Origin: Actinomycetes bacterium
GTDB taxonomy: Bacteria; Actinomycetota; Actinomycetes; JACCUZ01
Assembly: GCA_038223055.1 (NCBI GenBank)
Contig: JBBRHF010000001.1
Span: 1-60,419, forward strand
Length of the DNA: 60,419 nucleotides
Direction of reading: 5' to 3'
Shown here: piece after piece, positions 1 to 60,419 of the stretch
Layout: the number at the start of each line of letters is the position of its first letter
How positions within the stretch are numbered: the first letter of the stretch is position 1
The notes under the pieces: generated by a model
The model's input: the letters and a program-made list of their open reading frames with translations, nothing else
Told to the model about the DNA's origin: nothing
Databases searched by the model: none
Program-made: the position numbers and the translations under genes

Positions 1-2116
<2,116 letters not shown>

Positions 2117-2227
2117 CTAGCCAGACTTCGTACGACGCCGGCGGGCGGCGCACTCCCGGTCCGCCGAGCGACCTCACGCCACCAGACCGCCCTACGGCGC
2201 CGCACCCATGACGCGCTCCCCCGGCCG

Positions 2228-3613
2228 TCAGGCCAGCCCGGCCGCCGAGAACGCCGCCGCGGACGCCTCGATCGTCGCGGCAGGTCCCACGACGGGGGCG
2301 ACCGCGCCGAGCGTCTTGAGCCCGTCACCGGTATTGAAGATCACCGTGTCCGCGTCCGGGTCCAGCTGCCCCGACGCGAGCAGCTTGCGCAGCACGGCGA
2401 CGGTGACCCCGCCGGCCGTCTCACCGAAGATCCCCTCGGTGCGCGCCAGCAGGCGGATGCTCTCAATGATCTCGTCGTCGGTGACATCCTCGACCGCACC
2501 GCCCGTACGCCGGCAGGTATCCAGCACGTAGGGTCCGTCGGCCGGGTTGCCAATCGCGAGCGACTTGGCGATCGTGCGGGGCCGCACCGGGGCCACGACG
2601 TCATGGCCGGCCTTGAACGCGGCGGCGACCGGCGAACATCCGGTCGCCTGCGCCCCGAACAGCCGGTACGCGGTGGGCTCAACCAACCCGAGCTCACCCA
2701 ACTCGCGAAACCCCTTGTCCACCTTGGTCAACTGCGAACCCGAGGCGACGGGTACGACGACCTGTTGAGGCAGCCGCCAGCCCAGCTGTTCGGCCACCTC
2801 GTAGCCCAGCGTCTTGGAGCCCTCGGCGTAGTAGGGGCGCACGTTGACGTTGACGAAGGCCCAGTCCTCGTGTTCCTCGGCCAGCTCGCAGGCGACCCGG
2901 TTGACGTCGTCGTAGGTTCCCTCGACCGCGACGAGGGTGCCGCCGTAGACGGCGGTCGTCACGATCTTCTGCTGCTCGAGGTCGGCGGGGACGAGGACCA
3001 CCGAGCGGATGCCGGCCCGGGCGGCGGCCGCGGCCACGGCGTTGGCGAGGTTGCCGGTCGACGGGCAGGCCAGGGTGGTGAATCCGAACTCGCGTGCGGC
3101 CGCCAGCGCCACGGCGACGACGCGGTCCTTGAACGAGTGGGTCGGGTTGGCACTGTCGTCCTTGACCCACAGCGCCCTCATCCCCAGCTCTCGACCCAGG
3201 TTGTGGGCGCGAACCAGCGGCGTACAGCCCGGTTCGAGGTTCGGGGTCTCGATCACGCAGGACGGCACGGGCAGCAGCGCCCGGTAACGCCAGATGTTCT
3301 GCGGACCTGCCTCGATCGAGGCGCGGGTCACCGTCCCGAACTCGTAGGACACCTCGAGCGGACCGAAGCACTCGGCGCAGGCGTAGGAGGGCCCCAGCGG
3401 CGCAACGGCGCCACACTCGCGACACGCCAGGCCGATCGCCGGGCCGAGGGCGGGCGAAGAACCCGGCCGAGCCGGCGCGGATGCCGAGCCGGTGGATGGG
3501 GCCGACGCGGGTGGAGCCGACGCGGGTGCTGCGGGTGCTGAAGTTGCGGGTGCTGAAGTTGCGGGTGCGGAAGTCGCGGGTGCGGAAGTCGCGGGTGTTG
3601 AGAGTGCAGGCAT
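2228..3613 (-). CDS. thrC: threonine synthase family PLP enzyme with N-terminal Cys4 zinc-ribbon (ThrC paralog, possibly MetM-like)
   Basis: ATG at 3613 preceded by GAGGAGAGGA. Contains CRECGAVAPLGPSYACAECFGPLE (zinc ribbon), PTHSFKDR (PLP lysine motif), STGNLANAVAAAAARAGI and GIFGETAGGVT. The N-terminus carries TSAPA repeats. Confidence 0.85.
   Translation of the reverse strand: MPALSTPATSAPATSAPATSAPATSAPAAPASAPPASAPSTGSASAPARPGSSPALGPAIGLACRECGAVAPLGPSYACAECFGPLEVSYEFGTVTRASIEAGPQNIWRYRALLPVPSCVIETPNLEPGCTPLVRAHNLGRELGMRALWVKDDSANPTHSFKDRVVAVALAAAREFGFTTLACPSTGNLANAVAAAAARAGIRSVVLVPADLEQQKIVTTAVYGGTLVAVEGTYDDVNRVACELAEEHEDWAFVNVNVRPYYAEGSKTLGYEVAEQLGWRLPQQVVVPVASGSQLTKVDKGFRELGELGLVEPTAYRLFGAQATGCSPVAAAFKAGHDVVAPVRPRTIAKSLAIGNPADGPYVLDTCRRTGGAVEDVTDDEIIESIRLLARTEGIFGETAGGVTVAVLRKLLASGQLDPDADTVIFNTGDGLKTLGAVAPVVGPAATIEASAAAFSAAGLA
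3501..3607. repeat. in-frame 15-nt tandem repeats (2 + 4 copies) in the 5' end of the thrC-like gene
   Basis: gccgacgcgggtgga/gccgacgcgggtgct, then gggtgctgaagttgc x2 and gggtgcggaagtcgc x2. These encode (TSAPA)n on the minus strand. Confidence 0.9.
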
Positions 3614-3631
3614 GTCGAGCGGAGTCCTCTC

Positions 3632-3768
3632 CTCATCTGTCCCGGGCGGACCTCGCCGCGGGTCGGAGTTGGCACCGTGACCGGGCACCCTGCGTCGGAT
3701 GGACGCGGCTGCTCGAGTGCGGTTGCCGGGGCTTCGTCGGGCCGTTCCCTCTGCCCCTCTGGATGAGC
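3632..3768 (-). ncRNA. SAM-I (S-box) riboswitch
   Basis: Minus-strand RNA: GCUCAUCCAGAGGGGCAGAGGGAACGGCCCGACGAAGCCCCGGCAACC...GGUGCCAACUCCGACC...GACAGAUGAGGAG. It matches the conserved SAM-I core (CUnAUCnAGAG-GGC-GAGGGA-GGCCC-GAAnCCC-GCAACC ... GGUGCnAAnUCC ... GAUnAG). P1 is CUCAUC/GAUGAG. The 3' P1 strand abuts the SD sequence GAGGAGAGG of the downstream gene. Confidence 0.85.
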
Positions 3769-4165
3769 GGTGTTCAGTTGTTTGCTCAGAGTACGGCCGG
3801 AGCCGAGCGCTTCTCGAACCGCGTCCGGGACCTGAGACGCCACACCGCACGGGCGCGGCGCTGCCCGAGGGACGTTCCCGGTAGCCCCGCCACCGACATC
3901 CCCGACTGGCAACCACCCGAGCGGTCAAGACCTCGACATCGGCCACGATCCCCCATTCCGACTACAGGGTCTTGCTGCCGACCCGATGCCGCCTACATGG
4001 TGAGCGACGCTGCGTCCGACAGATGAGATTCGCCCACCTATCAACGTCAAAGTGCGCCTCGCGAGGTGTCCACACCTATGTCGGGTGCGTTTGGCCTCGG
4101 TCGGTGACGCTCCCCGAGCCTTCGCTGCCGACGCACCACCTCGATGGTGGCCGATTTGAGGCGCT

Positions 4166-4702
4166 GTGCCCGTTGTGCGGCCCATGGGGATCCCCGTCCT
4201 CGATCAGGCACACTTGTGGCCACGAGGGATGGACCTGAGTGGCCGGACGTTGGGCGGCTACGTCGTGGGCCGACCGAGAGGGCAGGACGTGCGACCAGCA
4301 CTGCGACTGCGCCAGGTGACCAACGTGGTCAACCTGTCCACGCCGCTCGGCCTCCTCCTCGCCGCGGCCGCTCGAACCCGCCTCGAGCGCGCCGCTGACG
4401 GCCTCCTCGTGGCCTGGGGCTACCGCTGGCCGGTGCCCAAGGCACCGGCGTTCACGGTCGGCAACGTCATCCTGGTGCGCTTGGACGAGGAAACACTCGC
4501 CGCCCGGCCGCGGCTGATGGCTCACGAGGGCCGCCACGCCACGCAGTACGCCGTGTGCTTCGGGCCGCTACTGCTGCCGCTCTACCTGCTGGCCGGCGCC
4601 TGGTCGTGGTGGCGCACCCGCGACGTCGCCGCGCGCAACGTGTTCGAGCGGCTGGCGGGTCTGGAGGACGGCGGCTACCGGGCTCCGGCGGACCGGCCCT
4701 AA
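4166..4702 (+). CDS. hypothetical protein with HExxH-like motif (MAHEGRHATQY) and C-terminal hydrophobic segment
   Basis: GC3-rich ORF. GTG at 4166 has GAGG 4 nt upstream; an alternative ATG lies at 4229. No family recognised beyond the HEGRH motif. Confidence 0.55.
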   Translation: MPVVRPMGIPVLDQAHLWPRGMDLSGRTLGGYVVGRPRGQDVRPALRLRQVTNVVNLSTPLGLLLAAAARTRLERAADGLLVAWGYRWPVPKAPAFTVGNVILVRLDEETLAARPRLMAHEGRHATQYAVCFGPLLLPLYLLAGAWSWWRTRDVAARNVFERLAGLEDGGYRAPADRP

Positions 4703-4712
4703 AGTCGACGGC

Positions 4713-6281
<1,569 letters not shown>

Positions 6282-6288
6282 GGCTCGG

Positions 6289-7407
6289 ATGTGGCTGACC
6301 CGCGAGCCGTCATCTGTCATGCTCGGTGAGATCATGCTGGCTATCCACGATAGGTCTCCGCGTGCCTGGAGGGCGCAGGCTCGCACTGTGCTGTCCATGG
6401 TCGCCGCCGTGTCGATCATCGTGACCGTGCTTCCCAAGGTCGCCGGAGCCTCCTGGGCGCAGATCGGACCGATGCTGCGAGCACTCACAGTGGGTCAGAT
6501 CCTGCTGCTCACGGCCCTGTGGTTCGTCGGCCTCTACGCCTACTCGTTCGTGCAGACGGCGTCCCTGCCTCGGCTGTCCAAGCGCCAGGCGCTGACCATG
6601 AACCTCAGCGGGAGCGCCGTGGCCAACCTCGTGCCCTTCGGCGGTGCGCTGGGCATCGGGGTCAACTACGCGATGGTGCGCTCGTGGGGCATGGGCAAGA
6701 CCGCCTTCACGCTGTCCGCCCTCGTGACCAACATCTGGAACATTCTGACCAAGCTGAGCCTCCCGATCATCGCGCTCGGCGTGATCGTCATCGGCGGGCA
6801 GGTCACGGATCGCCGCCTGGTCGTGCCGGCCGTGGTTGCGGCCACGGTCCTCGTCATGGTGACGGGTGCCATGGCGGCGGCGCTGACCAGCGTGGCGGCG
6901 GCCCGACTGCTCGGCCGTTGGGCGGAACGCACGGCCAACGGAGCTCTGCGGATGGTGCGTTCGGACCGTCGGGTGCGCTGGGAACGTCGGGCGGTCGGGC
7001 TGCGGTTACGAACCGTCGACCTCCTCCGGACGGCGTGGGCCCAGATGTCGCTCGGGATGCTGGTCTACGCGGCGCTTCAGTCGCTGTTGCTGTGGGCGAC
7101 GCTGCACATGCTGGGCAGTCACCTGCCGCCGTCGGTGGTGTTCGCGGGTTACGCGCTCGAGCGGTTGCTGACCCTGGTCGTCCTCACGCCGGGTGGCGCC
7201 GGGTTCGCCGAGGTGGGCACCACTGCGCTGCTGATCGCGTTCGGCGGCGCGCCGGCCGTCACGGCGGCGGGAGTGCTGGTCTACCGCGGCTTCACCTTCC
7301 TGATCGAGATCCCCGTCGGGGGTGCGGTGCTGCTGGGTTGGCTCTGGCGACGGCGCCGGAACAACCGGACCGAGCAGACCCCAGCACTGGCCGGCGGGGC
7401 CGCCTGA
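6289..7407 (+). CDS. lysylphosphatidylglycerol-synthase-TM-like (flippase-like) integral membrane protein
   Basis: Multi-TM protein. Has the N-terminal pattern typical of the LPG_synthase_TM/UPF0104 family (...LTALWFVGLYAYSFVQTASLP...SGSAVANLVPFGGALGIGVNYAMVRSWG...PGGAGFAEVG). Start is 8 nt after the otsA stop. Confidence 0.65.
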   Translation: MWLTREPSSVMLGEIMLAIHDRSPRAWRAQARTVLSMVAAVSIIVTVLPKVAGASWAQIGPMLRALTVGQILLLTALWFVGLYAYSFVQTASLPRLSKRQALTMNLSGSAVANLVPFGGALGIGVNYAMVRSWGMGKTAFTLSALVTNIWNILTKLSLPIIALGVIVIGGQVTDRRLVVPAVVAATVLVMVTGAMAAALTSVAAARLLGRWAERTANGALRMVRSDRRVRWERRAVGLRLRTVDLLRTAWAQMSLGMLVYAALQSLLLWATLHMLGSHLPPSVVFAGYALERLLTLVVLTPGGAGFAEVGTTALLIAFGGAPAVTAAGVLVYRGFTFLIEIPVGGAVLLGWLWRRRRNNRTEQTPALAGGAA

Positions 7408-8561
7408 TGCGGATCGCGCACGTCACCGACTGCTACTTGCCCCAGCGCGGCGGCATCGAGATGCAGGTGCACGACCTGGCGGCCCACCAGCGAGCCGCCG
7501 GGCACGACGTCGACATCTTCACTGCCACCCGGTCCGACGCCACCGGCGACGCGGCGCCGGAGCCGGACCCGGCGTGGGTGCACCGGGTGGTCCGCGCCCG
7601 GCGTCCCGGTGCCCACATGATCGCCTGCATTCGCGCGGCGGCCCCACTGTTCGCCGCCGGCGACTACGACGCGGTGCACGTGCATTGGTCGATCTACTCC
7701 CCGCTCGGGCAGATCGCGGTCCGCTCTGCGGCCGCGGCCGGGATCCCGACGGTTATCACGATCCACTCGCTGTGGTGGCGCATCGAGCCGCTCCCACGCG
7801 TGTCCAACCTCGCTCTGGGCTGGAGCGGCCTACCGGTGCTCTGGTCGGCCGTCAGCCACGTCGCCGCCGAGCCGATTGACCGGATGTTGCGCATCTCGCG
7901 ACCCACAATCGTCCTGCCCAACGGCATCGACCTGGGCGAATGGAAGCCGGCATCCGAGGCGGGCCCAAGAATCGGCTCGGAGGTCGTCCTCGCGAGCGTG
8001 ATGCGCCTGGCCCCCCGCAAGCGCCCGATGCGGCTGCTGCGGATGGCCCGCCAGCTCAAGGCACGTGTCCCCGGCGCCAGCCTTCGGCTGGTCATCGTCG
8101 GCGAGGGTCCCGAACGTGCCACGCTCGAGAGCTACATCTCCCGGCACGCCATGTCGTCCTGGGTCGACCTTCCGGGCTGGCTGACCCGGCCCGAGATCCG
8201 CGACGTGCTGCACGCGGCTGACGTCTACGTCGCACCCGCCGATCTCGAATCGTTCGGCATCGCCGCCCTCGAGGCGCGCTGTGCGGGCCTTCCCGTCGTC
8301 GCCAAGGCACGCGGCGGCGTCGGGGAGTTCATCACCGACGGGCTGGACGGTTTCCTGGCCCGAAGCGACGACGGACTCGTCGACTCGCTCGAGCAACTCG
8401 TGCGGTCCCCGCTGCTGCGTTCCTCGATGAGCGCCCACAACCGTCGCGTCCCCCCGCCGCTGGGTTGGGCGGCGGCCCTGGCCCGCACCGACGAGGCCTA
8501 TGCGGCTGCGGCCGGCCTCGCGGAGAGGCGCGCCGGTGCTCGTCGGCGGGTGGCCGCGTGA
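7407..8561 (+). CDS. glycosyltransferase family 4 (GT-B, PIG-A/MshA-like fold class)
   Basis: MRIAHVTDCYLPQRGGIEMQVHDLA at the N-terminus and the EX7E region ESFGIAALEARCAGLPVV. The ATG overlaps the upstream stop (TGATG). The longer 6519 ORF start is a shadow extension. Confidence 0.8.
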   Translation: MRIAHVTDCYLPQRGGIEMQVHDLAAHQRAAGHDVDIFTATRSDATGDAAPEPDPAWVHRVVRARRPGAHMIACIRAAAPLFAAGDYDAVHVHWSIYSPLGQIAVRSAAAAGIPTVITIHSLWWRIEPLPRVSNLALGWSGLPVLWSAVSHVAAEPIDRMLRISRPTIVLPNGIDLGEWKPASEAGPRIGSEVVLASVMRLAPRKRPMRLLRMARQLKARVPGASLRLVIVGEGPERATLESYISRHAMSSWVDLPGWLTRPEIRDVLHAADVYVAPADLESFGIAALEARCAGLPVVAKARGGVGEFITDGLDGFLARSDDGLVDSLEQLVRSPLLRSSMSAHNRRVPPPLGWAAALARTDEAYAAAAGLAERRAGARRRVAA

Positions 8562-9559
8562 GCCACCCCCCGGCTGCGACCTGCACGCTCGTGTCCTTCC
8601 ACGCCCATCCCGACGACGAGGCGCTGCTGACGGCCGGATCGCTGGCCAAGGCCGCAGCCGACGGCCACCGCGTCGTGCTCGTCGTGGCGACGGCCGGCGA
8701 GTCCGGGCTGGCGGCTTCGCCTTTCCACGAGGGAACCGGCGGGTCGGGCCAGCTCTTCGGGTCGGGCCAGCTCGGCGGATCGGGCCAGCTCGGCAGGTTG
8801 GGCCAGCACCGGATCGCCGAGCTGCACCGGGCGGCCGCGGCGCTGGGTTGCGCTCGGGTCGAGCTGCTGGGCTACGCCGACTCCGGGATGGACGGGACAG
8901 CGGCGCTCCCCCCCGAGCTCGGCTCCGACTCCAGCACCGGCTCCGACTCCAGCACCGGCTCCGGCACCGGCACCGGCTCCAGCACCGGCTCCCTCACCAG
9001 GACCCGGACCCGGTTCGCGGATGCCGACGTCGAGGAGGCGGCGACCCGCTTGGCGGCACTGCTGCGCGAGGAGCGGGCGCAGGTCCTCACCATCTACGAC
9101 GAGCGCGGCGGCTATGGACACCCCGACCACGTCCAGGTGCACCACGTGGGGCGGCGCGCCGCCGAGCTGGCCGGCACCCCCGTGGTGCTCGAGGCCACCG
9201 TCGATCGCGACCTGCTGCTCCGGGTGCTCCGGGTGCTCCGGCCATTGGCCCGGGTCCTGCCGTTCCTCGCTCTGGACGGGCTCGACCGGCTCGGTTCCGC
9301 CTACACGCCGCGGGCCGGACTGACGCACCGCATCGACGTACGCGCCCAGGCGTCGCAGAAACGCGCGGCGATGGCCGCGCACGCCAGCCAGGCCACCGGC
9401 GGGGCCGGGACGCGCACTCTGAGTCTTTTCCTGCGGCTCCCGCTGCCGGTGTTCCGCATCGTGTTCGGCCACGAGTGGTTCACCGAGCGTGACTGCAGCG
9501 CAGGAGGACCCCTGCGACCCGACCTGTTCGCCACCCTGCCCGCGAGTAGCCCGACGTGA
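8558..9559 (+). CDS. PIG-L/LmbE family N-acetylglucosaminyl deacetylase
   Basis: VSFHAHPDDEALLTAGSLA (AHPDDE zinc motif), GYGHPDHVQVH. GTG overlaps the GT4 stop (GTGA). Contains two internal 18-nt repeat tracts. Confidence 0.8.
   Translation: MSHPPAATCTLVSFHAHPDDEALLTAGSLAKAAADGHRVVLVVATAGESGLAASPFHEGTGGSGQLFGSGQLGGSGQLGRLGQHRIAELHRAAAALGCARVELLGYADSGMDGTAALPPELGSDSSTGSDSSTGSGTGTGSSTGSLTRTRTRFADADVEEAATRLAALLREERAQVLTIYDERGGYGHPDHVQVHHVGRRAAELAGTPVVLEATVDRDLLLRVLRVLRPLARVLPFLALDGLDRLGSAYTPRAGLTHRIDVRAQASQKRAAMAAHASQATGGAGTRTLSLFLRLPLPVFRIVFGHEWFTERDCSAGGPLRPDLFATLPASSPT
8741..8809. repeat. in-frame 18-nt tandem repeat (about 3.8 copies) inside the PIG-L gene
   Basis: gggtcgggccagctcttc / gggtcgggccagctcggc / ggatcgggccagctcggc, encoding GSGQLF GSGQLG GSGQLG RLGQ. 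Confidence 0.9.
8921..8992. repeat. in-frame 18-nt tandem repeat (4 copies) inside the PIG-L gene
   Basis: ggctccgactccagcacc x2 followed by two diverged copies, encoding GSDSSTGSDSSTGSGTGTGSSTGS. Confidence 0.9.
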
Positions 9560-10374
9560 CCTCCCTGGCCCTGGAGCGTGTCGTCGCCTGCGCACGCCGG
9601 GCCCGACGGACCCGGCCGCTGCTGATCGGCGAGATTGCCGTCGTCGCGCTGCTGGTGTTCGCCTACGACCGGGTTCGTGCGCTGGCCGAACTGCGGCCCG
9701 CCGCAGCCCTGGCCAACGGGCAGCTCGTGATCGACGCCGAACGGTTCCTGCACGTCGACATCGAGTTGACTGCCAACCTGTGGCTCACCAGCCACCGCAT
9801 GCTCAGCGAGCTGTCCTCGTGGTACTACCAGACCGCCCACCTCACGGTGACCCTGCTGGTGCTCGCGTTGTGCTACTGGCGCCGCCCCGACGCCTACCGG
9901 TCGGCGCGCAACGCCCTGGTCGCGATCAACGTCGTCGGCTTCATGGTGTTCTGGGTGTTCCCGGTGGCGCCGCCCCGGCTGGCCGGCGCCGGCTTCGTGG
10001 ACACCGCCCTGGCCGCCGGCGTGTCAGCCCCCACCGACCCGTCGGCGTCGATGAACCCGTATGCCGCGATGCCCTCGCTGCATCTGGCCTGGGCCGCCTG
10101 GGTCGCGGTCGTGGGACTGCTGCTGACCCGCCAGCTGCTGGCTCGGGTGCTGTGCGTGGCCTACCCTCTCGTCACTGCCGTCGTGGTGATGATCACCGCC
10201 AACCACTACCTGTTCGACGTGCTAGCGGGGGTCGCGGTCGCGTTGCTGATGGCCCGACTGACCGGCCTGACCTCAGGTGCAGCAGTCGTAAGGCCACGCG
10301 TCCCGTCGCCTCGGACCGGCTCCCCGCCGCGATCACGCAAGAGCGGTCGCGCCGAGGACTCTCCCGCCGTGTGA
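9556..10374 (+). CDS. PAP2 superfamily membrane protein (PAP2_C / inositol-phosphorylceramide-synthase-like)
   Basis: Multi-TM protein with the PAP2 C2/C3-like motifs PSLHLAWA and TANHYLFDVLAG. GTG overlaps the PIG-L stop (GTGA). Confidence 0.7.
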   Translation: MTSLALERVVACARRARRTRPLLIGEIAVVALLVFAYDRVRALAELRPAAALANGQLVIDAERFLHVDIELTANLWLTSHRMLSELSSWYYQTAHLTVTLLVLALCYWRRPDAYRSARNALVAINVVGFMVFWVFPVAPPRLAGAGFVDTALAAGVSAPTDPSASMNPYAAMPSLHLAWAAWVAVVGLLLTRQLLARVLCVAYPLVTAVVVMITANHYLFDVLAGVAVALLMARLTGLTSGAAVVRPRVPSPRTGSPPRSRKSGRAEDSPAV

Positions 10375-10387
10375 GCGCCTCGGCGGC

Positions 10388-10418
10388 CCGGTGACCTAGA
10401 CGGCCCCGTGGCCTAGAC
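10388..10418. repeat. two copies of a 13-14-nt motif (C)CGTGGCCTAGAC containing the otsB stop codon
   Basis: ccggtgacctagac ... ccgtggcctagac. The same 13-mer recurs at 11932 and 11945. Confidence 0.7.
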
Positions 10419-11267
10419 AGGCGGCCCCGTCGGCGCCATGGCCTGGACCAGCGCGTGGAGCAGCCCGACCACACCGTCGGGACCGTCGACCACGAGGTCG
10501 GCGCGCTTGGCCAGAACCGTGACCTCGGTCGACCCGCTGCACACGAGCAACCCGGGAATTCCGCTGGCGCGCTGGCGATCGACCTCATCGAAGGCCGCGA
10601 GGTCGCCGAGATCGTCCCCGACGAAGACCACGACCGACGCCGGCCCAGCCTGCGTCCCCTCCTCGGTCAGGGCGCGCAGGGCGCCCCCCTTGTCGGCGCC
10701 CGCCGGCCGCAGCTCGATCACCATGCGCCCCGGCTCGACCACCAGGCCGGCCTCGCGCGCGAGAGCGGCGAGCGGGCCCGCGACGAGCGCCTGGGCTGCC
10801 TCCGGGTCCGCCGTCCGGCGCAGGTGCACCGCGAGTGCCCGGCCCTTGTCCTCGACGTAGGTGCCCTCGGGGGCGCCCAGCCGCTCGAGCAGCGGGGGCA
10901 GCCGTCGTCGTACGTCCTCGACCGCGGGGTCCGGCTCGGGAGCCTCGATGACTCCCTCGGCCCAGCGCTCGAGCCCGTAGTGGCCGAGGACGACCAGGGC
11001 GCGTACGTCGCCCAGACCGCCGTAGTCGACCGCGAGTTGGGCCGGCCGGCCGGTGATGATCGCCAGCCGTCCCAGTCGCCCGGCCAGGGCCGCCAACGCT
11101 CCGGCCGCGGCGGGGTGCGCCCGGGCGTCGTCGGGATCGGGCACGATCGGGGCGAGCGTGCCGTCGAAATCCAGACCCATGACCGCGCGCTCCGGGGCGA
11201 CGAGCAGGGCGTCGAGGCCCGCCCTGCCCTGATCGGTGCTCGGCTCGGGCAGCGGAGGTGGTGGCAT
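10413..11267 (-). CDS. otsB: trehalose-phosphatase (HAD-IIB)
   Basis: ATG at 11267. MGLDFDGTLAPIVPDPDDA (DxDGT motif), AIITGRP, FVGDDLGDLAAF. Confidence 0.85.
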   Translation of the reverse strand: MPPPPLPEPSTDQGRAGLDALLVAPERAVMGLDFDGTLAPIVPDPDDARAHPAAAGALAALAGRLGRLAIITGRPAQLAVDYGGLGDVRALVVLGHYGLERWAEGVIEAPEPDPAVEDVRRRLPPLLERLGAPEGTYVEDKGRALAVHLRRTADPEAAQALVAGPLAALAREAGLVVEPGRMVIELRPAGADKGGALRALTEEGTQAGPASVVVFVGDDLGDLAAFDEVDRQRASGIPGLLVCSGSTEVTVLAKRADLVVDGPDGVVGLLHALVQAMAPTGPPV

Positions 11268-11298
11268 GGCTCGGAAGCGTAGTGCCCGGAACGACCCG

Positions 11299-11886
11299 TC
11301 AGGTCGGGTAGTCGTTGCCGAGAACCACCGTGAGGCGCGCGGTGGACAGGTTGCCGAACCGGGGACGGACGCGCGCCGACGCGGGCAGAACGCCCGAGAC
11401 AACCCGGGCCGAAGCTGCTCCGCCGGCCGGGTAGTAGACCGTCGTCGCGGGCACCGCGCCGCGGAAGTTGGCCGTGACCACGACGTTCCAGCCCCGCGCC
11501 CTCAGCCGTCGAGCAACGCGGGCTGCCAGCCCGGTGCGCCGGGTGGCGTTGAGCACGACGACGTCTGGCCGGCGCACCGTCGCCCGACGACGCGGCGGTG
11601 GTGGCGGGAACGACCGACCGGTGTGGGATGGAGCCGGGGTGCGCCGTGCCGGAACCGGGACGCTGCGCGACGGGGGCGGGGCGCTCGCGGGAGGTGTCAG
11701 CGTGGGGACGGCCCTGGGTGCCGCCGACCCGGCGTGTCGCGGGGTCACGTCCTGGCCGCGCCACACGAACAGGCCGGTCACCAGCGCGGTCACTGCGACC
11801 ACGGCCAGCAGGGACGGCAGCATGGCGGTCGCCAGCGCCCGCAGCCCCGAGCGATCGGGCGGGCTGATCGGATCGGGCGGGCTCAT
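11299..11886 (-). CDS. LytR_C domain-containing membrane-anchored protein
   Basis: N-terminal TM segment (LPSLLAVVAVTALVTGLFVW), Pro-rich linker, and a C-terminus VVVLNATRRTGLAARVARRLRARGWNV...TVYYP...LTVVLGNDY typical of LytR C-terminal domains. Start is uncertain. Confidence 0.7.
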   Translation of the reverse strand: MSPPDPISPPDRSGLRALATAMLPSLLAVVAVTALVTGLFVWRGQDVTPRHAGSAAPRAVPTLTPPASAPPPSRSVPVPARRTPAPSHTGRSFPPPPPRRRATVRRPDVVVLNATRRTGLAARVARRLRARGWNVVVTANFRGAVPATTVYYPAGGAASARVVSGVLPASARVRPRFGNLSTARLTVVLGNDYPT

Positions 11887-11920
11887 CGGGAGGGTTGTCG
11901 GGCCACGTCGTGGGCTCGAC

Positions 11921-11957
11921 GCGGCCTGGACCCGTGGCCTAGACCCGTGGCCTAGAC
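11921..11957. repeat. tandem copies of CCGTGGCCTAGAC at the 3' end of the DUF3263 gene
   Basis: ggcctggac | ccgtggcctagac | ccgtggcctagac. The last copy supplies the TAG stop of the minus-strand gene. Confidence 0.8.
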
Positions 11958-12284
11958 ATCGATGCCGAGCCGGCGGGCCGAGCGGGCGCGCTGGCGGGAT
12001 GACCGCAACCGGCGCAGCCGCTTGACCAGCATCGGATCGACCGCGAGCGCCTCGGGCCGGTCGATGAGGCCGTTGAGCACCTGGTAGTAGCGCGTCGCCG
12101 ACATCTCGAAGAGCTCGCGGATCGCCTGTTCCTTGGCTCCTGCGTACTTCCACCACTGGCGCTCGAATGCGAGAATCTCCCGGTCCCGCGCCGACAAGTC
12201 GGCGTCGGCGTCGGCAGATGTGGGCCGGAAGGCGCTAGCGGCGTCCATCGTGCTCCTCGCGTGGGGACCGTGTTCCCTGGCCAT
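11952..12284 (-). CDS. DUF3263 domain-containing protein
   Basis: LSARDREILAFERQWWKYAGAKEQAIRELFEMSATRYYQVLNGLIDRPEALAVDPMLVKRLRRLR is the conserved DUF3263 core. ATG at 12284 lies 1 nt after the upstream stop; alternative ATG at 12248. Confidence 0.8.
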   Translation of the reverse strand: MAREHGPHARSTMDAASAFRPTSADADADLSARDREILAFERQWWKYAGAKEQAIRELFEMSATRYYQVLNGLIDRPEALAVDPMLVKRLRRLRSSRQRARSARRLGIDV

Positions 12285-12285
12285 G

Positions 12286-13143
12286 CTAGAGGGGAATCAC
12301 ATCTGTGTCATTCGCAGTCGTCTGGATCAGTCGCAACGGGCCTAGCGTCAGGCCCCCGGCCCGGATGCTGTCCACCAGCCGCTCGTGCCGACCTACCCTC
12401 GCACCGGGCCAGACGACCGACCGGACCAACTCGCCCTCGACGACTGCGCCGGCGCCGACGACCGACCGCCCACCCGACGCCCTCAGGTTGGCGGCGAGGT
12501 AGGTGCCCGGCGTGCCGCAGTCCATCGGTACGTCGTCGCGCGCGACGACCAGGTCCAGAGCACCCCGCTCGTGCAGCGCCCGCCAGGAGGTCTCATAGAG
12601 CCCGGACGGCTCCGGCACCAGATCCCGCACGGTCGACCATGGCAGCAGCGCCGACCCGACGTAGCTCACGGCTCCGAAGTCGCGGGGGGACGGCTCGGGT
12701 CCGCAGAGCAGCCGTGGCCGGTGCCCGTCCCAGCCGTCGAGAAGGATGTCCAGCAGGCCGGTCCTGCCGCCGCCGGGTCGACCGGGTGCCCTGACCGACG
12801 GCGACCAGGCGTCGGCGTTGGTGAGCAGAACGGCCCGCCCGCCGAGCCAGTCCCGAAGACGCCCGAGCGCCCCAGCGGTGCCCAGCGCTTCGCCCTCGAT
12901 GGACAGGTGGACCCCGCGACCGCGCAGATGGTCCACCATCTGGTCCTGGTGGTGGTGCACATTGACCGCGATGTCGCGCACACCGGAGGACCGCAGCCGT
13001 TCCAGCGCCCAGTCCACCAGGGGTCGGTTGTCCACGGGGCACAACGCCTTGGGCCGCAGATCGGTCAGCGGTCGCAGTCGGGTGCCCCCACCCGCCGCCA
13101 GGACCACACCCGCCGGCACGCCGCGCCGGCCGCAGTGGTCCAT
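12286..13143 (-). CDS. sugar-phosphate nucleotidyltransferase (NTP_transferase family)
   Basis: VVLAAGGGTRLRPLTDLRPKALCPV (the G-x-G-T-R-x-x-P-x-T signature) and EGEALGTAGAL. Confidence 0.8.
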   Translation of the reverse strand: MDHCGRRGVPAGVVLAAGGGTRLRPLTDLRPKALCPVDNRPLVDWALERLRSSGVRDIAVNVHHHQDQMVDHLRGRGVHLSIEGEALGTAGALGRLRDWLGGRAVLLTNADAWSPSVRAPGRPGGGRTGLLDILLDGWDGHRPRLLCGPEPSPRDFGAVSYVGSALLPWSTVRDLVPEPSGLYETSWRALHERGALDLVVARDDVPMDCGTPGTYLAANLRASGGRSVVGAGAVVEGELVRSVVWPGARVGRHERLVDSIRAGGLTLGPLRLIQTTANDTDVIPL

Positions 13144-13197
13144 GCCGACAGGGTGCCAGAAGGAATGGCGGCGCGCCGACGCGTCGTTCTAGGCCAC

Positions 13198-14172
13198 ATG
13201 CCAGCCATCACCGTGGACGACCACCGTGCCCTTCCCGTCATCGCGCGCCCGAACGCCGTGGGACACCGCCCGCGCCCGGTGGCCTCGCTCACCACGGCCC
13301 CCAGCGGCCTGGAGGGCGAGGGGTTCCCCGTCCGCCGCGCGTTCGCCGGCGTCGACCTGGCCCGGCTCGACCCGTTCGTGCACCTGGACCAGATGGGCGA
13401 GGTGGCCTACGCGCCGGGAGAGCCCAAGGGCACGGCCTGGCATCCGCACCGGGGCTTCGAGACGGTCACCTACATGATCGACGGCGAGATGGCGCACCGG
13501 GACTCCCTGGGCGGCGGCGGGCTGATCAGCAACGGCGACACCCAGTGGATGACGGCCGGATCGGGCATCCTGCACATCGAGGCCCCGCCCGAGCGCCTGG
13601 TCACCAGCGGGGGCCTGTTCCACGGCTTCCAGCTGTGGGTCAACCTCCCCCGCGACAACAAGTTCGCGGCGCCCCGCTACCAGGACATCCGCGCCGAGCG
13701 GGTCGGCCTGCTGACCTCCCCCGACGGGGGCGCCCTGATCCGCGTCATCGCCGGCGAGGTCGGCGACCTCACCGGGTCGGCCGGGCCGGGCTCGACCTAC
13801 ACGCCGATCACGCTGACCCACATCACCCTCGCCCCCGGCGCCGAGGTGACCCTGCCCTGGCGCCCCGACTTCAACGCGCTGGCCTACGCCATCTCGGGAG
13901 CCGGCACGGTCGGCCCGGCGGCGGCGCCGCTGCGTGCGGGCCAGTTGGCCGTCTTCGGTGCCGGCGACACCGTGACCGTGCGCGCCGCCGCCGTACAGCC
14001 GGGCAGCGCGACCGCGCTGGACGTGCTCGTCCTGGGCGGGCGACCGATCCGCGAGCCCCTCGCCTGGTGTGGACCGTTCGTCATGAACACCCGGGCCGAG
14101 GTCATCCAGGCGTTCGAGGACTTCCAGGCCGGCCGGCTCGGGCAGGTGCCCGCGGACCGGGCGCTGAGCTGA
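13198..14172 (+). CDS. pirin family protein
   Basis: ATG at 13198. GFPVRRAFAG...PFVHLDQMG...WHPHRGFETVTYMIDGEMAHRDSLG...QWMTAGSGILHIE...GFQLWVNLP. The upstream 12385 extension is antisense shadow. Confidence 0.85.
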   Translation: MPAITVDDHRALPVIARPNAVGHRPRPVASLTTAPSGLEGEGFPVRRAFAGVDLARLDPFVHLDQMGEVAYAPGEPKGTAWHPHRGFETVTYMIDGEMAHRDSLGGGGLISNGDTQWMTAGSGILHIEAPPERLVTSGGLFHGFQLWVNLPRDNKFAAPRYQDIRAERVGLLTSPDGGALIRVIAGEVGDLTGSAGPGSTYTPITLTHITLAPGAEVTLPWRPDFNALAYAISGAGTVGPAAAPLRAGQLAVFGAGDTVTVRAAAVQPGSATALDVLVLGGRPIREPLAWCGPFVMNTRAEVIQAFEDFQAGRLGQVPADRALS

Positions 14173-14214
14173 CATGCCCACCACGTACGCCGTGGCGCCC
14201 GGCGACGGCCCGCC

Positions 14215-14937
14215 GTGACGGAGGACTTCTACCCCGGGCTACCGGCTCGCCTGGTCGAGCACTTGCTGACCTGGGTCGGGGACTGGCCGCCGCGCGACCC
14301 GCCTGCCCTCGTCGTCAACCCGCGCAACGCCGAACCCGGGTGGGACGGTTCCGCACGGCTGGTCACGGGGGTGGTGGACCCGGGCGGACGTGCCGTGATC
14401 GGGGTGGCGCCGACCCTCGCGGCGGCGGTGGATGAGCTGGCCGCCGGCCGAGCCGGCCTGGACGCCGTGCGCGACGCGATCCCGACACTGCTGGGAACGC
14501 CGGAGCAGGCAGTCTACCGTGCGACCTACCGGTGGTCGGCCGCTCCGACGGCGTCACCGGACGTCGGCGCCTGGTTCGACGCCGCCGACGACAGGGTGCC
14601 CGCGTGGCTGCTTCCGTTCGGCGGCGAGGTGCTGATGGCGATCGACCATGAGGGGCGCTACCTCGCGGGGGTGGGGATCAAACGCCATGACGACGCGGGG
14701 CACGAGATCGCGGTGGTCACCGAGGAGGCCGCCCGCGGCAAGGGTCTGGCCCGCCGACTGGTCGCCCAGGCCGCGCGTCGCATCCTCGACGAGGGGGCCG
14801 TGCCGACATACCAGCATGCACCGGGCAACGCCGCGTCGGCCCGGGTGGCCGACGCCGCCGGCTTTCCCGACCTGGGCTGGGGCTCGCTCAGCCTCGCCAG
14901 CACGACGACGTCCCGGGAAAGGACCGCCGGAGAGTGA
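14215..14937 (+). CDS. GNAT family N-acetyltransferase
   Basis: C-terminal acetyl-CoA binding-type segment IAVVTEEAARGKGLARRLVAQAARRILDEGAVPTYQH...NAASARVADAAGF. GTG start. Confidence 0.65.
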   Translation: MTEDFYPGLPARLVEHLLTWVGDWPPRDPPALVVNPRNAEPGWDGSARLVTGVVDPGGRAVIGVAPTLAAAVDELAAGRAGLDAVRDAIPTLLGTPEQAVYRATYRWSAAPTASPDVGAWFDAADDRVPAWLLPFGGEVLMAIDHEGRYLAGVGIKRHDDAGHEIAVVTEEAARGKGLARRLVAQAARRILDEGAVPTYQHAPGNAASARVADAAGFPDLGWGSLSLASTTTSRERTAGE

Positions 14938-15015
14938 CTGGCCGGTCAACCGGCGCGCCGGAAATGTTCCGGGAGAACCCGCCGGAGATTAGCCTGCCGA
15001 TCAACCGGGGCCGGA

Positions 15016-15035
15016 AATGGGACGAAGGTCCCGCG
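15016..15035 (+). promoter_or_regulatory. DosR/DevR-like box
   Basis: aatGGGACgaagGTCCCgcg has the GGGAC-N4-GTCCC palindromic core of the mycobacterial DosR consensus TTSGGGACTWWAGTCCCSAA. It lies about 100 nt upstream of the USP start. A second palindrome, GGGACCGGTCC, is at 15101-15111. Confidence 0.45.
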
Positions 15036-15132
15036 GCCCGATGTCGTGCGCCCCTGTCGGGGACCAGCCCGCACGCGGTGTGCTGGACCTGTCGAGGGGC
15101 GGGACCGGTCCGCCAACGGCAGAGGAGGGGTC

Positions 15133-16017
15133 ATGCACGAGCGCAACAGCGCCATCGTGATTGGGGTCGACGGCTCACCAGGGGGTGCGGTCGCGTTGGG
15201 ATGGGGCCTGGACCTCGCGGCTCGCCAAAACGCGCCGGTCCGCCTCGTCCACGCCTTCGAGGTGTCCATCTACGACGTCCAGTTGGCCGAGAACGCCCAT
15301 CCCGCCGGCGGCGGCCTGCGCGGGTCAGCACAGCGGATCGTCGATGACGCGGCGGATCGTGCCCGCGCCCTCTACCCACACCTGGACGTCACGACCCGCA
15401 TCGAGGCCGGCCCGTCGGTGGTGACGCTGATCGAGGAGTCGCAGGACGCCGACACGGTCGTTCTGGGCAACCGCGGCAGCGGCGGCTTCGTCAGCCTGGT
15501 CGTGGGCTCGACCACCCTGCAGGTGGCCAGCCACGCGCACTGCACCGTTGTGGCCGTGCCGATCCGCGACCTGACCGGCCCGCCGGGGACGGGCATCGTC
15601 CTGGGCGTGGACGGCTCCCCCGTGTCGGAGGCGGCGATGGACTACGCCTTCCGGGCCGCCAGCGACGCGGGCGAACCCCTCATCGCCGTGCGCGCCTGGC
15701 ACGATCCGGCCGCCGTCGGCCCGTCGGTGATGCTGCCGCTGGTCTATGACCCCGAGGTCATCGACGTGGAAGAGCACCACGTGCTCACCGAGGCGTTGGC
15801 CAGATGGTCGCCCAAGTACCCGAACGTCGACGTACGGCCCAGAGTCGTGCAGGACCATCCGGCGCATGCCCTGATCGAGCAGTCCCGCGGCGCGCGGCTG
15901 CTCGTCGTCGGGTGCCGCGGGAGGGGCGAGCTGCGCAGCCTGCTGCTCGGCTCGGTCAGCCACGGTGTCCTGCACCACGCGACCTGCCCCGTTGCCGTCG
16001 TCCGCCCGCACCGCTGA
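15133..16017 (+). CDS. universal stress protein (tandem Usp domains)
   Basis: ATG at 15133 preceded by GAGGAGGGG. IVIGVDGSPGGAVAL...VVLGNRGSGGF...VVAVP is repeated as IVLGVDGSPVSEAAM...LVVGCRGRGEL...GSVSHGVLHHATCPVAVV. Confidence 0.85.
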   Translation: MHERNSAIVIGVDGSPGGAVALGWGLDLAARQNAPVRLVHAFEVSIYDVQLAENAHPAGGGLRGSAQRIVDDAADRARALYPHLDVTTRIEAGPSVVTLIEESQDADTVVLGNRGSGGFVSLVVGSTTLQVASHAHCTVVAVPIRDLTGPPGTGIVLGVDGSPVSEAAMDYAFRAASDAGEPLIAVRAWHDPAAVGPSVMLPLVYDPEVIDVEEHHVLTEALARWSPKYPNVDVRPRVVQDHPAHALIEQSRGARLLVVGCRGRGELRSLLLGSVSHGVLHHATCPVAVVRPHR

Positions 16018-16050
16018 ATCCCGGCCCAGCACACCGATGAGGGGAACGTC

Positions 16051-16560
16051 ATGAACACCAGCGGGATCGTGGTGGGGGTCGACAACTCCGTGCCGTCGGC
16101 GGCCGCCCTGCGCTGGGCGGCCGAGGAGGCCCGCCTTCGCCACGCGTCGCTGCGTGTGGTCTACACCTGGGAGCTGACCTGTGCCGAGGAGTACACGGCC
16201 GGTGTCCAGCTGCGCGAGGTGTCCGCGGTCGACGCGCGAGCCCGGGCCACGAGCTGGGTCGCCGACGCGCTCGGCGAGAGTCCGCGGCCCACCTGGACTC
16301 TCGACATCATCGAGGGCCCGCCGGGACCGGCGCTGGTCGCCCGGTCGCGGGAGGCGGAGCTGTTGGTCGTCGGCACCCGCGAGCACGTCGGCGTCCGGCG
16401 GTTCGTCGCCGGCTCGGTGAGCCACTACTGCGTGTCCCACGCGAGCTGCCCGGTCGTTGCGGTCCCCGCCGAAGGGCCCCCTGCACCGGCCTCAGTCCCC
16501 GCAGCGCAGGCGGACCCGATCCTCGTTTCCCAGGGAGATCGCTCGGCCGTACCCTCGTAG
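16051..16560 (+). CDS. universal stress protein (single Usp domain)
   Basis: IVVGVDNSVPSAAALRWAAEEA...LLVVGTREHVGVRRFVAGSVSHYCVSHASCPVVAVP. Confidence 0.85.
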   Translation: MNTSGIVVGVDNSVPSAAALRWAAEEARLRHASLRVVYTWELTCAEEYTAGVQLREVSAVDARARATSWVADALGESPRPTWTLDIIEGPPGPALVARSREAELLVVGTREHVGVRRFVAGSVSHYCVSHASCPVVAVPAEGPPAPASVPAAQADPILVSQGDRSAVPS

Positions 16561-16566
16561 GCCCGA

Positions 16567-17580
16567 TCACGCTCGGGAGACCAGCACGTCCTTGAGTGGC
16601 CGCCGGGGGGTTCCCGCTACGTCGCCGCCGAAGCCGATCCGCATGAGCATCTGCGGGTGCCCGGTGCCGGTCATCGGGGACCGCACCAGCCAGCGGAGGT
16701 CCGGGTTGCCGAGGGGCTGGTTCATGAACGAGGCGGCCAGACCGTCAACAGTGGCGACCAGCAGCACCCGCTCAAGCGCCTGGCCGGCCCGCACCCAGTC
16801 CGCGGGCTGGTCGTGCGCGGTCGAGAGGATGGCGACCGTCGGCGTCGCCTCGAATCGCACCGAGTCCCGACCTGGGTCCCGCACCGGACCGAGGTCTCGG
16901 AACGGCGAGCCGAAGTCAGCCGGCCGCGGGCCGAGCGCCGCGTCGGGAACGCCGTCTCCCGCGCGGTCACCGCTCACCCAGGCGGCGCGCTCGGACCCGA
17001 TGGCAGGATCCAGCCGCTCCTCGAAGTCCGCGTCGTGCATCAGGCTCACCAGGCGGGCCACCTCGTCGCGGTCGGCGTAGAGCCGCAGGGCGGCGTTCTC
17101 CAAGCGGGCCGCCTCGACCATCCGGGTCACCGCGACGTCGGGCACAGGCCGGTCCCGGAACGGTGACCGGTTGGTGCGCCGCACGGAGATCGCACCGAAG
17201 AGAGACCCCAGCGGACCGGCACCCTCGGACCTGCGCACGAGGGACACCTGGGCGACCAGCGTGGGCTCGGAGCGATCGGGCAGGAGCCGCACCTGGGGGC
17301 GCAGACCCAGATGCTCCGCGGCCACCCGAAAGTTGAACAGCGCCGCGCCGCAGCTAATCAGCAACTCCCGGCCGCTGCGGTCGGCGCGGCGGAGCTGCCG
17401 GCTCGGGTCGGCGTACAGCTCGACCCGGTCCGGGTGCAGCCGGAACAACCAGGGCTGGGAGTTGTGCACCGACGGCGCGGCCACCGCCGCCTCCAGCAAC
17501 ACCCGCTCCTGTGTCCCCGCGGCGGGCAGCGCACTGCCCCGCACGACGTCGACCATCACAGACCTCCACCTGTCGCCCAC
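16567..17580 (-). CDS. Acg family FMN-binding nitroreductase-like protein
   Basis: AAPSVHNSQPW, SGRELLISCGAALFNFRVAAEHLG, RRTNRSPF. This is the same motif set as M. tuberculosis Acg (Rv2032)-type proteins. The start may be the internal ATG at 17556. Confidence 0.8.
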   Translation of the reverse strand: MGDRWRSVMVDVVRGSALPAAGTQERVLLEAAVAAPSVHNSQPWLFRLHPDRVELYADPSRQLRRADRSGRELLISCGAALFNFRVAAEHLGLRPQVRLLPDRSEPTLVAQVSLVRRSEGAGPLGSLFGAISVRRTNRSPFRDRPVPDVAVTRMVEAARLENAALRLYADRDEVARLVSLMHDADFEERLDPAIGSERAAWVSGDRAGDGVPDAALGPRPADFGSPFRDLGPVRDPGRDSVRFEATPTVAILSTAHDQPADWVRAGQALERVLLVATVDGLAASFMNQPLGNPDLRWLVRSPMTGTGHPQMLMRIGFGGDVAGTPRRPLKDVLVSRA

Positions 17581-17610
17581 CAGCCAACGGGTCGAGTATG
17601 CGTCGCGCTA

Positions 17611-17624
17611 GGTCCGAAAGTCCC
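17611..17624 (-). promoter_or_regulatory. weaker DosR-like half-palindrome upstream of the Acg-family gene
   Basis: Minus strand GGGACTTTCGGACC matches 11 of 14 core positions of GGGACTWWAGTCCC, 30-40 nt upstream of the ORF start. Confidence 0.3.
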
Positions 17625-17625
17625 G

Positions 17626-18117
17626 TCAGGACGGGTCGATCGCCTCCCCCGCCGCCTCCGGCCACGGCCTGGGCTGGCCCCCGGCCGCCTGTCGGACGAA
17701 CTCCTCGACGTACCACCGGTTGAACGCCCACGTCTGCGGGGAGGCGGTGAGCGTGAGCAGCCGGGAGGACCGGGCCATTTCATCGGCCTCGATCAGCAGC
17801 CGCCCCAGCTCGCCAACGTCGGCCCCGGCCGAGCGTGGGACCTGGTAGACCACATCCACGAATTCGGCGCCCGCGGCTTCGGCGGCATCGCGCTCGGGCC
17901 GAGGCGTGGCCCGCGCCGACGCGAACCGCCCGGTTAGCTGCTCCATCACCTCCACCAGGGCAGGTGGCAGCCGGATCCCGCCGGGTTCCCGGGAAGCGAT
18001 CAGGACGATTTCGAACTCGCGCATCATGTCGCTGTAGTAGATCTCCGACTCGGCCCACAACGCGACCGGCGCCCGTAGCAGACGCACCGTCACCGGCGCA
18101 TCGTCGGTGCTCACCAC
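17626..18117 (-). CDS. hypothetical protein (163 aa), no family recognised
   Basis: GC3-rich ORF with balanced, protein-like composition (W/Y/F/E/D-rich: ...ESEIYYSDMMREFEIVLIASRE...TWAFNRWYVEEFVRQ). Confidence 0.55.
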   Translation of the reverse strand: MVSTDDAPVTVRLLRAPVALWAESEIYYSDMMREFEIVLIASREPGGIRLPPALVEVMEQLTGRFASARATPRPERDAAEAAGAEFVDVVYQVPRSAGADVGELGRLLIEADEMARSSRLLTLTASPQTWAFNRWYVEEFVRQAAGGQPRPWPEAAGEAIDPS

Positions 18118-18183
18118 GGGCCGGCGCGCGCCTTCGACCTCATCGTGCTGATCGGCTCATCGTCGTCCGCCGCGGCCATCTCG

Positions 18184-18456
18184 CTAGCCCCGTTCCGGCC
18201 GGGACTCGGACCCGGACGCCGCCTCTGCCCCGGCCTCGGTCTCGCCGTCGGAGAGTCGCGCCACGACACCGATGAGTCCGTTGAGGATCATCGCCAGGCT
18301 GTTGGCATACATCCCGATCTCGAGGGTCATCGCCCCTGCCGTGCGGACGTTGTCCGGGTCGAGGTTTGCGGTGAGCTTCTGCATCCGGGCGTCGAAACCG
18401 TCGAAGGCCTCGGCCAGGTCCCGCGCCAGCGACTCCGTGCTCGTGGTGGCCGTCAT
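18184..18456 (-). CDS. hypothetical small helical protein (90 aa)
   Basis: ATG at 18456 preceded by the purine tract AGAGAGAAAAGAGAG. MTATTSTESLARDLAEAFDGFDARMQKLTANLD...LEIGMYANSLAMILNGLIGVV. No family recognised. Confidence 0.45.
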   Translation of the reverse strand: MTATTSTESLARDLAEAFDGFDARMQKLTANLDPDNVRTAGAMTLEIGMYANSLAMILNGLIGVVARLSDGETEAGAEAASGSESRPERG

Positions 18457-18509
18457 GATCTCTCTTTTCTCTCTGGGGCACACGGATGCCAGCAGGCAAA
18501 AGATGGTTG

Positions 18510-19796
18510 CTAGCCGGTGAGGAACAGCCGGGTGAGCAAGAACCCGTTAAGCGCAAGGACGATCAGGGTGATCAGGGCGCCAGCGGCAGTGGTCACCGCC
18601 CGGTTGACGAACTGCCCCATGATGTCCCGGCGGGCAGTGAAGATCATCAACGGGCCGAGCGCGAACGGCAGCCCGAACGACAGGGCCACCTGACTCAGGA
18701 CCAGCGCCCTGGTCGGATCGCTCACCATGGCCAGGATGACCAGCGCCGGGACCGCCGAGACCGCCCGACGCAGCCAGATGTTGCTGTTGCGGCGCAGGAA
18801 ACCCGCCATGATCGCCTGGCCGCTGTAGACCCCCGCACACGCCGACGCGAGACCGGAAGCCAGCAGGGCGATCGCAAACACCGCCGCGAAGACCGCACCC
18901 TCGCGCGCCGCGAAGGCCGAGTGCACACCGGCGAGTGAGTCACCCACCCCGTGCGGCAGGGAGGTCGCGACGAGCAGCATGCACACGTTGACGAGCCCGG
19001 CGAACCCCATCGCGATGACGACGTCGCGCCGGACAAATCGCAGCATGACCGGCGTCCGGATGGTTCGGACGCCGGTGTCGAGCCCCCCCAGCAGCGACGA
19101 GTGCAGGAACACCGCGTGCGGCATCACGGTCGCCCCGACGATGCCGCAGGCGAGCAGGACGCTGTTGGAGTCCCCGAGCCGCGGCACCAGACCGGCCGCC
19201 GCTCCCACCGCGTCCAGGGGCGAGCGCAGGACCAGATAGGCGAAGGCGAGCGCCAGCACGAACAGCAGCGCCACCACGACGACGGGAAAGCCGTCGCGAC
19301 CTTGCAGGCGCAACCGCAGGATGATCATCGTCAGGGTCGCGACCACCAGGCCGCCGGCGAATAGCGACATGCCGAAGAGCAGGTTGAGCGCGATCGCCCC
19401 GCCGACGAACTCGGCAAGATCGGTCATGATGACCACAAGTTCGGCGATCAGCCAGAGCCCGATCCGAACCGGGGTCGCCGTGTGGTCACGGCAGACTTCC
19501 GCGAGGCTGGACCCGGTGGCCAGGCCCAGCTTTGCCGAGAGGTACTGCACCATCATCGCCATCAGGCTCGCGCTGATGACTGTCCACAGCAGCAGGTAGC
19601 GGTAGTCGGCTCCGGCCGTGACGTTGGTCGCGATGTTTCCGGGATCAACGAACGCCACGGCGGCCACGAACGCGGGGCCGATCAGGCCGACGATCCGGCC
19701 GCGGCCCACGAACCCGCGTCCGGTGCTCGGGTCGAACCCGAGCGGCTCGGCGGCCGGCGCAGGGTGAGCCGCCGGCCGCGCGAGCGGCAGATTCAT
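18510..19796 (-). CDS. mntH: Nramp family divalent metal (Mn2+/Fe2+) transporter
   Basis: GPAFVAAVAFVDPGNIATNVTAGADYRYLLLWTVISASLMAMMVQYLSAKLGLATG (DPGN motif), GATVMPHAVFLHSSL. ATG at 19796. Confidence 0.9.
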   Translation of the reverse strand: MNLPLARPAAHPAPAAEPLGFDPSTGRGFVGRGRIVGLIGPAFVAAVAFVDPGNIATNVTAGADYRYLLLWTVISASLMAMMVQYLSAKLGLATGSSLAEVCRDHTATPVRIGLWLIAELVVIMTDLAEFVGGAIALNLLFGMSLFAGGLVVATLTMIILRLRLQGRDGFPVVVVALLFVLALAFAYLVLRSPLDAVGAAAGLVPRLGDSNSVLLACGIVGATVMPHAVFLHSSLLGGLDTGVRTIRTPVMLRFVRRDVVIAMGFAGLVNVCMLLVATSLPHGVGDSLAGVHSAFAAREGAVFAAVFAIALLASGLASACAGVYSGQAIMAGFLRRNSNIWLRRAVSAVPALVILAMVSDPTRALVLSQVALSFGLPFALGPLMIFTARRDIMGQFVNRAVTTAAGALITLIVLALNGFLLTRLFLTG

Positions 19797-19842
19797 GTCA
19801 GCCCCGGCTTCCCGCGGGTCGGGGTCTGCATGCAGGGCCGGA

Positions 19843-23170
<3,328 letters not shown>

Positions 23171-23194
23171 GGACTGCTGCCTTCTTCCTCGGGG

Positions 23195-23230
23195 GAACGG
23201 CGGGACGGGTGGGAACGGCGGGACGGGTGG
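23195..23230. repeat. 18-bp direct repeat x2 in the reductase/beta-subunit intercistronic spacer
   Basis: gaacggcgggacgggtgg gaacggcgggacgggtgg, immediately 5' (in mRNA sense) of the beta-subunit RBS GAGGAAGAAGG. Confidence 0.85.
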
Positions 23231-23233
23231 GGG

Positions 23234-24277
23234 CTAGTCGTTCTCAGTCGCGGCGGTGATCGTGAACTTGTCGTAGTGGATCTGCTCCGCAGGAACGGCT
23301 CGGGAACCCAACAGGTCCAGGGCGGCGTCGATCATCGGAGGAGGTCCACACAGGTAGATGTCGCAGGCGGCCAAGGCGTCCTCGCGGCGGCCCAGCACGT
23401 CGTGCACGAACCCGGTCGTGTCGCTGTCCCAGTCATCGGGCCACGACTCCGACAGGCACGGCACGAATGCGAACTGAGGCAGCCGCTCCTGCAGCGCGGC
23501 GATCTCCCGGCTCGAGATGAGGTCCGGCTCGGTGCGCGCGCCGTAGTAGAAGGTGGCGGCGCGCTCGCTGCCACTCTCGGCCAGTTGGCGAAGCAGCGCC
23601 AGGATCGGTGCCATCCCGGCGCCTCCGGCGGCGAAGACCAGCCGGCGCTCGGAGCTGGCCTTGAGCGTGAACGTGCCGTAGGGACCGGTGACGTCCAGCT
23701 TGTCGCCGACCGCCAGGCCGCCCTCCAACAGCCCGGAGAAGTGACCTCCCGGGTAGCGCTTGATGATGAACTCCAGCCGGCCGTCTGGTGCGGGCGGGGT
23801 CGCCATCGAGAAGGACCGGTGTTCGGACTGGCCGGGGATCTGGATGTCGACGTACTGGCCGGGGTAGTAGCGCAGCGAGCCGGCCTCGACCAGGGTCAGC
23901 ACCATCTCGGTGATGTCGTGGGTGAGCGCGGTCATCGAGGTGATCTCGGCGCTGACGGTCACTACCGGCAGCCCCGAGTGAATCATTTCCTCGTCGTAGT
24001 TGATCAGCTCGATCTCGAGGTCGGAGTAGGCGTGCGAGCGGCACAGCAGCACGAAGCCCTCGTCGCTCTCGTAGTCGGCCAACGCGAACGTCGAGTAGCG
24101 ATCCATCTGTACGTCGCCGTCGAGCAGAAATGACTTGCACGCCGAGCACTGGCCCTCTTTGCATCCGTGCATCAGCATCACGCCCTGGCGGAACGCCGCA
24201 TCGAGCACGGTCTCGTCCTCGGTCACGTCGATGTCGATCCCGACCGGTTCGAAGCGCACGTTGTGCGTCTTGCTCAT
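23234..24277 (-). CDS. monooxygenase NADH oxidoreductase: plant-type [2Fe-2S] ferredoxin + FAD/NAD(P)-binding (MimB/PrmB-type)
   Basis: CKEGQCSACKSFLL...LLC (2Fe-2S cysteines), RSFSMAT (RxFS FAD motif), VFAAGGAGMAPILALL (NAD-binding GGxGxxP). Confidence 0.85.
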   Translation of the reverse strand: MSKTHNVRFEPVGIDIDVTEDETVLDAAFRQGVMLMHGCKEGQCSACKSFLLDGDVQMDRYSTFALADYESDEGFVLLCRSHAYSDLEIELINYDEEMIHSGLPVVTVSAEITSMTALTHDITEMVLTLVEAGSLRYYPGQYVDIQIPGQSEHRSFSMATPPAPDGRLEFIIKRYPGGHFSGLLEGGLAVGDKLDVTGPYGTFTLKASSERRLVFAAGGAGMAPILALLRQLAESGSERAATFYYGARTEPDLISSREIAALQERLPQFAFVPCLSESWPDDWDSDTTGFVHDVLGRREDALAACDIYLCGPPPMIDAALDLLGSRAVPAEQIHYDKFTITAATEND

Positions 24278-24365
24278 GCTTGGGGTCCTTGCTGGTCGGG
24301 GCTGGCCGGGGGGCTGGCCGGGGCTGGGGCTGGACGGGCGCGGGATCGTGTCGCCCGGTCAGGCA

Positions 24366-24397
24366 GGGTGGGATGGCGGAGATCCGCCATCCCACCC
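24366..24397. other. perfect GC-rich hairpin just downstream of the alpha-subunit stop
   Basis: gggtgggatggcgga-ga-tccgccatcccaccc has 15-nt arms that are exact reverse complements. Located 20 nt 3' of the TAG of the alpha-subunit gene, inside the operon. Confidence 0.8.
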
Positions 24398-24416
24398 CAG
24401 CCCTTCCGCTGTTGGA

Positions 24417-26060
24417 CTAGACCGAGGCCGGTGTGACGTTCTTGTTGGCTCGGTAGGAAGCGGCCCACGACTCACGCTCGGAGTCCGACATCTCGTTCAG
24501 GGTGATGTTCGGGCTGCCGAACTGGATGCCGCGCACGTCGTCCAAGGTCCACAGCTTCTTCGGGTCGCTGAGGTCGAGGTGCGGCTGCGGGATGAGCGTC
24601 TTGCCGTCATCGCGCACGTAGCCGAGATCGGAGATGATGTCGGCCAAGTCCTGTCCGTGGTAGAGGGTCTCCCACTCGCGCTTGCCGGTGAGCCGACCCA
24701 TGTTCGGGGTGTCCCGACCTTCGTACTGCGGGCGGAACGCCACCGCATCGGTCCAGTGGCAGGTTTCCGAACAGTAGGTGCGCCACTGCCCGTCGACCTT
24801 CTCGACCACCAGGTCCTCGCGGATGAGGGCCGGCACCATGCAACTCCAACACCGGTGGGGGTACTCGTAGCCGACGTCCTCGAATGCGATCGGCTTGTTC
24901 TTGCCGGGGTAGGCAAGCCGGTTGTAGGCCTCCCACCAGCGACCGAACTGGTCGTACCAGCCAGGATATTTGTGCTCGAACCACTCGAAATCGGTGTCGG
25001 TCATGGCGTCGATGCGCCAGTAGTTGACCGGCCACCCGGTGGCGAAGAACTGGGCCACGCGGTGCACATAGTGCTTGTTGTAGATCCGGTCCCAGGCCAG
25101 CTCGACCAGGTCGTGCGGGATGACCAGGCCGTACTTCTCCAGCGGGATGAGGTAGCTGCGGTAGTAGTCGTCGTAGATCCAGCGGCGCCACATCTCGGCG
25201 TAGGAGTCCCGGTCCTTGCGCCGGTCCTTCGTGCCGTATTCGATGAAGGTGCCGATGGCGGCGTCGACGACGCAGTGGTTGTTCCACCACGCGTAGCGCA
25301 GGTCGCGCTCGAGCAGCTGGCGGTTGTCCTCGTCGGCCAAGGCCATCAGCAGGATGGAGTAGCCGTTGGAGATGTGGCGCGACTCGTCGGACTGCACCGA
25401 GTGGAACACGGTCGGGAGCAGGTAGTCCCCGTTGGCCGCAGCCTCCGAGGGCATGGCGACGAACAGCGTGTTCGTGAATGCGGTCTCTGCCACGAGCGTC
25501 AGGTAGACGTTGGCGGCGGTGATCGCGTCACCGGTGATGAAGCCCTCGCCGAACTGACGGCCGATGGTGCCGCAGTAACTGTTGGCGAACGCCTTCTCGG
25601 TGATGTCGAAGCCGGCCGGGTCGATGTAGTGGTTCATGTAGAGGCGCTTGAGGTTCATCTGGATCGTCGAGTGGCGCACCTCGTCGATCATCTGGACCGC
25701 AAGGCCGTTGTGGATCTGCGGGTTGGGCACGGCGTCGATCGCCAGCGGCATCGCGCGGGCGGCGGAGATCTCCGGGAACGGGATGATGGACAGGAACAGC
25801 TTCTGCCACTCCATCCAGCGTTCCTGGACCTGCCGGAACATGTTGCCGCGAATTGCGCCGTCCATGGCGCCGAAGACGCGGTTGTCCTTTTCCTCCTCCA
25901 TCGGGAAGTAGGAGCGCAGGATCTGCTTGAGCGGGTCCTTCTTGGGTGACTTGTCGAACGAGTAGTCGGTGCCGAACCGGGTCGCCGGAGTGGCGAAGGT
26001 CGGCTCCCATGACAATTCGGTGATCTTGGCGTGGGCCTTGCTGAGACTCTGTCTGCTCAC
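24417..26060 (-). CDS. soluble di-iron monooxygenase alpha (large) hydroxylase subunit (propane/acetone/phenol MimA/PrmA-type)
   Basis: GTG at 26060 preceded by GAGGAAGG. Two E...EX2H di-iron motifs (MIDEVRHST and [11 protein letters not shown]). C-terminal CWSC...CSETCHW cysteine cluster typical of this SDIMO group. 547 aa. Confidence 0.9.
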
Positions 26061-26270
26061 CGTTCTTTTTCCTTCCTCGGGCTGGGTTCCGTGAGGCGGG
26101 CCTGTGCGCCCGGGCGTTGGCGATCCGGCAGCCCGTCCCCGGTGCCGGGCTAAGCGGAACTGCCGTCGCCGTGCAAAAGTCATCACAACCCCTGACGTGA
26201 CCTTTGGCCGTCTCATTCTGAGATCTCCGTCACATTGCCGTTGCATACTCTTAACACGAGGGCTGGGTGG

Positions 26271-26310
26271 ACGGACGTGAGAACGGACGTAGAACGGACG
26301 TAGAACGGAG
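26271..26310. promoter_or_regulatory. about 3.5 tandem 11-12-bp direct repeats (ACGGACGT[AG]GA) in the divergent control region
   Basis: acggacgtgaga acggacgtaga acggacgtaga acggag. Ends 8 nt before the regulator GTG and lies about 210-250 nt upstream of the alpha-subunit start. Confidence 0.6.
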
Positions 26311-26318
26311 TTCCATAC

Positions 26319-28124
26319 GTGCAGAAGTCAGGCCAAATACCGCAGATCGATGACCGCAGCGTGGCCAGTGCGAGAGAACAGTTCCTGACCCAGGACGCGG
26401 AACCGGCAGCCCAGGTCCGGCGGATGATTCTCGCCTCGTGGAAGCGCTCGCGGGAGAACGACGTCGGCATCGACCGGATCACGATCCCTTATGTCCGGGA
26501 TCCTGACCTCGAGGCGCCGCTGTGTCGCAGCGCCGCGCCCATCCTGGACACCCTCGGCCAGCAGCTGCACAGTGAATCGGTGAGCATCATTTTGACCGAC
26601 AGCACCGGTCTGGTGCTGGACCGGCGCTGTTCGGGCAGTGACATCACCCGCCGGCTGGACGAGGTCCGCCTGGCGCCGGGGTTCAGCTACGCCGAGGAGT
26701 TCGCCGGGACCAACGGCATCGGCACCTCCCTCAGCAGCGGACGGGCGACGCTGGTCGACGGGCGGGAGCACTACGCCCACGAACTCGGGCAGTTCGCGTG
26801 TGCCGGTGCGCCGATCCGGCACCCGACCCGGGGCAAGGTCGTCGGCCTGCTGGACCTGACCGCCTGGAGTCACACTCCCGGGGCGATGCTCACCGCGCTG
26901 GCCTCAGCGACCGCCAGGCAGATAGAGCACGAGTTGCTCGCGCAGACCGGCCTGCGCGAGTTTGCCCTGTTCGCGGAATACCTACGGACGTGTCAGCAGT
27001 CCAACGGCCCGGTGCTCGCGCTCAACAACGACGTCGTGATGAGCAACGACCATCTGCGCCAGATGCTCGACGGGCCCGAGCTGGAGGCACTGATCGGCTA
27101 CGCCGTGGACACGATGCGGGCCGACGACCGCGAGGCGATACGGACCGTGGAGCTGCCGTCGGGCCGGTCGGCCCATCTGCGCTACACACCCGCGCGCTGC
27201 GACTCCGGACCCGCGGGCGGCGTCTTTCGGGTCCGGCTGGGCCAGCCCGTCAGCACGCTGGCAGCCGAAGGCCGGCGCAGCGGCCGCAGCCAGACCCCCC
27301 CGACGATGCCCGGCCTCGTGGGCGCAGGCGCGGTGTGGCGGGCTTGCATCGCGCAGGTGGATTCCTGCTACCAGGCCGGCGACTGGGTCGCGCTCGAGGG
27401 CGAGCCGGGGTCCGGGCGGCGCGCGATCCTGCGCGCCGCGCATCGCCTGCACAACCCGGCCGGCCGGTTCCGGGTCATGGAGTCGCCGGCGCCCGGCGGT
27501 TTCGACGACTGGCTTGCCGATCTCGCCGACGAGATCACCGACCCGGATGCCCTCATCGTCCTCACGGGGGCCGATCAGCTCGACGAGGATCAGGTCGCAT
27601 CGGTGAGCGACCTGCTGGCCGAGGCGACGGTCAACGCCGACCACCACGCCCGGGTCGCCCTCACGCTCGCGTCGGGCACCTCGACCCCGCTGTGCTCGAC
27701 CTTCCCCCGCACCGTCGACGTCCCGCCGATGCGGCATCACATCGACGATCTGCCCGATCTCATCCGCCATTTGCTGTCCCAGCTGCCCGACGGTGACCGG
27801 CTGACGTTCTCGGCCAAGGCGTTGGCCCAGCTCAGCCGGCTCAATTGGCCCGGCAACGTCGCCCAGCTGCGAGGGGTCCTCAACTACGTCGTCAAGCATC
27901 GTCGGGCCGGAGTCATCGAACCGGTCGACCTGCCGCCCGAGTGCCGTTCCACCAGCCGGCGAGTCCTCTCCCCGATCGAGGCGATGGAGCGCGACGCGAT
28001 CGTCACCGCCCTGAGCGAAAAGGGTGAGAGCCCCACCACGGCGGCCAGGATGCTGGGCATGTCCCGAGCTACCATCTATCGCAAGATCCGCCACTACGGC
28101 CTCTCGCTGCCGATGTCGCGCTGA
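26319..28124 (+). CDS. GAF-domain / degenerate AAA+ / Fis-type HTH transcriptional activator (AcoR/MimR-like)
   Basis: N-terminus AREQFL...[18 protein letters not shown] (AcoR-type), GAF-like core, [11 protein letters not shown] in place of Walker A GxxGxGKE, and C-terminus [21 protein letters not shown] (HTH_8). Divergent from the monooxygenase operon. Confidence 0.8.
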
Positions 28125-28222
28125 CCGGGCCCGTGGACCGGGATCGTGGACCGGGCCCGTGGACCGGGCCCGTGACCGGGCCCGTGGACCGGGCCCGTGG
28201 ACCGGGCCCGTGGACCGGGCCC
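28125..28222. repeat. 13-bp tandem array (about 7.5 copies of CCGGGCCCGTGGA) filling the whole convergent intergenic space
   Basis: Starts the base after the regulator TGA (28122-28124) and ends the base before the GGDEF-EAL gene stop (28223-28225). One unit is 12 nt and one has the substitution ccgggatcgtgga. The core CGGGCCCG is self-complementary. Confidence 0.95.
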
Positions 28223-30406
28223 TCAGCCTCCCACGGCGAGCGGAAGCAGACCGCCCGGACGCTCGAGCAAGCGCACGATCTCGGCGGCCGGGACCGGACG
28301 GCTGAACAGGTAGCCCTGGCCGTGGGGCACTCCCAGCGCCACCACCGTGCGCAGCTCGGCCACGGTCTCGATGCCCTCGGCGCAGACAAGGTTACCCGCA
28401 AGCACGGCGTGACACGCCACGGATTCCACCACGGAACGGCTTCCGCCGTCGTCCTCGATGCCGGTGATCAAGCTCCGGTCGATCTTGACGATCTCGGGGC
28501 GTAGGCCGATCATCCGGCGCAGGTTGGAGAACCCGACCCCGAAGTCATCGATGGCCAGCGTCGCTCCCCGGCGGCGCAGGTCGCGGAGGATGTCGACGTC
28601 GGTCGAGTCCGAGGAGATGTCCTGCTCGGTGATCTCCACGACGACGGCACGAAGGTCCACCGGGAGGGCGGCGAGAATCTGGGGGGTCACCAAGCCCCGC
28701 GCGCTGATGTTGACGTGGATCGGAAGGTCCCCGAACCGATGACGTTCGGCGAGCGCCGCGCGGATAGCGCTCGCCTCGAGCTCGGGACCGTGCCCGCGAA
28801 GCCAGGCGCGAGCGAAGACCTCGTCCGGCGGCAGTGCCGATTCGTCGAACCGCGACAGCGCCTCAACGGCCACCATGGCGCCGGTTGCGAGGTCGACGAC
28901 GGGCTGGAAGACCATCCGCGGGGTGAGCAGCGACGCGAGATCGCCGTCCCGGTCGGCGGGGCCGCTCGCAGCCGTGGCGACCCTGACGGCGTCACGGCCG
29001 GAGCGCTTGGCGGCGTACAGAGCGGCGTCGGCCCGCAGCATGAGGTCCCCGATCGCCTCGCGTGGAGTCCAGACGGCGATCCCTGCCGAAGCACTCTGCC
29101 CGTCGGGCACCAGCGAGCACAGCGAGTCGACGATCTGCTCCACCTCGGCCAGGGTCAGGCCCGACACCGCGAGAGCAAACTCCTCGCCGCCGTAACGGGC
29201 CAGCACGCCGCGCCCGGCCACCTGTGAGCGCCACACCGAGGACAGCTCCATCAGCAGCCGGTCACCGGCGAGGTGGCCGCGGGTGTCGTTGTAGCGCTTG
29301 AAGTGGTCGAGGTCGAACAGCGCGACGATCACCAGCCGCCCCCGCTCGCGGGCGTCGTCGGTCACCCGGACCAGCTCATGGTCCCAGGTGCCGCGGTTGG
29401 GCATGCCGGTGAGAGCGTCGCTGCGCGCCATCGCCTCCAGCAGCGCCGACTGCGCCTGAACCTGGCGCAGCAGCCCCGCCACGCGCAGCAGCACGAGCAT
29501 GAACAGCGCGATCGACCCGCAGGCGACGAACACCGGGTGCAACGGGTTCCCGAGCCACACCTGGAGCACCAGGGTGCCGGGGGCGAGGACGGCGGCGGCG
29601 CTGAGCAGGACCAGCCGCCCCCAGCCGAGCTGATCGTCCTGGCGTGGGGCCGCATCGAGCAAGCGCGGCGCGGACCGGTGCAGCGCGGCGAGGCCGAGGA
29701 GCAGGTAGAGCTGCATCCAGCCGACGTCGAGCCAGGGCTGATGATCGGTCTCGGTGCCGTTGATGACCAGGAAGTTGAACGTCGCATCGCTGACCAGGAC
29801 CGCCGCCACGCTGACGCTCAGAGCCCAGAACGCGAGCAGGCGCCGGCCAGGAGTGAAGGCCAGCCGCGCGACCATCGACACGAGCAGCAGGTCACCGACC
29901 GGGTAGGCGAAGGACACGGCCCGGCTCCACAGGGAGGAGGTCGAGTCGGTCAACGCCGGGAGCACGAACACGACCCCGACGAGGACCCCCAGCCCGGTGG
30001 TGACGATGCCGGCATCCAGCAGGGCCGCTCGATCGCCGCCCGGGCGGCGGCCACGGACGAGCCACGCCAACCCCAGCGACAGCGCCGGGTAGCCCGACAC
30101 GTAGAGCACGTCGGCAACCGAGGGAAACGGGTCGATGTGCCAGACCAGGTCTTCCAGGGTCCAGATCGCGTCGCCGACCAAGAACAGGGCCACGCCGAGG
30201 CTCAGCGCGACCCACACCCGACGGCCGGGGCCACCGTGGCGCCGAACGGCCGCCATCGTCATGGCGACCCCGATCGCTGACACCCCGAGGTACCACAAGG
30301 AGCCCAGGACGTGGTGGCTGACGAGGAACGGGTAGGCCAGGCAGGCGAGCTCACCGGCACCGAAGACGGCCCAGATCGCGCGATCTCCACCTCGGCGAGT
30401 GCTCAC
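28223..30406 (-). CDS. membrane-bound GGDEF-EAL protein (diguanylate cyclase/phosphodiesterase) with polytopic N-terminal sensor
   Basis: About 8-9 N-terminal TM helices. GGDEF domain: DALTGMPNRG...LFDLDHFKRYNDTRGHLAGD...ARYGGEEFA. EAL domain: VFQPVVDLATG..VAVEALSRF, AIDDFGVGFSNL, EGIET. GTG start. Confidence 0.9.
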   Translation of the reverse strand: MSTRRGGDRAIWAVFGAGELACLAYPFLVSHHVLGSLWYLGVSAIGVAMTMAAVRRHGGPGRRVWVALSLGVALFLVGDAIWTLEDLVWHIDPFPSVADVLYVSGYPALSLGLAWLVRGRRPGGDRAALLDAGIVTTGLGVLVGVVFVLPALTDSTSSLWSRAVSFAYPVGDLLLVSMVARLAFTPGRRLLAFWALSVSVAAVLVSDATFNFLVINGTETDHQPWLDVGWMQLYLLLGLAALHRSAPRLLDAAPRQDDQLGWGRLVLLSAAAVLAPGTLVLQVWLGNPLHPVFVACGSIALFMLVLLRVAGLLRQVQAQSALLEAMARSDALTGMPNRGTWDHELVRVTDDARERGRLVIVALFDLDHFKRYNDTRGHLAGDRLLMELSSVWRSQVAGRGVLARYGGEEFALAVSGLTLAEVEQIVDSLCSLVPDGQSASAGIAVWTPREAIGDLMLRADAALYAAKRSGRDAVRVATAASGPADRDGDLASLLTPRMVFQPVVDLATGAMVAVEALSRFDESALPPDEVFARAWLRGHGPELEASAIRAALAERHRFGDLPIHVNISARGLVTPQILAALPVDLRAVVVEITEQDISSDSTDVDILRDLRRRGATLAIDDFGVGFSNLRRMIGLRPEIVKIDRSLITGIEDDGGSRSVVESVACHAVLAGNLVCAEGIETVAELRTVVALGVPHGQGYLFSRPVPAAEIVRLLERPGGLLPLAVGG

Positions 30407-30491
30407 AGACGGTGCTTCGGCCCGACCATGCCCAGCCTTGAGCGCCGGGCCAGTCCAGACGGTCTCCAGCGGGCGTCTGGCCTGGCGGGGA

Positions 30492-31340
30492 TCACCCAGA
30501 CCCGCTGACGCTTGCCTCGGGTTGCGCCTGCCGGGCCATGGCGATGGCCGCGCCGACGGTCAGCACGAAACCGGCCGCGGCCTCGGGGGCGTAACCGGGG
30601 CGGGCCGAATCCCCCAGCAACAGCAGGCCCACCGCCGCCGGGAGCACCGTCTCCACCGCGAAGTTGATTGCGACCGCGACCGTCACCGACCCGCGCTGCA
30701 GGGCGGCGGCGAACAACATCATCCCGAGCAGCCCATAGCCCGCCACGGCGTAGGCCAGCGGGTCGCCGGCGAGGTGCCACACCGGGTGGGGGACCACGAG
30801 GGACCTGGCGGCGATGCCCACCCCGCCGAACGCGGCGCCGGCGGCCACGGCGAGCGCCGGAACAGCGGCCCGGGGCGGCGTGCGGATGGCCAATGCGCCG
30901 GCCACCAGCACCACCGCGACTCCCGCCAGAACCAGCCACCCACCACGCGCAGAGAGCCGCTGCGCGGCGTCGGGCTGGGCGCTGGCCGCCAGCAGCACCA
31001 GACCGATCCCGAGCCCGGTCAGCGCGACCCAGTCCGCCGGGACCAGCCGCGCGCCGAGCAGCCGCCAGGCAAGGATGGCCGTGATCCCGACGCTGGACGC
31101 AATCGCGGCCTGCACGAGAAACAGAGGCAGCGAGCGCAAGGCGACCAGCGAGGCGAGGAACCCGATCCCGTCCAAGGCCAGACCCACGACGTACGGCGTC
31201 TGGCGGGTCAGCCGCCACACCAGCCCCAGGTCGAGCCCACCACGCACCGACTCGCGTCGCACCGCGACGGCCTGGCAGACCGAGGCCGCGCCATAGCACA
31301 GGGCGGCACCGGCTGCTCCGATGGCGGCAAGGACGACCAC
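30492..31340 (-). CDS. polytopic membrane protein (DMT/EamA-like topology, about 9-10 TM)
   Basis: Hydrophobic throughout with two similar halves. GTG start. Family assignment is tentative. Confidence 0.55.
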   Translation of the reverse strand: MVVLAAIGAAGAALCYGAASVCQAVAVRRESVRGGLDLGLVWRLTRQTPYVVGLALDGIGFLASLVALRSLPLFLVQAAIASSVGITAILAWRLLGARLVPADWVALTGLGIGLVLLAASAQPDAAQRLSARGGWLVLAGVAVVLVAGALAIRTPPRAAVPALAVAAGAAFGGVGIAARSLVVPHPVWHLAGDPLAYAVAGYGLLGMMLFAAALQRGSVTVAVAINFAVETVLPAAVGLLLLGDSARPGYAPEAAAGFVLTVGAAIAMARQAQPEASVSGSG

Positions 31341-31351
31341 CCTCGGACGCT

Positions 31352-33493
31352 ATGCCACCCAGCTACAGGAGGGCGTGCCGCCTGCCGATGCACCGCTACA
31401 TGAGCGTACCGACGTCACCGAGCGGGGCCGCGCGCGTCACCAGCCTGCGAACCCGGTGGAACCGCGCCTTTGCCCTGCTCGCCGTGCTCGTCGTGTTGAG
31501 CGGAACGGCCAGCGTTCTGAGCACCCGACTGCTGGTCGGCGCCTTCCGGGACTCGGCCAATCGGGTCGAGCGCGAGATCACCAGCGACACCCAGCTTCGC
31601 GGCGATGTCACCGCTCTGTCCGTGGTGTTCGCCGGGCCGACGGACGCCACCTGGGCGGCCCGGATTGACGCCGGCGCGGCCAAGATCCAGACCGAGTTCG
31701 CCCAGGCGATCACCAACGAACAGACTCCAGGCGCCAGGAGGCTGCTCGAAGCCGCCCGCGTGCAGTGGCAGTCGCAGCTGGACGCCGGCGGGTCAACGAC
31801 CAGTCCCACCGACCCACTCACCCGCGGCACGGCAACGGCGACCCACGCCCCCAAGGTGCTGGCCCTGCTTGGCCGGGCGGGTGCGACCAGCCGCTCCGCG
31901 GTGCGCGACGACCTGGCCCGAGCCAGCCGCATCGAGCACCGGGTGATTTTTCTCCTGGCTTTGCTCGGGTTGCTCACCATCGCGATGGCCGTGAGCCTGG
32001 CTCGACGGCTGTCGACCCAGGTGCTGCGTCCCGTGGCCAGCTTGCAGGACTCGGCGCTGCACCTGACCGCGGGCGAGCTCGATCACCGCGCCGTCGTCGA
32101 CCGGGCCGACGAGCTGGGCGACCTGGCGGTCAGCTTCAACGCCATGGCCGACGCCATCTCCGACAGCCAACGGACCCTGACCCATGAGGCCAACACCGAC
32201 GCGCTCAGCGGGCTGGCCAACCGGACCGCATTCGGCGTCCGGCTCGCAGCCACCCTGGAGCGACCGAACCGGCGCAGCGGCGATCAGGCGGTGCTGTTCG
32301 TGGACCTCGACGACTTCAAGGACGTCAACGACACGCTGGGGCACGCCGCCGGTGACGAGCTGTTGCAGGTCGCAGCCGGCCGCCTTCTCGACGCCGTGCG
32401 GCCCGGCGATCTGGTGGCCCGCCTGGGCGGGGACGAGTTCGCCGTGCTGCTGGACGGCCTGCCCGAGCCGGCCGTGGCCCTGGCGGTGGCGCAGCGGGTG
32501 GTGACGGCCCTCGCCGACCCCGTGCAGACCGGATCGTGCCAGGCGCGCGTGGGCGCCAGCGTGGGGTTGGCCATGCGGCGTGAAGACTCCACCGTCGGCG
32601 AGCTGATGCGCGAGGCCGATGTGGCCATGTACGCCGCGAAGACCAAGGGCAAGAACCGCGTCGAGCTCTACGACCCCAGCCTGGACCACCTCGCGATCCA
32701 GCACCGCGCGCTCAAGAGCGATCTGGACGTGGCAGTCGCTCGCGGCGAGCTCGTCGTCGACTACCAGCCGATGGTCGACCTCGGGACCGGAGAACTCGTC
32801 GGCATGGAGGCGTTGGTCCGCTGGGCGCACCCCACCCGGGGCCTGCTGCCCCCCTCGGAGTTCATCGAGCTGGCCGAGGAATCCGGCGCCATCGTCGGCA
32901 TCGGCGCCTTCGTCCTGGCGACGGCCACCCACCATCTGCACGACTGGCAGCGGCGGTTCCGGCTGCCCAGCCTGTGGGTCTCGGTCAACGTGTCGGTGAG
33001 CGAGCTGGAGCGGGCGAACTTCACCGAGGGCGTCACCGACGTTCTGCGCGACACCGGCCTCGACCCGACCACCCTCGTGCTCGAGGTCACCGAAACCGTG
33101 CTCGCCGACCCCACCGGCGGGGTGGCGGGCGCCCTGGCGGCTCTGCGCCGCGCCGGCGTACGGATCGCCCTGGACGACTTCGGCAGTGGCTTCTCCTCGA
33201 TCGGCTACCTGCGCCAGTTCCCCATCGACGTCCTGAAGATCGACCGGTCTTTCCTGTCAGGCACCACCCCGGGAGGCCGCGCCGGCGCGCTTCTGGAGGC
33301 GATCGTGGCCATGGGCGCGCGACTCGGTCTGGACGTCATCCCGGAAGGCATCGAGGAGCCCGAACAGCTGTCCCGGCTGCGGGCTATGGGTTGCCGCATC
33401 GGCCAGGGCTTCCTGATGTCTCGGCCCGTCTCGGCCAGCGCCATCGAGGCGCTCCTGGTGGCGCCGGTGCAACTGCCGGTGCCGGTGGCCTAA
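31352..33493 (+). CDS. HAMP-GGDEF-EAL signalling protein
   Basis: TM + HAMP (ELGDLAVSFNAMADAI). GGDEF domain (DALSGLANRT...FVDLDDFKDVNDTLGHAAGD...ARLGGDEFA). EAL domain (YQPMVDLGTGELVGMEALVRW, ALDDFGSGFSSI, EGIEE). The longest-ORF start is only 11 nt from the divergent gene, so the true start is probably ATG 31388 or 31400. Confidence 0.85.
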   Translation: MPPSYRRACRLPMHRYMSVPTSPSGAARVTSLRTRWNRAFALLAVLVVLSGTASVLSTRLLVGAFRDSANRVEREITSDTQLRGDVTALSVVFAGPTDATWAARIDAGAAKIQTEFAQAITNEQTPGARRLLEAARVQWQSQLDAGGSTTSPTDPLTRGTATATHAPKVLALLGRAGATSRSAVRDDLARASRIEHRVIFLLALLGLLTIAMAVSLARRLSTQVLRPVASLQDSALHLTAGELDHRAVVDRADELGDLAVSFNAMADAISDSQRTLTHEANTDALSGLANRTAFGVRLAATLERPNRRSGDQAVLFVDLDDFKDVNDTLGHAAGDELLQVAAGRLLDAVRPGDLVARLGGDEFAVLLDGLPEPAVALAVAQRVVTALADPVQTGSCQARVGASVGLAMRREDSTVGELMREADVAMYAAKTKGKNRVELYDPSLDHLAIQHRALKSDLDVAVARGELVVDYQPMVDLGTGELVGMEALVRWAHPTRGLLPPSEFIELAEESGAIVGIGAFVLATATHHLHDWQRRFRLPSLWVSVNVSVSELERANFTEGVTDVLRDTGLDPTTLVLEVTETVLADPTGGVAGALAALRRAGVRIALDDFGSGFSSIGYLRQFPIDVLKIDRSFLSGTTPGGRAGALLEAIVAMGARLGLDVIPEGIEEPEQLSRLRAMGCRIGQGFLMSRPVSASAIEALLVAPVQLPVPVA

Positions 33494-33521
33494 CCCCGCG
33501 GCGCGGAAAACGGGGCCGCGG
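33494..33521. terminator. possible bidirectional hairpin between convergent genes
   Basis: ccCCGCGGC-gcggaaaacggg-GCCGCGG gives a 7-bp GC stem with no clear U-tract. Confidence 0.25.
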
Positions 33522-33530
33522 ATAACAGGC

Positions 33531-35528
33531 CTAGACGGCCGGCTCGACCGACCCGGCGAACTGGGCGTTGTAGAGCGCGGCATAGGCGCCGCCACGGGCC
33601 AGCAGGAACGCATGCGTTCCCTGCTCGACGATGCGACCCTCCTCCATCACCAGGATCAGGTCAGCATCGCGGATGGTCGAGAGCCGGTGCGCGATGATGA
33701 AGCCGGTGCGCTCGGAGCGCAACGCCGCCATCGCCTTCTGCACCAGCAGCTCGGTGCGGGTGTCGACCGAGCTGGTGGCCTCGTCCAGGATGAGCAACGA
33801 GGGTGCCGCGAGGAACGCCCGCGCGATCGTGATCAGCTGCCGCTCGCCGGCGCTGAGGTTGCTGGCTTCCTCGTCGATGACCGTGTCGTAGCCCTCGGGC
33901 AGCGAGTGCACGAAGCGGTCGACGAAACTCGCCCGCGCCGCCGCCATGATCTCGTCCTCGGTGGCGTCCGGGCGGCCGTAGGCGATGTTGTCATGGATGG
34001 TGCCGCCGAACAGCCAGGCGTCCTGCAGGACCATGCCGATCTGAGCGCGCAGCTCGTCGCGCCGCCGGCCCGCGATGTCGATGCCGTCGATGGTGATGCG
34101 CCCGGCGTCGAGCTCGTAGAACCGCATGATCAGGTTGACCAAAGTCGTCTTGCCGGCACCGGTCGGCCCGACAATCGCCACCGACTGGCCCGGGGCGGCG
34201 AGCAGGCTCAGGTCCTCGATCAGCGGGACCTCGGGCTGGTAGCGGAAGGACACGTGCTCGAAGGCCACCAGCCCGCGCGGGCTGGGCAGCGTCGCCGGCC
34301 GGACCGGGTCAGGGACCTGCTCGTCGGCGTCCAGCAAGGCGAAAACGCGCTCAGCCGACGCAACACCGGACTGCAGCAGGTTGGACATCGAGGCCACCTG
34401 GGTCAGTGGCTGACCGAACTGGCGGGAGTACTGGATGAACGCCTGGACGTCGCCCAGCGTCATGCTCCCGGAGGCCACCCGCAGGCCGCCGAGGACAGCG
34501 ATGAACACGTAGTTGAGATTTCCGATGAACATGATCGCCGGCATGATGATCCCGGACAGGAACTGGGCGCCGTAGCTCGCGTCGTAGAGCGCGTCGTTGC
34601 GCTGGCGGAACACCTCCTCCGCCTCCTGCTGGTGCCCGAAGACCCGCACCAGCGCATGCCCGGTGTAGGTCTCCTCGATGTGCGCGTTCAGCCGGCCGGT
34701 CTGCCCCCACTGGGCCACGAACAGCGGCTGGGATCGCTTGGCGATCAGCCGTGTCACGAGGATCGACAGCGGCACCGACACCAGCGCCACCAGGGCCAGC
34801 AGCGGCGAGATCCACAGCATCATCGAGAGCACGCCAACCAGGGTCAGCAACGAGTTGAGCAACTGGCTCATCGTCTGAGACATCGTCTGCTGCACGTTGT
34901 CGATGTCGTTGGTGACGCGGCTGAGCAGCTCACCGCGCGGCGTGCGGTCGAAGTAGTCCAGGGGCAACCGGTGCAGCTTGTCCTCCACGTCCGAGCGCAG
35001 CCGCGTCACTGTGCGGGCCACGACCCCGTTCAGGATATATCCCTGCAGCCACATCAGGATCGACGCAACGACGTAGAGGCCCAGCACCAGCAGGAGCACC
35101 CGTGACAGCGCGGAAAAGTCGATGCTCTGGCCAGGGACGACCGTCATGCCCGAGAGCAGGTCGGCGAAGCCGTCCTGACCACGCGCCCGTGCCGCCTCGA
35201 TCGCCTGCGCCTTGGTGGTGCCTGCGGGCAGCTCGCGCCCGACGACGCCGGCGAAGATGAGGTTGGTGGCCCCGCCCAGGATCTTGGGGCCGACGACCGA
35301 GGCGGCGACTCCCGCCAACGTCAGCGCGAGGACCGAGCACGCGGGGACCTTCTCCGGACCGAGGCGGCGCAGCAGCCGCCGAGCCGAGGGCCAGAAGTCC
35401 ATCGACTTCTCGGCCGGCATGCCCGCGCTCATCATGGCGCCCGGGCCTCGCGTGGGGATTGAGCCCGGGGGTGGCCTGGCCGATGCGGGCTGGGCCGATG
35501 CGGGCTGGGCCGATGCGGGGTGGGTCAT
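33531..35528 (-). CDS. ABC exporter, fused permease/ATPase (type I exporter half-transporter)
   Basis: ATG at 35528 overlaps the upstream stop (ATGA). Six-TM domain followed by GPTGAGKTT (Walker A), [14 protein letters not shown] (signature) and LLILDEATS (Walker B). N-terminal ASAQP repeats. Confidence 0.9.
35476..35520. repeat. in-frame 15-nt tandem repeat x3 at the 5' end of the second ABC gene
   Basis: ctggccgatgcgggc tgggccgatgcgggc tgggccgatgcgggg, encoding [13 protein letters not shown] on the minus strand. Confidence 0.9.
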
Positions 35529-37258
35529 GCCACCGCCTTGGCGGGCAGCTGGGACGCGACGATCTCGGCGTACGTCGGGCAGCGGGCCAGCAGGTCCGCG
35601 TGCGTGCCGAGGCCGATCACGGCGCCGTCGTCGAGCACCACGATCTGGTCGGCGTCGATGATCGTCGAGACACGCTGGGCGACGATGACCACCGCCGAGT
35701 CGCGCATCTCGGCGCGCAGCGCGGTGCGCAGCCGCGCGTCCGTGGCCAGGTCCAGCGCCGAGAACGAGTCGTCGAACAGGTAGATTTCCGGACGGTGCAC
35801 GATGGCCCGCGCGATCGCCAGGCGTTGGCGCTGACCGCCGGAGAAGTTGGTGCCGCCCTGGGCCACCGGCGCGTCCAGCCCCTCGGCGAGCTCGGCGACG
35901 AAGTCCTCGGCCTGCGCCGTGCGCAGAGCCCGCCACAGGTCCTCCTCGCTCGCGCTTGCCCTGCCGTAGCGCAGGTTGCTCGCCACCGTGCCGGTGAACA
36001 AGTAGGCGCTCTGCGGGACCAGCCCGATCAGCCGGTGCAGCAGCGCCGGGTCGAGCCGGCGCACGTCGACCCCGTCGACGAGGACTGCTCCTGCGGTCGC
36101 GTCGACCAGGCGCGGGACGAGTGACACGAGCGTGGACTTGCCCGAACCGGTGCTGCCGATGATGGCCGTGGTCTGGCCGGGTCCGGTCCGGAACGCGACG
36201 TCGGTCAGCACGGAATGCTCAGCACCGGGATAGCGGAACGACACGCCGCGTAGCTCCAACGTCGCTCGCGGCCCCACCTCGGCCACCGGGTCAACAGGGG
36301 GGATCACCGACGACTCGGTGTCGAGGACCTCGGTCAGTCGCTCGGCGCACACCGCGGCGCGCGGGACGAGAACGAGCATGAAGGTCGCCATCATGATCGA
36401 CATCAGGATCTGCAGGAGGTAGCTGAGGAACGCCGTCAGCGAGCCGATCTGCATCTGGCCGGCCGCGATGCGGTGGGCGCCGAACCACAGGACCGCGACG
36501 CTGGACACATTGAGAACGAGCATCACGATCGGGAACATGAACGCCATCAGGCGGCCGACCCGCAGCCCGGTGTCGGTCAGATCGGCGTTGGCGACCCCGA
36601 ACCGGGCTCGTTCGACAGGTTCGCGCACGAACGCCCGTACCACCCGGATGCCGGTGATCTGCTCGCGCAGGACCCGGTTGACGGTGTCGATCCTGGTCTG
36701 CATCAGGCGGAACTGCGGGATCATCCGCGACACGATCAGCGCGATGGCCGCAACCAGCGCCGTGACGCTGACCACGATCAACCACGACAGACCGGGGTCC
36801 TCGCGCAGCGCCATGATGATGCCCCCGACGCACATGATCGGCGCGGAGACCATCAACGTGCAGGTGAGCAGCACCAGCATCTGCACCTGCTGCACGTCGT
36901 TGGTCGTGCGGGTGATCAGCGACGGCGCACCGAAGTGCGTGACCTCGCGCGAGGAGAAGGTGCCGACCCGGCCGAAGACCGCGGCACGGGCGTCTCGGCC
37001 GAAGCCCATCGCCGTCCGCGCCCCGAAGTAGACCGCTGTGACCGAGCAGATCACCTGCACGAGGGTCACGGCGAGCATGACCGCGCCGACCCGCACGATG
37101 TAGCCCGTGTCCGCCTTCGCCACGCCGTTGTCGATGATGTCCGCGTTCAGGCTGGGCAGGTAGAGCGCCGCCAGCGTGGCGAGCAGATTCAGCACGACGA
37201 CCAGGCCCAGGAAGCCTCGATAGGGAATGAGGTAGATCCGCAACAGCCGGACGAGCAC
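35525..37258 (-). CDS. ABC exporter, fused permease/ATPase (partner half-transporter)
   Basis: GTG at 37258 preceded by [17 protein letters not shown] (Walker A), [26 protein letters not shown]. Confidence 0.9.
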
Positions 37259-37444
37259 GCTCTACCTCCTTCGTGCCTCGGCCTGGAACCCACCCGCCAC
37301 GGCAACCGCCGATGCGCCTCTCCACCGTGACCCTATGCCGCCGGCGAGACCACAATTTTTGGCGCGGCCATGCAGGCGGCTATCTCCGCTCGCGCTGTCC
37401 TAGCAAACCGGGCGGGGAAGTGGCCGAGCACCGGGGACCCGCAG

Positions 37445-37855
37445 TCACTCCTCCCGAGGGGGCGTCAGGATCGTGCAGGTCGGGCCACTCGCTCGCGAAA
37501 GCCGACGATCGAGGGTCACCAGGGGGGCCCCGAGCAGCTCAGCCAGCGCGACGTAGGACGCGTCGTAGGCGCTCAGTGTCTCGCGGAGCTCCCAAGCACG
37601 GTCGGCAAACGGATGGTAGGGCCAGAGCTGGAGCGGCAGCGAGAGCAGGTCGCGATGGGCGAGGGTCGCTTCGACCCGTTCCAAGCGGCCGGCAAGCTGG
37701 TGGCGCCGCAGGACGTTTGCGGTCTCGAACATCGCCAGCGTCGGCGTGGCGAGGAAGCCGTGCTCGGCGGTGGCCGCCACCCAGTCGCCGGTCGCCCCGC
37801 CATCGACGAGCAGCGCCACGATGGCCGAGGAGTCCAGGACGTAAGAACTCGTCAC
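37445..37855 (-). CDS. vapC: type II toxin VapC (PIN-domain ribonuclease)
   Basis: YVLDSSAIVALL (D8), FETANVL, YDASYVALAE and LVTLDRRL give the four conserved acidic PIN positions. GTG overlaps the antitoxin stop (GTGA). Confidence 0.85.
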   Translation of the reverse strand: MTSSYVLDSSAIVALLVDGGATGDWVAATAEHGFLATPTLAMFETANVLRRHQLAGRLERVEATLAHRDLLSLPLQLWPYHPFADRAWELRETLSAYDASYVALAELLGAPLVTLDRRLSRASGPTCTILTPPREE

Positions 37856-38088
37856 CGGCGCTCAGCGTCGCGGTCGGCCACGATGTCCGCCGCTGGGAGC
37901 ACCCGCCCAGACGCGCGCGCCCGAGTCCTGGCGCCCTGGAGCGCCGCAGCGACGTCGGGCCGCTCGGCCAGCTCGGCAAGCTGGGCCACGAGGTACTCCT
38001 GCAGGGAGCGGCCGGACCGGGAAGCGCGGGCGGCTAGCTCGTCTCGGACGTCATCGGGCACGTTCCTGATGGTGATCGCGACGGGCAT
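37852..38088 (-). CDS. vapB: type II antitoxin, ribbon-helix-helix (FitA/VapB-like)
   Basis: MPVAITIRNVPDDVRDELAARASRSGRSLQEYLVAQL is a typical Arc/RHH antitoxin N-terminus. Confidence 0.8.
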   Translation of the reverse strand: MPVAITIRNVPDDVRDELAARASRSGRSLQEYLVAQLAELAERPDVAAALQGARTRARASGRVLPAADIVADRDAERR

Positions 38089-38126
38089 GCCTGCATATTA
38101 ACTGCATTGCCGCCGAAATGCATGCC
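38084..38126. promoter_or_regulatory. inverted repeat / TGCA-rich candidate vapBC operator
   Basis: GGCATGC ... GCATGCC arms flank ctgcatattaactgcattgccgccgaaat, in a locally AT-richer stretch overlapping the vapB start. Confidence 0.3.
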
Positions 38127-38392
38127 ACGGCGAGCCGCGAGAGCACTGGGTCAGCGCCCCGACCGAGACATTCAGGAAATAGGGTGGGAAAGAGCCGCTA
38201 CGCCGCTTATGCAGCGTTTCGAGGCGCATGGTGTGCGGAGGTCCGCGAGAACTTCCGTATCTCCTTGCCGCTGGCTGGGCTCCTCCCACCCTGAGTCGAT
38301 CAAACACCGCGCGCCCCCGCGCGGCTAGGGCCAAAGGTCCCGACGTACGTCGAGGCCGCACCGGTCAGCGCCGCGCACGGACCTCCCGCCCG

Positions 38393-38848
38393 TTACAGGT
38401 CGAACTCCGACGGCGCGATGCCCACCGCGTGGCACCCCTCGCGTACGGCCTTCTTCTCGTCCTCGTCGAAGTCGCCGTCCGCGCCGCCGATGATGATGCC
38501 GATCTGGATCACCGCGCGCCCCTGGTCCGGCTTGGCCTTGAGCTTGCTGATCCGCTGGATCGCCTCGACCTTGCCGAAGTCGTAGTCCGAGGAGAGCTTG
38601 TCGCAGTAGAAGGTGAACTGCTGCAGCAGGTCGGCCGCCGGAAAGATCGACAGGACGTCGTTGTTCGTGATGAGAGCCGCGACCTTCCGTCGCTCCTCGG
38701 CGTCGACCTTGCCGTCGGCCGCGGCGATCAACGCGCACATCGCCATCGTCGCCTGCGAGAAGTCCTTGTTCTTGAACTGCGACGTCTTGGTCTTCAACTG
38801 CGCGTTCATGTCGACGGAGCGCGCCTTGAGCTGGTCCCACAGAGCCAT
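38393..38848 (-). CDS. terB: TerB family tellurite-resistance protein
   Basis: ATMAMCALIAAADGKVDAEERRKVAALI ... VIQIGIIIGGADGDFDEDEKKAV shows the two ADG-x-xD-xxE TerB repeats. Confidence 0.85.
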   Translation of the reverse strand: MALWDQLKARSVDMNAQLKTKTSQFKNKDFSQATMAMCALIAAADGKVDAEERRKVAALITNNDVLSIFPAADLLQQFTFYCDKLSSDYDFGKVEAIQRISKLKAKPDQGRAVIQIGIIIGGADGDFDEDEKKAVREGCHAVGIAPSEFDL

Positions 38849-38943
38849 CTGCTGTCCCCTTCAGGTTGCGGGCCGCATCGTCGCGACCGCACCAGCATCG
38901 TCGCACCCCAGCGCCCGACATGCCGGACGGGCAAGATGTGACC

Positions 38944-40146
38944 ATGACCTCGCTGAGCAAGGGCTCCAACATCCCCCTGACCGCTCCCGCGCTGCGTGCC
39001 GTGCTGGGCTGGTCCGCCGGCGCGGCTGTCGACGTCGACGCCTCGGCGCTGCTGCTCACGAGCTCGGGCAAGGTCCGATCCGACGCCGACTTCGTGTTCT
39101 ACAACCAGCCCAGCGATGTGACCGGCGCCATCACCCACGTCGGAAAGCAGACCGCTGGGACCAACTTGACCGACACGGTGAGCGTGGACACCAGGCGGCT
39201 CGACCGGGACATCGAGCGGGTGATCTTCGCCGCGTCCGCGGACGGGGGGACGTTCGGCCAGGTTCCTGGGCTGCACCTGCGGCTCGAGGACGCCGGCAGC
39301 GGTGCCGAGCTGGCCCGGTTCGACATCCTGGACGCCACGAGCGAGACGGCATTCGTGTTCGGCGAGCTTTACCTGCGCAATGGCGCCTGGAAGTTCCGCG
39401 CGGTCGGGCAGGGCTACGCCTCTGGCCTGGCCGGGCTCGCCCGAGACTTCGGCATCAGCGTCGACGACGCGCCGGCCGTAGCCGTGCCGCCCGCTGCCGC
39501 GCCGCCCGCCGCCGCCCTACCAGCCCCTTCCGCCCCCCCAACCCCCTCGGCCCCTGCCGCCGGCGTGGTGAACCTCGACAAGGGCCGGGTGTCGCTGCGC
39601 AAGAACCAGACGGTCAGCCTGGTCAAGACCGGCGCTCCCCCGCTGTCCAAGGTGGTGATGGGGCTGGGCTGGGATCCCGCCAAGCACGGTCGCGACATCG
39701 ACCTGGACGCCTCCGTCATCTCCTACGACGCGTCCGGAGGCAAGATGGGCCTCGTCTGGTTCATGCACAAGTCGGACTACAGCGGCGCGATCCAGCACAG
39801 CGGCGACAACCTGACCGGTCAGGGCGGCGGCGACGACGAGCAGATCCAGGTCGACCTGGGCGCGCTGCCCGCCGCCGTGACCCACCTTGTGTTCACCATC
39901 AACAGCTTCACCGGACAGAACTTCACCGAGGTGCGCAACGCCTACTGCCGCCTTCTCGACCCCACGAACACCGAACTGGTCCGCTACGACCTGTCGGCCG
40001 GCGAGGCGCAGACCGGCGTCTTGATGGCCCGCCTGAGCCGGACGCCGGACGGCACGTGGACGATGAGAGCGCTCGGCGAGTTCCACAAGGGCAGGACCGT
40101 GAAGGCGATGACTGACCCCGGCTCCCGTGCCGTCCTGGCCGGCTAG
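38944..40146 (+). CDS. tandem double-TerD-domain protein (TerA-like) with Pro/Ala linker
   Basis: Domain 1: LSKGSNIPL...VDVDASALLL...DADFVFYNQ...[22 protein letters not shown]. Linker: PPAAAPPAAALPAPSAPPTPSAPAA. Domain 2: VNLDKGRVSL...GLGWD...DIDLDASVI...HSGDNLTGQGGGDDEQI. Confidence 0.85.
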   Translation: MTSLSKGSNIPLTAPALRAVLGWSAGAAVDVDASALLLTSSGKVRSDADFVFYNQPSDVTGAITHVGKQTAGTNLTDTVSVDTRRLDRDIERVIFAASADGGTFGQVPGLHLRLEDAGSGAELARFDILDATSETAFVFGELYLRNGAWKFRAVGQGYASGLAGLARDFGISVDDAPAVAVPPAAAPPAAALPAPSAPPTPSAPAAGVVNLDKGRVSLRKNQTVSLVKTGAPPLSKVVMGLGWDPAKHGRDIDLDASVISYDASGGKMGLVWFMHKSDYSGAIQHSGDNLTGQGGGDDEQIQVDLGALPAAVTHLVFTINSFTGQNFTEVRNAYCRLLDPTNTELVRYDLSAGEAQTGVLMARLSRTPDGTWTMRALGEFHKGRTVKAMTDPGSRAVLAG

Positions 40147-40154
40147 CCGGCCAG
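40135..40154. other. perfect 20-bp palindrome centred on the TerA-like stop codon
   Basis: CTGGCCGGCTAGCCGGCCAG is its own reverse complement. The TAG at 40144-40146 is the stop. Confidence 0.9.
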
Positions 40155-40278
40155 CGGCTCACCCTCCACGACCGGCCAGTCCGCCTCGGCGACGGTAGAC
40201 TGTGCCAGGTTGCCGCACGGGTGACATGACTTTGCTCGCGGGGCAGCACGGCTCCCGAGCGTGACTCTGGAGGACTAC

Positions 40279-40860
40279 ATGGGTGTTTCGCTGACCAAGG
40301 GCGGGAACGTCAGCCTCACCAAGCAGGCCGGTTCCGCTGGCCTGGCCGCGGTGACCGTCGGTCTGGGCTGGGATGTTCGCACGACCACTGGCACCGACTT
40401 CGACCTCGACGCCAGCGCCATCGTCGCCAAGGCCGACGGCAAGGTGCTCAGTGACAAGCATTTCATCTTCTTCAACAACCTCAAGAGCCCCGAAGGCGCC
40501 GTCGAGCACACCGGGGACAACCTCACCGGCGAGGGCGAGGGCGACGACGAGCAGATCAAGATCACCTTCGCTGCCATCCCGGCCGAGGTCGACAAGATCG
40601 TTTTCATCTGCTCGATCTACGAAGCCGAGGCTCGCTCGCAGAGTTTCGGTCAGGTCCGCAACGCCTTCATCCGCGTCGTGAACCAGGCCGACAGCGCCGA
40701 ACTGGGCCGCTACGACCTGTCCGAGGACGCCTCGACCGAGACCGCGATGGTCTTCGGCGAGGTCTACCGAAACGGCGCGGAGTGGAAGTTCCGGGCCGTC
40801 GGTCAGGGTTACGCCTCCGGTCTGCGGGGCATCGCCCAGGACTTCGGCGTCGTCGTCTAG
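40279..40860 (+). CDS. terD: TerD family stress protein
   Basis: [15 protein letters not shown]...[21 protein letters not shown]...[30 protein letters not shown]...[34 protein letters not shown]. Confidence 0.9.
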
Positions 40861-40982
40861 GCGATCGCCCGGCCGACCGCACCGGCCCCCAGGAAACTTC
40901 ACCGGCCCAACATCACAACATTGGGTGAACAACACCACGCAGGAGATCCCTGGACGTGGCAATAACTGGAGGATTGGTCTAC

Positions 40983-41558
40983 GTGAGCGTCTCGTTGCAA
41001 AAGGGCGGAAACGTCAGCCTGACCAAGGCTGCGCCCAACCTCGTCTCGGTGCTCGTCGGTCTGGGCTGGGACGTCCGCACCACGACCGGAGTGGACTTCG
41101 ACCTCGACGCCAGCGCGATGATGTGCGCCGAAGGCGGCAAGGTGCTCTCGGACCAGCACTTCGTCTTCTTCAACAACCTCAAGAGCCCCGACGGCTCGGT
41201 CGAGCACACCGGGGACAACCTCACCGGTGAGGGCGAGGGCGACGACGAGGCCATCAAGGTGGCGCTGACCACGGTGCCGGCCAACGTCGTCAAGATCGTG
41301 TTCCCCGTCTCCATCTACGAAGCCGAGGCACGCTCGCAGAACTTCGGGCAGGTGACAAACGCGTTCATCCGCGTCGTCGACTCATCCAACGGCACCGAAC
41401 TTGCCCGCTACGACCTCACCGAGGACGCCTCCACCGAGACGGCCATGGTCTTCGGTGAGCTCTACCGGCACAACAGCGAGTGGAAGTTCCGCGCCATCGG
41501 TCAGGGCTACGCCTCCGGCCTGCGGGGCATCGCCGCGGACTACGGCGTCTCCGTCTGA
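40983..41558 (+). CDS. terD: TerD family stress protein (close paralog of the preceding gene)
   Basis: [15 protein letters not shown]...[21 protein letters not shown]...[30 protein letters not shown]...[26 protein letters not shown] start with the same CTGGAGGA leader as 40279. Confidence 0.9.
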
Positions 41559-41640
41559 CGGTCCGCAGGCGCGGTCTATCCCCTGGGGAACGTCGGGGCG
41601 GTGACCGTTCGTCTTCTGCACACATGGAAAGGAATACACT

Positions 41641-42705
41641 GTGCTGCTTCGCACCTTCGGCTGGTCGTGGGGCGTCACCGCCGCCACCCTCGCCGGCGCC
41701 CTGATCCTTGGCGGGCCGCAGGCCTTCGCCATCGTGGCAATCCTCGCGGTCCTGGAGATCTCGCTGTCGTTCGACAACGCGGTGGTGAATGCCACGATCC
41801 TCGAGCGGATGAACGAGTTCTGGCAGAAGATCTTCCTTACCATAGGCATCGTCATCGCGGTGTTCGGCATGCGGCTGCTCTTCCCGCTGCTCATCGTGGG
41901 CATCACCGCCAAGCTGAGCCCCTACGCCGCGGTCGACCTGGCCCTCAACGACGGCAAGCAGTACGGCGAGCTGCTGCGCGCCGCGCACCCCACCATCGCG
42001 GCGTTCGGCGGCACATTCCTGCTGATGCTGTTCCTGGACTTCATCTTCGAGGACCGCGAGACCAAATGGCTCACCTGGCTGGAGAAGCCTCTCGCCCGGG
42101 TCGGCAAGCTGGACCAGCTCTCCGTCGTTGTCTCCCTGGTGACTCTCGTGATCGCAGCCGAGACCCTCGCCGAGAAGCCCGCCCCGGTCATGGTCGCCGG
42201 CGCCCTCGGCGCCGTGACTTACCTCGCCGTTAACGGGCTCGGTGAGCTGTTCGAGAGCCAAGGCAGCCACGACACCGGACCCAACTCACTCGTGAAGGCG
42301 TCCGGCAAGGCGGCCTTCTTCCTGTTCCTCTACCTCGAGGTGCTCGACGCGTCCTTCAGCTTCGACGGTGTCATCGGCGCATTCGCCATCAGCAACAACA
42401 TCTTGATCATCTCGGCGGGCCTCGGCGTGGGCGCGATGTACATCCGGTCCCTCACGGTCTACCTCGTGCGACAGGGCACGTTGAACGACTACGCCTTCCT
42501 GGAGCACGGCGCGCACTGGGCGATCGGAGCACTGGCCGCGATCATGCTGGTCAGCATCGGGCACGAGGTCCCCGAGCTGGTCACCGGCCTGCTCGGGGTG
42601 GGCTTCATCGGGGCGGCCTTCCTGTCCTCGCTCGGCCTGAACAAGCGGCGGGCAACGGAGGAGGCGGCCGAAGCCAGCACGGAACTCCAGACCACCCGCA
42701 GCTAG
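41641..42705 (+). CDS. DUF475 / TerC-like integral membrane protein
   Basis: AILAVLEISLSFDNAVVNA and a second LEVLDASFSFDGVIGAFA half give the duplicated (S)FDN/FDG motif of the TerC/DUF475 superfamily. Polytopic. GTG start with GGAAAGGA RBS. Confidence 0.8.
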   Translation: MLLRTFGWSWGVTAATLAGALILGGPQAFAIVAILAVLEISLSFDNAVVNATILERMNEFWQKIFLTIGIVIAVFGMRLLFPLLIVGITAKLSPYAAVDLALNDGKQYGELLRAAHPTIAAFGGTFLLMLFLDFIFEDRETKWLTWLEKPLARVGKLDQLSVVVSLVTLVIAAETLAEKPAPVMVAGALGAVTYLAVNGLGELFESQGSHDTGPNSLVKASGKAAFFLFLYLEVLDASFSFDGVIGAFAISNNILIISAGLGVGAMYIRSLTVYLVRQGTLNDYAFLEHGAHWAIGALAAIMLVSIGHEVPELVTGLLGVGFIGAAFLSSLGLNKRRATEEAAEASTELQTTRS

Positions 42706-42769
42706 TCAGAACGTGTCGCCGGGCTGCTCATCGCCCTGGTGAGCCGCAACTCAGGACTGGGAGATCTCC

Positions 42770-43468
42770 ATGGGAATCGACTACACCAAGCGTGCCGCCA
42801 GCAGCGACGCGACGCCGAGCAACGCTGCGCCCGCGGGCGGGGTCAACCTGAGCAAGGTGGTCCTGACCAAGTCCGCACCCACGGTGTCGCTCACCAAGTC
42901 CGGCTCCGCGACCGGTCTGCTTCGGGTCAACCTGAACTGGAACGCCCGCCCCGCCCAGAGTGGCGGCGGGGGCTTCTTCAAGCGGGTCCGTGGTGGCGGC
43001 TCGATCGACCTGGACCTCGGTTGCCTCTACGAGTTCACCAACGGGAAGAAGGGCGTCGTGCAGGCGCTCGGCAACGCGTTCGAGGCGCGTGGTGACGCCG
43101 GCACCCCGGTCATCCGGCTCGACGGCGACGACCGGTCCGGCACGAACAGCGCAGGAGAAAACCTGATCATCGATCTGTCCCAACTGGCGATGATCAAGCG
43201 CATCATCGTGTTCGCGTTCATCTACGAGGGCGTGGCCAACTGGGCGCAGGCCGACGGTGTCGTCACGCTGTTCCCGCAGAACGGCCCGCAGGTCGAGGTC
43301 CGTCTCGACGAGGCACAGAACGGCACACCGATGTGCGCCATCGCGCAGTTCGTCAACACCGGCGGCGAGTTGTCGCTCAACCGCGAGGTCCGCTACATCA
43401 ACGGCGGGCAGGACAAGCTGGACGCCGCCTACGGCTGGGGCATGGACTGGAGCCCGGGGCGCAAGTAA
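42770..43468 (+). CDS. divergent TerD-fold protein (TerD/TerZ/TerX-like)
   Basis: GVNLSKVVLTK...VSLTK...IDLDLGCLYE...VIRLDGDDRSGTNSAGENLIIDL...IIVFAFIYEG retains the TerD strand pattern and acidic Ca-site-like DGDDRSG, but is far from the two canonical copies. Confidence 0.7.
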   Translation: MGIDYTKRAASSDATPSNAAPAGGVNLSKVVLTKSAPTVSLTKSGSATGLLRVNLNWNARPAQSGGGGFFKRVRGGGSIDLDLGCLYEFTNGKKGVVQALGNAFEARGDAGTPVIRLDGDDRSGTNSAGENLIIDLSQLAMIKRIIVFAFIYEGVANWAQADGVVTLFPQNGPQVEVRLDEAQNGTPMCAIAQFVNTGGELSLNREVRYINGGQDKLDAAYGWGMDWSPGRK

Positions 43469-43512
43469 CCGCTGACCGGCACCCGCACAATCTGATCGGC
43501 GAAAGGATCGCC

Positions 43513-44703
43513 ATGCGTCACTTCGCCCACCTGTCCGAGTTCGACCTCTCCCGGTTGTTCCACCTCGCGCCCGAGCCGATCACCTGCGACAGCGATCGCG
43601 AGACCCTCGCGGTCGCGCTCGGAGCCACCCTCTACATGCCGGCGACCCGGCCCGCGCTGGCGGCCGACATCGCCAAGCAGGCGGGCCTGGGCGTCGTCAG
43701 CGTCGTCGCGTGCCTCGAGGACGCCATCGCGGACGACGACGTACCTGCCGCGCAGGCCAACGTCATCGCCCAGTTGCGGCTGCTCGGTCAGGCCGGGAGC
43801 GCGGTCGCCTTGCCGCTGGTGTTCGTGCGGGTGCGTCACCCCGACCAGGTGGCCGCGATCACCAACGGTCTCGGCGAGAACATTGCGGTTCTCCGCGGCT
43901 TCGTCGTGCCCAAGTTCAGCGACGTCAACGGCGCGAGCTACCTCACCGCGGTCGTCGAGGCCTCCGCCGCACACGACCGGCACCTCTACGTCATGCCAGT
44001 TCTGGAGTCCCCCGAGATCGCTTACGCCGAGACCCGCGCAGCCCAGCTGGCCGGGGCACACCGCCTGCTCTCCCGGTTCCGCGAACACGTCCTCGCCGTA
44101 CGCATCGGCGCGACCGACCTGTGCGGGGCCTACGGCATCCGGCGCGACCGGGACCTGACCATCTACGACGTGCGGGTCGTGGCCGACGCGATCACCGACA
44201 TCGTGAACACGTTCGGCCGAGCCCGTCGCGACGGGTTCGTCGTCACCGGACCCGTGTGGGAATATTTCCCGAACCACGACCGCATCTTCAAGCCGCAACT
44301 GCGGGAGAGCCCCTTCACCGACAACGCCGTCCGCCCGCTGCGCCAGCAGCTTTTGCTGGCCGACCTGGACGGCCTCATCCGGGAGATCCTGCTGGACAAG
44401 GCCAACGGCCTGACCGGAAAGACGGTCATCCATCCGACCCACGTGGCCGCGGTCCACGCGATGAGCGTCGTGTCCCACGAGGAATACAGCGACGCGCTGG
44501 ACATCCTCGGGGCCGACCTGGCCGGCGGGGGCGTGGCGCGATCCGGCTACCGGAACAAGATGAACGAGGCGAAGCCGCACCGGGCCTGGGCCGAGCGCAC
44601 GGTGCGCCGCGCCCACGTGTTCGGGGTCGCCGCGGAGGGGATCACCTTCATCGATCTGCTCGCCACCAGCGTCGAGTCGATCCTGGCGCAGGAAGCCGCG
44701 TGA
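43513..44703 (+). CDS. HpcH/HpaI aldolase / citrate-lyase-beta-like TIM-barrel C-C lyase (Ter-associated type)
   Basis: ATG at 43513 (RBS GAAAGGA). LGATLYMPATRP...VVACLEDA...VRIGATDLCG...GKTVIHPTHV is the CitE/HpcH-like motif order. Confidence 0.7.
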   Translation: MRHFAHLSEFDLSRLFHLAPEPITCDSDRETLAVALGATLYMPATRPALAADIAKQAGLGVVSVVACLEDAIADDDVPAAQANVIAQLRLLGQAGSAVALPLVFVRVRHPDQVAAITNGLGENIAVLRGFVVPKFSDVNGASYLTAVVEASAAHDRHLYVMPVLESPEIAYAETRAAQLAGAHRLLSRFREHVLAVRIGATDLCGAYGIRRDRDLTIYDVRVVADAITDIVNTFGRARRDGFVVTGPVWEYFPNHDRIFKPQLRESPFTDNAVRPLRQQLLLADLDGLIREILLDKANGLTGKTVIHPTHVAAVHAMSVVSHEEYSDALDILGADLAGGGVARSGYRNKMNEAKPHRAWAERTVRRAHVFGVAAEGITFIDLLATSVESILAQEAA

Positions 44704-47387
44704 GCGACCTGTCCGGCCCGGAAGTCTGGTCCGGACAGTGGGTCACGGATCGGCTCGACCTGACCGTGACCGGCGCCGCCCGGCCGGGCCCGGTGACCGT
44801 GCGGGACCTGGTGGGTCTGGCCGTCCGTCGCAACCCCCGGCGCGCCCACCTGCTCGTCTCGAGGGTCCTCGGCAAGCACCTGCCGGCCAGCCCCGCACTG
44901 GTCTACGGCTCCGGGCTGCTGCTGGGCGCGATGACCGCCACCGCGCTCGGCGGCGAACCCACCGCTGCAATCGCCCCGCTCGGTGCCGCGCTGCGCGCCG
45001 CGTTGCGCCCGCCCGGCGGCCGTGACGCGGGCAGCGATGGTCAGGACAGCGACGGTGACGACGGCAACGGTGACCAGGCCGCCACCCGCTTGCTGGCCCT
45101 GACCCGAGCCGTCACCCGGCCCAACATCAGCCCGGCGCCCGTCGTCCTTGGCTACGCCGAGACCGCGACCGGCCTCGGGCATGCCGTCGCCGACGCCCTC
45201 CGCGCGCCCTACCTGCACTCCACCCGCCGGCCGGTCCGTGGCGTCACGCCCGTCGGCGCCTTCGAGGAGGAACACTCGCACGCCACCAGCCACCTGCTGC
45301 TGCCCGAGAACCGGGGCCTGCTGGCCGGGCCCGGCGCGCTCGTCCTCGTCGACGACGAGCTGACCACCGGTACGACGGTGCGCAACACCATCACCGCGCT
45401 GCACGCAGCCTTTCCTCGTGACCACTACGTCGTCGCAGCTCTGGTCGACCTGCGCAACCCGACCGACCGCGCCCGGCTGACCTCCCTGGCGACCGAGCTC
45501 GGGGTGGTCATCGAGGTCGTCGCGCTGGCCACTGGACACCTCGGGCTGCCCTGCGACGCAGCGGCGCGGGGGATCGAGCTGGTCGCGGCGGTCGAGGCCG
45601 CCGCCGCGGTCGGGGCCGCCGCTGTCCGCATCCGGCGCGACGACGAGCCGGCATCGGCGGGCGGGCTGGCGCGCCGGGTCTGCCTCGACTGGCCCACCGA
45701 CCTGCCCGACGGCGCGCGACACGGTTTCAGCCCCGGGCACCGCGCCCGGCTCGAGGGTGCCTTGCCCGCGCTTGGCGCCGCGCTGGCCGGGCAGCTCGCC
45801 CTTCCACCCGGCGCCAGCGTGCTCGTGCTGGGGACCGAGGAGCTGATGTACGCCCCGCTGCGGCTGGCCGAGGCACTCGCTGCGCAGGTCGGGCCCGGCG
45901 TGCGGGTCCGCTACTCCACCACGACCCGGTCCCCGGTCCACCCGGTCGACGACCCCGCCTACGCGATCCGCACCCGCCTGGAGTTCAGCGCGCACGACAA
46001 CCCGGCCGACGGCCCCGGCCCGCGCTACGCCTACAACGTGGCGCCCGCCGCGGGCGACGGCCGGTTCGACACGGTCATCGTGGTGGTCGACCAGGTCGGC
46101 GACACCGACGCGTTGCACAGCCCGCTCGGCCTGCTCGCCCGGCTGGCCACCGTCACCGACGACGTCGCCCTGGCGGTGATCCCCAGCTACCGCCCCGCGA
46201 CGACGTACGCCGGCGGGGTGGCCCTGCCCAGCCCGCTGCGAGGCCCAGCGTTCGGCTCATACGACCGAGACGAGGTCGGGTGGCTGCTCACCGACCTGTC
46301 CGGCGCGGCGCTGGAGGCGCCGACGGAGGAGCGCGAGGAGGCAATCCAGGCCGGCGGCGCGCACTACGCCGAGTCCCTGCCGGTGGAATACCAGCCGTCA
46401 CCGGACTACCAGCGGCTGTTCCACGAGTCCCTGGAGGCCTCCGCCGAGAGGGTGGCGCACGCGGTCGGGGTGCTGACGGAGTCCGCGCTGGCCGCGCGCG
46501 GTGAGCACGCCGTGCTGGTCAGCCTGGCCCGGGCCGGGACCCCGATCGGGGTCCTGATGCGCCGCTGGGCCCAGCACACCCGCGGGGTCGACCTGGCGCA
46601 CTATGCCGTGAGCATCGTGCGCGGCCGGGGCATCGACCCCGTCGCCCTGCGCTACCTTGCGACCCACCACGACCCGGGCGAGGTCATGTTCGTCGACGGG
46701 TGGACCGACAAGGGCGCCATCACCCGCGAGCTCGCCGCCGCCCTCGCGGTCCACGCCGAGCGCACCGGCGAACGCTTCAACTCCCAGCTCGCGGTGCTGG
46801 CCGACCCGGGCCGCTGCGTCGAACTGTTCGGCACCCGCGAGGACTACCTCATCCCGTCGGCCTGCCTGAACTCCACCGTGTCCGGGCTGGTGAGCCGCAC
46901 GGTGCTCAACGACACCCACCTTGCGCCCGGCCAGTTTCACGGCGCCAAGTTCTATGCCGACCTCGCGGCCGCGGATGTGTCCAACGCGTTTCTGGACGCG
47001 GTCAGCGCCCGGTTCGCCGATGTCGCCGAAGCCGTGCGCAAGGAGATCGACCGGCGCGCCGGCCAGGTCCCGGAGGACCCGACCTGGGACGGCTGGCGGG
47101 CGGTGGAGCGGATCAGCCGCGACTACGGCATCGGCGATGTCAACCTGGTCAAGCCCGGCGTCGGCGAGACCACCCGGGTGCTGCTGCGCCGGGTCCCGTG
47201 GAAGGTCCTCGTCAGTGACACGGCCGGCGATCTGCGCCACATCCGGCTGCTCGCGGCGCAGCGCGGCGTCCCGGTCGAGGCGGTGTCCGGCCTGCCCTAC
47301 AGCTGTGTCGGGCTGATCCACCCGAACTTCACCCGCGGCGCCACCGGCGCCGACGGGATCGCCGTCGGCGCCGCGGCGACGACGTGA
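44700..47387 (+). CDS. three-module fusion: phosphoribosyltransferase + TRSP domain + StiP-like (second PRTase-like + PELOTA-like C-terminus)
   Basis: GTG overlaps the HpcH stop (GTGA). LVLVDDELTTGTTVRN (PRTase PRPP loop), VLVLGTEELMYAPL...YSTTTRSPV (TRSP signature), then EEREEAIQAGGAHYAESLP...VMFVDGWTDKGAI...LIPSACLNSTVSGL...VNLVKPGVGETTRVLLRR. 895 aa with no internal stop. Confidence 0.75.
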   Translation: MSDLSGPEVWSGQWVTDRLDLTVTGAARPGPVTVRDLVGLAVRRNPRRAHLLVSRVLGKHLPASPALVYGSGLLLGAMTATALGGEPTAAIAPLGAALRAALRPPGGRDAGSDGQDSDGDDGNGDQAATRLLALTRAVTRPNISPAPVVLGYAETATGLGHAVADALRAPYLHSTRRPVRGVTPVGAFEEEHSHATSHLLLPENRGLLAGPGALVLVDDELTTGTTVRNTITALHAAFPRDHYVVAALVDLRNPTDRARLTSLATELGVVIEVVALATGHLGLPCDAAARGIELVAAVEAAAAVGAAAVRIRRDDEPASAGGLARRVCLDWPTDLPDGARHGFSPGHRARLEGALPALGAALAGQLALPPGASVLVLGTEELMYAPLRLAEALAAQVGPGVRVRYSTTTRSPVHPVDDPAYAIRTRLEFSAHDNPADGPGPRYAYNVAPAAGDGRFDTVIVVVDQVGDTDALHSPLGLLARLATVTDDVALAVIPSYRPATTYAGGVALPSPLRGPAFGSYDRDEVGWLLTDLSGAALEAPTEEREEAIQAGGAHYAESLPVEYQPSPDYQRLFHESLEASAERVAHAVGVLTESALAARGEHAVLVSLARAGTPIGVLMRRWAQHTRGVDLAHYAVSIVRGRGIDPVALRYLATHHDPGEVMFVDGWTDKGAITRELAAALAVHAERTGERFNSQLAVLADPGRCVELFGTREDYLIPSACLNSTVSGLVSRTVLNDTHLAPGQFHGAKFYADLAAADVSNAFLDAVSARFADVAEAVRKEIDRRAGQVPEDPTWDGWRAVERISRDYGIGDVNLVKPGVGETTRVLLRRVPWKVLVSDTAGDLRHIRLLAAQRGVPVEAVSGLPYSCVGLIHPNFTRGATGADGIAVGAAATT

Positions 47388-48988
47388 CCAGCCGCCTGGC
47401 CCTGGCCATCGAGGCGGCCGAGTTGACTGTCCCCGGCCTCTGCCTGCCGCGCGTGCGCCCCGCGGGGCCAACCATGGTCGCCGCGGTCGACCTGGACCGC
47501 ACCCTCATCTATTCCGCCGCCGCGCTCGACCTGCCGGGGGAGGACGCCGACGCGCCGGAGATGGTCGTCGCCGAGGTCTACCAGGGGGCGCCCCTGTCGT
47601 TCATAACGGCCACCGCGGTGACGATCCTCGCGGGCCTGTGCGAGGTCGCGCAGGTGGTGCCCACCACGACGCGCACCCGGGCACAGTACGCCCGGGTGAA
47701 GGTTCCCGGTCGGCCGCACCGATACGCGGTCACCGGCAACGGCGCCCACGTGCTCGTCGACGGCCGGCCCGACCCGGAGTGGTCCGCAACCGTCGCGGCG
47801 CTGGTCGCGGCGCACTGCGCCCCGCTGGCCGAGGTGGTCACCCACCTGGAGAAGACGTTCCTCGACGAGTTCACCAGAACCCGAAGGGTCGCCGAGGACC
47901 TGTTCGCCTACGTCGTCCTGACCCGGCGCGACCTGCTCCCGCTCGATCTGGTGCCCACGCTGGCCGCGTGGTGCGCGCCGCGTGGCTGGTCCGTGTCGCT
48001 GCAGGGGCGCAAGGTCTACTGCGTCCCCCGGCCACTCACGAAGACCGCGGCCATCGCGGAGATCGCCCGCCGCGAGGATACGACCCATGTCGTGGCGAGT
48101 GGCGACTCGCTGCTCGACGGCGAGTTGATGGACGCTGCCGACGAGGGCGTTCGACCGGCGCACGGGGAGCTGCACGAAACCGGCTGGACCAGGCCGCACG
48201 TGGTCATCACCGGAGCGGCCGGTGTAGTCGCCGGCGAGGAGATCGCGGCCCGCCTGCTCGCGGCCGCGCTCACCGGGTCGGTCCTCGGGGCGCGGGCCTC
48301 AGTCCGCGGACCCGGAGAAAAGGCCGCCCAGGCCCGTCCCGGTCTTTTTGTCACCCGCGCCGGCGTTCTTCGCCAGGGCCTTGGCAAGCGCCTCGATGGT
48401 GACCGACTGCAAGATGACCTGCCCGTCGCCCTCCAGCGTCGCCAGCGACAAGCCCTCGCCGCCGAACATCGCGTTCATCGCGCCCGCCCGATTGAAGCCG
48501 CCGACCCGCTCGACGCCGTAGCGGATGTTCTGGTCCCAGGCCACGACACACCCCGTGTCGACCTTGAGACGCCCGCCGTAGTCGGCCGGGTTGATGTCGA
48601 TGAAATCACCCGCTCCGGCGACCAGCAGCGTCCCGACTCCGGTGAACTTCTCCAGCACGAAGCCCTCGCCCCCGGAGAACCCGGCCCGCCCGCCCATGAA
48701 CGCCACGTCGAAGCGGACCCCGGCCTCGGCGGCGACGAATGCGTCCTTCTCCGCGAACCAGGTGGTGCGCCCGTCGAGTTCGAGCGCCCGCATCTCGCCC
48801 GGCACGACGCCGGCCAATCCCAGCAGCCCGTCCCCCCCGCGGGTGTGGAAGTGGGTGAACGCGAACGACTCTCCCGCGAGCACCCGCTTCCCGGCGTCGA
48901 CTGCCCCGCGCAGCATGCCGCCCAGACCTCCGCCGGAGCCACCACCGCCGAGCAGCCCACCGCCACCGCCGCCCGAGCCCCCCGGTGA
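47384..48988 (+). CDS. HAD-superfamily hydrolase (Ter-associated); ORF has no stop until 48988 and runs antisense into the next gene
   Basis: GTG overlaps the upstream stop (GTGA). AAVDLDRTLIY (DxDxT motif I), VVPTTTRT (motif II), ASGDSLLDGELM (motif IV). HAD-like sequence ends around 48290; the remaining ~230 codons are antisense to the AIM24-like gene. Confidence 0.6.
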   Translation: MTSRLALAIEAAELTVPGLCLPRVRPAGPTMVAAVDLDRTLIYSAAALDLPGEDADAPEMVVAEVYQGAPLSFITATAVTILAGLCEVAQVVPTTTRTRAQYARVKVPGRPHRYAVTGNGAHVLVDGRPDPEWSATVAALVAAHCAPLAEVVTHLEKTFLDEFTRTRRVAEDLFAYVVLTRRDLLPLDLVPTLAAWCAPRGWSVSLQGRKVYCVPRPLTKTAAIAEIARREDTTHVVASGDSLLDGELMDAADEGVRPAHGELHETGWTRPHVVITGAAGVVAGEEIAARLLAAALTGSVLGARASVRGPGEKAAQARPGLFVTRAGVLRQGLGKRLDGDRLQDDLPVALQRRQRQALAAEHRVHRARPIEAADPLDAVADVLVPGHDTPRVDLETPAVVGRVDVDEITRSGDQQRPDSGELLQHEALAPGEPGPPAHERHVEADPGLGGDECVLLREPGGAPVEFERPHLARHDAGQSQQPVPPAGVEVGERERLSREHPLPGVDCPAQHAAQTSAGATTAEQPTATAARAPR

Positions 48989-49144
48989 GGCCGCCGAGTC
49001 GGGCTGGGACAGCTTGGTCTCCATCACGACATCGCCCGAGCAGAACAGGAACTTGCCGGCCTCGCTGTAGACGACCTGCCCGGGAGACAGGGTCAGCACG
49101 GCCATCTTCGTAGTCGCCCCGACCAGCTGGACCTGCAGCGTCAC
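48299..49144 (-). CDS. AIM24/TIGR00266 (DUF124) family protein with internal Gly-rich insert
   Basis: GTG at 49144 overlaps the upstream stop (GTGA). LSPGQVVYSEAGKFLFCSGDV...GESFAFTHF...GEGFVLEKFTGVGTLLVAGAGDFIDI...VDTGCVVAWD...GEGLSLATLEGDGQVILQS. Insert: SPGGSGGGGGGLLGGGGSGGGLGG. Confidence 0.75.
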   Translation of the reverse strand: MTLQVQLVGATTKMAVLTLSPGQVVYSEAGKFLFCSGDVVMETKLSQPDSAASPGGSGGGGGGLLGGGGSGGGLGGMLRGAVDAGKRVLAGESFAFTHFHTRGGDGLLGLAGVVPGEMRALELDGRTTWFAEKDAFVAAEAGVRFDVAFMGGRAGFSGGEGFVLEKFTGVGTLLVAGAGDFIDINPADYGGRLKVDTGCVVAWDQNIRYGVERVGGFNRAGAMNAMFGGEGLSLATLEGDGQVILQSVTIEALAKALAKNAGAGDKKTGTGLGGLFSGSAD

Positions 49145-50409
49145 CGCTTCCCCCCTCGCTCGGCGCGAACCTCCGAGACCACCGTAGCGACCGTGTCGGC
49201 GATCGCGCTCAGCTCGGTCAGGAACGCCCAGTAGTCCGGGTGCGGTCCCCTGACGGCCGTCGTTGCGCGCTCCAGCCGGTCCACCAGCGCGTCCAACCGA
49301 ACTGCCCACCGGGCCCGCGTCCCGGGAGCGTCGGCGCCCGCCATCACCAGTCGCTGCGCGTCGCGCAAACCGAAACGGACCTTGGCGATACGGGCCGACG
49401 GGTCGTTCGCCGCCTCATACAGCGCAGTAAGTCGCTCGGCCACCGCCCGCCCGCGGCTCTCCGCGTTGCCCAGCGCCGCGGTCGCCTCGCGCAGGGCCTC
49501 CATCGCCGTGTCGTAGTCCCCTGCCGCGGCCGCCGTCGCGGCCTGCTCGCGCAACCGGGTCGCCTCCTGCGCGCGCTGGCGCATCGTGGCCGCGGCGGTC
49601 GCGACGTCCTGCCAGCAGATCTCGCTGTAGCCGCGCCGCAACTGGCTCAGCCCCGCCTCGACGGCCGGGATCCGGTTCGCGAGCGCCTCATTGCGGGTCC
49701 GCAGCGACGACACGCGGCGGGCCACCTCGTCCCGCTTGCGCGGGAGGTCCTGGGCGAGTGCGCTGGCGCGTTCGGCGAGCGAGGCCACGTGCTCGGCCTG
49801 GCGCAGCGTGCCGGCGATTCCGAGCACCTCAGCACCCCCCACGAGGATCTGCGCACCGGCCTGCGCGCCGGCCAGGGCGTCACCGGCCAGGCCGGGCCGC
49901 AGCCCTTGGTGATCGAGGTCGGCGACGGCCGACTCGGCCCGGTCCAGCGCCGACCGGGCCGCAGCCACCTGGGGGCTCAGCTGCGCCAGCGCCGGCCCGA
50001 CCCGGGCGAACTCGCCGTCGTGACGCTGGCGAAACTCCTCGATCTGGCGTTCGGCCTGGTCCAGCGTGCCCGCGACCTGGCGCAGCGCCATTTCGGCCTC
50101 TTGCAGTGCCCGCTTCGGTTGGTGTGCCTCGACGTCGTAGCGGTCCAGGGTCTCGATGTAGGCCCGCGCCACGTCGTCGCAGTGCCCGTTCACTGCTTCG
50201 AACTCGGCCCGGATCTGGCTGGCCGACGCCGACCCCGAGAACAACCTGGTGTAGCTGTCGACCTGGCGGTTGGTGTCCTGCTGGGTCCGATCCATCCGGT
50301 AGAAGGCCTCCGCCGCACCATCGCGCGCCTCCCGGGCATCCAGCGGCGGGTTCCGCCGCCGCCCGGGCTCGCCCGCCCACGGGGTCGGCGCGTTCGGCGT
50401 TCGACTCAC
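49141..50409 (-). CDS. hypothetical all-helical/coiled-coil protein (422 aa)
   Basis: GTG start. Long heptad-like, Ala/Arg/Glu/Gln-rich segments. Translationally coupled to the AIM24-like gene. No family recognised. Confidence 0.55.
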   Translation of the reverse strand: MSRTPNAPTPWAGEPGRRRNPPLDAREARDGAAEAFYRMDRTQQDTNRQVDSYTRLFSGSASASQIRAEFEAVNGHCDDVARAYIETLDRYDVEAHQPKRALQEAEMALRQVAGTLDQAERQIEEFRQRHDGEFARVGPALAQLSPQVAAARSALDRAESAVADLDHQGLRPGLAGDALAGAQAGAQILVGGAEVLGIAGTLRQAEHVASLAERASALAQDLPRKRDEVARRVSSLRTRNEALANRIPAVEAGLSQLRRGYSEICWQDVATAAATMRQRAQEATRLREQAATAAAAGDYDTAMEALREATAALGNAESRGRAVAERLTALYEAANDPSARIAKVRFGLRDAQRLVMAGADAPGTRARWAVRLDALVDRLERATTAVRGPHPDYWAFLTELSAIADTVATVVSEVRAERGGKR

Positions 50410-50561
50410 GTCAGCCAGTGTGGTCGATGCCGCCCCCGCCCGTTGCCGGGGGCACGAGGCCTGCGGCCGTGGCAGGTGGCCCGTGCTCCGTCGCCCTCGG
50501 CCTGTGGCCCTAGGATCGGGTTCGCGAGAAAGCCCGCCGGCGAGAAGCCGGTGGCGTTCTG

Positions 50562-50633
50562 GCCGGAGTGGCGCAGTGGTAGCGCAGCCGCCTTGTAAGC
50601 GGCAGGTCGTCGGTTCGAACCCGACCTCCGGCT
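50562..50633 (+). tRNA. tRNA-Thr (anticodon UGU)
   Basis: GCCGGAG-TG-GCGC-AGTGGTA-GCGC-A-GCCGC-CTTGTAA-GCGGC-AGGTC-GTCGG-TTCGAAC-CCGAC-CTCCGGC-T folds into a complete cloverleaf. CCA is not encoded. Confidence 0.9.
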
Positions 50634-50839
50634 CGCCCGGCCCATCTCACCGCGCGGAAAGCCGCCGGCAACCTGCCGGACATGCGCCTCGGGCAGGATG
50701 AGCAGCAGGTCGGCCGCCGCTCGCACGACTGAGCAACCTGACCGCGAGCTGCCCTCAGGGCAAGACCCCGAGGTGCCGATCCCTGCCTTGACACATCCGC
50801 CCCACACAGCCGTGCACGCACGGCCGCACAGGAGAGACG

Positions 50840-51121
50840 ATGACCAGCGAGAGTGGCACCGAGCAGCCGACCGTCGGCGCCCACCGAGAGGTGGCACACG
50901 TGCCTGCCCTGGCCATCGCGCCGGGCGACTATCTCCCCCCGCAGCGCATCCTGCACGGAACGCGCTTCCAGCAGACCGGCTTCCAGGTCGGCGACGAACC
51001 GATAGATGTCTGCCACAGCCTGCCGGTGCTCGCCGACCGGGTGCTGCTCTTCGGGCCGACTGGCACCCTGTCCTCCATCCGGGGGGACGCGACCGTGACC
51101 GTCCTGCGCGCCGCGTCCTGA
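50840..51121 (+). CDS. hypothetical protein (93 aa)
   Basis: Strong RBS (AGGAGAG, 5 nt upstream) and very high GC3 in this frame. No family recognised. Confidence 0.5.
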   Translation: MTSESGTEQPTVGAHREVAHVPALAIAPGDYLPPQRILHGTRFQQTGFQVGDEPIDVCHSLPVLADRVLLFGPTGTLSSIRGDATVTVLRAAS

Positions 51122-51253
51122 CCCATGCGCGTCGGTGCGATCACACCACGTGGCCCGCCGGCTCGACGACCTGGCCACGTGCGCCGCGATCTGCGACGCT
51201 GGCTCCTCCACGAACCCACCCGACTGCTGGAGCGGCACATTCACGACCTGGCC

Positions 51254-51892
51254 ATGTCCGACGACGTGCTCAGCAACGGCGCCGAGCCCGCGGCCCGGCG
51301 GCGGCCCGCGGCCCGGCGGCGGCCCGCCGCCCACAACGTCCGGCTCGTGCTGGGCCTGCTGGCCGTGACGGCGCTCGTCCTACTCGGCGCAGACCGATGG
51401 CAGGCGCACCGCGAGTTCGACGCCCTGCTGGCCCGGGCCAGCGCCGGGCAGGCGACGGTCTCCTACGCCGAGCGCCGCATCACCGCCGTCGTCGACTACG
51501 CCTCGCCGCTGCTGACCTCCGCGTCGGCGCGCCCTGCGACCCGGGCCGGGCTGGAGCGGCTCGTGCAGGACGCCGCCGCCGACCGCCTCTCGGCGGTCCG
51601 GGCCGACCGCGACACGGCCGCCGCGACCCGCGTCCTGCCGTGGCACCGGGCGCAGCAAGCCGCCCGCGCCTCCTACGTGGCCTACCTCGACGCCCAATAC
51701 CGCTACCTCGAGTCGGTCACACGAGACGTCGACGTGCTCTGGGTCCGCCACCCCGACCTCACCCGGCGACTCAGCGCTGCGCGGCTGGCGATGGCCGCTG
51801 CCGCCGCAGGCTCGTCGGAGGCCCGTCGGGTCAGCTCCGTGCTCGGCGTCCGACTAGCCTCTGGGCCGACGGGGGGGAAGGCGCCGGGCTAG
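51254..51892 (+). CDS. hypothetical membrane-anchored protein
   Basis: GC3 rises sharply after the ATG at 51254. Has AARRRP x2 followed by the TM segment VRLVLGLLAVTALVLLGA and a helical ectodomain. Its 3' end overlaps the convergent LacI gene by about 60 nt. Confidence 0.45.
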   Translation: MSDDVLSNGAEPAARRRPAARRRPAAHNVRLVLGLLAVTALVLLGADRWQAHREFDALLARASAGQATVSYAERRITAVVDYASPLLTSASARPATRAGLERLVQDAAADRLSAVRADRDTAAATRVLPWHRAQQAARASYVAYLDAQYRYLESVTRDVDVLWVRHPDLTRRLSAARLAMAAAAAGSSEARRVSSVLGVRLASGPTGGKAPG

Positions 51893-52901
51893 GCGCAGGA
51901 GGTGCTGCAGTGCTCCCCCGCACGACAAGCCTGGTCGGCAGGGTCACGACACGCCGGGGTCGTGCCGGGACGCCGGAGAGCCCCTCAACCAGCAGTTCCC
52001 CCGCGGCCCGGCCCTGGTCCCACACCGGCTGGGCCACGGTCGTCAGGTCGTGGGTGAACGACATCTCGTGGTCGTCGATGCCGATGACGGACAGCTCGCC
52101 GGGGACGACGCAGCCACGGCGGCGCGCCTCGTAGAGGATGCCGATGGCCATCTCGTCGGACGCGGCCACCACTGCGGTCGGGGGAAGGTCCAGGTCGAGC
52201 AGCCGGCTGGCCGCGGCCGCGCCCCCCCGGATCGTCCAGTCGCCACAGACGAGGTAGTCCGCGACCTTCGGCACGCGGCCACCGCGGAAGGCGCGGCGCA
52301 CCCCGGTTTCGCGGTCCACGGCAGTGGCCACATGGACATCCTCGGAGGGGTTACCGCCCACGTAGGCGATGCGCCGGTGACCCAGGCCCACGAGGTGCTC
52401 GGTCGCGACCTGTGCGGCGGCCACGTCGTCGATGCCGACCCGGTCGCAACCGGCCAGGTCGACTCCGACGGTGACCACCGGCAGGCCAAGTCGATTGAGC
52501 AGCTCCACCTCGCCGGCCTCGAGATCGGCACTGAGCACCAGCACCGCATCCAACCTCTTCCACAGCAGCCGCTGGTCGAGGATCAGGGTGCGCGAGGAGC
52601 CCCGCGATCCGACGTTGAACAGCAGGATGTGGTAGCCGTGCTGGCGCAGCAGTTGCTCGGCACCGGCCATCAGGTTCGCGAAGAACCACCGGGTCAGGAA
52701 GGGTACGACGACACCGACCACGTGCGTCTTGCCCGACACCAGGCTGGTGGCCGTGGGTGAGGCGACATAGCGCAACTCCTCGGCGGCCACGATGACCCGG
52801 GCTCGGGTCTGCGGGCTGACCCGGTCCAGACCACGCAGTGCCCGCGACACCGTCGCGGTGGAGACGCCGGCTGCTTTCGCGACGTCGTGGATGCTGCTCA
52901 C
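51831..52901 (-). CDS. LacI family transcriptional regulator
   Basis: MSSIHDVAKAAGVSTATVSRALRG (HTH_LacI) followed by a periplasmic-binding-fold sugar domain. GTG start. Confidence 0.9.
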   Translation of the reverse strand: MSSIHDVAKAAGVSTATVSRALRGLDRVSPQTRARVIVAAEELRYVASPTATSLVSGKTHVVGVVVPFLTRWFFANLMAGAEQLLRQHGYHILLFNVGSRGSSRTLILDQRLLWKRLDAVLVLSADLEAGEVELLNRLGLPVVTVGVDLAGCDRVGIDDVAAAQVATEHLVGLGHRRIAYVGGNPSEDVHVATAVDRETGVRRAFRGGRVPKVADYLVCGDWTIRGGAAAASRLLDLDLPPTAVVAASDEMAIGILYEARRRGCVVPGELSVIGIDDHEMSFTHDLTTVAQPVWDQGRAAGELLVEGLSGVPARPRRVVTLPTRLVVRGSTAAPPAPSPAPSPPSAQRLVGRRARS

Positions 52902-52946
52902 GGTGCCCCGAGCAGCGTCGGGGCACCGTGAGAGCCCGGCCTCATC

Positions 52947-53855
52947 TCAGCCCTTGAGCCCGCCCGCAAGCAGGCCACGGACGAAGTAGCGCTGCAGCGA
53001 GAGGAAAACGGCCACCGGCACGATCATGGACACGAAGGCGCCCGCAGAAAGCAGGTGCCATGCGGTGTCGCGGGTGCCGCTGAGGTTGGCCAGCCCGACG
53101 GTCATAGGTTGCTGATCGGGCCCGGAGAAGGTGAGGGCGACCAGCAGGTCGTTCCACACCCACAGGAACTGGAAGATGCCGAACGCGGCGAGGGCCGGCG
53201 TCAGCAGTGGCATCAGCACCTTGAAGAAGATCTGAACGTGACCTGCGCCGTCGACGCGAGCCGCTTCGAGCAGCTCGCGGGGGATCTCCTTCATGAAGTT
53301 GTGCAGCAGGAAGATCGCCAGCGGCAGGGCGAAGGTCGAGTGCGAGAGCCACAGCGTCCAGAACGTGTTCGAGAGCCCAGCCTTCACGTAGAGCGACAGC
53401 AGCGGGATCAACGTGACCTGGATGGGCACGATCTGCAGCGCGAAGACCAGGACGAACAGAAAGTTCTTGCCCTTGAAGTCGATCCAGGCGAAGGCATAGG
53501 CCGCCAGCGACGCGAGACAGATCGGGATGATCACCGCCGGGATCACAATGATGAATGAGTTGATGAAGTAGCTGCCCAAACCGTCGGACCCCGACGTCTG
53601 GAGGACAGCGCGGTAGTTGTCCAGGGTGAACTGGGGGTCGCTGAAGAACGTCCACCACCCAGTGGTCTTGATCTTGAGCTCGGGGCGGAAGGAGGAAATC
53701 AGCAGGCCGAACGTGGGCAACGTCCACAGCACCGCGAGGACCACCGCCGCGAAGGATGCCCACGGCGAGGTCAGCTTCTTCTTGGCCCTGCCGGCCGCCG
53801 TATCGACCTTGCCGACGGCCGGTGTGGTGACGACAGGGACGCTGGTGGCGGTCAT
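52947..53855 (-). CDS. carbohydrate ABC transporter permease (MalG/SugB-type)
   Basis: EAARVDGAGHVQIFFKVLMPL (EAA loop). ATG overlaps the upstream stop (ATGA). Confidence 0.9.
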   Translation of the reverse strand: MTATSVPVVTTPAVGKVDTAAGRAKKKLTSPWASFAAVVLAVLWTLPTFGLLISSFRPELKIKTTGWWTFFSDPQFTLDNYRAVLQTSGSDGLGSYFINSFIIVIPAVIIPICLASLAAYAFAWIDFKGKNFLFVLVFALQIVPIQVTLIPLLSLYVKAGLSNTFWTLWLSHSTFALPLAIFLLHNFMKEIPRELLEAARVDGAGHVQIFFKVLMPLLTPALAAFGIFQFLWVWNDLLVALTFSGPDQQPMTVGLANLSGTRDTAWHLLSAGAFVSMIVPVAVFLSLQRYFVRGLLAGGLKG

Positions 53856-54820
53856 CGTGCCTCCGAGGCGCGCAGTTGCTTGACGTTGTAGGCGACGATC
53901 GGGGTGACCAGCACGAATAGCAGGACGGCCAGCGCAGCTCCGAGCCCCTGGTTGTTCGCCCGGAAGCTCTGGCTGTAGAACTCGTTGGCCACGACGCTGG
54001 TGTCGAACTGGCCACCCGTCATGGTGCGAACCACGTCGAAGACCTTCAGCGTGCCGATGCCGATGGTGGTCAGGACGACGATGAGCGCCGGGCGGATGCT
54101 CGGCACGGTCACGAAGCGGAACATGCCCAGCGGGCTGACCCCGTCGAGGCGGGCTGCCTCGATGATGTCTTCGGGGATCGCCTTGATGGCCGCGGAGAGC
54201 ACGGTCATCGCGAAGCCGGCCTGGATCCAGATCATCACCACGATGAGGAACAGCGTGTTCCACGGCGAGTTGACCAGCCACTGCTGCGGGCTGCCCCCCA
54301 GCCACACCAGGACCTGGTTGACCAGCCCGATCTGCTTCACCCCCCCCTGGTCGGGGCGGAACGCGTAGACGAACTTCCAGATGATCGAGGCGCCGACAAA
54401 GGAGATCGCCATCGGGAGGAAGATCAACGCCTTGGCGAAAGCCTCGACGCGGGCCTTGTCGATGAGAATCGCGTAGATCAACCCGACGGCGGTGGCCACG
54501 AACGGCGTGAACAGCACCCACAGCAAGGTGTTGCGCAACACCGTGACCTGGTCGGACGTGGTGAAGATCGTCTTGTAGTTGTCGACGCCGATGAAGGAGC
54601 CACCTGACGCGTTGAAGAACGACTGCCAGATCGTCTTGATCCCCGGGTAGATCAACCCGATCGCGAGCAGCACCACGGTGGGTGCGAGGAACAGCCAGGC
54701 GACGACTCGGTCGGCACGCCGGCCGCTGAACCGGGTGGCGAGGAACAGGATGAAGCCGACGACCGCGACGAACAGCAGGATGGCCGAGAGCATCGTGAGG
54801 AACTTCTCTGAGTTGGACAA
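53852..54820 (-). CDS. carbohydrate ABC transporter permease (MalF/SugA-type)
   Basis: EAARLDGVSPLGMFRFVTVP (EAA loop). TTG start at 54820 with GGAGGTGG 7 nt upstream; alternative ATG at 54793. Confidence 0.85.
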   Translation of the reverse strand: MSNSEKFLTMLSAILLFVAVVGFILFLATRFSGRRADRVVAWLFLAPTVVLLAIGLIYPGIKTIWQSFFNASGGSFIGVDNYKTIFTTSDQVTVLRNTLLWVLFTPFVATAVGLIYAILIDKARVEAFAKALIFLPMAISFVGASIIWKFVYAFRPDQGGVKQIGLVNQVLVWLGGSPQQWLVNSPWNTLFLIVVMIWIQAGFAMTVLSAAIKAIPEDIIEAARLDGVSPLGMFRFVTVPSIRPALIVVLTTIGIGTLKVFDVVRTMTGGQFDTSVVANEFYSQSFRANNQGLGAALAVLLFVLVTPIVAYNVKQLRASEAR

Positions 54821-54909
54821 GGAAAACCACCTCCACTAGAGCGACCGGTCCGGTCGGGCACGCCGAGCGATCTCGACGCGCCCGACCGGACGCAGGGGCC
54901 GTCAGATGA

Positions 54910-56271
54910 CTACTTCGGCCACGCCGCTTCGATCTTGTCCACGGTGGCCTTGGTGCTCTGGCCGGTGATCCAGCTGGTCGACTGCTTCCAGAACGCGTTG
55001 GAGCCGATGGCTCCGGGCATCTGGTCTGAGCCGTCGAACCGGAACACGGCCTTGGGGTCCTGCAGGATGCTCGCGGCCAGCTTGTCGATCGGGTTGGTCA
55101 GTTTGGTGACGTCCAGGCCTTTGTTGGCGCTGATCCAGCCACCGGCCGGGGAGACGCTCACCTTGTTGTTGGCCCACAGGTCGGTCGACAGGTATGTCTG
55201 GAACGCCTTGACCTCGGGACGGTCGCTGAACGCCAAGTTGAACTCGCCGCCGCCGAGGGTCGGCTTGGCGGTCGTGTCCTTGCCCGGCAGGTAGAAGGCG
55301 AAGATGTCGCCGTCCTCGGCGACCTTAGTGCCCTTCGGGAAGTTGGCGGCGTAGAAACTCGCCTGACGGTGCAGCGAGCAGGTGCCCTCGAGGATGGGCA
55401 GGCCACCCTCCTGGAAGGTCGTGGTGGCGATGCTCTTGACGTCGCCGAGCCCGCCGTTGACGTACTTCGGGTTCTTCAGGTAGGTCCCGGCCAGATCCAG
55501 TGCTGCGGTGGGCTCAGCGGAGTTGAACGGGATCTCGTGCTTGACCCACTTGTCGTACTCCTCCGGGCCCGACAGGCGCAGCATCATGTCTTCCATCCAG
55601 TCGGTGACCGGCCATCCGGTGGCCTCACCGCTGCCGATGCCCGCGCACCACGGCTTCTGACCGCCCGCCGCAATCTTGTCGGACAGGGCCTTGAGCTCGT
55701 CGAGGGTCGTGGGGACCGTGTAGCCCTTGTCTTTGAACTGCTTGGGGGAGTACCACACCAGCGACTTCACCGACGCGCCCGAGGGGGCGCCGTAGAACTT
55801 CCCGTTGACCGTGGCGTAGCCCTTCCAGTCCTTGCCCCAGAACTTGTCAACGTTGGCCGCCACCGCGGGAGGGGCCTCCTTGGCCCGGCCCGTCGCAACC
55901 AGCTGCTGGAGCAGACCCGGCTGCGGGACGATCGCGATGTCGGGCGGGTTGCCGGCCTTGGCCCGGACGAGCACCTGGGTCTCGAACGCCTTGTCGCCCT
56001 GATAGTTGATCTTGGCGCCGGTGCAGTCCTCGAACGGCTTGTAGGAGTCCTGGTAGGGCTTGTCCTCCGGCGTCACAATGCCGGTGTAGATGTCGACCTT
56101 CTTGCCCTTGAGGTCTCCATATGCCTTGTAGGCGGAGCAGTCCTTGGTCTTGGCGCCGCCGCTGGCGCCGCTGCTCGAACTGCCACCGCCGCACGCCGCG
56201 AGGGTGAGGCCGAGGCCGAGGGCGCCGGCCAGCGCCACTGTGTGAAGCGGTCTTGTGGGGCGTAGGGCCAT
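54910..56271 (-). CDS. carbohydrate ABC transporter substrate-binding lipoprotein
   Basis: Lipobox LGLTLAAC-GGGSSSSG at the N-terminus. Family-1 SBP features (VDIYTG..., KFYGAP..., LVWYSP, FRFDGSDQMPGAIG). Sugar specificity is not determinable by eye. Confidence 0.85.
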   Translation of the reverse strand: MALRPTRPLHTVALAGALGLGLTLAACGGGSSSSGASGGAKTKDCSAYKAYGDLKGKKVDIYTGIVTPEDKPYQDSYKPFEDCTGAKINYQGDKAFETQVLVRAKAGNPPDIAIVPQPGLLQQLVATGRAKEAPPAVAANVDKFWGKDWKGYATVNGKFYGAPSGASVKSLVWYSPKQFKDKGYTVPTTLDELKALSDKIAAGGQKPWCAGIGSGEATGWPVTDWMEDMMLRLSGPEEYDKWVKHEIPFNSAEPTAALDLAGTYLKNPKYVNGGLGDVKSIATTTFQEGGLPILEGTCSLHRQASFYAANFPKGTKVAEDGDIFAFYLPGKDTTAKPTLGGGEFNLAFSDRPEVKAFQTYLSTDLWANNKVSVSPAGGWISANKGLDVTKLTNPIDKLAASILQDPKAVFRFDGSDQMPGAIGSNAFWKQSTSWITGQSTKATVDKIEAAWPK

Positions 56272-56358
56272 CTGTGAAGCCTCTCCGTCATGCCCCGGCC
56301 CGCGCACGTCGCACTGGGTCCGGAGGTTCTCTGGAGCAAGTAATAACGGTTTCGCGCG

Positions 56359-56388
56359 GATGTCGCAACGTTACGGCGCCGTGACATC
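56359..56388. promoter_or_regulatory. candidate LacI-type operator in the divergent control region
   Basis: GATGTC-gCAACGTTac-ggcgccgt-GACATC has an AACGTT-centred imperfect palindrome nested in a GATGTC/GACATC inverted repeat, next to an AT-richer stretch (agtaataacggttt). Confidence 0.3.
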
Positions 56389-56593
56389 GGTAACAATTGG
56401 GTGACGGCTGATGGGCCCGAAGTGCCACGTCGTACCCAGGCCCTCGTACGACGGACGCCGCCCGATGTCGCCTGGACGCCGGTCCACCTGGGCGGTATAT
56501 GGTCGGTCTCGCCAACCGCCTGGACCCGTCCGGGACAGGCGCCCCTTAACTCGGATCGTCCGGCACGTTCCTGCCGGTGAAGGGAGTGCGGTC

Positions 56594-57682
<1,089 letters not shown>

Positions 57683-57709
57683 CGGAGCCGGCACCGAAAC
57701 GCGGCCGCG

Positions 57710-58984
57710 ATGGCCCTGCAGATCCTGGCCGCTCCGGGTGACCCCGGCCTGCTCGAGTTGCCCTGGGAGGTGCCGCTGGAACGGTGGCCGGCTGATCAGC
57801 TGGTCGCCCTTCCCCGCGGCATCTCCCGGCACATCGTGCGCTTCGTGCGCATCGAGGATCGGGTCTTCGCCGTCAAGGAGGTCGGCGAGCGGCTGGCGCG
57901 CCATGAATACGGCCTGCTGCGCCAGCTCGAGCGCCGAGACATGCCCTCGGTCGAGGCGGTCGCCGTCATCACCGGACGCAAAACACCCGGCGGGGTCGAG
58001 CTCGACCCGGCGCTGGTCACCCGGCACCTGCAGTTCTCGTTGCCCTACCGGGCGTTGTTCTCCTCGACGCTGCGCACCGACACCGCCAACCGGCTGCTCG
58101 ACGCGTTGTCGGCCTTGCTCGTGCGGCTGCACAACACCGGCTTCTACTGGGGCGACGTCTCGCTGTCCAACACGCTGTTCCGCCGCGACGCCGGCGCGTT
58201 CGCGGCCTATCTCGTCGACGCCGAGACCGGCGAACTGCACGGGGAACTGTCCGACGGGCAACGCCTCGCGGACCTTGAGACGGCGCGGATCAACATCGCC
58301 GGCGAGCTGCTCGATCTGGAGGCAGGCGGGTTGCTGCACGCGTCGATCGACCCGGTGGTGACCGCCAACGAGATCGTCTACCGCTACGAGAACCTGTGGG
58401 TGGCGCTCAAGGCGCCGGACACCATCGGCACCGCCGAGCGCTGGCGGGTCGAGCGCCGGGTGCGCCATCTCAACGAGCTCGGCTTCGACGTGGCCGAGCT
58501 GTCGATGTTCACCGACGAGTCGGGCTCACATGTCGTCGTGACGCCCAAGGTCGTCGACGCCGGCCACCACAGCCGCCGGCTGCTGCGGCTGACCGGCCTC
58601 GACGTACAGGAGAACCAGGCGCGCCGGCTGCTCAACGACCTGGACTCGTTCCGGGTCGCGCTCGACCTCGATGCCGAACCGGAGGAGATCGTCGCGCACA
58701 CGTGGCTCAGCGAGGTTTTCGAACCGGTCGTGCGCGCGGTGCCCAAGGCGATGCGCGGCAAGCTCGAGCCGGCCGAAGTCTTCCACGAGGTGCTGGAGCA
58801 CCGGTGGTTCCTCTCCGAGCGCGGCGGCGCGGACGTGGGGCTGATGCCGGCGGCCAGGTCCTACGTCGATGACGTGCTCAGTCTGAAGCCGGACGAGGCC
58901 GCCGTACTGGGTTCCCGGCTGGGGACCCCCACCGTCGAGTCCGACCCCTTCGCCGCCGCCGCCGCCGACGCCGACGACGACTGA
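57710..58984 (+). CDS. DUF4032 domain-containing protein (N-terminal LPS-kinase/RIO-like fold)
   Basis: ISRHIVRFVRIEDRVFAVKE...HEYGLLRQL...LHNTGFYWGDVSLSNTLFRRDAG...AYLVDAETGE, plus a long helical C-terminus ending in an acidic ADADDD tail. Confidence 0.7.
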   Translation: MALQILAAPGDPGLLELPWEVPLERWPADQLVALPRGISRHIVRFVRIEDRVFAVKEVGERLARHEYGLLRQLERRDMPSVEAVAVITGRKTPGGVELDPALVTRHLQFSLPYRALFSSTLRTDTANRLLDALSALLVRLHNTGFYWGDVSLSNTLFRRDAGAFAAYLVDAETGELHGELSDGQRLADLETARINIAGELLDLEAGGLLHASIDPVVTANEIVYRYENLWVALKAPDTIGTAERWRVERRVRHLNELGFDVAELSMFTDESGSHVVVTPKVVDAGHHSRRLLRLTGLDVQENQARRLLNDLDSFRVALDLDAEPEEIVAHTWLSEVFEPVVRAVPKAMRGKLEPAEVFHEVLEHRWFLSERGGADVGLMPAARSYVDDVLSLKPDEAAVLGSRLGTPTVESDPFAAAAADADDD

Positions 58985-59036
58985 CGACGACGACTGACTG
59001 ACTTGACTGACTGACTGGGCCAGGGATCGCTGCGGC

Positions 59037-60122
59037 TTATCGAGCAGCGCGGCGGCGGCGGGCGACCTCGTAGAGAGCTATGCCGGCGGCCACCCCGGCG
59101 TTGAGCGACTCGGTCGACGCGCCGATGGGGATACTCGCGACGACGTCGCAATGCTCGCGCACCAGCCTCGACAGGCCGCGCCCCTCGGACCCGACGACCA
59201 GCACGACGGGGTCGGTGACCAGCTCGACGGCCTCCAGGTCGACGGTGCCGCCGGCGTCCAGGCCCACCACGAAGGCTCCAGCGTCCCGGTAGGCCTGCAG
59301 GGTGCGGGTCAGGTTGGTGGCTCGGGCCACCGGCACCCGGGCTGCCGCGCCGGCGGAGGTCTTCCAGGCCGAGGCCGTCATGCCGGCAGCCCTGCGGGCC
59401 GGGACGACGACGCCGTGGGCGCCGAAGGCTGCGGCCGAGCGCACGACCGCGCCCAGGTTGCGCGGGTCGGTGACCCCGTCCAGAGCCACCAGCAGGACCG
59501 GCTCACCGGAGTCGGTCGCCCGGGCCAGCAGGTCGTCGGGATGGGCATAGGTATAGGCGGGCACCTGCAGCGCGAGGCCCTGGTGGACCGCCCCGCCGGT
59601 CAGCCGGTCGAGCTCGGTGCGCGACGCCTCCATCAGCGGGACGCCCTGGTTGCTCGCCAGCTTGAGCGCCTCCCGGACCCGGTCGTCGGTGTCGATGCGC
59701 TCGGCGAGGTAGAGCACCGTCGCCGGCACCTTGGCCCGCAACGCCTCGACGACGGGGTTGCGGCCCGCGTTGTTCTCCGGCCCGTCGACCCCTCCGGCGC
59801 GGCCTGGGGGGGCGTTGCGGCGCGAGGGGCCGGACCGGCCCTGCGCCGCGCCACCCCGCCCGGCCGCGCCACCCCGCCCGGTCGCGCCACCCCGCCCGGC
59901 CGCGCCCGCTCGCCCCGACGTACCCGCTCGCCCCGCCGTCCCCGCACGCTTCTCGCCGGCCTTCGCGCGGCGCGCGGCCGGATGCTTGGTCCGCTCTTGC
60001 GCGGCGGGCGTCGGCCCTCGGCCCACCAGCCCGCGCCGCGTCTGACCACCGGTGCCGACGACCGCCCCCTTCTTCGAGCCGGGTTTGCGCATGGCACCCC
60101 GTCGTTCGCTGTTGCCGGGCAT
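59037..60122 (-). CDS. rlmB: 23S rRNA (guanosine-2'-O)-methyltransferase RlmB (SpoU/TrmH family) with basic repeat-rich N-terminal extension
   Basis: [11 protein letters not shown]..., [75 protein letters not shown] at 60122 overlaps the cysS stop by 1 nt. Confidence 0.9.
59845..59934. repeat. in-frame 18-nt tandem repeat x5 in the 5' part of rlmB
   Basis: gccgcgccaccccgcccg x2, gtcgcgccaccccgcccg, and two diverged copies, encoding [30 protein letters not shown]. Confidence 0.9.
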
Positions 60123-60419
60123 CAGTCGGCGCTCCCCTGCGTTGGTGTCTCGTCGGTCGGTATCCGGTCGGTCGGTATCCGGTCGGTCGGGGGCTGGGCG
60201 GTTGCGGGCTGCTCCGCCGCGAGCACCCACCGTGGCCCGGAGGCAGTGTCCTCAACGGTCACACCGGCCCCGCCGAGCCGGTCCCGGATCCGGTCGGCCG
60301 CCGCGTAGTCCTTGCGCTCCCGGGCGGCACCGCGCTCGTCGAGCGCAACCTGCACCAAACGCCCGACCACTCGGGTCAGGTCGCTGGCGCCGCCGGCCGC
60401 CCAGGTGGGCGACAGCGGG
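60122..60419 (-). CDS. cysS: cysteinyl-tRNA synthetase, C-terminal end (partial; continues beyond window)
   Basis: ...[39 protein letters not shown] is the conserved CysS C-terminal DALR/anticodon-arm tail, followed by a PTDRI repeat extension. Confidence 0.8.
60152..60190. repeat. in-frame 15-nt tandem repeat (about 2.6 copies) at the 3' end of cysS
   Basis: gtcggtcggtatccg x2 plus a partial copy, encoding [14 protein letters not shown] on the minus strand. Confidence 0.9.

What the first reader, a model, noticed from the sequence alone, without database searches (positions are those of the whole stretch)
6289..10374. GPI-anchor-like glycolipid module (flippase-like + GT4 + PIG-L + PAP2/IPC-synthase-like) nested between otsA and otsB
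Seen: directly after otsA (8-nt gap) come four genes joined by overlapping stop/start codons (TGATG at 7405-7409, GTGA at 8558, GTGA at 9556). They are an LPG-synthase-TM/flippase-like membrane protein, a GT4 glycosyltransferase, a PIG-L/LmbE deacetylase (AHPDDE motif) and a polytopic PAP2 protein with SLH and HYxxD motifs. otsB sits convergently right after them, and a sugar nucleotidyltransferase lies 2 kb further on. Established: GT4 followed by a PIG-L deacetylase is the chemistry of the first two steps of GPI anchors (GlcNAc-PI to GlcN-PI) and of mycothiol (MshA/MshB). PAP2_C-type enzymes transfer phospho-head-groups between lipids. LPG-synthase TM domains act as lipid flippases. Inference: the operon could build and export a GlcN-containing phospho-glycolipid, perhaps with a trehalose or inositol head-group, co-expressed with trehalose-6-phosphate synthesis. 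I do not know of a characterised product for this gene combination.
Basis: partly seen in the sequence, partly recalled or inferred. Interest (0 to 1): 0.65.

Follow-up and report, generated by a model that had tools for sequence, protein, structure and literature searches.

The report
Actinobacterial glucosamine-lipid synthesis and flipping operon
Four tightly packed genes in an uncultured actinobacterium most likely add a glucosamine sugar to a membrane lipid, flip it to the outer face and modify it there; the same gene set is conserved but unstudied in many actinomycetes, and may make their classical "glucosamine-containing phospholipids", whose genes I could find no report of.

Summary
Window 6289-10374 holds four co-directional genes with overlapping stop/start codons: an MprF-type flippase-domain protein, a GT4 glycosyltransferase, a PIG-L/LmbE deacetylase and an Aur1-like PAP2_3 membrane enzyme, lying between convergent otsA and otsB.

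The GT4 and PIG-L are not MshA/MshB; both score far below the NCBIfam equivalog cut-offs.

Across 48 loci from other Actinomycetota, the GT4 sits next to the PIG-L in at least five gene arrangements. The flippase gene is within 6 kb in 39 of them. PAP2_3 is adjacent in only about six.

The otsA/otsB nesting is found only in this lineage. Eighty relatives have otsB and otsA directly convergent, or with unrelated cargo between them, and none has the module.

Best reading: a cytoplasmic GlcNAc transfer to a membrane lipid, then N-deacetylation, flipping, and in this subset an extracytoplasmic phospho-transfer. This parallels GpgSDF (Pseudomonas aeruginosa) and HexSDF (Clostridioides difficile) but uses a different deacetylase family.

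The acceptor lipid is unknown. The trehalose link is not supported. A link to the actinomycete "GluNU" phospholipids is plausible but untested.

Verdict: a new variant of a known kind, of moderate to high interest.

The parts
4713..6281 (+). otsA (trehalose-6-phosphate synthase, GT20). This is context: the upstream neighbour, probably co-transcribed with the module. It carries an N-terminal in-frame 15-nt x7 repeat.
   Evidence: Pfam Glyco_transf_20, 341 bits. Tandem repeat at 4732-4837. No terminator-like site between otsA and gene 1.
6289..7407 (+). Flippase-domain-only MprF homologue (LPG_synthase_TM / UPF0104). It has about 8-10 TM helices and no aminoacyl-PG synthase domain. The start codon is uncertain (6289, 6319, 6334 or 6397).
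   Evidence: Pfam PF03706, 60 bits. The AF2 model has pLDDT 86. The only significant Foldseek PDB hits are MprF structures 7duw, 9goe, 7f47 and 9j8s, at probability 1.0 over about 355 columns. Start-codon comparison with L171.
7407..8561 (+). Soluble GT4 retaining glycosyltransferase with the E-x7-E motif (E281...E289). Predicted UDP-GlcNAc:lipid GlcNAc-transferase.
   Evidence: Pfam Glycos_transf_1 and Glyco_transf_4. No TM segment. A profile of 18 orthologs finds BshA, PimA, PimB' and MshA as the nearest solved relatives. No NCBIfam equivalog cut-off was reached. Invariant residues in A3.
8558..9559 (+). PIG-L/LmbE zinc-dependent N-acetylglucosaminyl deacetylase (AHPDDE and HPDH motifs). It is soluble. 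Two in-frame low-complexity insertions make it about 55 aa longer than its orthologs.
   Evidence: Pfam PIG-L, 90 bits. MshB equivalog scores 128 bits against a cut-off of 224. Alignment A1. The profile finds MshB 1q74 at 2.5e-31. No TM segment.
8737..8992 (+). Two in-frame tandem-repeat expansions inside the PIG-L gene (18 nt x3.9 at 8737-8807; 18/30-nt units at 8920-8992). They encode GSGQL- and S/T/G-rich loops.
   Evidence: Tandem Repeats Finder. In alignment A1 the insertions fall at positions where other orthologs also vary in length.
9556..10374 (+). Polytopic PAP2_3 enzyme related to inositol-phosphorylceramide synthase Aur1. The catalytic residues (R141, H176, H217, D221) are predicted on the extracytoplasmic face.
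   Evidence: Pfam PAP2_3, 158 bits. Profile A2 finds Aur1 (9vj3, 9ivc) with the three motifs aligned. The AF2 model has pLDDT 85. Foldseek top hits are IPC synthase 9vj4_A and 9ivc_A, then LpxE and PgpB. K/R distribution of the loops.
10413..11402 (-). otsB (trehalose-6-phosphate phosphatase). This is context: the convergent downstream neighbour, part of the conserved backbone NTP-transferase / NapA / LytR_C / otsB / otsA.
   Evidence: Pfam Trehalose_PPase and TIGR00685, 124 bits against a cut-off of 68. Backbone synteny in 80 metagenome loci.

Best explanation
The four genes form a pathway for a glucosamine-bearing membrane lipid, partly neutralising an anionic lipid head-group.

- Step 1 (inferred): the soluble GT4 transfers GlcNAc from UDP-GlcNAc to a membrane lipid at the cytoplasmic face. 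The most likely acceptors are phosphatidylinositol or phosphatidylglycerol.
- Step 2 (inferred from family chemistry): the soluble PIG-L zinc enzyme removes the N-acetyl group and exposes a free amine.
- Step 3 (inferred from fold and from analogous systems): the MprF-type flippase-domain protein moves the GlcN-lipid to the outer leaflet.
- Step 4 (least certain, and present only in the subset of genomes that carry PAP2_3): the Aur1-like PAP2_3 enzyme, with its active site facing outward, carries out a phospho-transfer involving that lipid. It either moves a phospho-alcohol head-group from a donor phospholipid onto the GlcN-lipid (Ipt1-like), or moves the GlcN-bearing head-group onto another acceptor (Aur1-like), or transfers or removes a phosphate (LpxT- or PgpB-like).

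The position behind otsA is a lineage-specific insertion. It may place the operon under the same (stress) regulation as trehalose synthesis, but it implies no trehalose chemistry.
For: What is shown:
- Domain and fold assignments for all four proteins.
- Catalytic motifs are invariant in the orthologs.
- GT4 and PIG-L have no TM segments. The charged loops of PAP2_3 place its catalytic loop outside.
- Stop/start overlaps.

Conserved neighbourhood:
- In the genome scan, loci whose PIG-L is about 45% or more identical to the window's nearly always have the GT4 adjacent; three do not (L043, L047, L082).
- 39 of 48 loci have the flippase within 6 kb.
- These loci show at least five different gene orders. 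They span Streptosporangiaceae, Intrasporangiaceae/Dermatophilaceae, Nocardioidaceae, Kribbellaceae, Micromonosporaceae, Pseudonocardiaceae, Thermomonosporaceae and an Iamiaceae MAG.
- PIG-Ls without a neighbouring GT4 fall almost entirely into separate clades.
- PAP2_3 joins the module in three different arrangements, in the window lineage, L001, L046, Actinomadura and Dactylosporangium.

Precedent:
- GT + deacetylase + MprF-like flippase operons make GlcN-PG in P. aeruginosa (PMC12713373) and an aminohexosyl glycolipid in C. difficile (PMC10128005).
- All characterised PIG-L family members deacetylate GlcNAc moieties. This rests on established knowledge; the solved relatives found are MshB and diacetylchitobiose deacetylases.
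Against: - There is no lipid or expression data for this uncultured organism.
- The acceptor lipid is not identifiable from sequence.
- The NCBIfam equivalogs of the Pseudomonas system score very low: GlcN_PG_synth 34 bits against 480, and GlcN_PG_flip 23 against 320. Any relation is analogy plus shared superfamily, not orthology.
- The nearest solved relatives of the GT4 include BshA and MshA, which use soluble acceptors.
- The nearest relative of the PIG-L is MshB, which acts on a soluble substrate.
- 9 of 48 loci lack an adjacent flippase gene, and only about 6 carry PAP2_3.
- Close PAP2_3 homologues (49-56% identity) also occur alone.
Confidence: 0.6

Rival explanations
1. The GT4 and PIG-L make a soluble GlcN-X metabolite, analogous to the first steps of mycothiol or bacillithiol (GlcNAc-Ins or GlcNAc-malate). 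The LPG_synthase_TM protein exports or imports it, or is functionally unrelated.
For: The nearest solved or curated relatives are BshA, MshA and MshB, which act on soluble acceptors. GT4 and PIG-L lack TM segments. 9 of 48 loci lack the flippase gene.
Against: No cysteine ligase or acetyltransferase gene (MshC/MshD or BshC type) showed up among the most recurrent neighbour clusters, only some of which were identified. The MprF-type lipid flippase fold is the most constant third partner, in 39 of 48 loci. PimA and PimB', which act on lipid acceptors, are equally close relatives. The recurrent fourth partner is a lipid phospho-transferase-type enzyme.
Confidence: 0.12
2. The module decorates a lipid-linked or wall-linked glycopolymer with GlcN, for example a polyprenyl-phosphate intermediate, a lipoglycan or a teichoic-type polymer. 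In this reading the PAP2 enzyme recycles polyprenyl pyrophosphate and the membrane protein flips the carrier lipid.
For: PAP2 relatives include LpxE and PgpB-type phosphatases. A LytR_C gene lies 1 kb away in the window. DedA/VTT genes lie within 3.5-5.7 kb in 14 loci.
Against: The LytR_C gene belongs to the conserved otsB backbone, not to the module. PAP2_3 is closest to IPC synthase, not to UppP/PgpB-type enzymes, and is absent from most modules. No polymerase, ligase or polyprenyl-phosphate glycosyltransferase is among the most recurrent neighbour clusters.
Confidence: 0.12
3. One reading: the product is a trehalose-based GlcN glycolipid, functionally coupled to OtsA/OtsB.
For: The module sits between otsA and otsB in the window and in its closest relative (L171 and L090). 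It is probably co-transcribed with otsA: the gap is short and no terminator was found.
Against: None of the 48 module loci in other genomes has otsA or otsB within 10 kb. None of 80 relatives with the otsB/otsA pair has the module. The same intergenic spot holds unrelated genes in others: an AAA+ ATPase, a putative kinase, and an unidentified 340-aa ORF that I read by eye as a possible EEP-family protein.
Confidence: 0.05
4. Ordinary mycothiol biosynthesis: the GT4 is MshA and the PIG-L is MshB.
For: The domain families are the same. MshB and MshA appear among the best curated hits.
Against: The scores are far below the equivalog cut-offs: MshA 85 against 462.5, and MshB 128 against 224. All 18 GT4 orthologs match MshA only at low significance (best E = 4e-24). 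MshA and MshB are not normally adjacent, nor linked to a flippase; this last point is established knowledge.
Confidence: 0.02

Closest known systems
GpgSDF of Pseudomonas aeruginosa (GlcN-phosphatidylglycerol synthesis; PMC12713373)
   Same: A three-gene logic: a GT4 glycosyltransferase adds GlcNAc to a membrane lipid, a cytoplasmic deacetylase gives the free amine, and a UPF0104/MprF-like membrane protein is the predicted flippase. The organisation is operon-like.
   Different: The deacetylase is from another family (COG3233 there, PIG-L/LmbE here). The GT4 and the flippase are not orthologous: the NCBIfam GlcN_PG_synth and GlcN_PG_flip models score 34 and 23 bits against cut-offs of 480 and 320. 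There is no PAP2_3 partner in Pseudomonas. The acceptor lipid here is unknown.
HexSDF of Clostridioides difficile (aminohexosyl-hexosyl-diradylglycerol; PMC10128005)
   Same: Synthase + deacetylase + MprF-flippase-domain-only protein, making an amino-sugar lipid that changes resistance to cationic antibiotics.
   Different: HexS is an MGDG-synthase-like glycosyltransferase and HexD a polysaccharide deacetylase. The acceptor there is a glycolipid, not necessarily a phospholipid. That operon is controlled by the HexRK two-component system. There is no PAP2_3.
First two steps of GPI-anchor synthesis (PIG-A / PIG-L) and the archaeal glucosaminyl-archaetidylinositol pathway
   Same: A GT4-class GlcNAc transfer to an inositol lipid is followed by a PIG-L family de-N-acetylase on the cytoplasmic face, and then by flipping.
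   Different: No PIGA-specific domain was detected in the GT4. There are no later GPI enzymes (mannosyltransferases, transamidase). PI as the acceptor is only one possibility.
Aur1 / Ipt1 inositol-phosphoryl transferases of fungi (PAP2_3)
   Same: Same Pfam family. It is the best structural and profile match, with the PPx, PSLH and HYxxD motifs aligned. The active site faces the non-cytoplasmic side.
   Different: Only 21% identity and a TM-score of about 0.5. There is no Kei1-like partner. Actinobacteria are not known to make ceramide (my knowledge), so the acceptor must differ.
MshA/MshB (mycothiol) and BshA/BshB (bacillithiol)
   Same: A GT4 GlcNAc-transferase followed by a PIG-L family deacetylase. 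These are the closest solved and curated relatives.
   Different: The scores are below the equivalog cut-offs. Here the two genes are adjacent or overlapping and linked to membrane proteins. No cysteine ligase gene was recognised nearby.

Membership tests
GpgSDF/HexSDF-type amino-sugar lipid operons (synthase, deacetylase, flippase) | A glycosyltransferase gene, a deacetylase gene and an MprF-flippase-domain-only gene clustered together | tested here: met
   Pfam and fold assignments. The genes overlap in the window. The clustering is conserved in 39 of 48 loci.
GpgSDF/HexSDF-type amino-sugar lipid operons (synthase, deacetylase, flippase) | Orthology to GpgS, GpgD and GpgF (NCBIfam equivalogs NF053787 and NF053789; COG3233 deacetylase) | tested here: not met
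   GlcN_PG_synth scores 34 bits against a cut-off of 480, and GlcN_PG_flip 23 against 320. The deacetylase is PIG-L, which is a different family.
GpgSDF/HexSDF-type amino-sugar lipid operons (synthase, deacetylase, flippase) | The product is a GlcNAc/GlcN-modified membrane lipid | not testable with these tools
   This needs lipidomics of a mutant or of a heterologous host.
Mycothiol biosynthesis (MshA, MshB) | Scores above the NCBIfam equivalog cut-offs TIGR03449 and TIGR03445 | tested here: not met
   MshA scores 85.1 against 462.5, and MshB 127.9 against 224.35. All 18 GT4 orthologs match MshA only at low significance, best E = 4e-24.
GPI-anchor early steps (PIG-A, PIG-L) | PIG-L family de-N-acetylase with zinc-binding H-x-D-D and H-x-D-H motifs | tested here: met
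   Pfam PF02585, 90 bits. The motifs are invariant in A1.
GPI-anchor early steps (PIG-A, PIG-L) | PIG-A-type GT4 (PIGA domain) and phosphatidylinositol as the acceptor | tested here: inconclusive
   No PIGA domain is among the Pfam hits. PimA and PimB', which are PI-acting GT4s, are among the closest solved relatives, but so is BshA. The acceptor was not determined.
MprF (bifunctional aminoacyl-PG synthase/flippase) | N-terminal flippase TM domain | tested here: met
   PF03706. Foldseek hits to MprF 7duw, 9goe, 7f47 and 9j8s at probability 1.0.
MprF (bifunctional aminoacyl-PG synthase/flippase) | C-terminal aminoacyl-PG synthase domain | tested here: not met
   The protein is 372 aa and matches only the first ~307 of the 841 positions of the MprF profile. 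There is no second Pfam domain.
Aur1/Ipt1-type PAP2_3 phospho-head-group transferases | PAP2_3 domain with conserved PSLH and HYxxD catalytic motifs; closest fold is IPC synthase | tested here: met
   PF14378, 158 bits. Motifs invariant. Profile and fold matches to Aur1.
Aur1/Ipt1-type PAP2_3 phospho-head-group transferases | Transferase (not phosphatase) activity with PI as donor and a ceramide or glycolipid as acceptor | not testable with these tools
   This needs an enzyme assay. LpxE and PgpB phosphatases are the next-best structural matches.

The most novel reading that the evidence does not exclude
The conserved flippase + GT4 + PIG-L module (with or without PAP2_3) may be the missing biosynthetic locus for the 'GluNU' lipids. 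These are the glucosamine-containing, ninhydrin-positive phospholipids of unknown structure that define Lechevalier phospholipid types IV and V and have been used in actinomycete taxonomy since the 1970s.

The PAP2_3-bearing variant, as in this window, would make a further phospho-transferred derivative: a bacterial, Aur1-like head-group transfer onto or from a GlcN-lipid. I know of no described example.

Circumstantial support:
- The module is present in every Streptosporangiaceae isolate retrieved: Streptosporangium, Nonomuraea, Microbispora, Planomonospora, Herbidospora and Thermocatellispora.
- It is present in Intrasporangiaceae, Saccharothrix and Actinomadura.
- Published chemotaxonomy gives type IV for Streptosporangium roseum, Intrasporangium calvum and Thermobispora bispora (PMC3035251, PMC3035309, PMC3035289).

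Against:
- The module also occurs in genera that, as far as I know, are not reported to have GluNU: Kribbella, Nocardioides and Dactylosporangium.
- The survey kept only the best 80 loci, so absences could not be established.
Probability: 0.3. Interest if true: 0.75.

Novelty: new variant of a known kind. Interest (0 to 1): 0.58.

Why it matters
Amino-sugar modification of membrane lipids lowers the net negative surface charge. In the two characterised systems it is linked to stress or to resistance to cationic antibiotics such as daptomycin and bacitracin (PMC12713373, PMC10128005).

A widely conserved actinobacterial version, built with a different deacetylase family, would extend this strategy to the phylum that produces most such antibiotics.

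It would also give a concrete genetic handle on the glucosamine-containing phospholipids that taxonomists have scored for decades. I found no report of their structure or their genes.

The Aur1-like PAP2_3 partner points to a bacterial head-group transfer reaction with no described counterpart.

All of this can be tested directly in cultivable carriers by knock-out plus lipidomics.

Tried and rejected
- **Mycothiol reading.** Rejected on the equivalog scores.
- **Trehalose coupling.** Rejected after the two synteny surveys.
- **Anti-phage defence reading.** The weak Pfam 'GT4-conflict' hit raised this possibility, but PADLOC gave no hit for any of the four proteins.
- **Promoter and terminator scan of 4000-13500.** It found nothing useful: no terminator, and one promoter-like site near NapA.
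- **Sequence-only PDB searches.** The single PAP2_3 protein, the flippase, and the flippase profile all gave nothing. Only a PAP2_3 profile and predicted folds gave matches.
- **First flippase structure job.** I repeated it with database homologues.
- **Expression data.** No RNA-seq was found: an any-kind search returned only metagenome DNA runs, from sediment and microbial mat.
- **Literature searches.** I searched for the gene combination, PAP2_3, UPF0104 + deacetylase, and GluNU structure or biosynthesis. No paper turned up on the actinobacterial module or on the structure of GluNU.
- **Recurrent neighbours beyond the module.** I looked for them. Only a DedA/VTT gene at 3.5-5.7 kb in 14 loci, and family-specific synteny in Streptosporangiaceae, appeared. 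That is too weak to count as part of the system.
- **Acceptor lipid.** I could not determine it from GT4 similarity, because BshA and PimA are equally close.

Full report
**Observation**

The window is a high-G+C (64-75% across the window) contig from a sediment metagenome.

Reading the junctions directly:
- otsA ends at 6281 and an ATG lies at 6289, a 7-nt gap.
- TGATG at 7405-7409 joins gene 1 to gene 2.
- GTGA at 8558 joins gene 2 to gene 3.
- GTGA at 9556 joins gene 3 to gene 4.
- Gene 4 ends at 10374, and otsB (10413-11402, minus strand) converges on it.

Pfam places the four products in LPG_synthase_TM (60 bits), Glycos_transf_1/Glyco_transf_4 (101/76 bits), PIG-L (90 bits) and PAP2_3 (158 bits). 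All are above the gathering scores.

One detail needs correcting. ATG 6289 is not conserved in the closest relative, whereas ATGs at 6319 and 6334 are. The start of gene 1 is therefore uncertain, and its distance from otsA is 7 to 115 nt.

No terminator-like site separates otsA from the module.

**Not mycothiol**

Against NCBI's curated equivalog models, the GT4 scores 85 bits for MshA (cut-off 462). The deacetylase scores 128 bits for MshB (cut-off 224) and 95 for Mca (cut-off 277).

All 18 GT4 orthologs match the MshA and BshA models only at low significance (best E-values 4e-24 and 3e-34).

**Individual proteins**

*Gene 1 (flippase).* Its AlphaFold model (pLDDT 86) matches only MprF structures significantly in the PDB: 7duw, 9goe, 7f47 and 9j8s, at probability 1.0. 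The match covers about 355 columns, which is the whole flippase domain. The protein has no synthase domain.

*Gene 2 (GT4).* It is a soluble GT4 with the E-x7-E motif. A profile of its orthologs finds BshA (3e-34), PimA (6e-34), PimB' and MshA as the nearest solved relatives. These are retaining enzymes that use either UDP-GlcNAc as donor or phosphatidylinositol lipids as acceptor.

*Gene 3 (PIG-L).* It keeps the zinc and catalytic motifs of the family. It is closest to MshB among solved structures. Two in-frame tandem-repeat insertions are unique to this genome.

*Gene 4 (PAP2_3).* It is closest to yeast inositol-phosphorylceramide synthase Aur1.
- By profile, E = 5e-4 with the PPx, PSLH and HYxxD motifs aligned.
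- By predicted fold, 9vj4_A and 9ivc_A are the top hits at probability 1.0 and TM about 0.5.
- The lipid phosphatases LpxE and PgpB come next.
- The arginine-rich N-terminus and C-terminal tail, together with a catalytic loop poor in K/R, place the active site outside the cytoplasm.

**Conservation**

I scanned one genome per species with a profile of the PIG-L orthologs and kept the best 80 loci. I then compared every locus with the window proteins.

- Loci whose PIG-L is about 45% or more identical to the window's nearly always have the GT4 next to it; three do not (L043, L047, L082).
- With a profile search, 39 of 48 such loci have the flippase gene within 6 kb.
- The genes occur in at least five orders:
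  - 23 loci with GT4< PIGL> flip>
  - 8 loci with flip> GT4> PIGL>
  - 4 loci with GT4< flip< PIGL>
  - 3 loci with PAP2< GT4< PIGL>
  - several others.
  That many arrangements is the signature of functional coupling rather than inherited synteny.
- The carriers include:
  - Streptosporangiaceae: Streptosporangium, Nonomuraea, Microbispora, Planomonospora, Herbidospora and Thermocatellispora
  - Intrasporangiaceae/Dermatophilaceae: Terrabacter, Arsenicicoccus, Branchiibius and Nostocoides
  - other genera: Nocardioides, Kribbella, Dactylosporangium, Asanoa, Saccharothrix and Actinomadura
  - an Iamiaceae MAG.
- PIG-L homologues at 40-48% identity have no GT4 or flippase nearby (Mycobacterium, Streptomyces, Amycolatopsis, Acidimicrobiia). 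They fall almost entirely into separate clades in a neighbour-joining tree.

PAP2_3 is adjacent in only about six loci, in three different arrangements:
- L001/L002, in the same order as the window;
- two Actinomadura species and Dactylosporangium siamense, as PAP2< GT4<;
- L046, convergent.

Close PAP2_3 homologues also occur alone. The core is therefore flippase + GT4 + PIG-L, and PAP2_3 is a recurrent accessory.

**The otsA/otsB nest**

The closest relative is represented by two Logan contigs from one sample, at 66-88% amino-acid identity. It has the same layout: otsA-flip-GT4 on one contig and GT4-PIGL-PAP2-<otsB on the other.

Eighty metagenome loci carrying otsB at 54-70% identity show the backbone NapA> otsB> <otsA. 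Most have the two ots genes directly convergent, and none carries the module.

Where there is a gap between them, it holds unrelated genes: an AAA+ ATPase (L091), a putative kinase (L120), and an unidentified 340-aa ORF that I read by eye as a possible EEP-family protein (L114).

The nucleotidyltransferase, NapA and LytR_C genes belong to this backbone. The module is thus a lineage-specific insertion into a variable spot. It may be co-regulated with otsA, but the survey gives no support for trehalose chemistry.

**Mechanism**

The best-supported reading is a four-step pathway.
1. GlcNAc is transferred to a membrane lipid at the cytoplasmic face.
2. The N-acetyl group is removed by the PIG-L enzyme.
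3. The GlcN-lipid is flipped by the MprF-type protein.
4. In the subset with PAP2_3, an extracytoplasmic phospho-transfer follows.

Steps 1-3 are inferred from family chemistry, from the conserved neighbourhood and from two experimentally characterised analogues. GpgSDF makes GlcN-phosphatidylglycerol in P. aeruginosa (PMC12713373). HexSDF makes an aminohexosyl glycolipid in C. difficile (PMC10128005).

The present system is not orthologous to either. The curated GlcN-PG models score 34 and 23 bits, and the deacetylase belongs to a different family. I therefore class it as a new variant of that kind.

The acceptor (PI, PG or another lipid) and the reaction of PAP2_3 cannot be fixed from sequence.

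**Possible wider meaning**

From my own knowledge, actinomycete taxonomy uses 'phospholipid types', of which types IV and V are defined by glucosamine-containing phospholipids of unknown structure (GluNU).

Papers in the library confirm type IV for three organisms:
- Intrasporangium calvum (PMC3035309);
- Thermobispora bispora (PMC3035289).

I found no paper on the structure or the genes of GluNU.

The module is present in every Streptosporangiaceae isolate retrieved and in Intrasporangiaceae. A GT4 plus a deacetylase would give exactly a ninhydrin-positive glyco-lipid.

However, the module also occurs in genera that, as far as I know, are not reported to have GluNU. The survey kept only the best 80 loci, so absences could not be established. 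I rate this link at about 0.3.

**Limits**

There are no expression or lipid data. The organism is uncultured. The survey of genomes is a sample rather than a census. Whole genomes could not be inspected, so the presence of separate MshA/MshB genes in the same genome was not shown directly.

Noticed in passing
window 3530-3601, 4732-4837, 8737-8807, 8920-8992: There are several in-frame short tandem repeats (15-18 nt units, 4-7 copies) inside coding regions. They lie in the N-terminus of the threonine-synthase-like gene (PATSA repeats), the N-terminus of otsA (TDTAA repeats), and two loops of the PIG-L gene. This genome seems prone to coding-repeat expansion.
   Followed up: partly
window 10375-10412 (repeat 10384-10418); L091 2310-4698, L120 1814-3458, L114 8825-9919: The convergent otsB/otsA junction is a variable cargo spot in related genomes. 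Different unrelated genes sit there in different relatives: an AAA+ ATPase, a putative kinase plus a second ORF, and an unidentified 340-aa ORF (possibly EEP-family, by eye). In the window, the gene-4/otsB spacer contains a 17-nt direct repeat (CGGCCCCGTGACCTAGA, x2.1).
   Followed up: partly
L052-L089 (e.g. L063, L054, L053): A paralogous PIG-L clade is about 42-44% identical to the module's enzyme. It is found in Mycobacterium, Streptomyces, Amycolatopsis, Nocardia, Pseudonocardia and Acidimicrobiia, and has no GT4 or flippase nearby. Its substrate is unknown to me.
   Followed up: partly
L010-L015, L018, L022, L025, L032, L045 (about 1.1-1.4 kb downstream of PIG-L): In Streptosporangiaceae, a protein of about 1,130 aa follows the flippase gene directly. 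By eye it looks like a SARP/AfsR-type regulator with a nucleotide-binding and repeat region. It could be a regulator of the module, or it could simply be family synteny.
   Followed up: no
L001 12364-13056; L010 16121-16651; L027 5716-6369 and 11 other loci: A DedA/VTT-domain membrane protein gene lies 3.5-5.7 kb from the module in 14 loci. Ten of these are Streptosporangiaceae, so they are not independent. DedA proteins are implicated in lipid or polyprenyl-phosphate flipping.
   Followed up: no
window 19843-28124: A soluble di-iron monooxygenase cluster: two Phenol_Hydrox subunits, a Fer2/FAD/NAD reductase, and a GroEL-like chaperonin. A divergent regulator with GAF, AAA+ and Fis-type HTH domains sits beside it. 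The cluster resembles propane/acetone/phenol monooxygenase (mim/prm-type) clusters. A second chaperonin paralogue is at 86-2098.
   Followed up: partly
window 15046-17580: Two universal stress protein genes, one with tandem Usp domains, lie next to a nitroreductase-family gene. This resembles dormancy-regulon gene sets of mycobacteria, and together with otsA/otsB it gives the neighbourhood a stress flavour.
   Followed up: partly
window 38866-48988: A TerD-domain gene at 38866-40146 is followed by four ORFs (to 43468) that I did not scan. Next comes a 1,225-aa protein with PRTase_2, TRSP, StiP and PELOTA_1 domains, a tellurite-resistance-like stress system.
   Followed up: partly
window 28223-33493: Two large GGDEF-EAL proteins, one with a HAMP domain, flank a 282-aa membrane protein that has no Pfam match.
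   Followed up: no
window 37445-38088: A small gene pair of 78 aa and 136 aa with overlapping stop/start. By eye it looks like a VapB/VapC (PIN-domain) toxin-antitoxin pair. It was not scanned.
   Followed up: no

Follow-up and report, generated by a model that had tools for sequence, protein, structure and literature searches.

Within the window, the whole 60,419-nucleotide (60-kb) stretch of actinomycete DNA analysed here, lies a Ter gene cluster built around a single run of genes on the plus strand. This run encodes, in order, a TerD-TerD protein, two further TerD proteins, a DUF475/TerC protein, a TerA-like protein, a CitE-like lyase, a PRTase_2-TRSP-StiP-PELOTA fusion and a HAD-IIB phosphatase; TerB is encoded divergently on the minus strand and shares with the run an upstream region of 95 bp. 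The divergence of TerB from an unbroken Ter-enzyme run, already noticed in a preliminary description of the locus, was confirmed by gene calls based on the ORF list and GC3 frame analysis and by Pfam scans for domains. The locus is flanked by a VapBC toxin-antitoxin pair (37445-38097) and a tRNA-Thr gene (50562-50634). Its genes are the following:

38393..38848, minus strand: TerB (Pfam TerB, E 1.3e-24)
38944..40146, plus strand: two-domain TerD protein of 400 aa (Pfam TerD in two stretches, E 3e-90)
40279..40860, plus strand: TerDa, a single-domain TerD with canonical motif (Pfam TerD, E 9.5e-82)
40983..41558, plus strand: TerDb, a single-domain TerD with canonical motif (Pfam TerD, E 1.1e-85)
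41641..42705, plus strand: DUF475/TerC-family integral membrane protein (Pfam DUF475, E 3.6e-127; TerC, E 1.1e-17)
42770..43468, plus strand: TerA-like protein, a divergent member of the TerD family whose metal motif is degenerate (Pfam TerD, E 0.0098, sub-threshold)
43513..44703, plus strand: Ter-associated C-C lyase with a TIM barrel, belonging to the branch of CitE and the acyl-CoA-lyase beta chain (C-C_Bond_Lyase, Pfam PF15617, E 7e-122)
44700..47387, plus strand: 895-aa PRTase_2-TRSP-StiP-PELOTA_1 fusion (Pfam)
47384..48988, plus strand: ORF of the HAD-IIB phosphatase, homologous part 47384 to ~48275 (profile against PDB 6CJ0/6D3V, E 2.3e-17)
48299..49144, minus strand: AIM24/TIGR00266-family protein, convergent on HAD (Pfam AIM24, E 1.8e-50)
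49141..50409, minus strand: conserved coiled-coil protein of 422 aa with weak EzrA-like repeats (homologues near enzyme operons)

TerB, TerD and membrane components

The Ter part of the cluster comprises four TerD domains in three proteins above the Pfam threshold (E 1e-81 to 3e-90), a TerC-family membrane protein, TerB and a TerA-type divergent TerD paralogue. Three of the five TerD-fold domains carry the canonical GDNxTGxGxGDDE calcium-site motif and two, including the TerA homologue, are degenerate; in the form GDNLTGxGxGDDE, the motif is present in three of the four domains that pass Pfam. In the two-domain TerD, a motif scan located the calcium-binding-type motif GDNLTGQGGGDDE in the C-terminal domain only; the N-terminal domain, which is without it, shares 69% identity with the TerD portion of a Motilibacter TerD-vWA protein.

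The two single-domain TerD genes had been taken for near-identical copies with identical leaders, but the TerDa and TerDb proteins share only 74% identity in a pairwise alignment. TerDa shares 77-81% identity with the first TerD of Streptomyces loci and TerDb 69-75% with the second, and the two are ancient paralogues, each matched by an orthologue of its own in Streptomyces. As for the leaders, CTGGAGGA does precede both genes (at 40267 before TerDa and at 40966 before TerDb), but it is a Shine-Dalgarno sequence, that is, a ribosome-binding site, outside of which the two leaders are dissimilar; the window contains five occurrences (2.3 +/- 1.6 expected), a number also attained in 10 of 100 shuffles.

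The membrane protein encoded at 41641-42705 also matches NCBIfam PRK14013.1-3 (E 1.6e-156). The product of the next gene, previously called a divergent TerD-fold protein, is indeed both divergent and of the TerD family, and is more exactly a TerA homologue, with 43-45% identity over 90% of its length to annotated enterobacterial TerA (tblastn; 2615 plasmids) and 58% identity to a Mycobacteroides plasmid "tellurium resistance" gene; it is present in 79 fetched loci.

The coupled enzyme operon

Comparative genomics by Anantharaman, Iyer and Aravind in 2012 is said to have described a Ter-linked lyase/PRTase/HAD module and to have predicted a nucleoside-like metabolite as its product. The proposed joining of such a module to the Ter genes is supported here by physical and translational coupling: the stop codon of the lyase overlaps the start of the fusion (GTGA, 44700-44703) and the stop of the fusion overlaps the start of HAD (GTGA, 47384-47387), both overlaps being present in the sequence as claimed. 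Profile searches place the enzymes in the Ter-specific Pfam families PF15617, PF15609, PF12500, PF11202 and PF15608, and the locus holds PRTase_2 with TRSP, an adjacent HAD, the PF15617 lyase and StiP with PELOTA_1, all linked to TerD and TerC. Compared with the PDB, the lyase profile retrieves CitE, acyl-CoA lyase and malyl-CoA lyase (E 2e-8 to 4e-5). CitE-type lyases normally use acyl-CoA thioesters; the absence of any CoA ligase or transferase from the genes of the cluster counts against the predicted chemistry.

The fusion had been recognized as a PRTase-TRSP-StiP protein, which holds for those domains but overlooks a C-terminal PELOTA_1. By residue, PRTase_2 spans 37-279 (PF15609, E 1.2e-63), TRSP 337-473 (PF12500, E 3.1e-36), StiP 519-768 (PF11202, E 1.3e-101) and PELOTA_1 796-874 (PF15608, E 8e-34). 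Its homologues number 5749, with the same four domains in all among the matches listed, and the TTTRSP motif is invariant. StiP and PELOTA were modelled with AlphaFold (pLDDT 80.8, pTM 0.86) and compared with known structures by Foldseek: the best PDB matches of the StiP core are type I PRTases (2xbu, probability 1.00; PyrR 1ufr, TM 0.49 on the target), PELOTA matches the L7Ae family with probability 1.00 (L7Ae/Snu13/eS12-type fold), no protease appears in the top 50 for the model, and no match reaches E 0.001. As modelled, the StiP domain would thus adopt a PRTase-like fold, with an L7Ae-like domain after it; hhalign detected no sequence similarity between StiP and PRTase_2. StiP may correspond to the "second PRTase" of the 2012 model, as that model is relayed in secondary sources. 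StiP was reportedly named a protease on experimental grounds by Reichert in 2013, as cited in PMC11994780. An alignment of 35 sequences from two phyla contains no invariant Cys column in StiP, and the Cys near its LADP motif is shifted by two positions between these phyla; the "cysteine protease" label may well be misleading.

The phosphatase has no Pfam or NCBIfam match, and its assignment comes from a profile of the window HAD and 11 homologues that matches 6CJ0/6D3V over ~240 residues, with HAD-type motifs aligned. Residues D36-x-D38-x-T40 (motif I), T95/T96, K210 and G240-D241-S242-x-x-D245 are invariant in the HAD alignment, the motifs being assigned by eye. The 3069 homologues measure 266-355 aa, and homology stops at residue ~297, near nt 48275. 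The ORF runs on to 48988 because the stop codon is missing; the TAG stop of HAD in a metagenome relative, L085 (Logan SRR28386208), is replaced in the window. The last 237 codons, for which no homologues were found, are antisense to the convergent AIM24 gene.

AIM24 in turn begins with a GTG that overlaps the stop codon of the coiled-coil gene lying upstream of it (GTGA, 49141-49144). AIM24 copies 78-80% identical to that of the window adjoin the Ter clusters of L085 and of a second metagenome relative, L084 (ENA ERZ27297427). In 72-74 of the fetched loci a homologue of the coiled-coil protein is encoded no more than 10 kb from the enzyme operon; L085 also has one, and in Motilibacter one adjoins TerD; weak EzrA matches are seen in 12 of 13 members of this family, and hhalign detected no similarity to TelA. 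AIM24 and the coiled-coil gene, co-operonic with it, may both be accessory genes of the cluster.

A predicted riboside pathway and its alternatives

The locus is probably (roughly 0.8) a chromosomal Ter stress-response cluster typical of Actinomycetota, in which a metal/calcium-binding and membrane part is coupled to a three-gene enzyme operon predicted to make a riboside. Gene content, gene order and stop/start overlaps are kept across at least several hundred genomes from three phyla. Of at least 590 Streptomycetaceae loci detected, 80 were examined, and about 76 of these show synteny of TerD, TerD, DUF475, TerA-like, lyase, PRTase fusion and HAD; the lyase-fusion-HAD operon also has TerD/DUF475 as neighbours in Cellulomonas, Motilibacter and two metagenome contigs, and the enzyme genes co-occur with TerD, as anticipated, in every related locus examined (Streptomyces, Cellulomonas, Motilibacter, metagenomes). 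Among 83 related loci, a GTGA or ATGA overlap is seen at the PRTase stop in 59 and at the lyase stop in 39. Homologues of HAD and of TerA are each carried by ~2600 plasmids.

Following the 2012 comparative-genomics model, PRTase_2-TRSP would transfer phosphoribose from PRPP onto a base-like or acid acceptor whose carbon skeleton is built or trimmed by the CitE-type lyase, and HAD-IIB would remove the sugar phosphate to release a riboside ("nucleoside-like") small molecule. StiP (PRTase-like) together with PELOTA (L7Ae-like) might perform a second PRPP-dependent step, or bind nucleotide and RNA for regulation, and the product may act with or on a TerB/TerD/TerC-family complex under envelope, metal or phage stress. 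Since the ATP-grasp amidoligase and a second HAD are absent, the actinobacterial product should be a simpler, unligated form. A more detailed but rather unlikely version can be offered tentatively: the operon would be a minimal Ter enzyme set that makes a riboside from an acid or base-like acceptor supplied by the CitE-type lyase, with StiP as a PRTase-fold RNA-linked domain, HAD (of the 6CJ0 family) finishing the molecule, the product serving as a second messenger or a protectant that TerB/TerD would read, and AIM24 and the coiled-coil protein as further, undescribed components. Summaries of the metabolite model have been published (PMC11994780, PMC7824862, PMC8115787); papers of 2021 (PMC8115787) and 2025 (PMC12054061) call the function unknown.

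It is conceivable, if rather unlikely, that the operon is an RNA-directed device and not the maker of a diffusible metabolite. PELOTA would then anchor the fusion to a structured RNA, which could be a K-turn-like element, rRNA or an mRNA leader, and either StiP would be PyrR-like, with an RNA-binding, nucleotide-sensing PRTase fold, or the protein would ribosylate RNA; the L7Ae-type model of PELOTA_1 and the place of PyrR among the best StiP-core matches point in this direction. The usual PRPP-binding loop has two acidic residues, one of which is kept in the StiP loop VFVDGWT(G/D)KGA, and this would fit binding over catalysis. However, no Rfam family or obvious structured RNA lies within 38-49 kb, and the N-terminal PRTase_2 retains LVDDEFSTG, which can be read as a classic PRPP loop. 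A sugar-phosphate phosphatase and a lyase, moreover, appear always to be co-transcribed with the fusion, which would better fit small-molecule synthesis.

Somewhat less probable again is a role chiefly in defence against phages, in which the locus would be a defence island, its product a nucleoside analogue with antiviral action, and TerD/TerC the sensor of infection-linked membrane or ion perturbation. The TerD genes of S. coelicolor affect development, which counts against a primary anti-phage role; the chromosomal position is conserved in essentially all Streptomyces loci examined, unlike that of patchy defence islands, and no Ter component matches a PADLOC defence model. In favor of such a role, enterobacterial ter operons inhibit phages (PMC12054061; PMC8115787), authors of the Aravind group present the PRTase/HAD part as the source of a signal upon threat and report Ter systems in jumbo phages (PMC7824862), and the VapBC pair and tRNA-Thr gene flank the locus.

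There is very little likelihood that the HAD protein is a genuine trehalose-6-phosphate phosphatase (TPP) and that the module yields trehalose or another compatible solute for stress protection. Its nearest solved relative, 6CJ0 (6D3V/6D3W), only ~24% identical to it, is deposited as an "extrachromosomal trehalose-6-phosphate phosphatase" of P. aeruginosa, and the extrachromosomal TPP of that species, presumably the same protein, acted as TPP when assayed in vitro (PMC6838324). The 6CJ0 gene nevertheless belongs to a plasmid-borne Ter enzyme module, where its position, between PRTase and StiP, is equivalent to that of the window HAD gene, with no trehalose-6-phosphate synthase nearby; the window HAD has no match to Pfam Trehalose_PPase even at E 0.1, and separate OtsA (4518-6281) and OtsB (10413-11501, minus strand) genes are already found elsewhere in the window. 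The literature searched contained no paper tying 6CJ0 to tellurite-resistance clusters. Finally, that the enzyme genes are mere neighbours of the Ter genes, functionally unlinked, is scarcely credible, given that their Pfam families are Ter-specific and that the linkage survives rearrangements in Streptomyces, Cellulomonas, Motilibacter, metagenome lineages, Pseudomonas plasmids and Bacillus.

Comparison with known Ter systems

Ter clusters are widespread, occurring on pathogen plasmids, in Bacillus and in nearly all Streptomyces, and affect tellurite, metal, colicin and phage resistance. Compared with them, the locus helps define a minimal conserved enzyme set made of the CitE-type lyase, PRTase_2-TRSP, a PRTase-like StiP with an L7Ae-like domain, and HAD-IIB. 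The HAD family offers a lead, as for one member, named a trehalose phosphatase, crystal structures have been solved and sugar-phosphate phosphatase activity has been assayed in vitro; these results, and the doubt over the StiP label, are useful for designing the biochemistry of the Ter metabolite. The window itself had been put forward as a tractable place to look for this metabolite, but cultured model strains carrying this module suit the purpose better, because the best named relatives of the window are only ~60% identical.

The proteobacterial plasmid ter island (terZABCDE with upstream biosynthetic genes; P. aeruginosa plasmid CP109686) contains orthologous PRTase_2+TRSP, HAD-IIB (6CJ0), StiP+PELOTA_1 and PF15617 lyase, and further shares with the window TerD paralogues, a TerA remnant, TerB and a TerC-family protein. 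In CP109686, however, PRTase_2-TRSP and StiP-PELOTA are separate proteins with HAD between them, whereas they are fused in the window; the lyase comes after the other enzymes and not before them; the island has an ATPgrasp_Ter ligase and, as a second HAD, a HAD-IB protein, both lacking from the window; the membrane protein is annotated as TerC/Alx-family as opposed to DUF475; and the whole island is plasmid-borne. In the Ter-associated biosynthetic module at large, ATP-grasp belongs to the five-enzyme version only, and a two- to three-enzyme version without it is a recognised form (PMC11994780). The published ter cluster of the Firmicute Bacillus altitudinis 3W19 (PMC11994780) is nearly identical in layout to the window, with its antisense terB, three terD, TerC-family gene (terC), HpcH/CitE-type lyase, PRTase, StiP and HAD and the absence of ATP-grasp; it differs in having PRTase and StiP as separate genes and yceG and telA after HAD, and its published description includes no double-TerD or TerA-like gene.

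In L085, the DUF475, TerA-like, lyase, PRTase, StiP-PELOTA, HAD, convergent AIM24 and coiled-coil genes (58-94% identity) follow the same derived, uninterrupted arrangement as in the window, although PRTase_2-TRSP and StiP-PELOTA form two overlapping ORFs and HAD ends at a normal TAG stop. L084 shares TerB (70% identity), the double TerD (63%, to a 396-aa TerD protein) and AIM24 (78%) with the window but possesses ATPgrasp_Ter and TelA, and its double TerD lies on the opposite strand ahead of the lyase.

Pfam scans of all likely genes of the 60-kb window and tblastn with ATPgrasp_Ter (two references), TelA, TerD-vWA and HAD-IB bear out the earlier statement that ATP-grasp, TelA and TerY/vWA/kinase/phosphatase genes are absent from the window, the TerD-vWA reference matching through its TerD part only. 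The special "compact variant" deduced from this absence does not hold: a core without ATP-grasp and TelA is standard in Streptomyces, Kitasatospora, Actinacidiphila and Motilibacter, and the layout is the common actinobacterial one because Streptomyces and Motilibacter likewise have no ATP-grasp, TelA or vWA gene nearby. The chromosomal cluster of Streptomyces, Kitasatospora and Actinacidiphila, presumably the tdd7/tdd8 region of S. coelicolor, has the same core genes in the same order (~40-80% protein identity), with ATP-grasp and TelA absent within 10 kb and a coiled-coil homologue nearby. In Streptomyces, an opposite-strand TerD gene splits TerA-like from lyase and TerB is absent within 10 kb, whereas in the window the counterpart of that TerD gene encodes the two-domain protein and has moved to the plus strand, where it heads the cluster, with TerB divergent beside it; AIM24 abutting HAD is a further difference. 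The locus is thus a further copy of a known system and no new kind of system, its only lineage-specific feature being the rearrangement that places the double TerD and TerB at the head of an uninterrupted plus-strand run.

A Ter cluster coupled to an enzyme operon

The genes between 38.4 and 48.3 kb are those of an actinobacterial Ter cluster carrying an enzyme operon (a PF15617 lyase, an 895-residue fusion protein and a HAD phosphatase), an identification to which we give a probability of about 0.9. In a window of ~70% G+C, which falls slightly to 0.66-0.68 across 38-44 kb, the numerous spurious ORFs were sorted from real genes by third-position GC analysis. Pfam scores lie far above threshold for all of the cluster genes except the 232-residue TerD-related protein and the HAD ORF. 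The preliminary description, made from the sequence alone, was accurate in what it observed and largely right in its annotation, with the corrections noted below.

Genes of the Ter cluster and its borders
37445-38097, minus strand: VapB/VapC pair (RHH + PIN), just before TerB
38393-38848, minus strand: TerB (Pfam)
38944-40146, plus strand: two-domain TerD protein (Pfam)
40279-40860, plus strand: single-domain TerD (Pfam)
40983-41558, plus strand: single-domain TerD (Pfam)
41641-42705, plus strand: DUF475/TerC-family membrane protein (Pfam)
42770-43468, plus strand: TerD-related protein, 232 residues (Pfam TerD score below threshold)
43513-44703, plus strand: PF15617 C-C lyase (Pfam)
44700-47387, plus strand: fusion protein, 895 residues, PRTase_2 + TRSP + StiP + PELOTA_1 (Pfam)
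46254-47387, plus strand: StiP + PELOTA part of the fusion, a domain named "cysteine protease StiP" in databases
47384 (start), plus strand: HAD ORF (no Pfam or NCBIfam match; profile search against the PDB)
48299-49144, minus strand: AIM24-family protein, convergent on the HAD ORF
49141-50409, minus strand: coiled-coil protein, 422 residues
50562-50634, plus strand: tRNA-Thr(TGT), just past the coiled-coil gene

The GTGA stop/start overlaps between the lyase and PRTase genes and between the PRTase gene and the next ORF both lie in the sequence where they had been reported, and a purine-rich ribosome-binding site precedes each of the starts at 38944, 40279, 40983, 41641, 42770 and 43513. A promoter scan found none; terminator-like sites numbered three against 4.3 expected, all of them inside ORFs, and no Rfam RNA family was found inside 38-49 kb.

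The two single TerD genes had been called near-identical. Their proteins are 74% identical to each other and 77-81% and 69-75% identical to their own Streptomyces counterparts; each being nearer to its counterpart than to the other, they are old paralogues. The idea of a special shared leader was also rejected: CTGGAGGA lies upstream of both genes, at 40267 and 40966, and is a Shine-Dalgarno sequence that is not enriched (5 copies in the window against 2.3 expected, a count reached in 10 of 100 shuffles), and the leader sequences flanking it are dissimilar. The 232-residue protein, initially taken for a divergent TerD-fold protein, is indeed TerD-related, but tblastn identifies it more exactly as a TerA homologue, 43-45% identical to annotated terA genes on ~2600 enterobacterial and Pseudomonas plasmids and 58% identical to a Mycobacteroides plasmid gene. 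Both single TerD proteins and, within the double protein, the C-terminal domain keep an intact 13-residue TerD motif, which we take to be the calcium site; the N-terminal domain of the double protein lacks it and the TerA-like protein has a degenerate form, so that three of the five TerD-fold domains are canonical.

Conservation, the short form and neighbouring genes

Homologues of the fusion protein number 5749 at E <= 1e-5, with the same four Pfam domains in all matches listed. At least 590 loci encoding it turned up when one genome per species was scanned. In the best 80 of these, which belong to Streptomyces, Kitasatospora and Actinacidiphila, tblastn with the window proteins showed that about 76 share the order TerD, TerD, DUF475, TerA-like, opposite-strand TerD, lyase, fusion, HAD, the remainder being on short contigs. 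The lyase-fusion-HAD operon is likewise found with TerD, DUF475 and TelA in Cellulomonas edaphi, with TerD, DUF475 and a TerD-vWA protein in Motilibacter, and with ATPgrasp_Ter, AIM24, TerB and TelA in L084 (metagenome contig ENA ERZ27297427); L085 (metagenome contig Logan SRR28386208) has the layout of the window at 58-94% identity. The expected co-occurrence of enzyme and TerD genes in related genomes thus holds in Streptomycetaceae, Cellulomonas, Motilibacter and both metagenome contigs, and synteny across these lineages means that the enzyme operon is invariably linked to TerD/TerC-family genes; TelA, TerB, ATP-grasp and vWA genes vary between the Ter loci compared. Across 83 loci, the stop codon lies within GTGA or ATGA for the PRTase gene in 59 and for the lyase gene in 39.

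The locus had been proposed to be a compact variant lacking ATP-grasp, TelA and vWA genes. Within the 60 kb window that absence stands: Pfam found no ATP-grasp, TelA, vWA, kinase or PP2C domain in any gene, and tblastn of the window with ATPgrasp_Ter (two references), TelA (two), TerD-vWA and HAD-IB found none, with 38 kb of contig on one side of the cluster and 11 kb on the other. The arrangement is, however, not special. The Streptomyces and Motilibacter loci are likewise without ATP-grasp and TelA within 10 kb, the Bacillus altitudinis cluster comprises antisense terB, three terD, terC, lyase, PRTase, StiP and HAD (PMC11994780), and the 2012 analysis by Anantharaman, Iyer and Aravind, as summarised in PMC11994780, distinguishes two-enzyme and five-enzyme forms of the biosynthetic module; the window therefore holds the common short form. 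The trait specific to the lineage of the window and L085 is the rearrangement of a TerD-family gene, which in other loci lies on the opposite strand before the lyase, whereas in the window the double-TerD gene stands at the cluster head, beside TerB, a relocation that leaves the plus-strand run unbroken.

Upstream of the cluster, the VapBC pair is accompanied by two ABC exporters and two GGDEF-EAL proteins; VapBC on one side and tRNA-Thr on the other bracket the Ter region. The coiled-coil and AIM24 genes form a translationally coupled two-gene operon (GTGA overlap 49141-49144). In 72-74 of the loci retrieved, mostly from Streptomyces, a coiled-coil homologue is encoded no more than 10 kb from the enzyme operon, a count much of which could also be explained by shared ancestry within that genus; one homologue is directly upstream of TerD in Motilibacter and another is present in L085, while AIM24 adjoins the Ter clusters of L084 and L085 (coiled-coil/AIM24 counterparts: locus L083 1191-2414, L084 1250-2065, L085 6906-8555). 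As placement relative to the cluster varies by lineage and adjacency is kept, the two may be undescribed accessory genes of the Ter cluster. The coiled-coil protein was also considered as a hidden TelA and rejected, hhalign being negative and a PDB profile search returning generic coiled coils only.

Elsewhere in the window, the mechanically called ORF 2228-3961 contains a SAM riboswitch (3630-3769, minus strand, 62.8 bits), so that the real PLP-enzyme gene must start downstream of the riboswitch, and an msiK RNA element, typical of Actinomycetota, occupies 56534-56589 (plus strand, 51.6 bits) at the 5' end of the stop-to-stop ORF 56405-57682, a MalK/MsiK-type ABC ATPase gene. A soluble di-iron monooxygenase cluster (19846-26327, minus strand; two Phenol_Hydrox subunits, a reductase and an adjacent Cpn60-type chaperonin) adjoins a GAF/AAA+/Fis-type regulator (26304-28124, plus strand); a second Cpn60 is encoded at 86-2116, stress- and metal-related genes at 14938-20000 (two universal stress proteins, a nitroreductase and an Nramp, MntH-type, metal transporter) and two HAMP/GGDEF-EAL proteins at 28223-33493.

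The enzymes of the operon

The assignment of the first enzyme as an HpcH/CitE-like C-C lyase is borne out by PF15617 and by CitE-type structures. A 13-sequence profile matched CitE, the acyl-CoA lyase beta chain and malyl-CoA lyase in the PDB (E 2e-8 to 4e-5) and NCBIfam gave weak RipC/CitE matches, similarities that place the predicted enzyme in the CitE branch of the HpcH/CitE superfamily.

The second protein had been described as PRTase-TRSP-StiP; those domains are present, and a C-terminal PELOTA_1 domain (Pfam, E 8e-34) had been overlooked. On a P. aeruginosa plasmid (CP109686), PRTase_2+TRSP and StiP+PELOTA_1 are separate genes, so the actinobacterial protein is a fusion of two proteobacterial ones. 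In L085 (3440-6075), PRTase_2-TRSP and StiP-PELOTA are two ORFs with a 4-nt overlap and no fusion protein, either a secondary split or an assembly indel. The PRTase_2 domain retains a TTTRSP motif and an LVDDEFSTG loop, read by eye as a putative classic PRPP-binding loop. A profile of the fusion had no significant match among PDB sequences. A first AlphaFold model, of StiP alone from 12 close sequences, gave a pLDDT of 58.5 and weak Foldseek matches; the usable model, of StiP+PELOTA from 35 sequences of two phyla, has a mean pLDDT of 80.8 and a pTM of 0.86. Compared with the PDB by Foldseek, its StiP core best matches type I phosphoribosyltransferases (yeast and human HGPRT, probability 0.97-1.00; PyrR, TM 0.48-0.49 on the target) and its C-terminal domain matches L7Ae/Snu13/eS12 proteins (probability 1.00); the top 50 matches of the StiP+PELOTA model include no protease, and no match of any kind reached E 0.001. 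We read StiP as a PRTase-like domain; hhalign found no similarity between StiP and PRTase_2, so the basis of this reading is the modelled fold together with motifs identified by eye. In the VFVDGWTGKGA loop of StiP, the window has D where relatives have G. The 35-sequence alignment (Actinomycetota and Pseudomonadota) contains no invariant cysteine column in StiP, and the "cysteine protease" label is doubtful but not refuted. Judging by secondary sources, what the 2012 model names the "second PRTase ... with a Pelota domain" is probably StiP-PELOTA.

The last ORF was rightly called a HAD phosphatase: a 12-sequence profile matched the HAD-IIB structures 6CJ0 and 6D3V, PDB entries of P. aeruginosa "trehalose phosphatase", at E 2.3e-17 over ~240 residues. 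Homologues number more than 3000 (266-355 residues, many named "HAD family hydrolase"), in genera that include Cellulomonas, Sporichthya, Motilibacter, Actinomadura and Streptomyces, and the residues invariant in the 12-sequence alignment (D36, D38, T40, T95, T96, K210, G240, D241, S242 and D245) appear, by eye, to be the HAD catalytic motifs. Homology extends to about residue 297 (nt ~48275), beyond which the ORF runs on to 48988, the end first assigned to it, through 237 codons (48276-48988) that are antisense to the convergent AIM24 gene and for which no resemblance was found. In L085, the second-closest relative by HAD identity, a TAG stop lies 12 nt before the AIM24 stop, and the window there reads GGTCCTC for GGAGTAG. 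Position 48988 is thus a mechanical ORF end and the functional domain ends earlier; the stop-less tail may reflect either an error in the sequence or a real stop-loss, whose product would be tailed or non-stop.

Possible chemistry and comparison with known Ter modules

What the sequence comparisons establish is the make-up of the module, its coupling and its conservation; the mechanism outlined here follows the comparative-genomics model as summarised in PMC11994780, PMC7824862 and PMC8115787. Together with the TerC-family membrane protein, the TerD paralogues, TerA and TerB would make up an assembly that binds metal/calcium; the PRTase would link phosphoribose to an acceptor, the lyase would shape the acceptor or the product, and the HAD enzyme would strip the phosphate to yield a riboside, which would signal to, or protect through, the Ter complex; the StiP-PELOTA unit may add a second PRPP-type step, or nucleotide/RNA-dependent control. 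We regard this outline of the chemistry (phosphoribosyl transfer, lyase, dephosphorylation to a riboside) as an even bet. Literature searches found no identification of the Ter-module metabolite, and the function was still given as unknown in papers of 2021 and 2025. An RNA-directed role of the enzyme operon, with which the L7Ae-like fold modelled for the C-terminal domain might be associated beside the PRTase-like core, is unlikely. Improbable too, and somewhat more so, is a product that is primarily an antiviral nucleoside analogue; PADLOC defence models matched none of the Ter proteins.

The structures matched by the HAD enzyme bring trehalose into consideration. 6CJ0 maps at 99.6% identity to a gene of the P. 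aeruginosa plasmid CP109686 (locus L001, 11995-12753) that is flanked by the PRTase and StiP genes within a Ter module ordered ATPgrasp_Ter ... PRTase_2+TRSP, HAD, StiP+PELOTA_1, PF15617 lyase, HAD-IB, TerD and, past an IS element, TerB, TerC, TerD, TerD. Its homologues occur on 2559 plasmids, mostly of Klebsiella, Escherichia, Enterobacter and Salmonella, the same hosts as those of the TerA homologues. A P. aeruginosa "extrachromosomal TPP" was assayed in vitro as a trehalose-6-phosphate phosphatase (TPP; PMC6838324), and we infer that it is the 6CJ0 protein, so that structures and an assay are already available for the HAD family of Ter modules. Because trehalose-6-phosphate, a sugar phosphate whose anomeric substituent is bulky, is similar to a 5-phosphoribosyl-1-X compound, the TPP activity may be promiscuous, and the setting of the gene in a Ter enzyme module means that the physiological substrate may not be trehalose-6-phosphate. 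No paper linking trehalose-6-phosphate phosphatase to tellurite-resistance clusters was found among the open literature. Synthesis of trehalose or a compatible solute by the operon, as the assay might suggest, is very improbable, since the window has separate trehalose genes, which speak against the Ter HAD serving as the trehalose phosphatase of the cell:

Trehalose genes of the window
4518-6281, plus strand: trehalose-6-phosphate synthase OtsA (Glyco_transf_20), genuine
10413-11501, minus strand: trehalose phosphatase OtsB (Trehalose_PPase), genuine

Between the two lie genes for a GT4 glycosyltransferase, a PIG-L deacetylase, an LPG_synthase_TM protein and a PAP2 protein. Chance adjacency of the enzyme and Ter genes is scarcely credible beside their synteny across lineages.

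This contig, recommended in the preliminary description as a tractable place to identify the metabolite, is no more testable and no better a test bed than the Streptomyces and Bacillus models, the named relatives of its proteins being only ~60% identical. The locus is an ordinary representative of the system described in 2012, which occurs in thousands of genomes.
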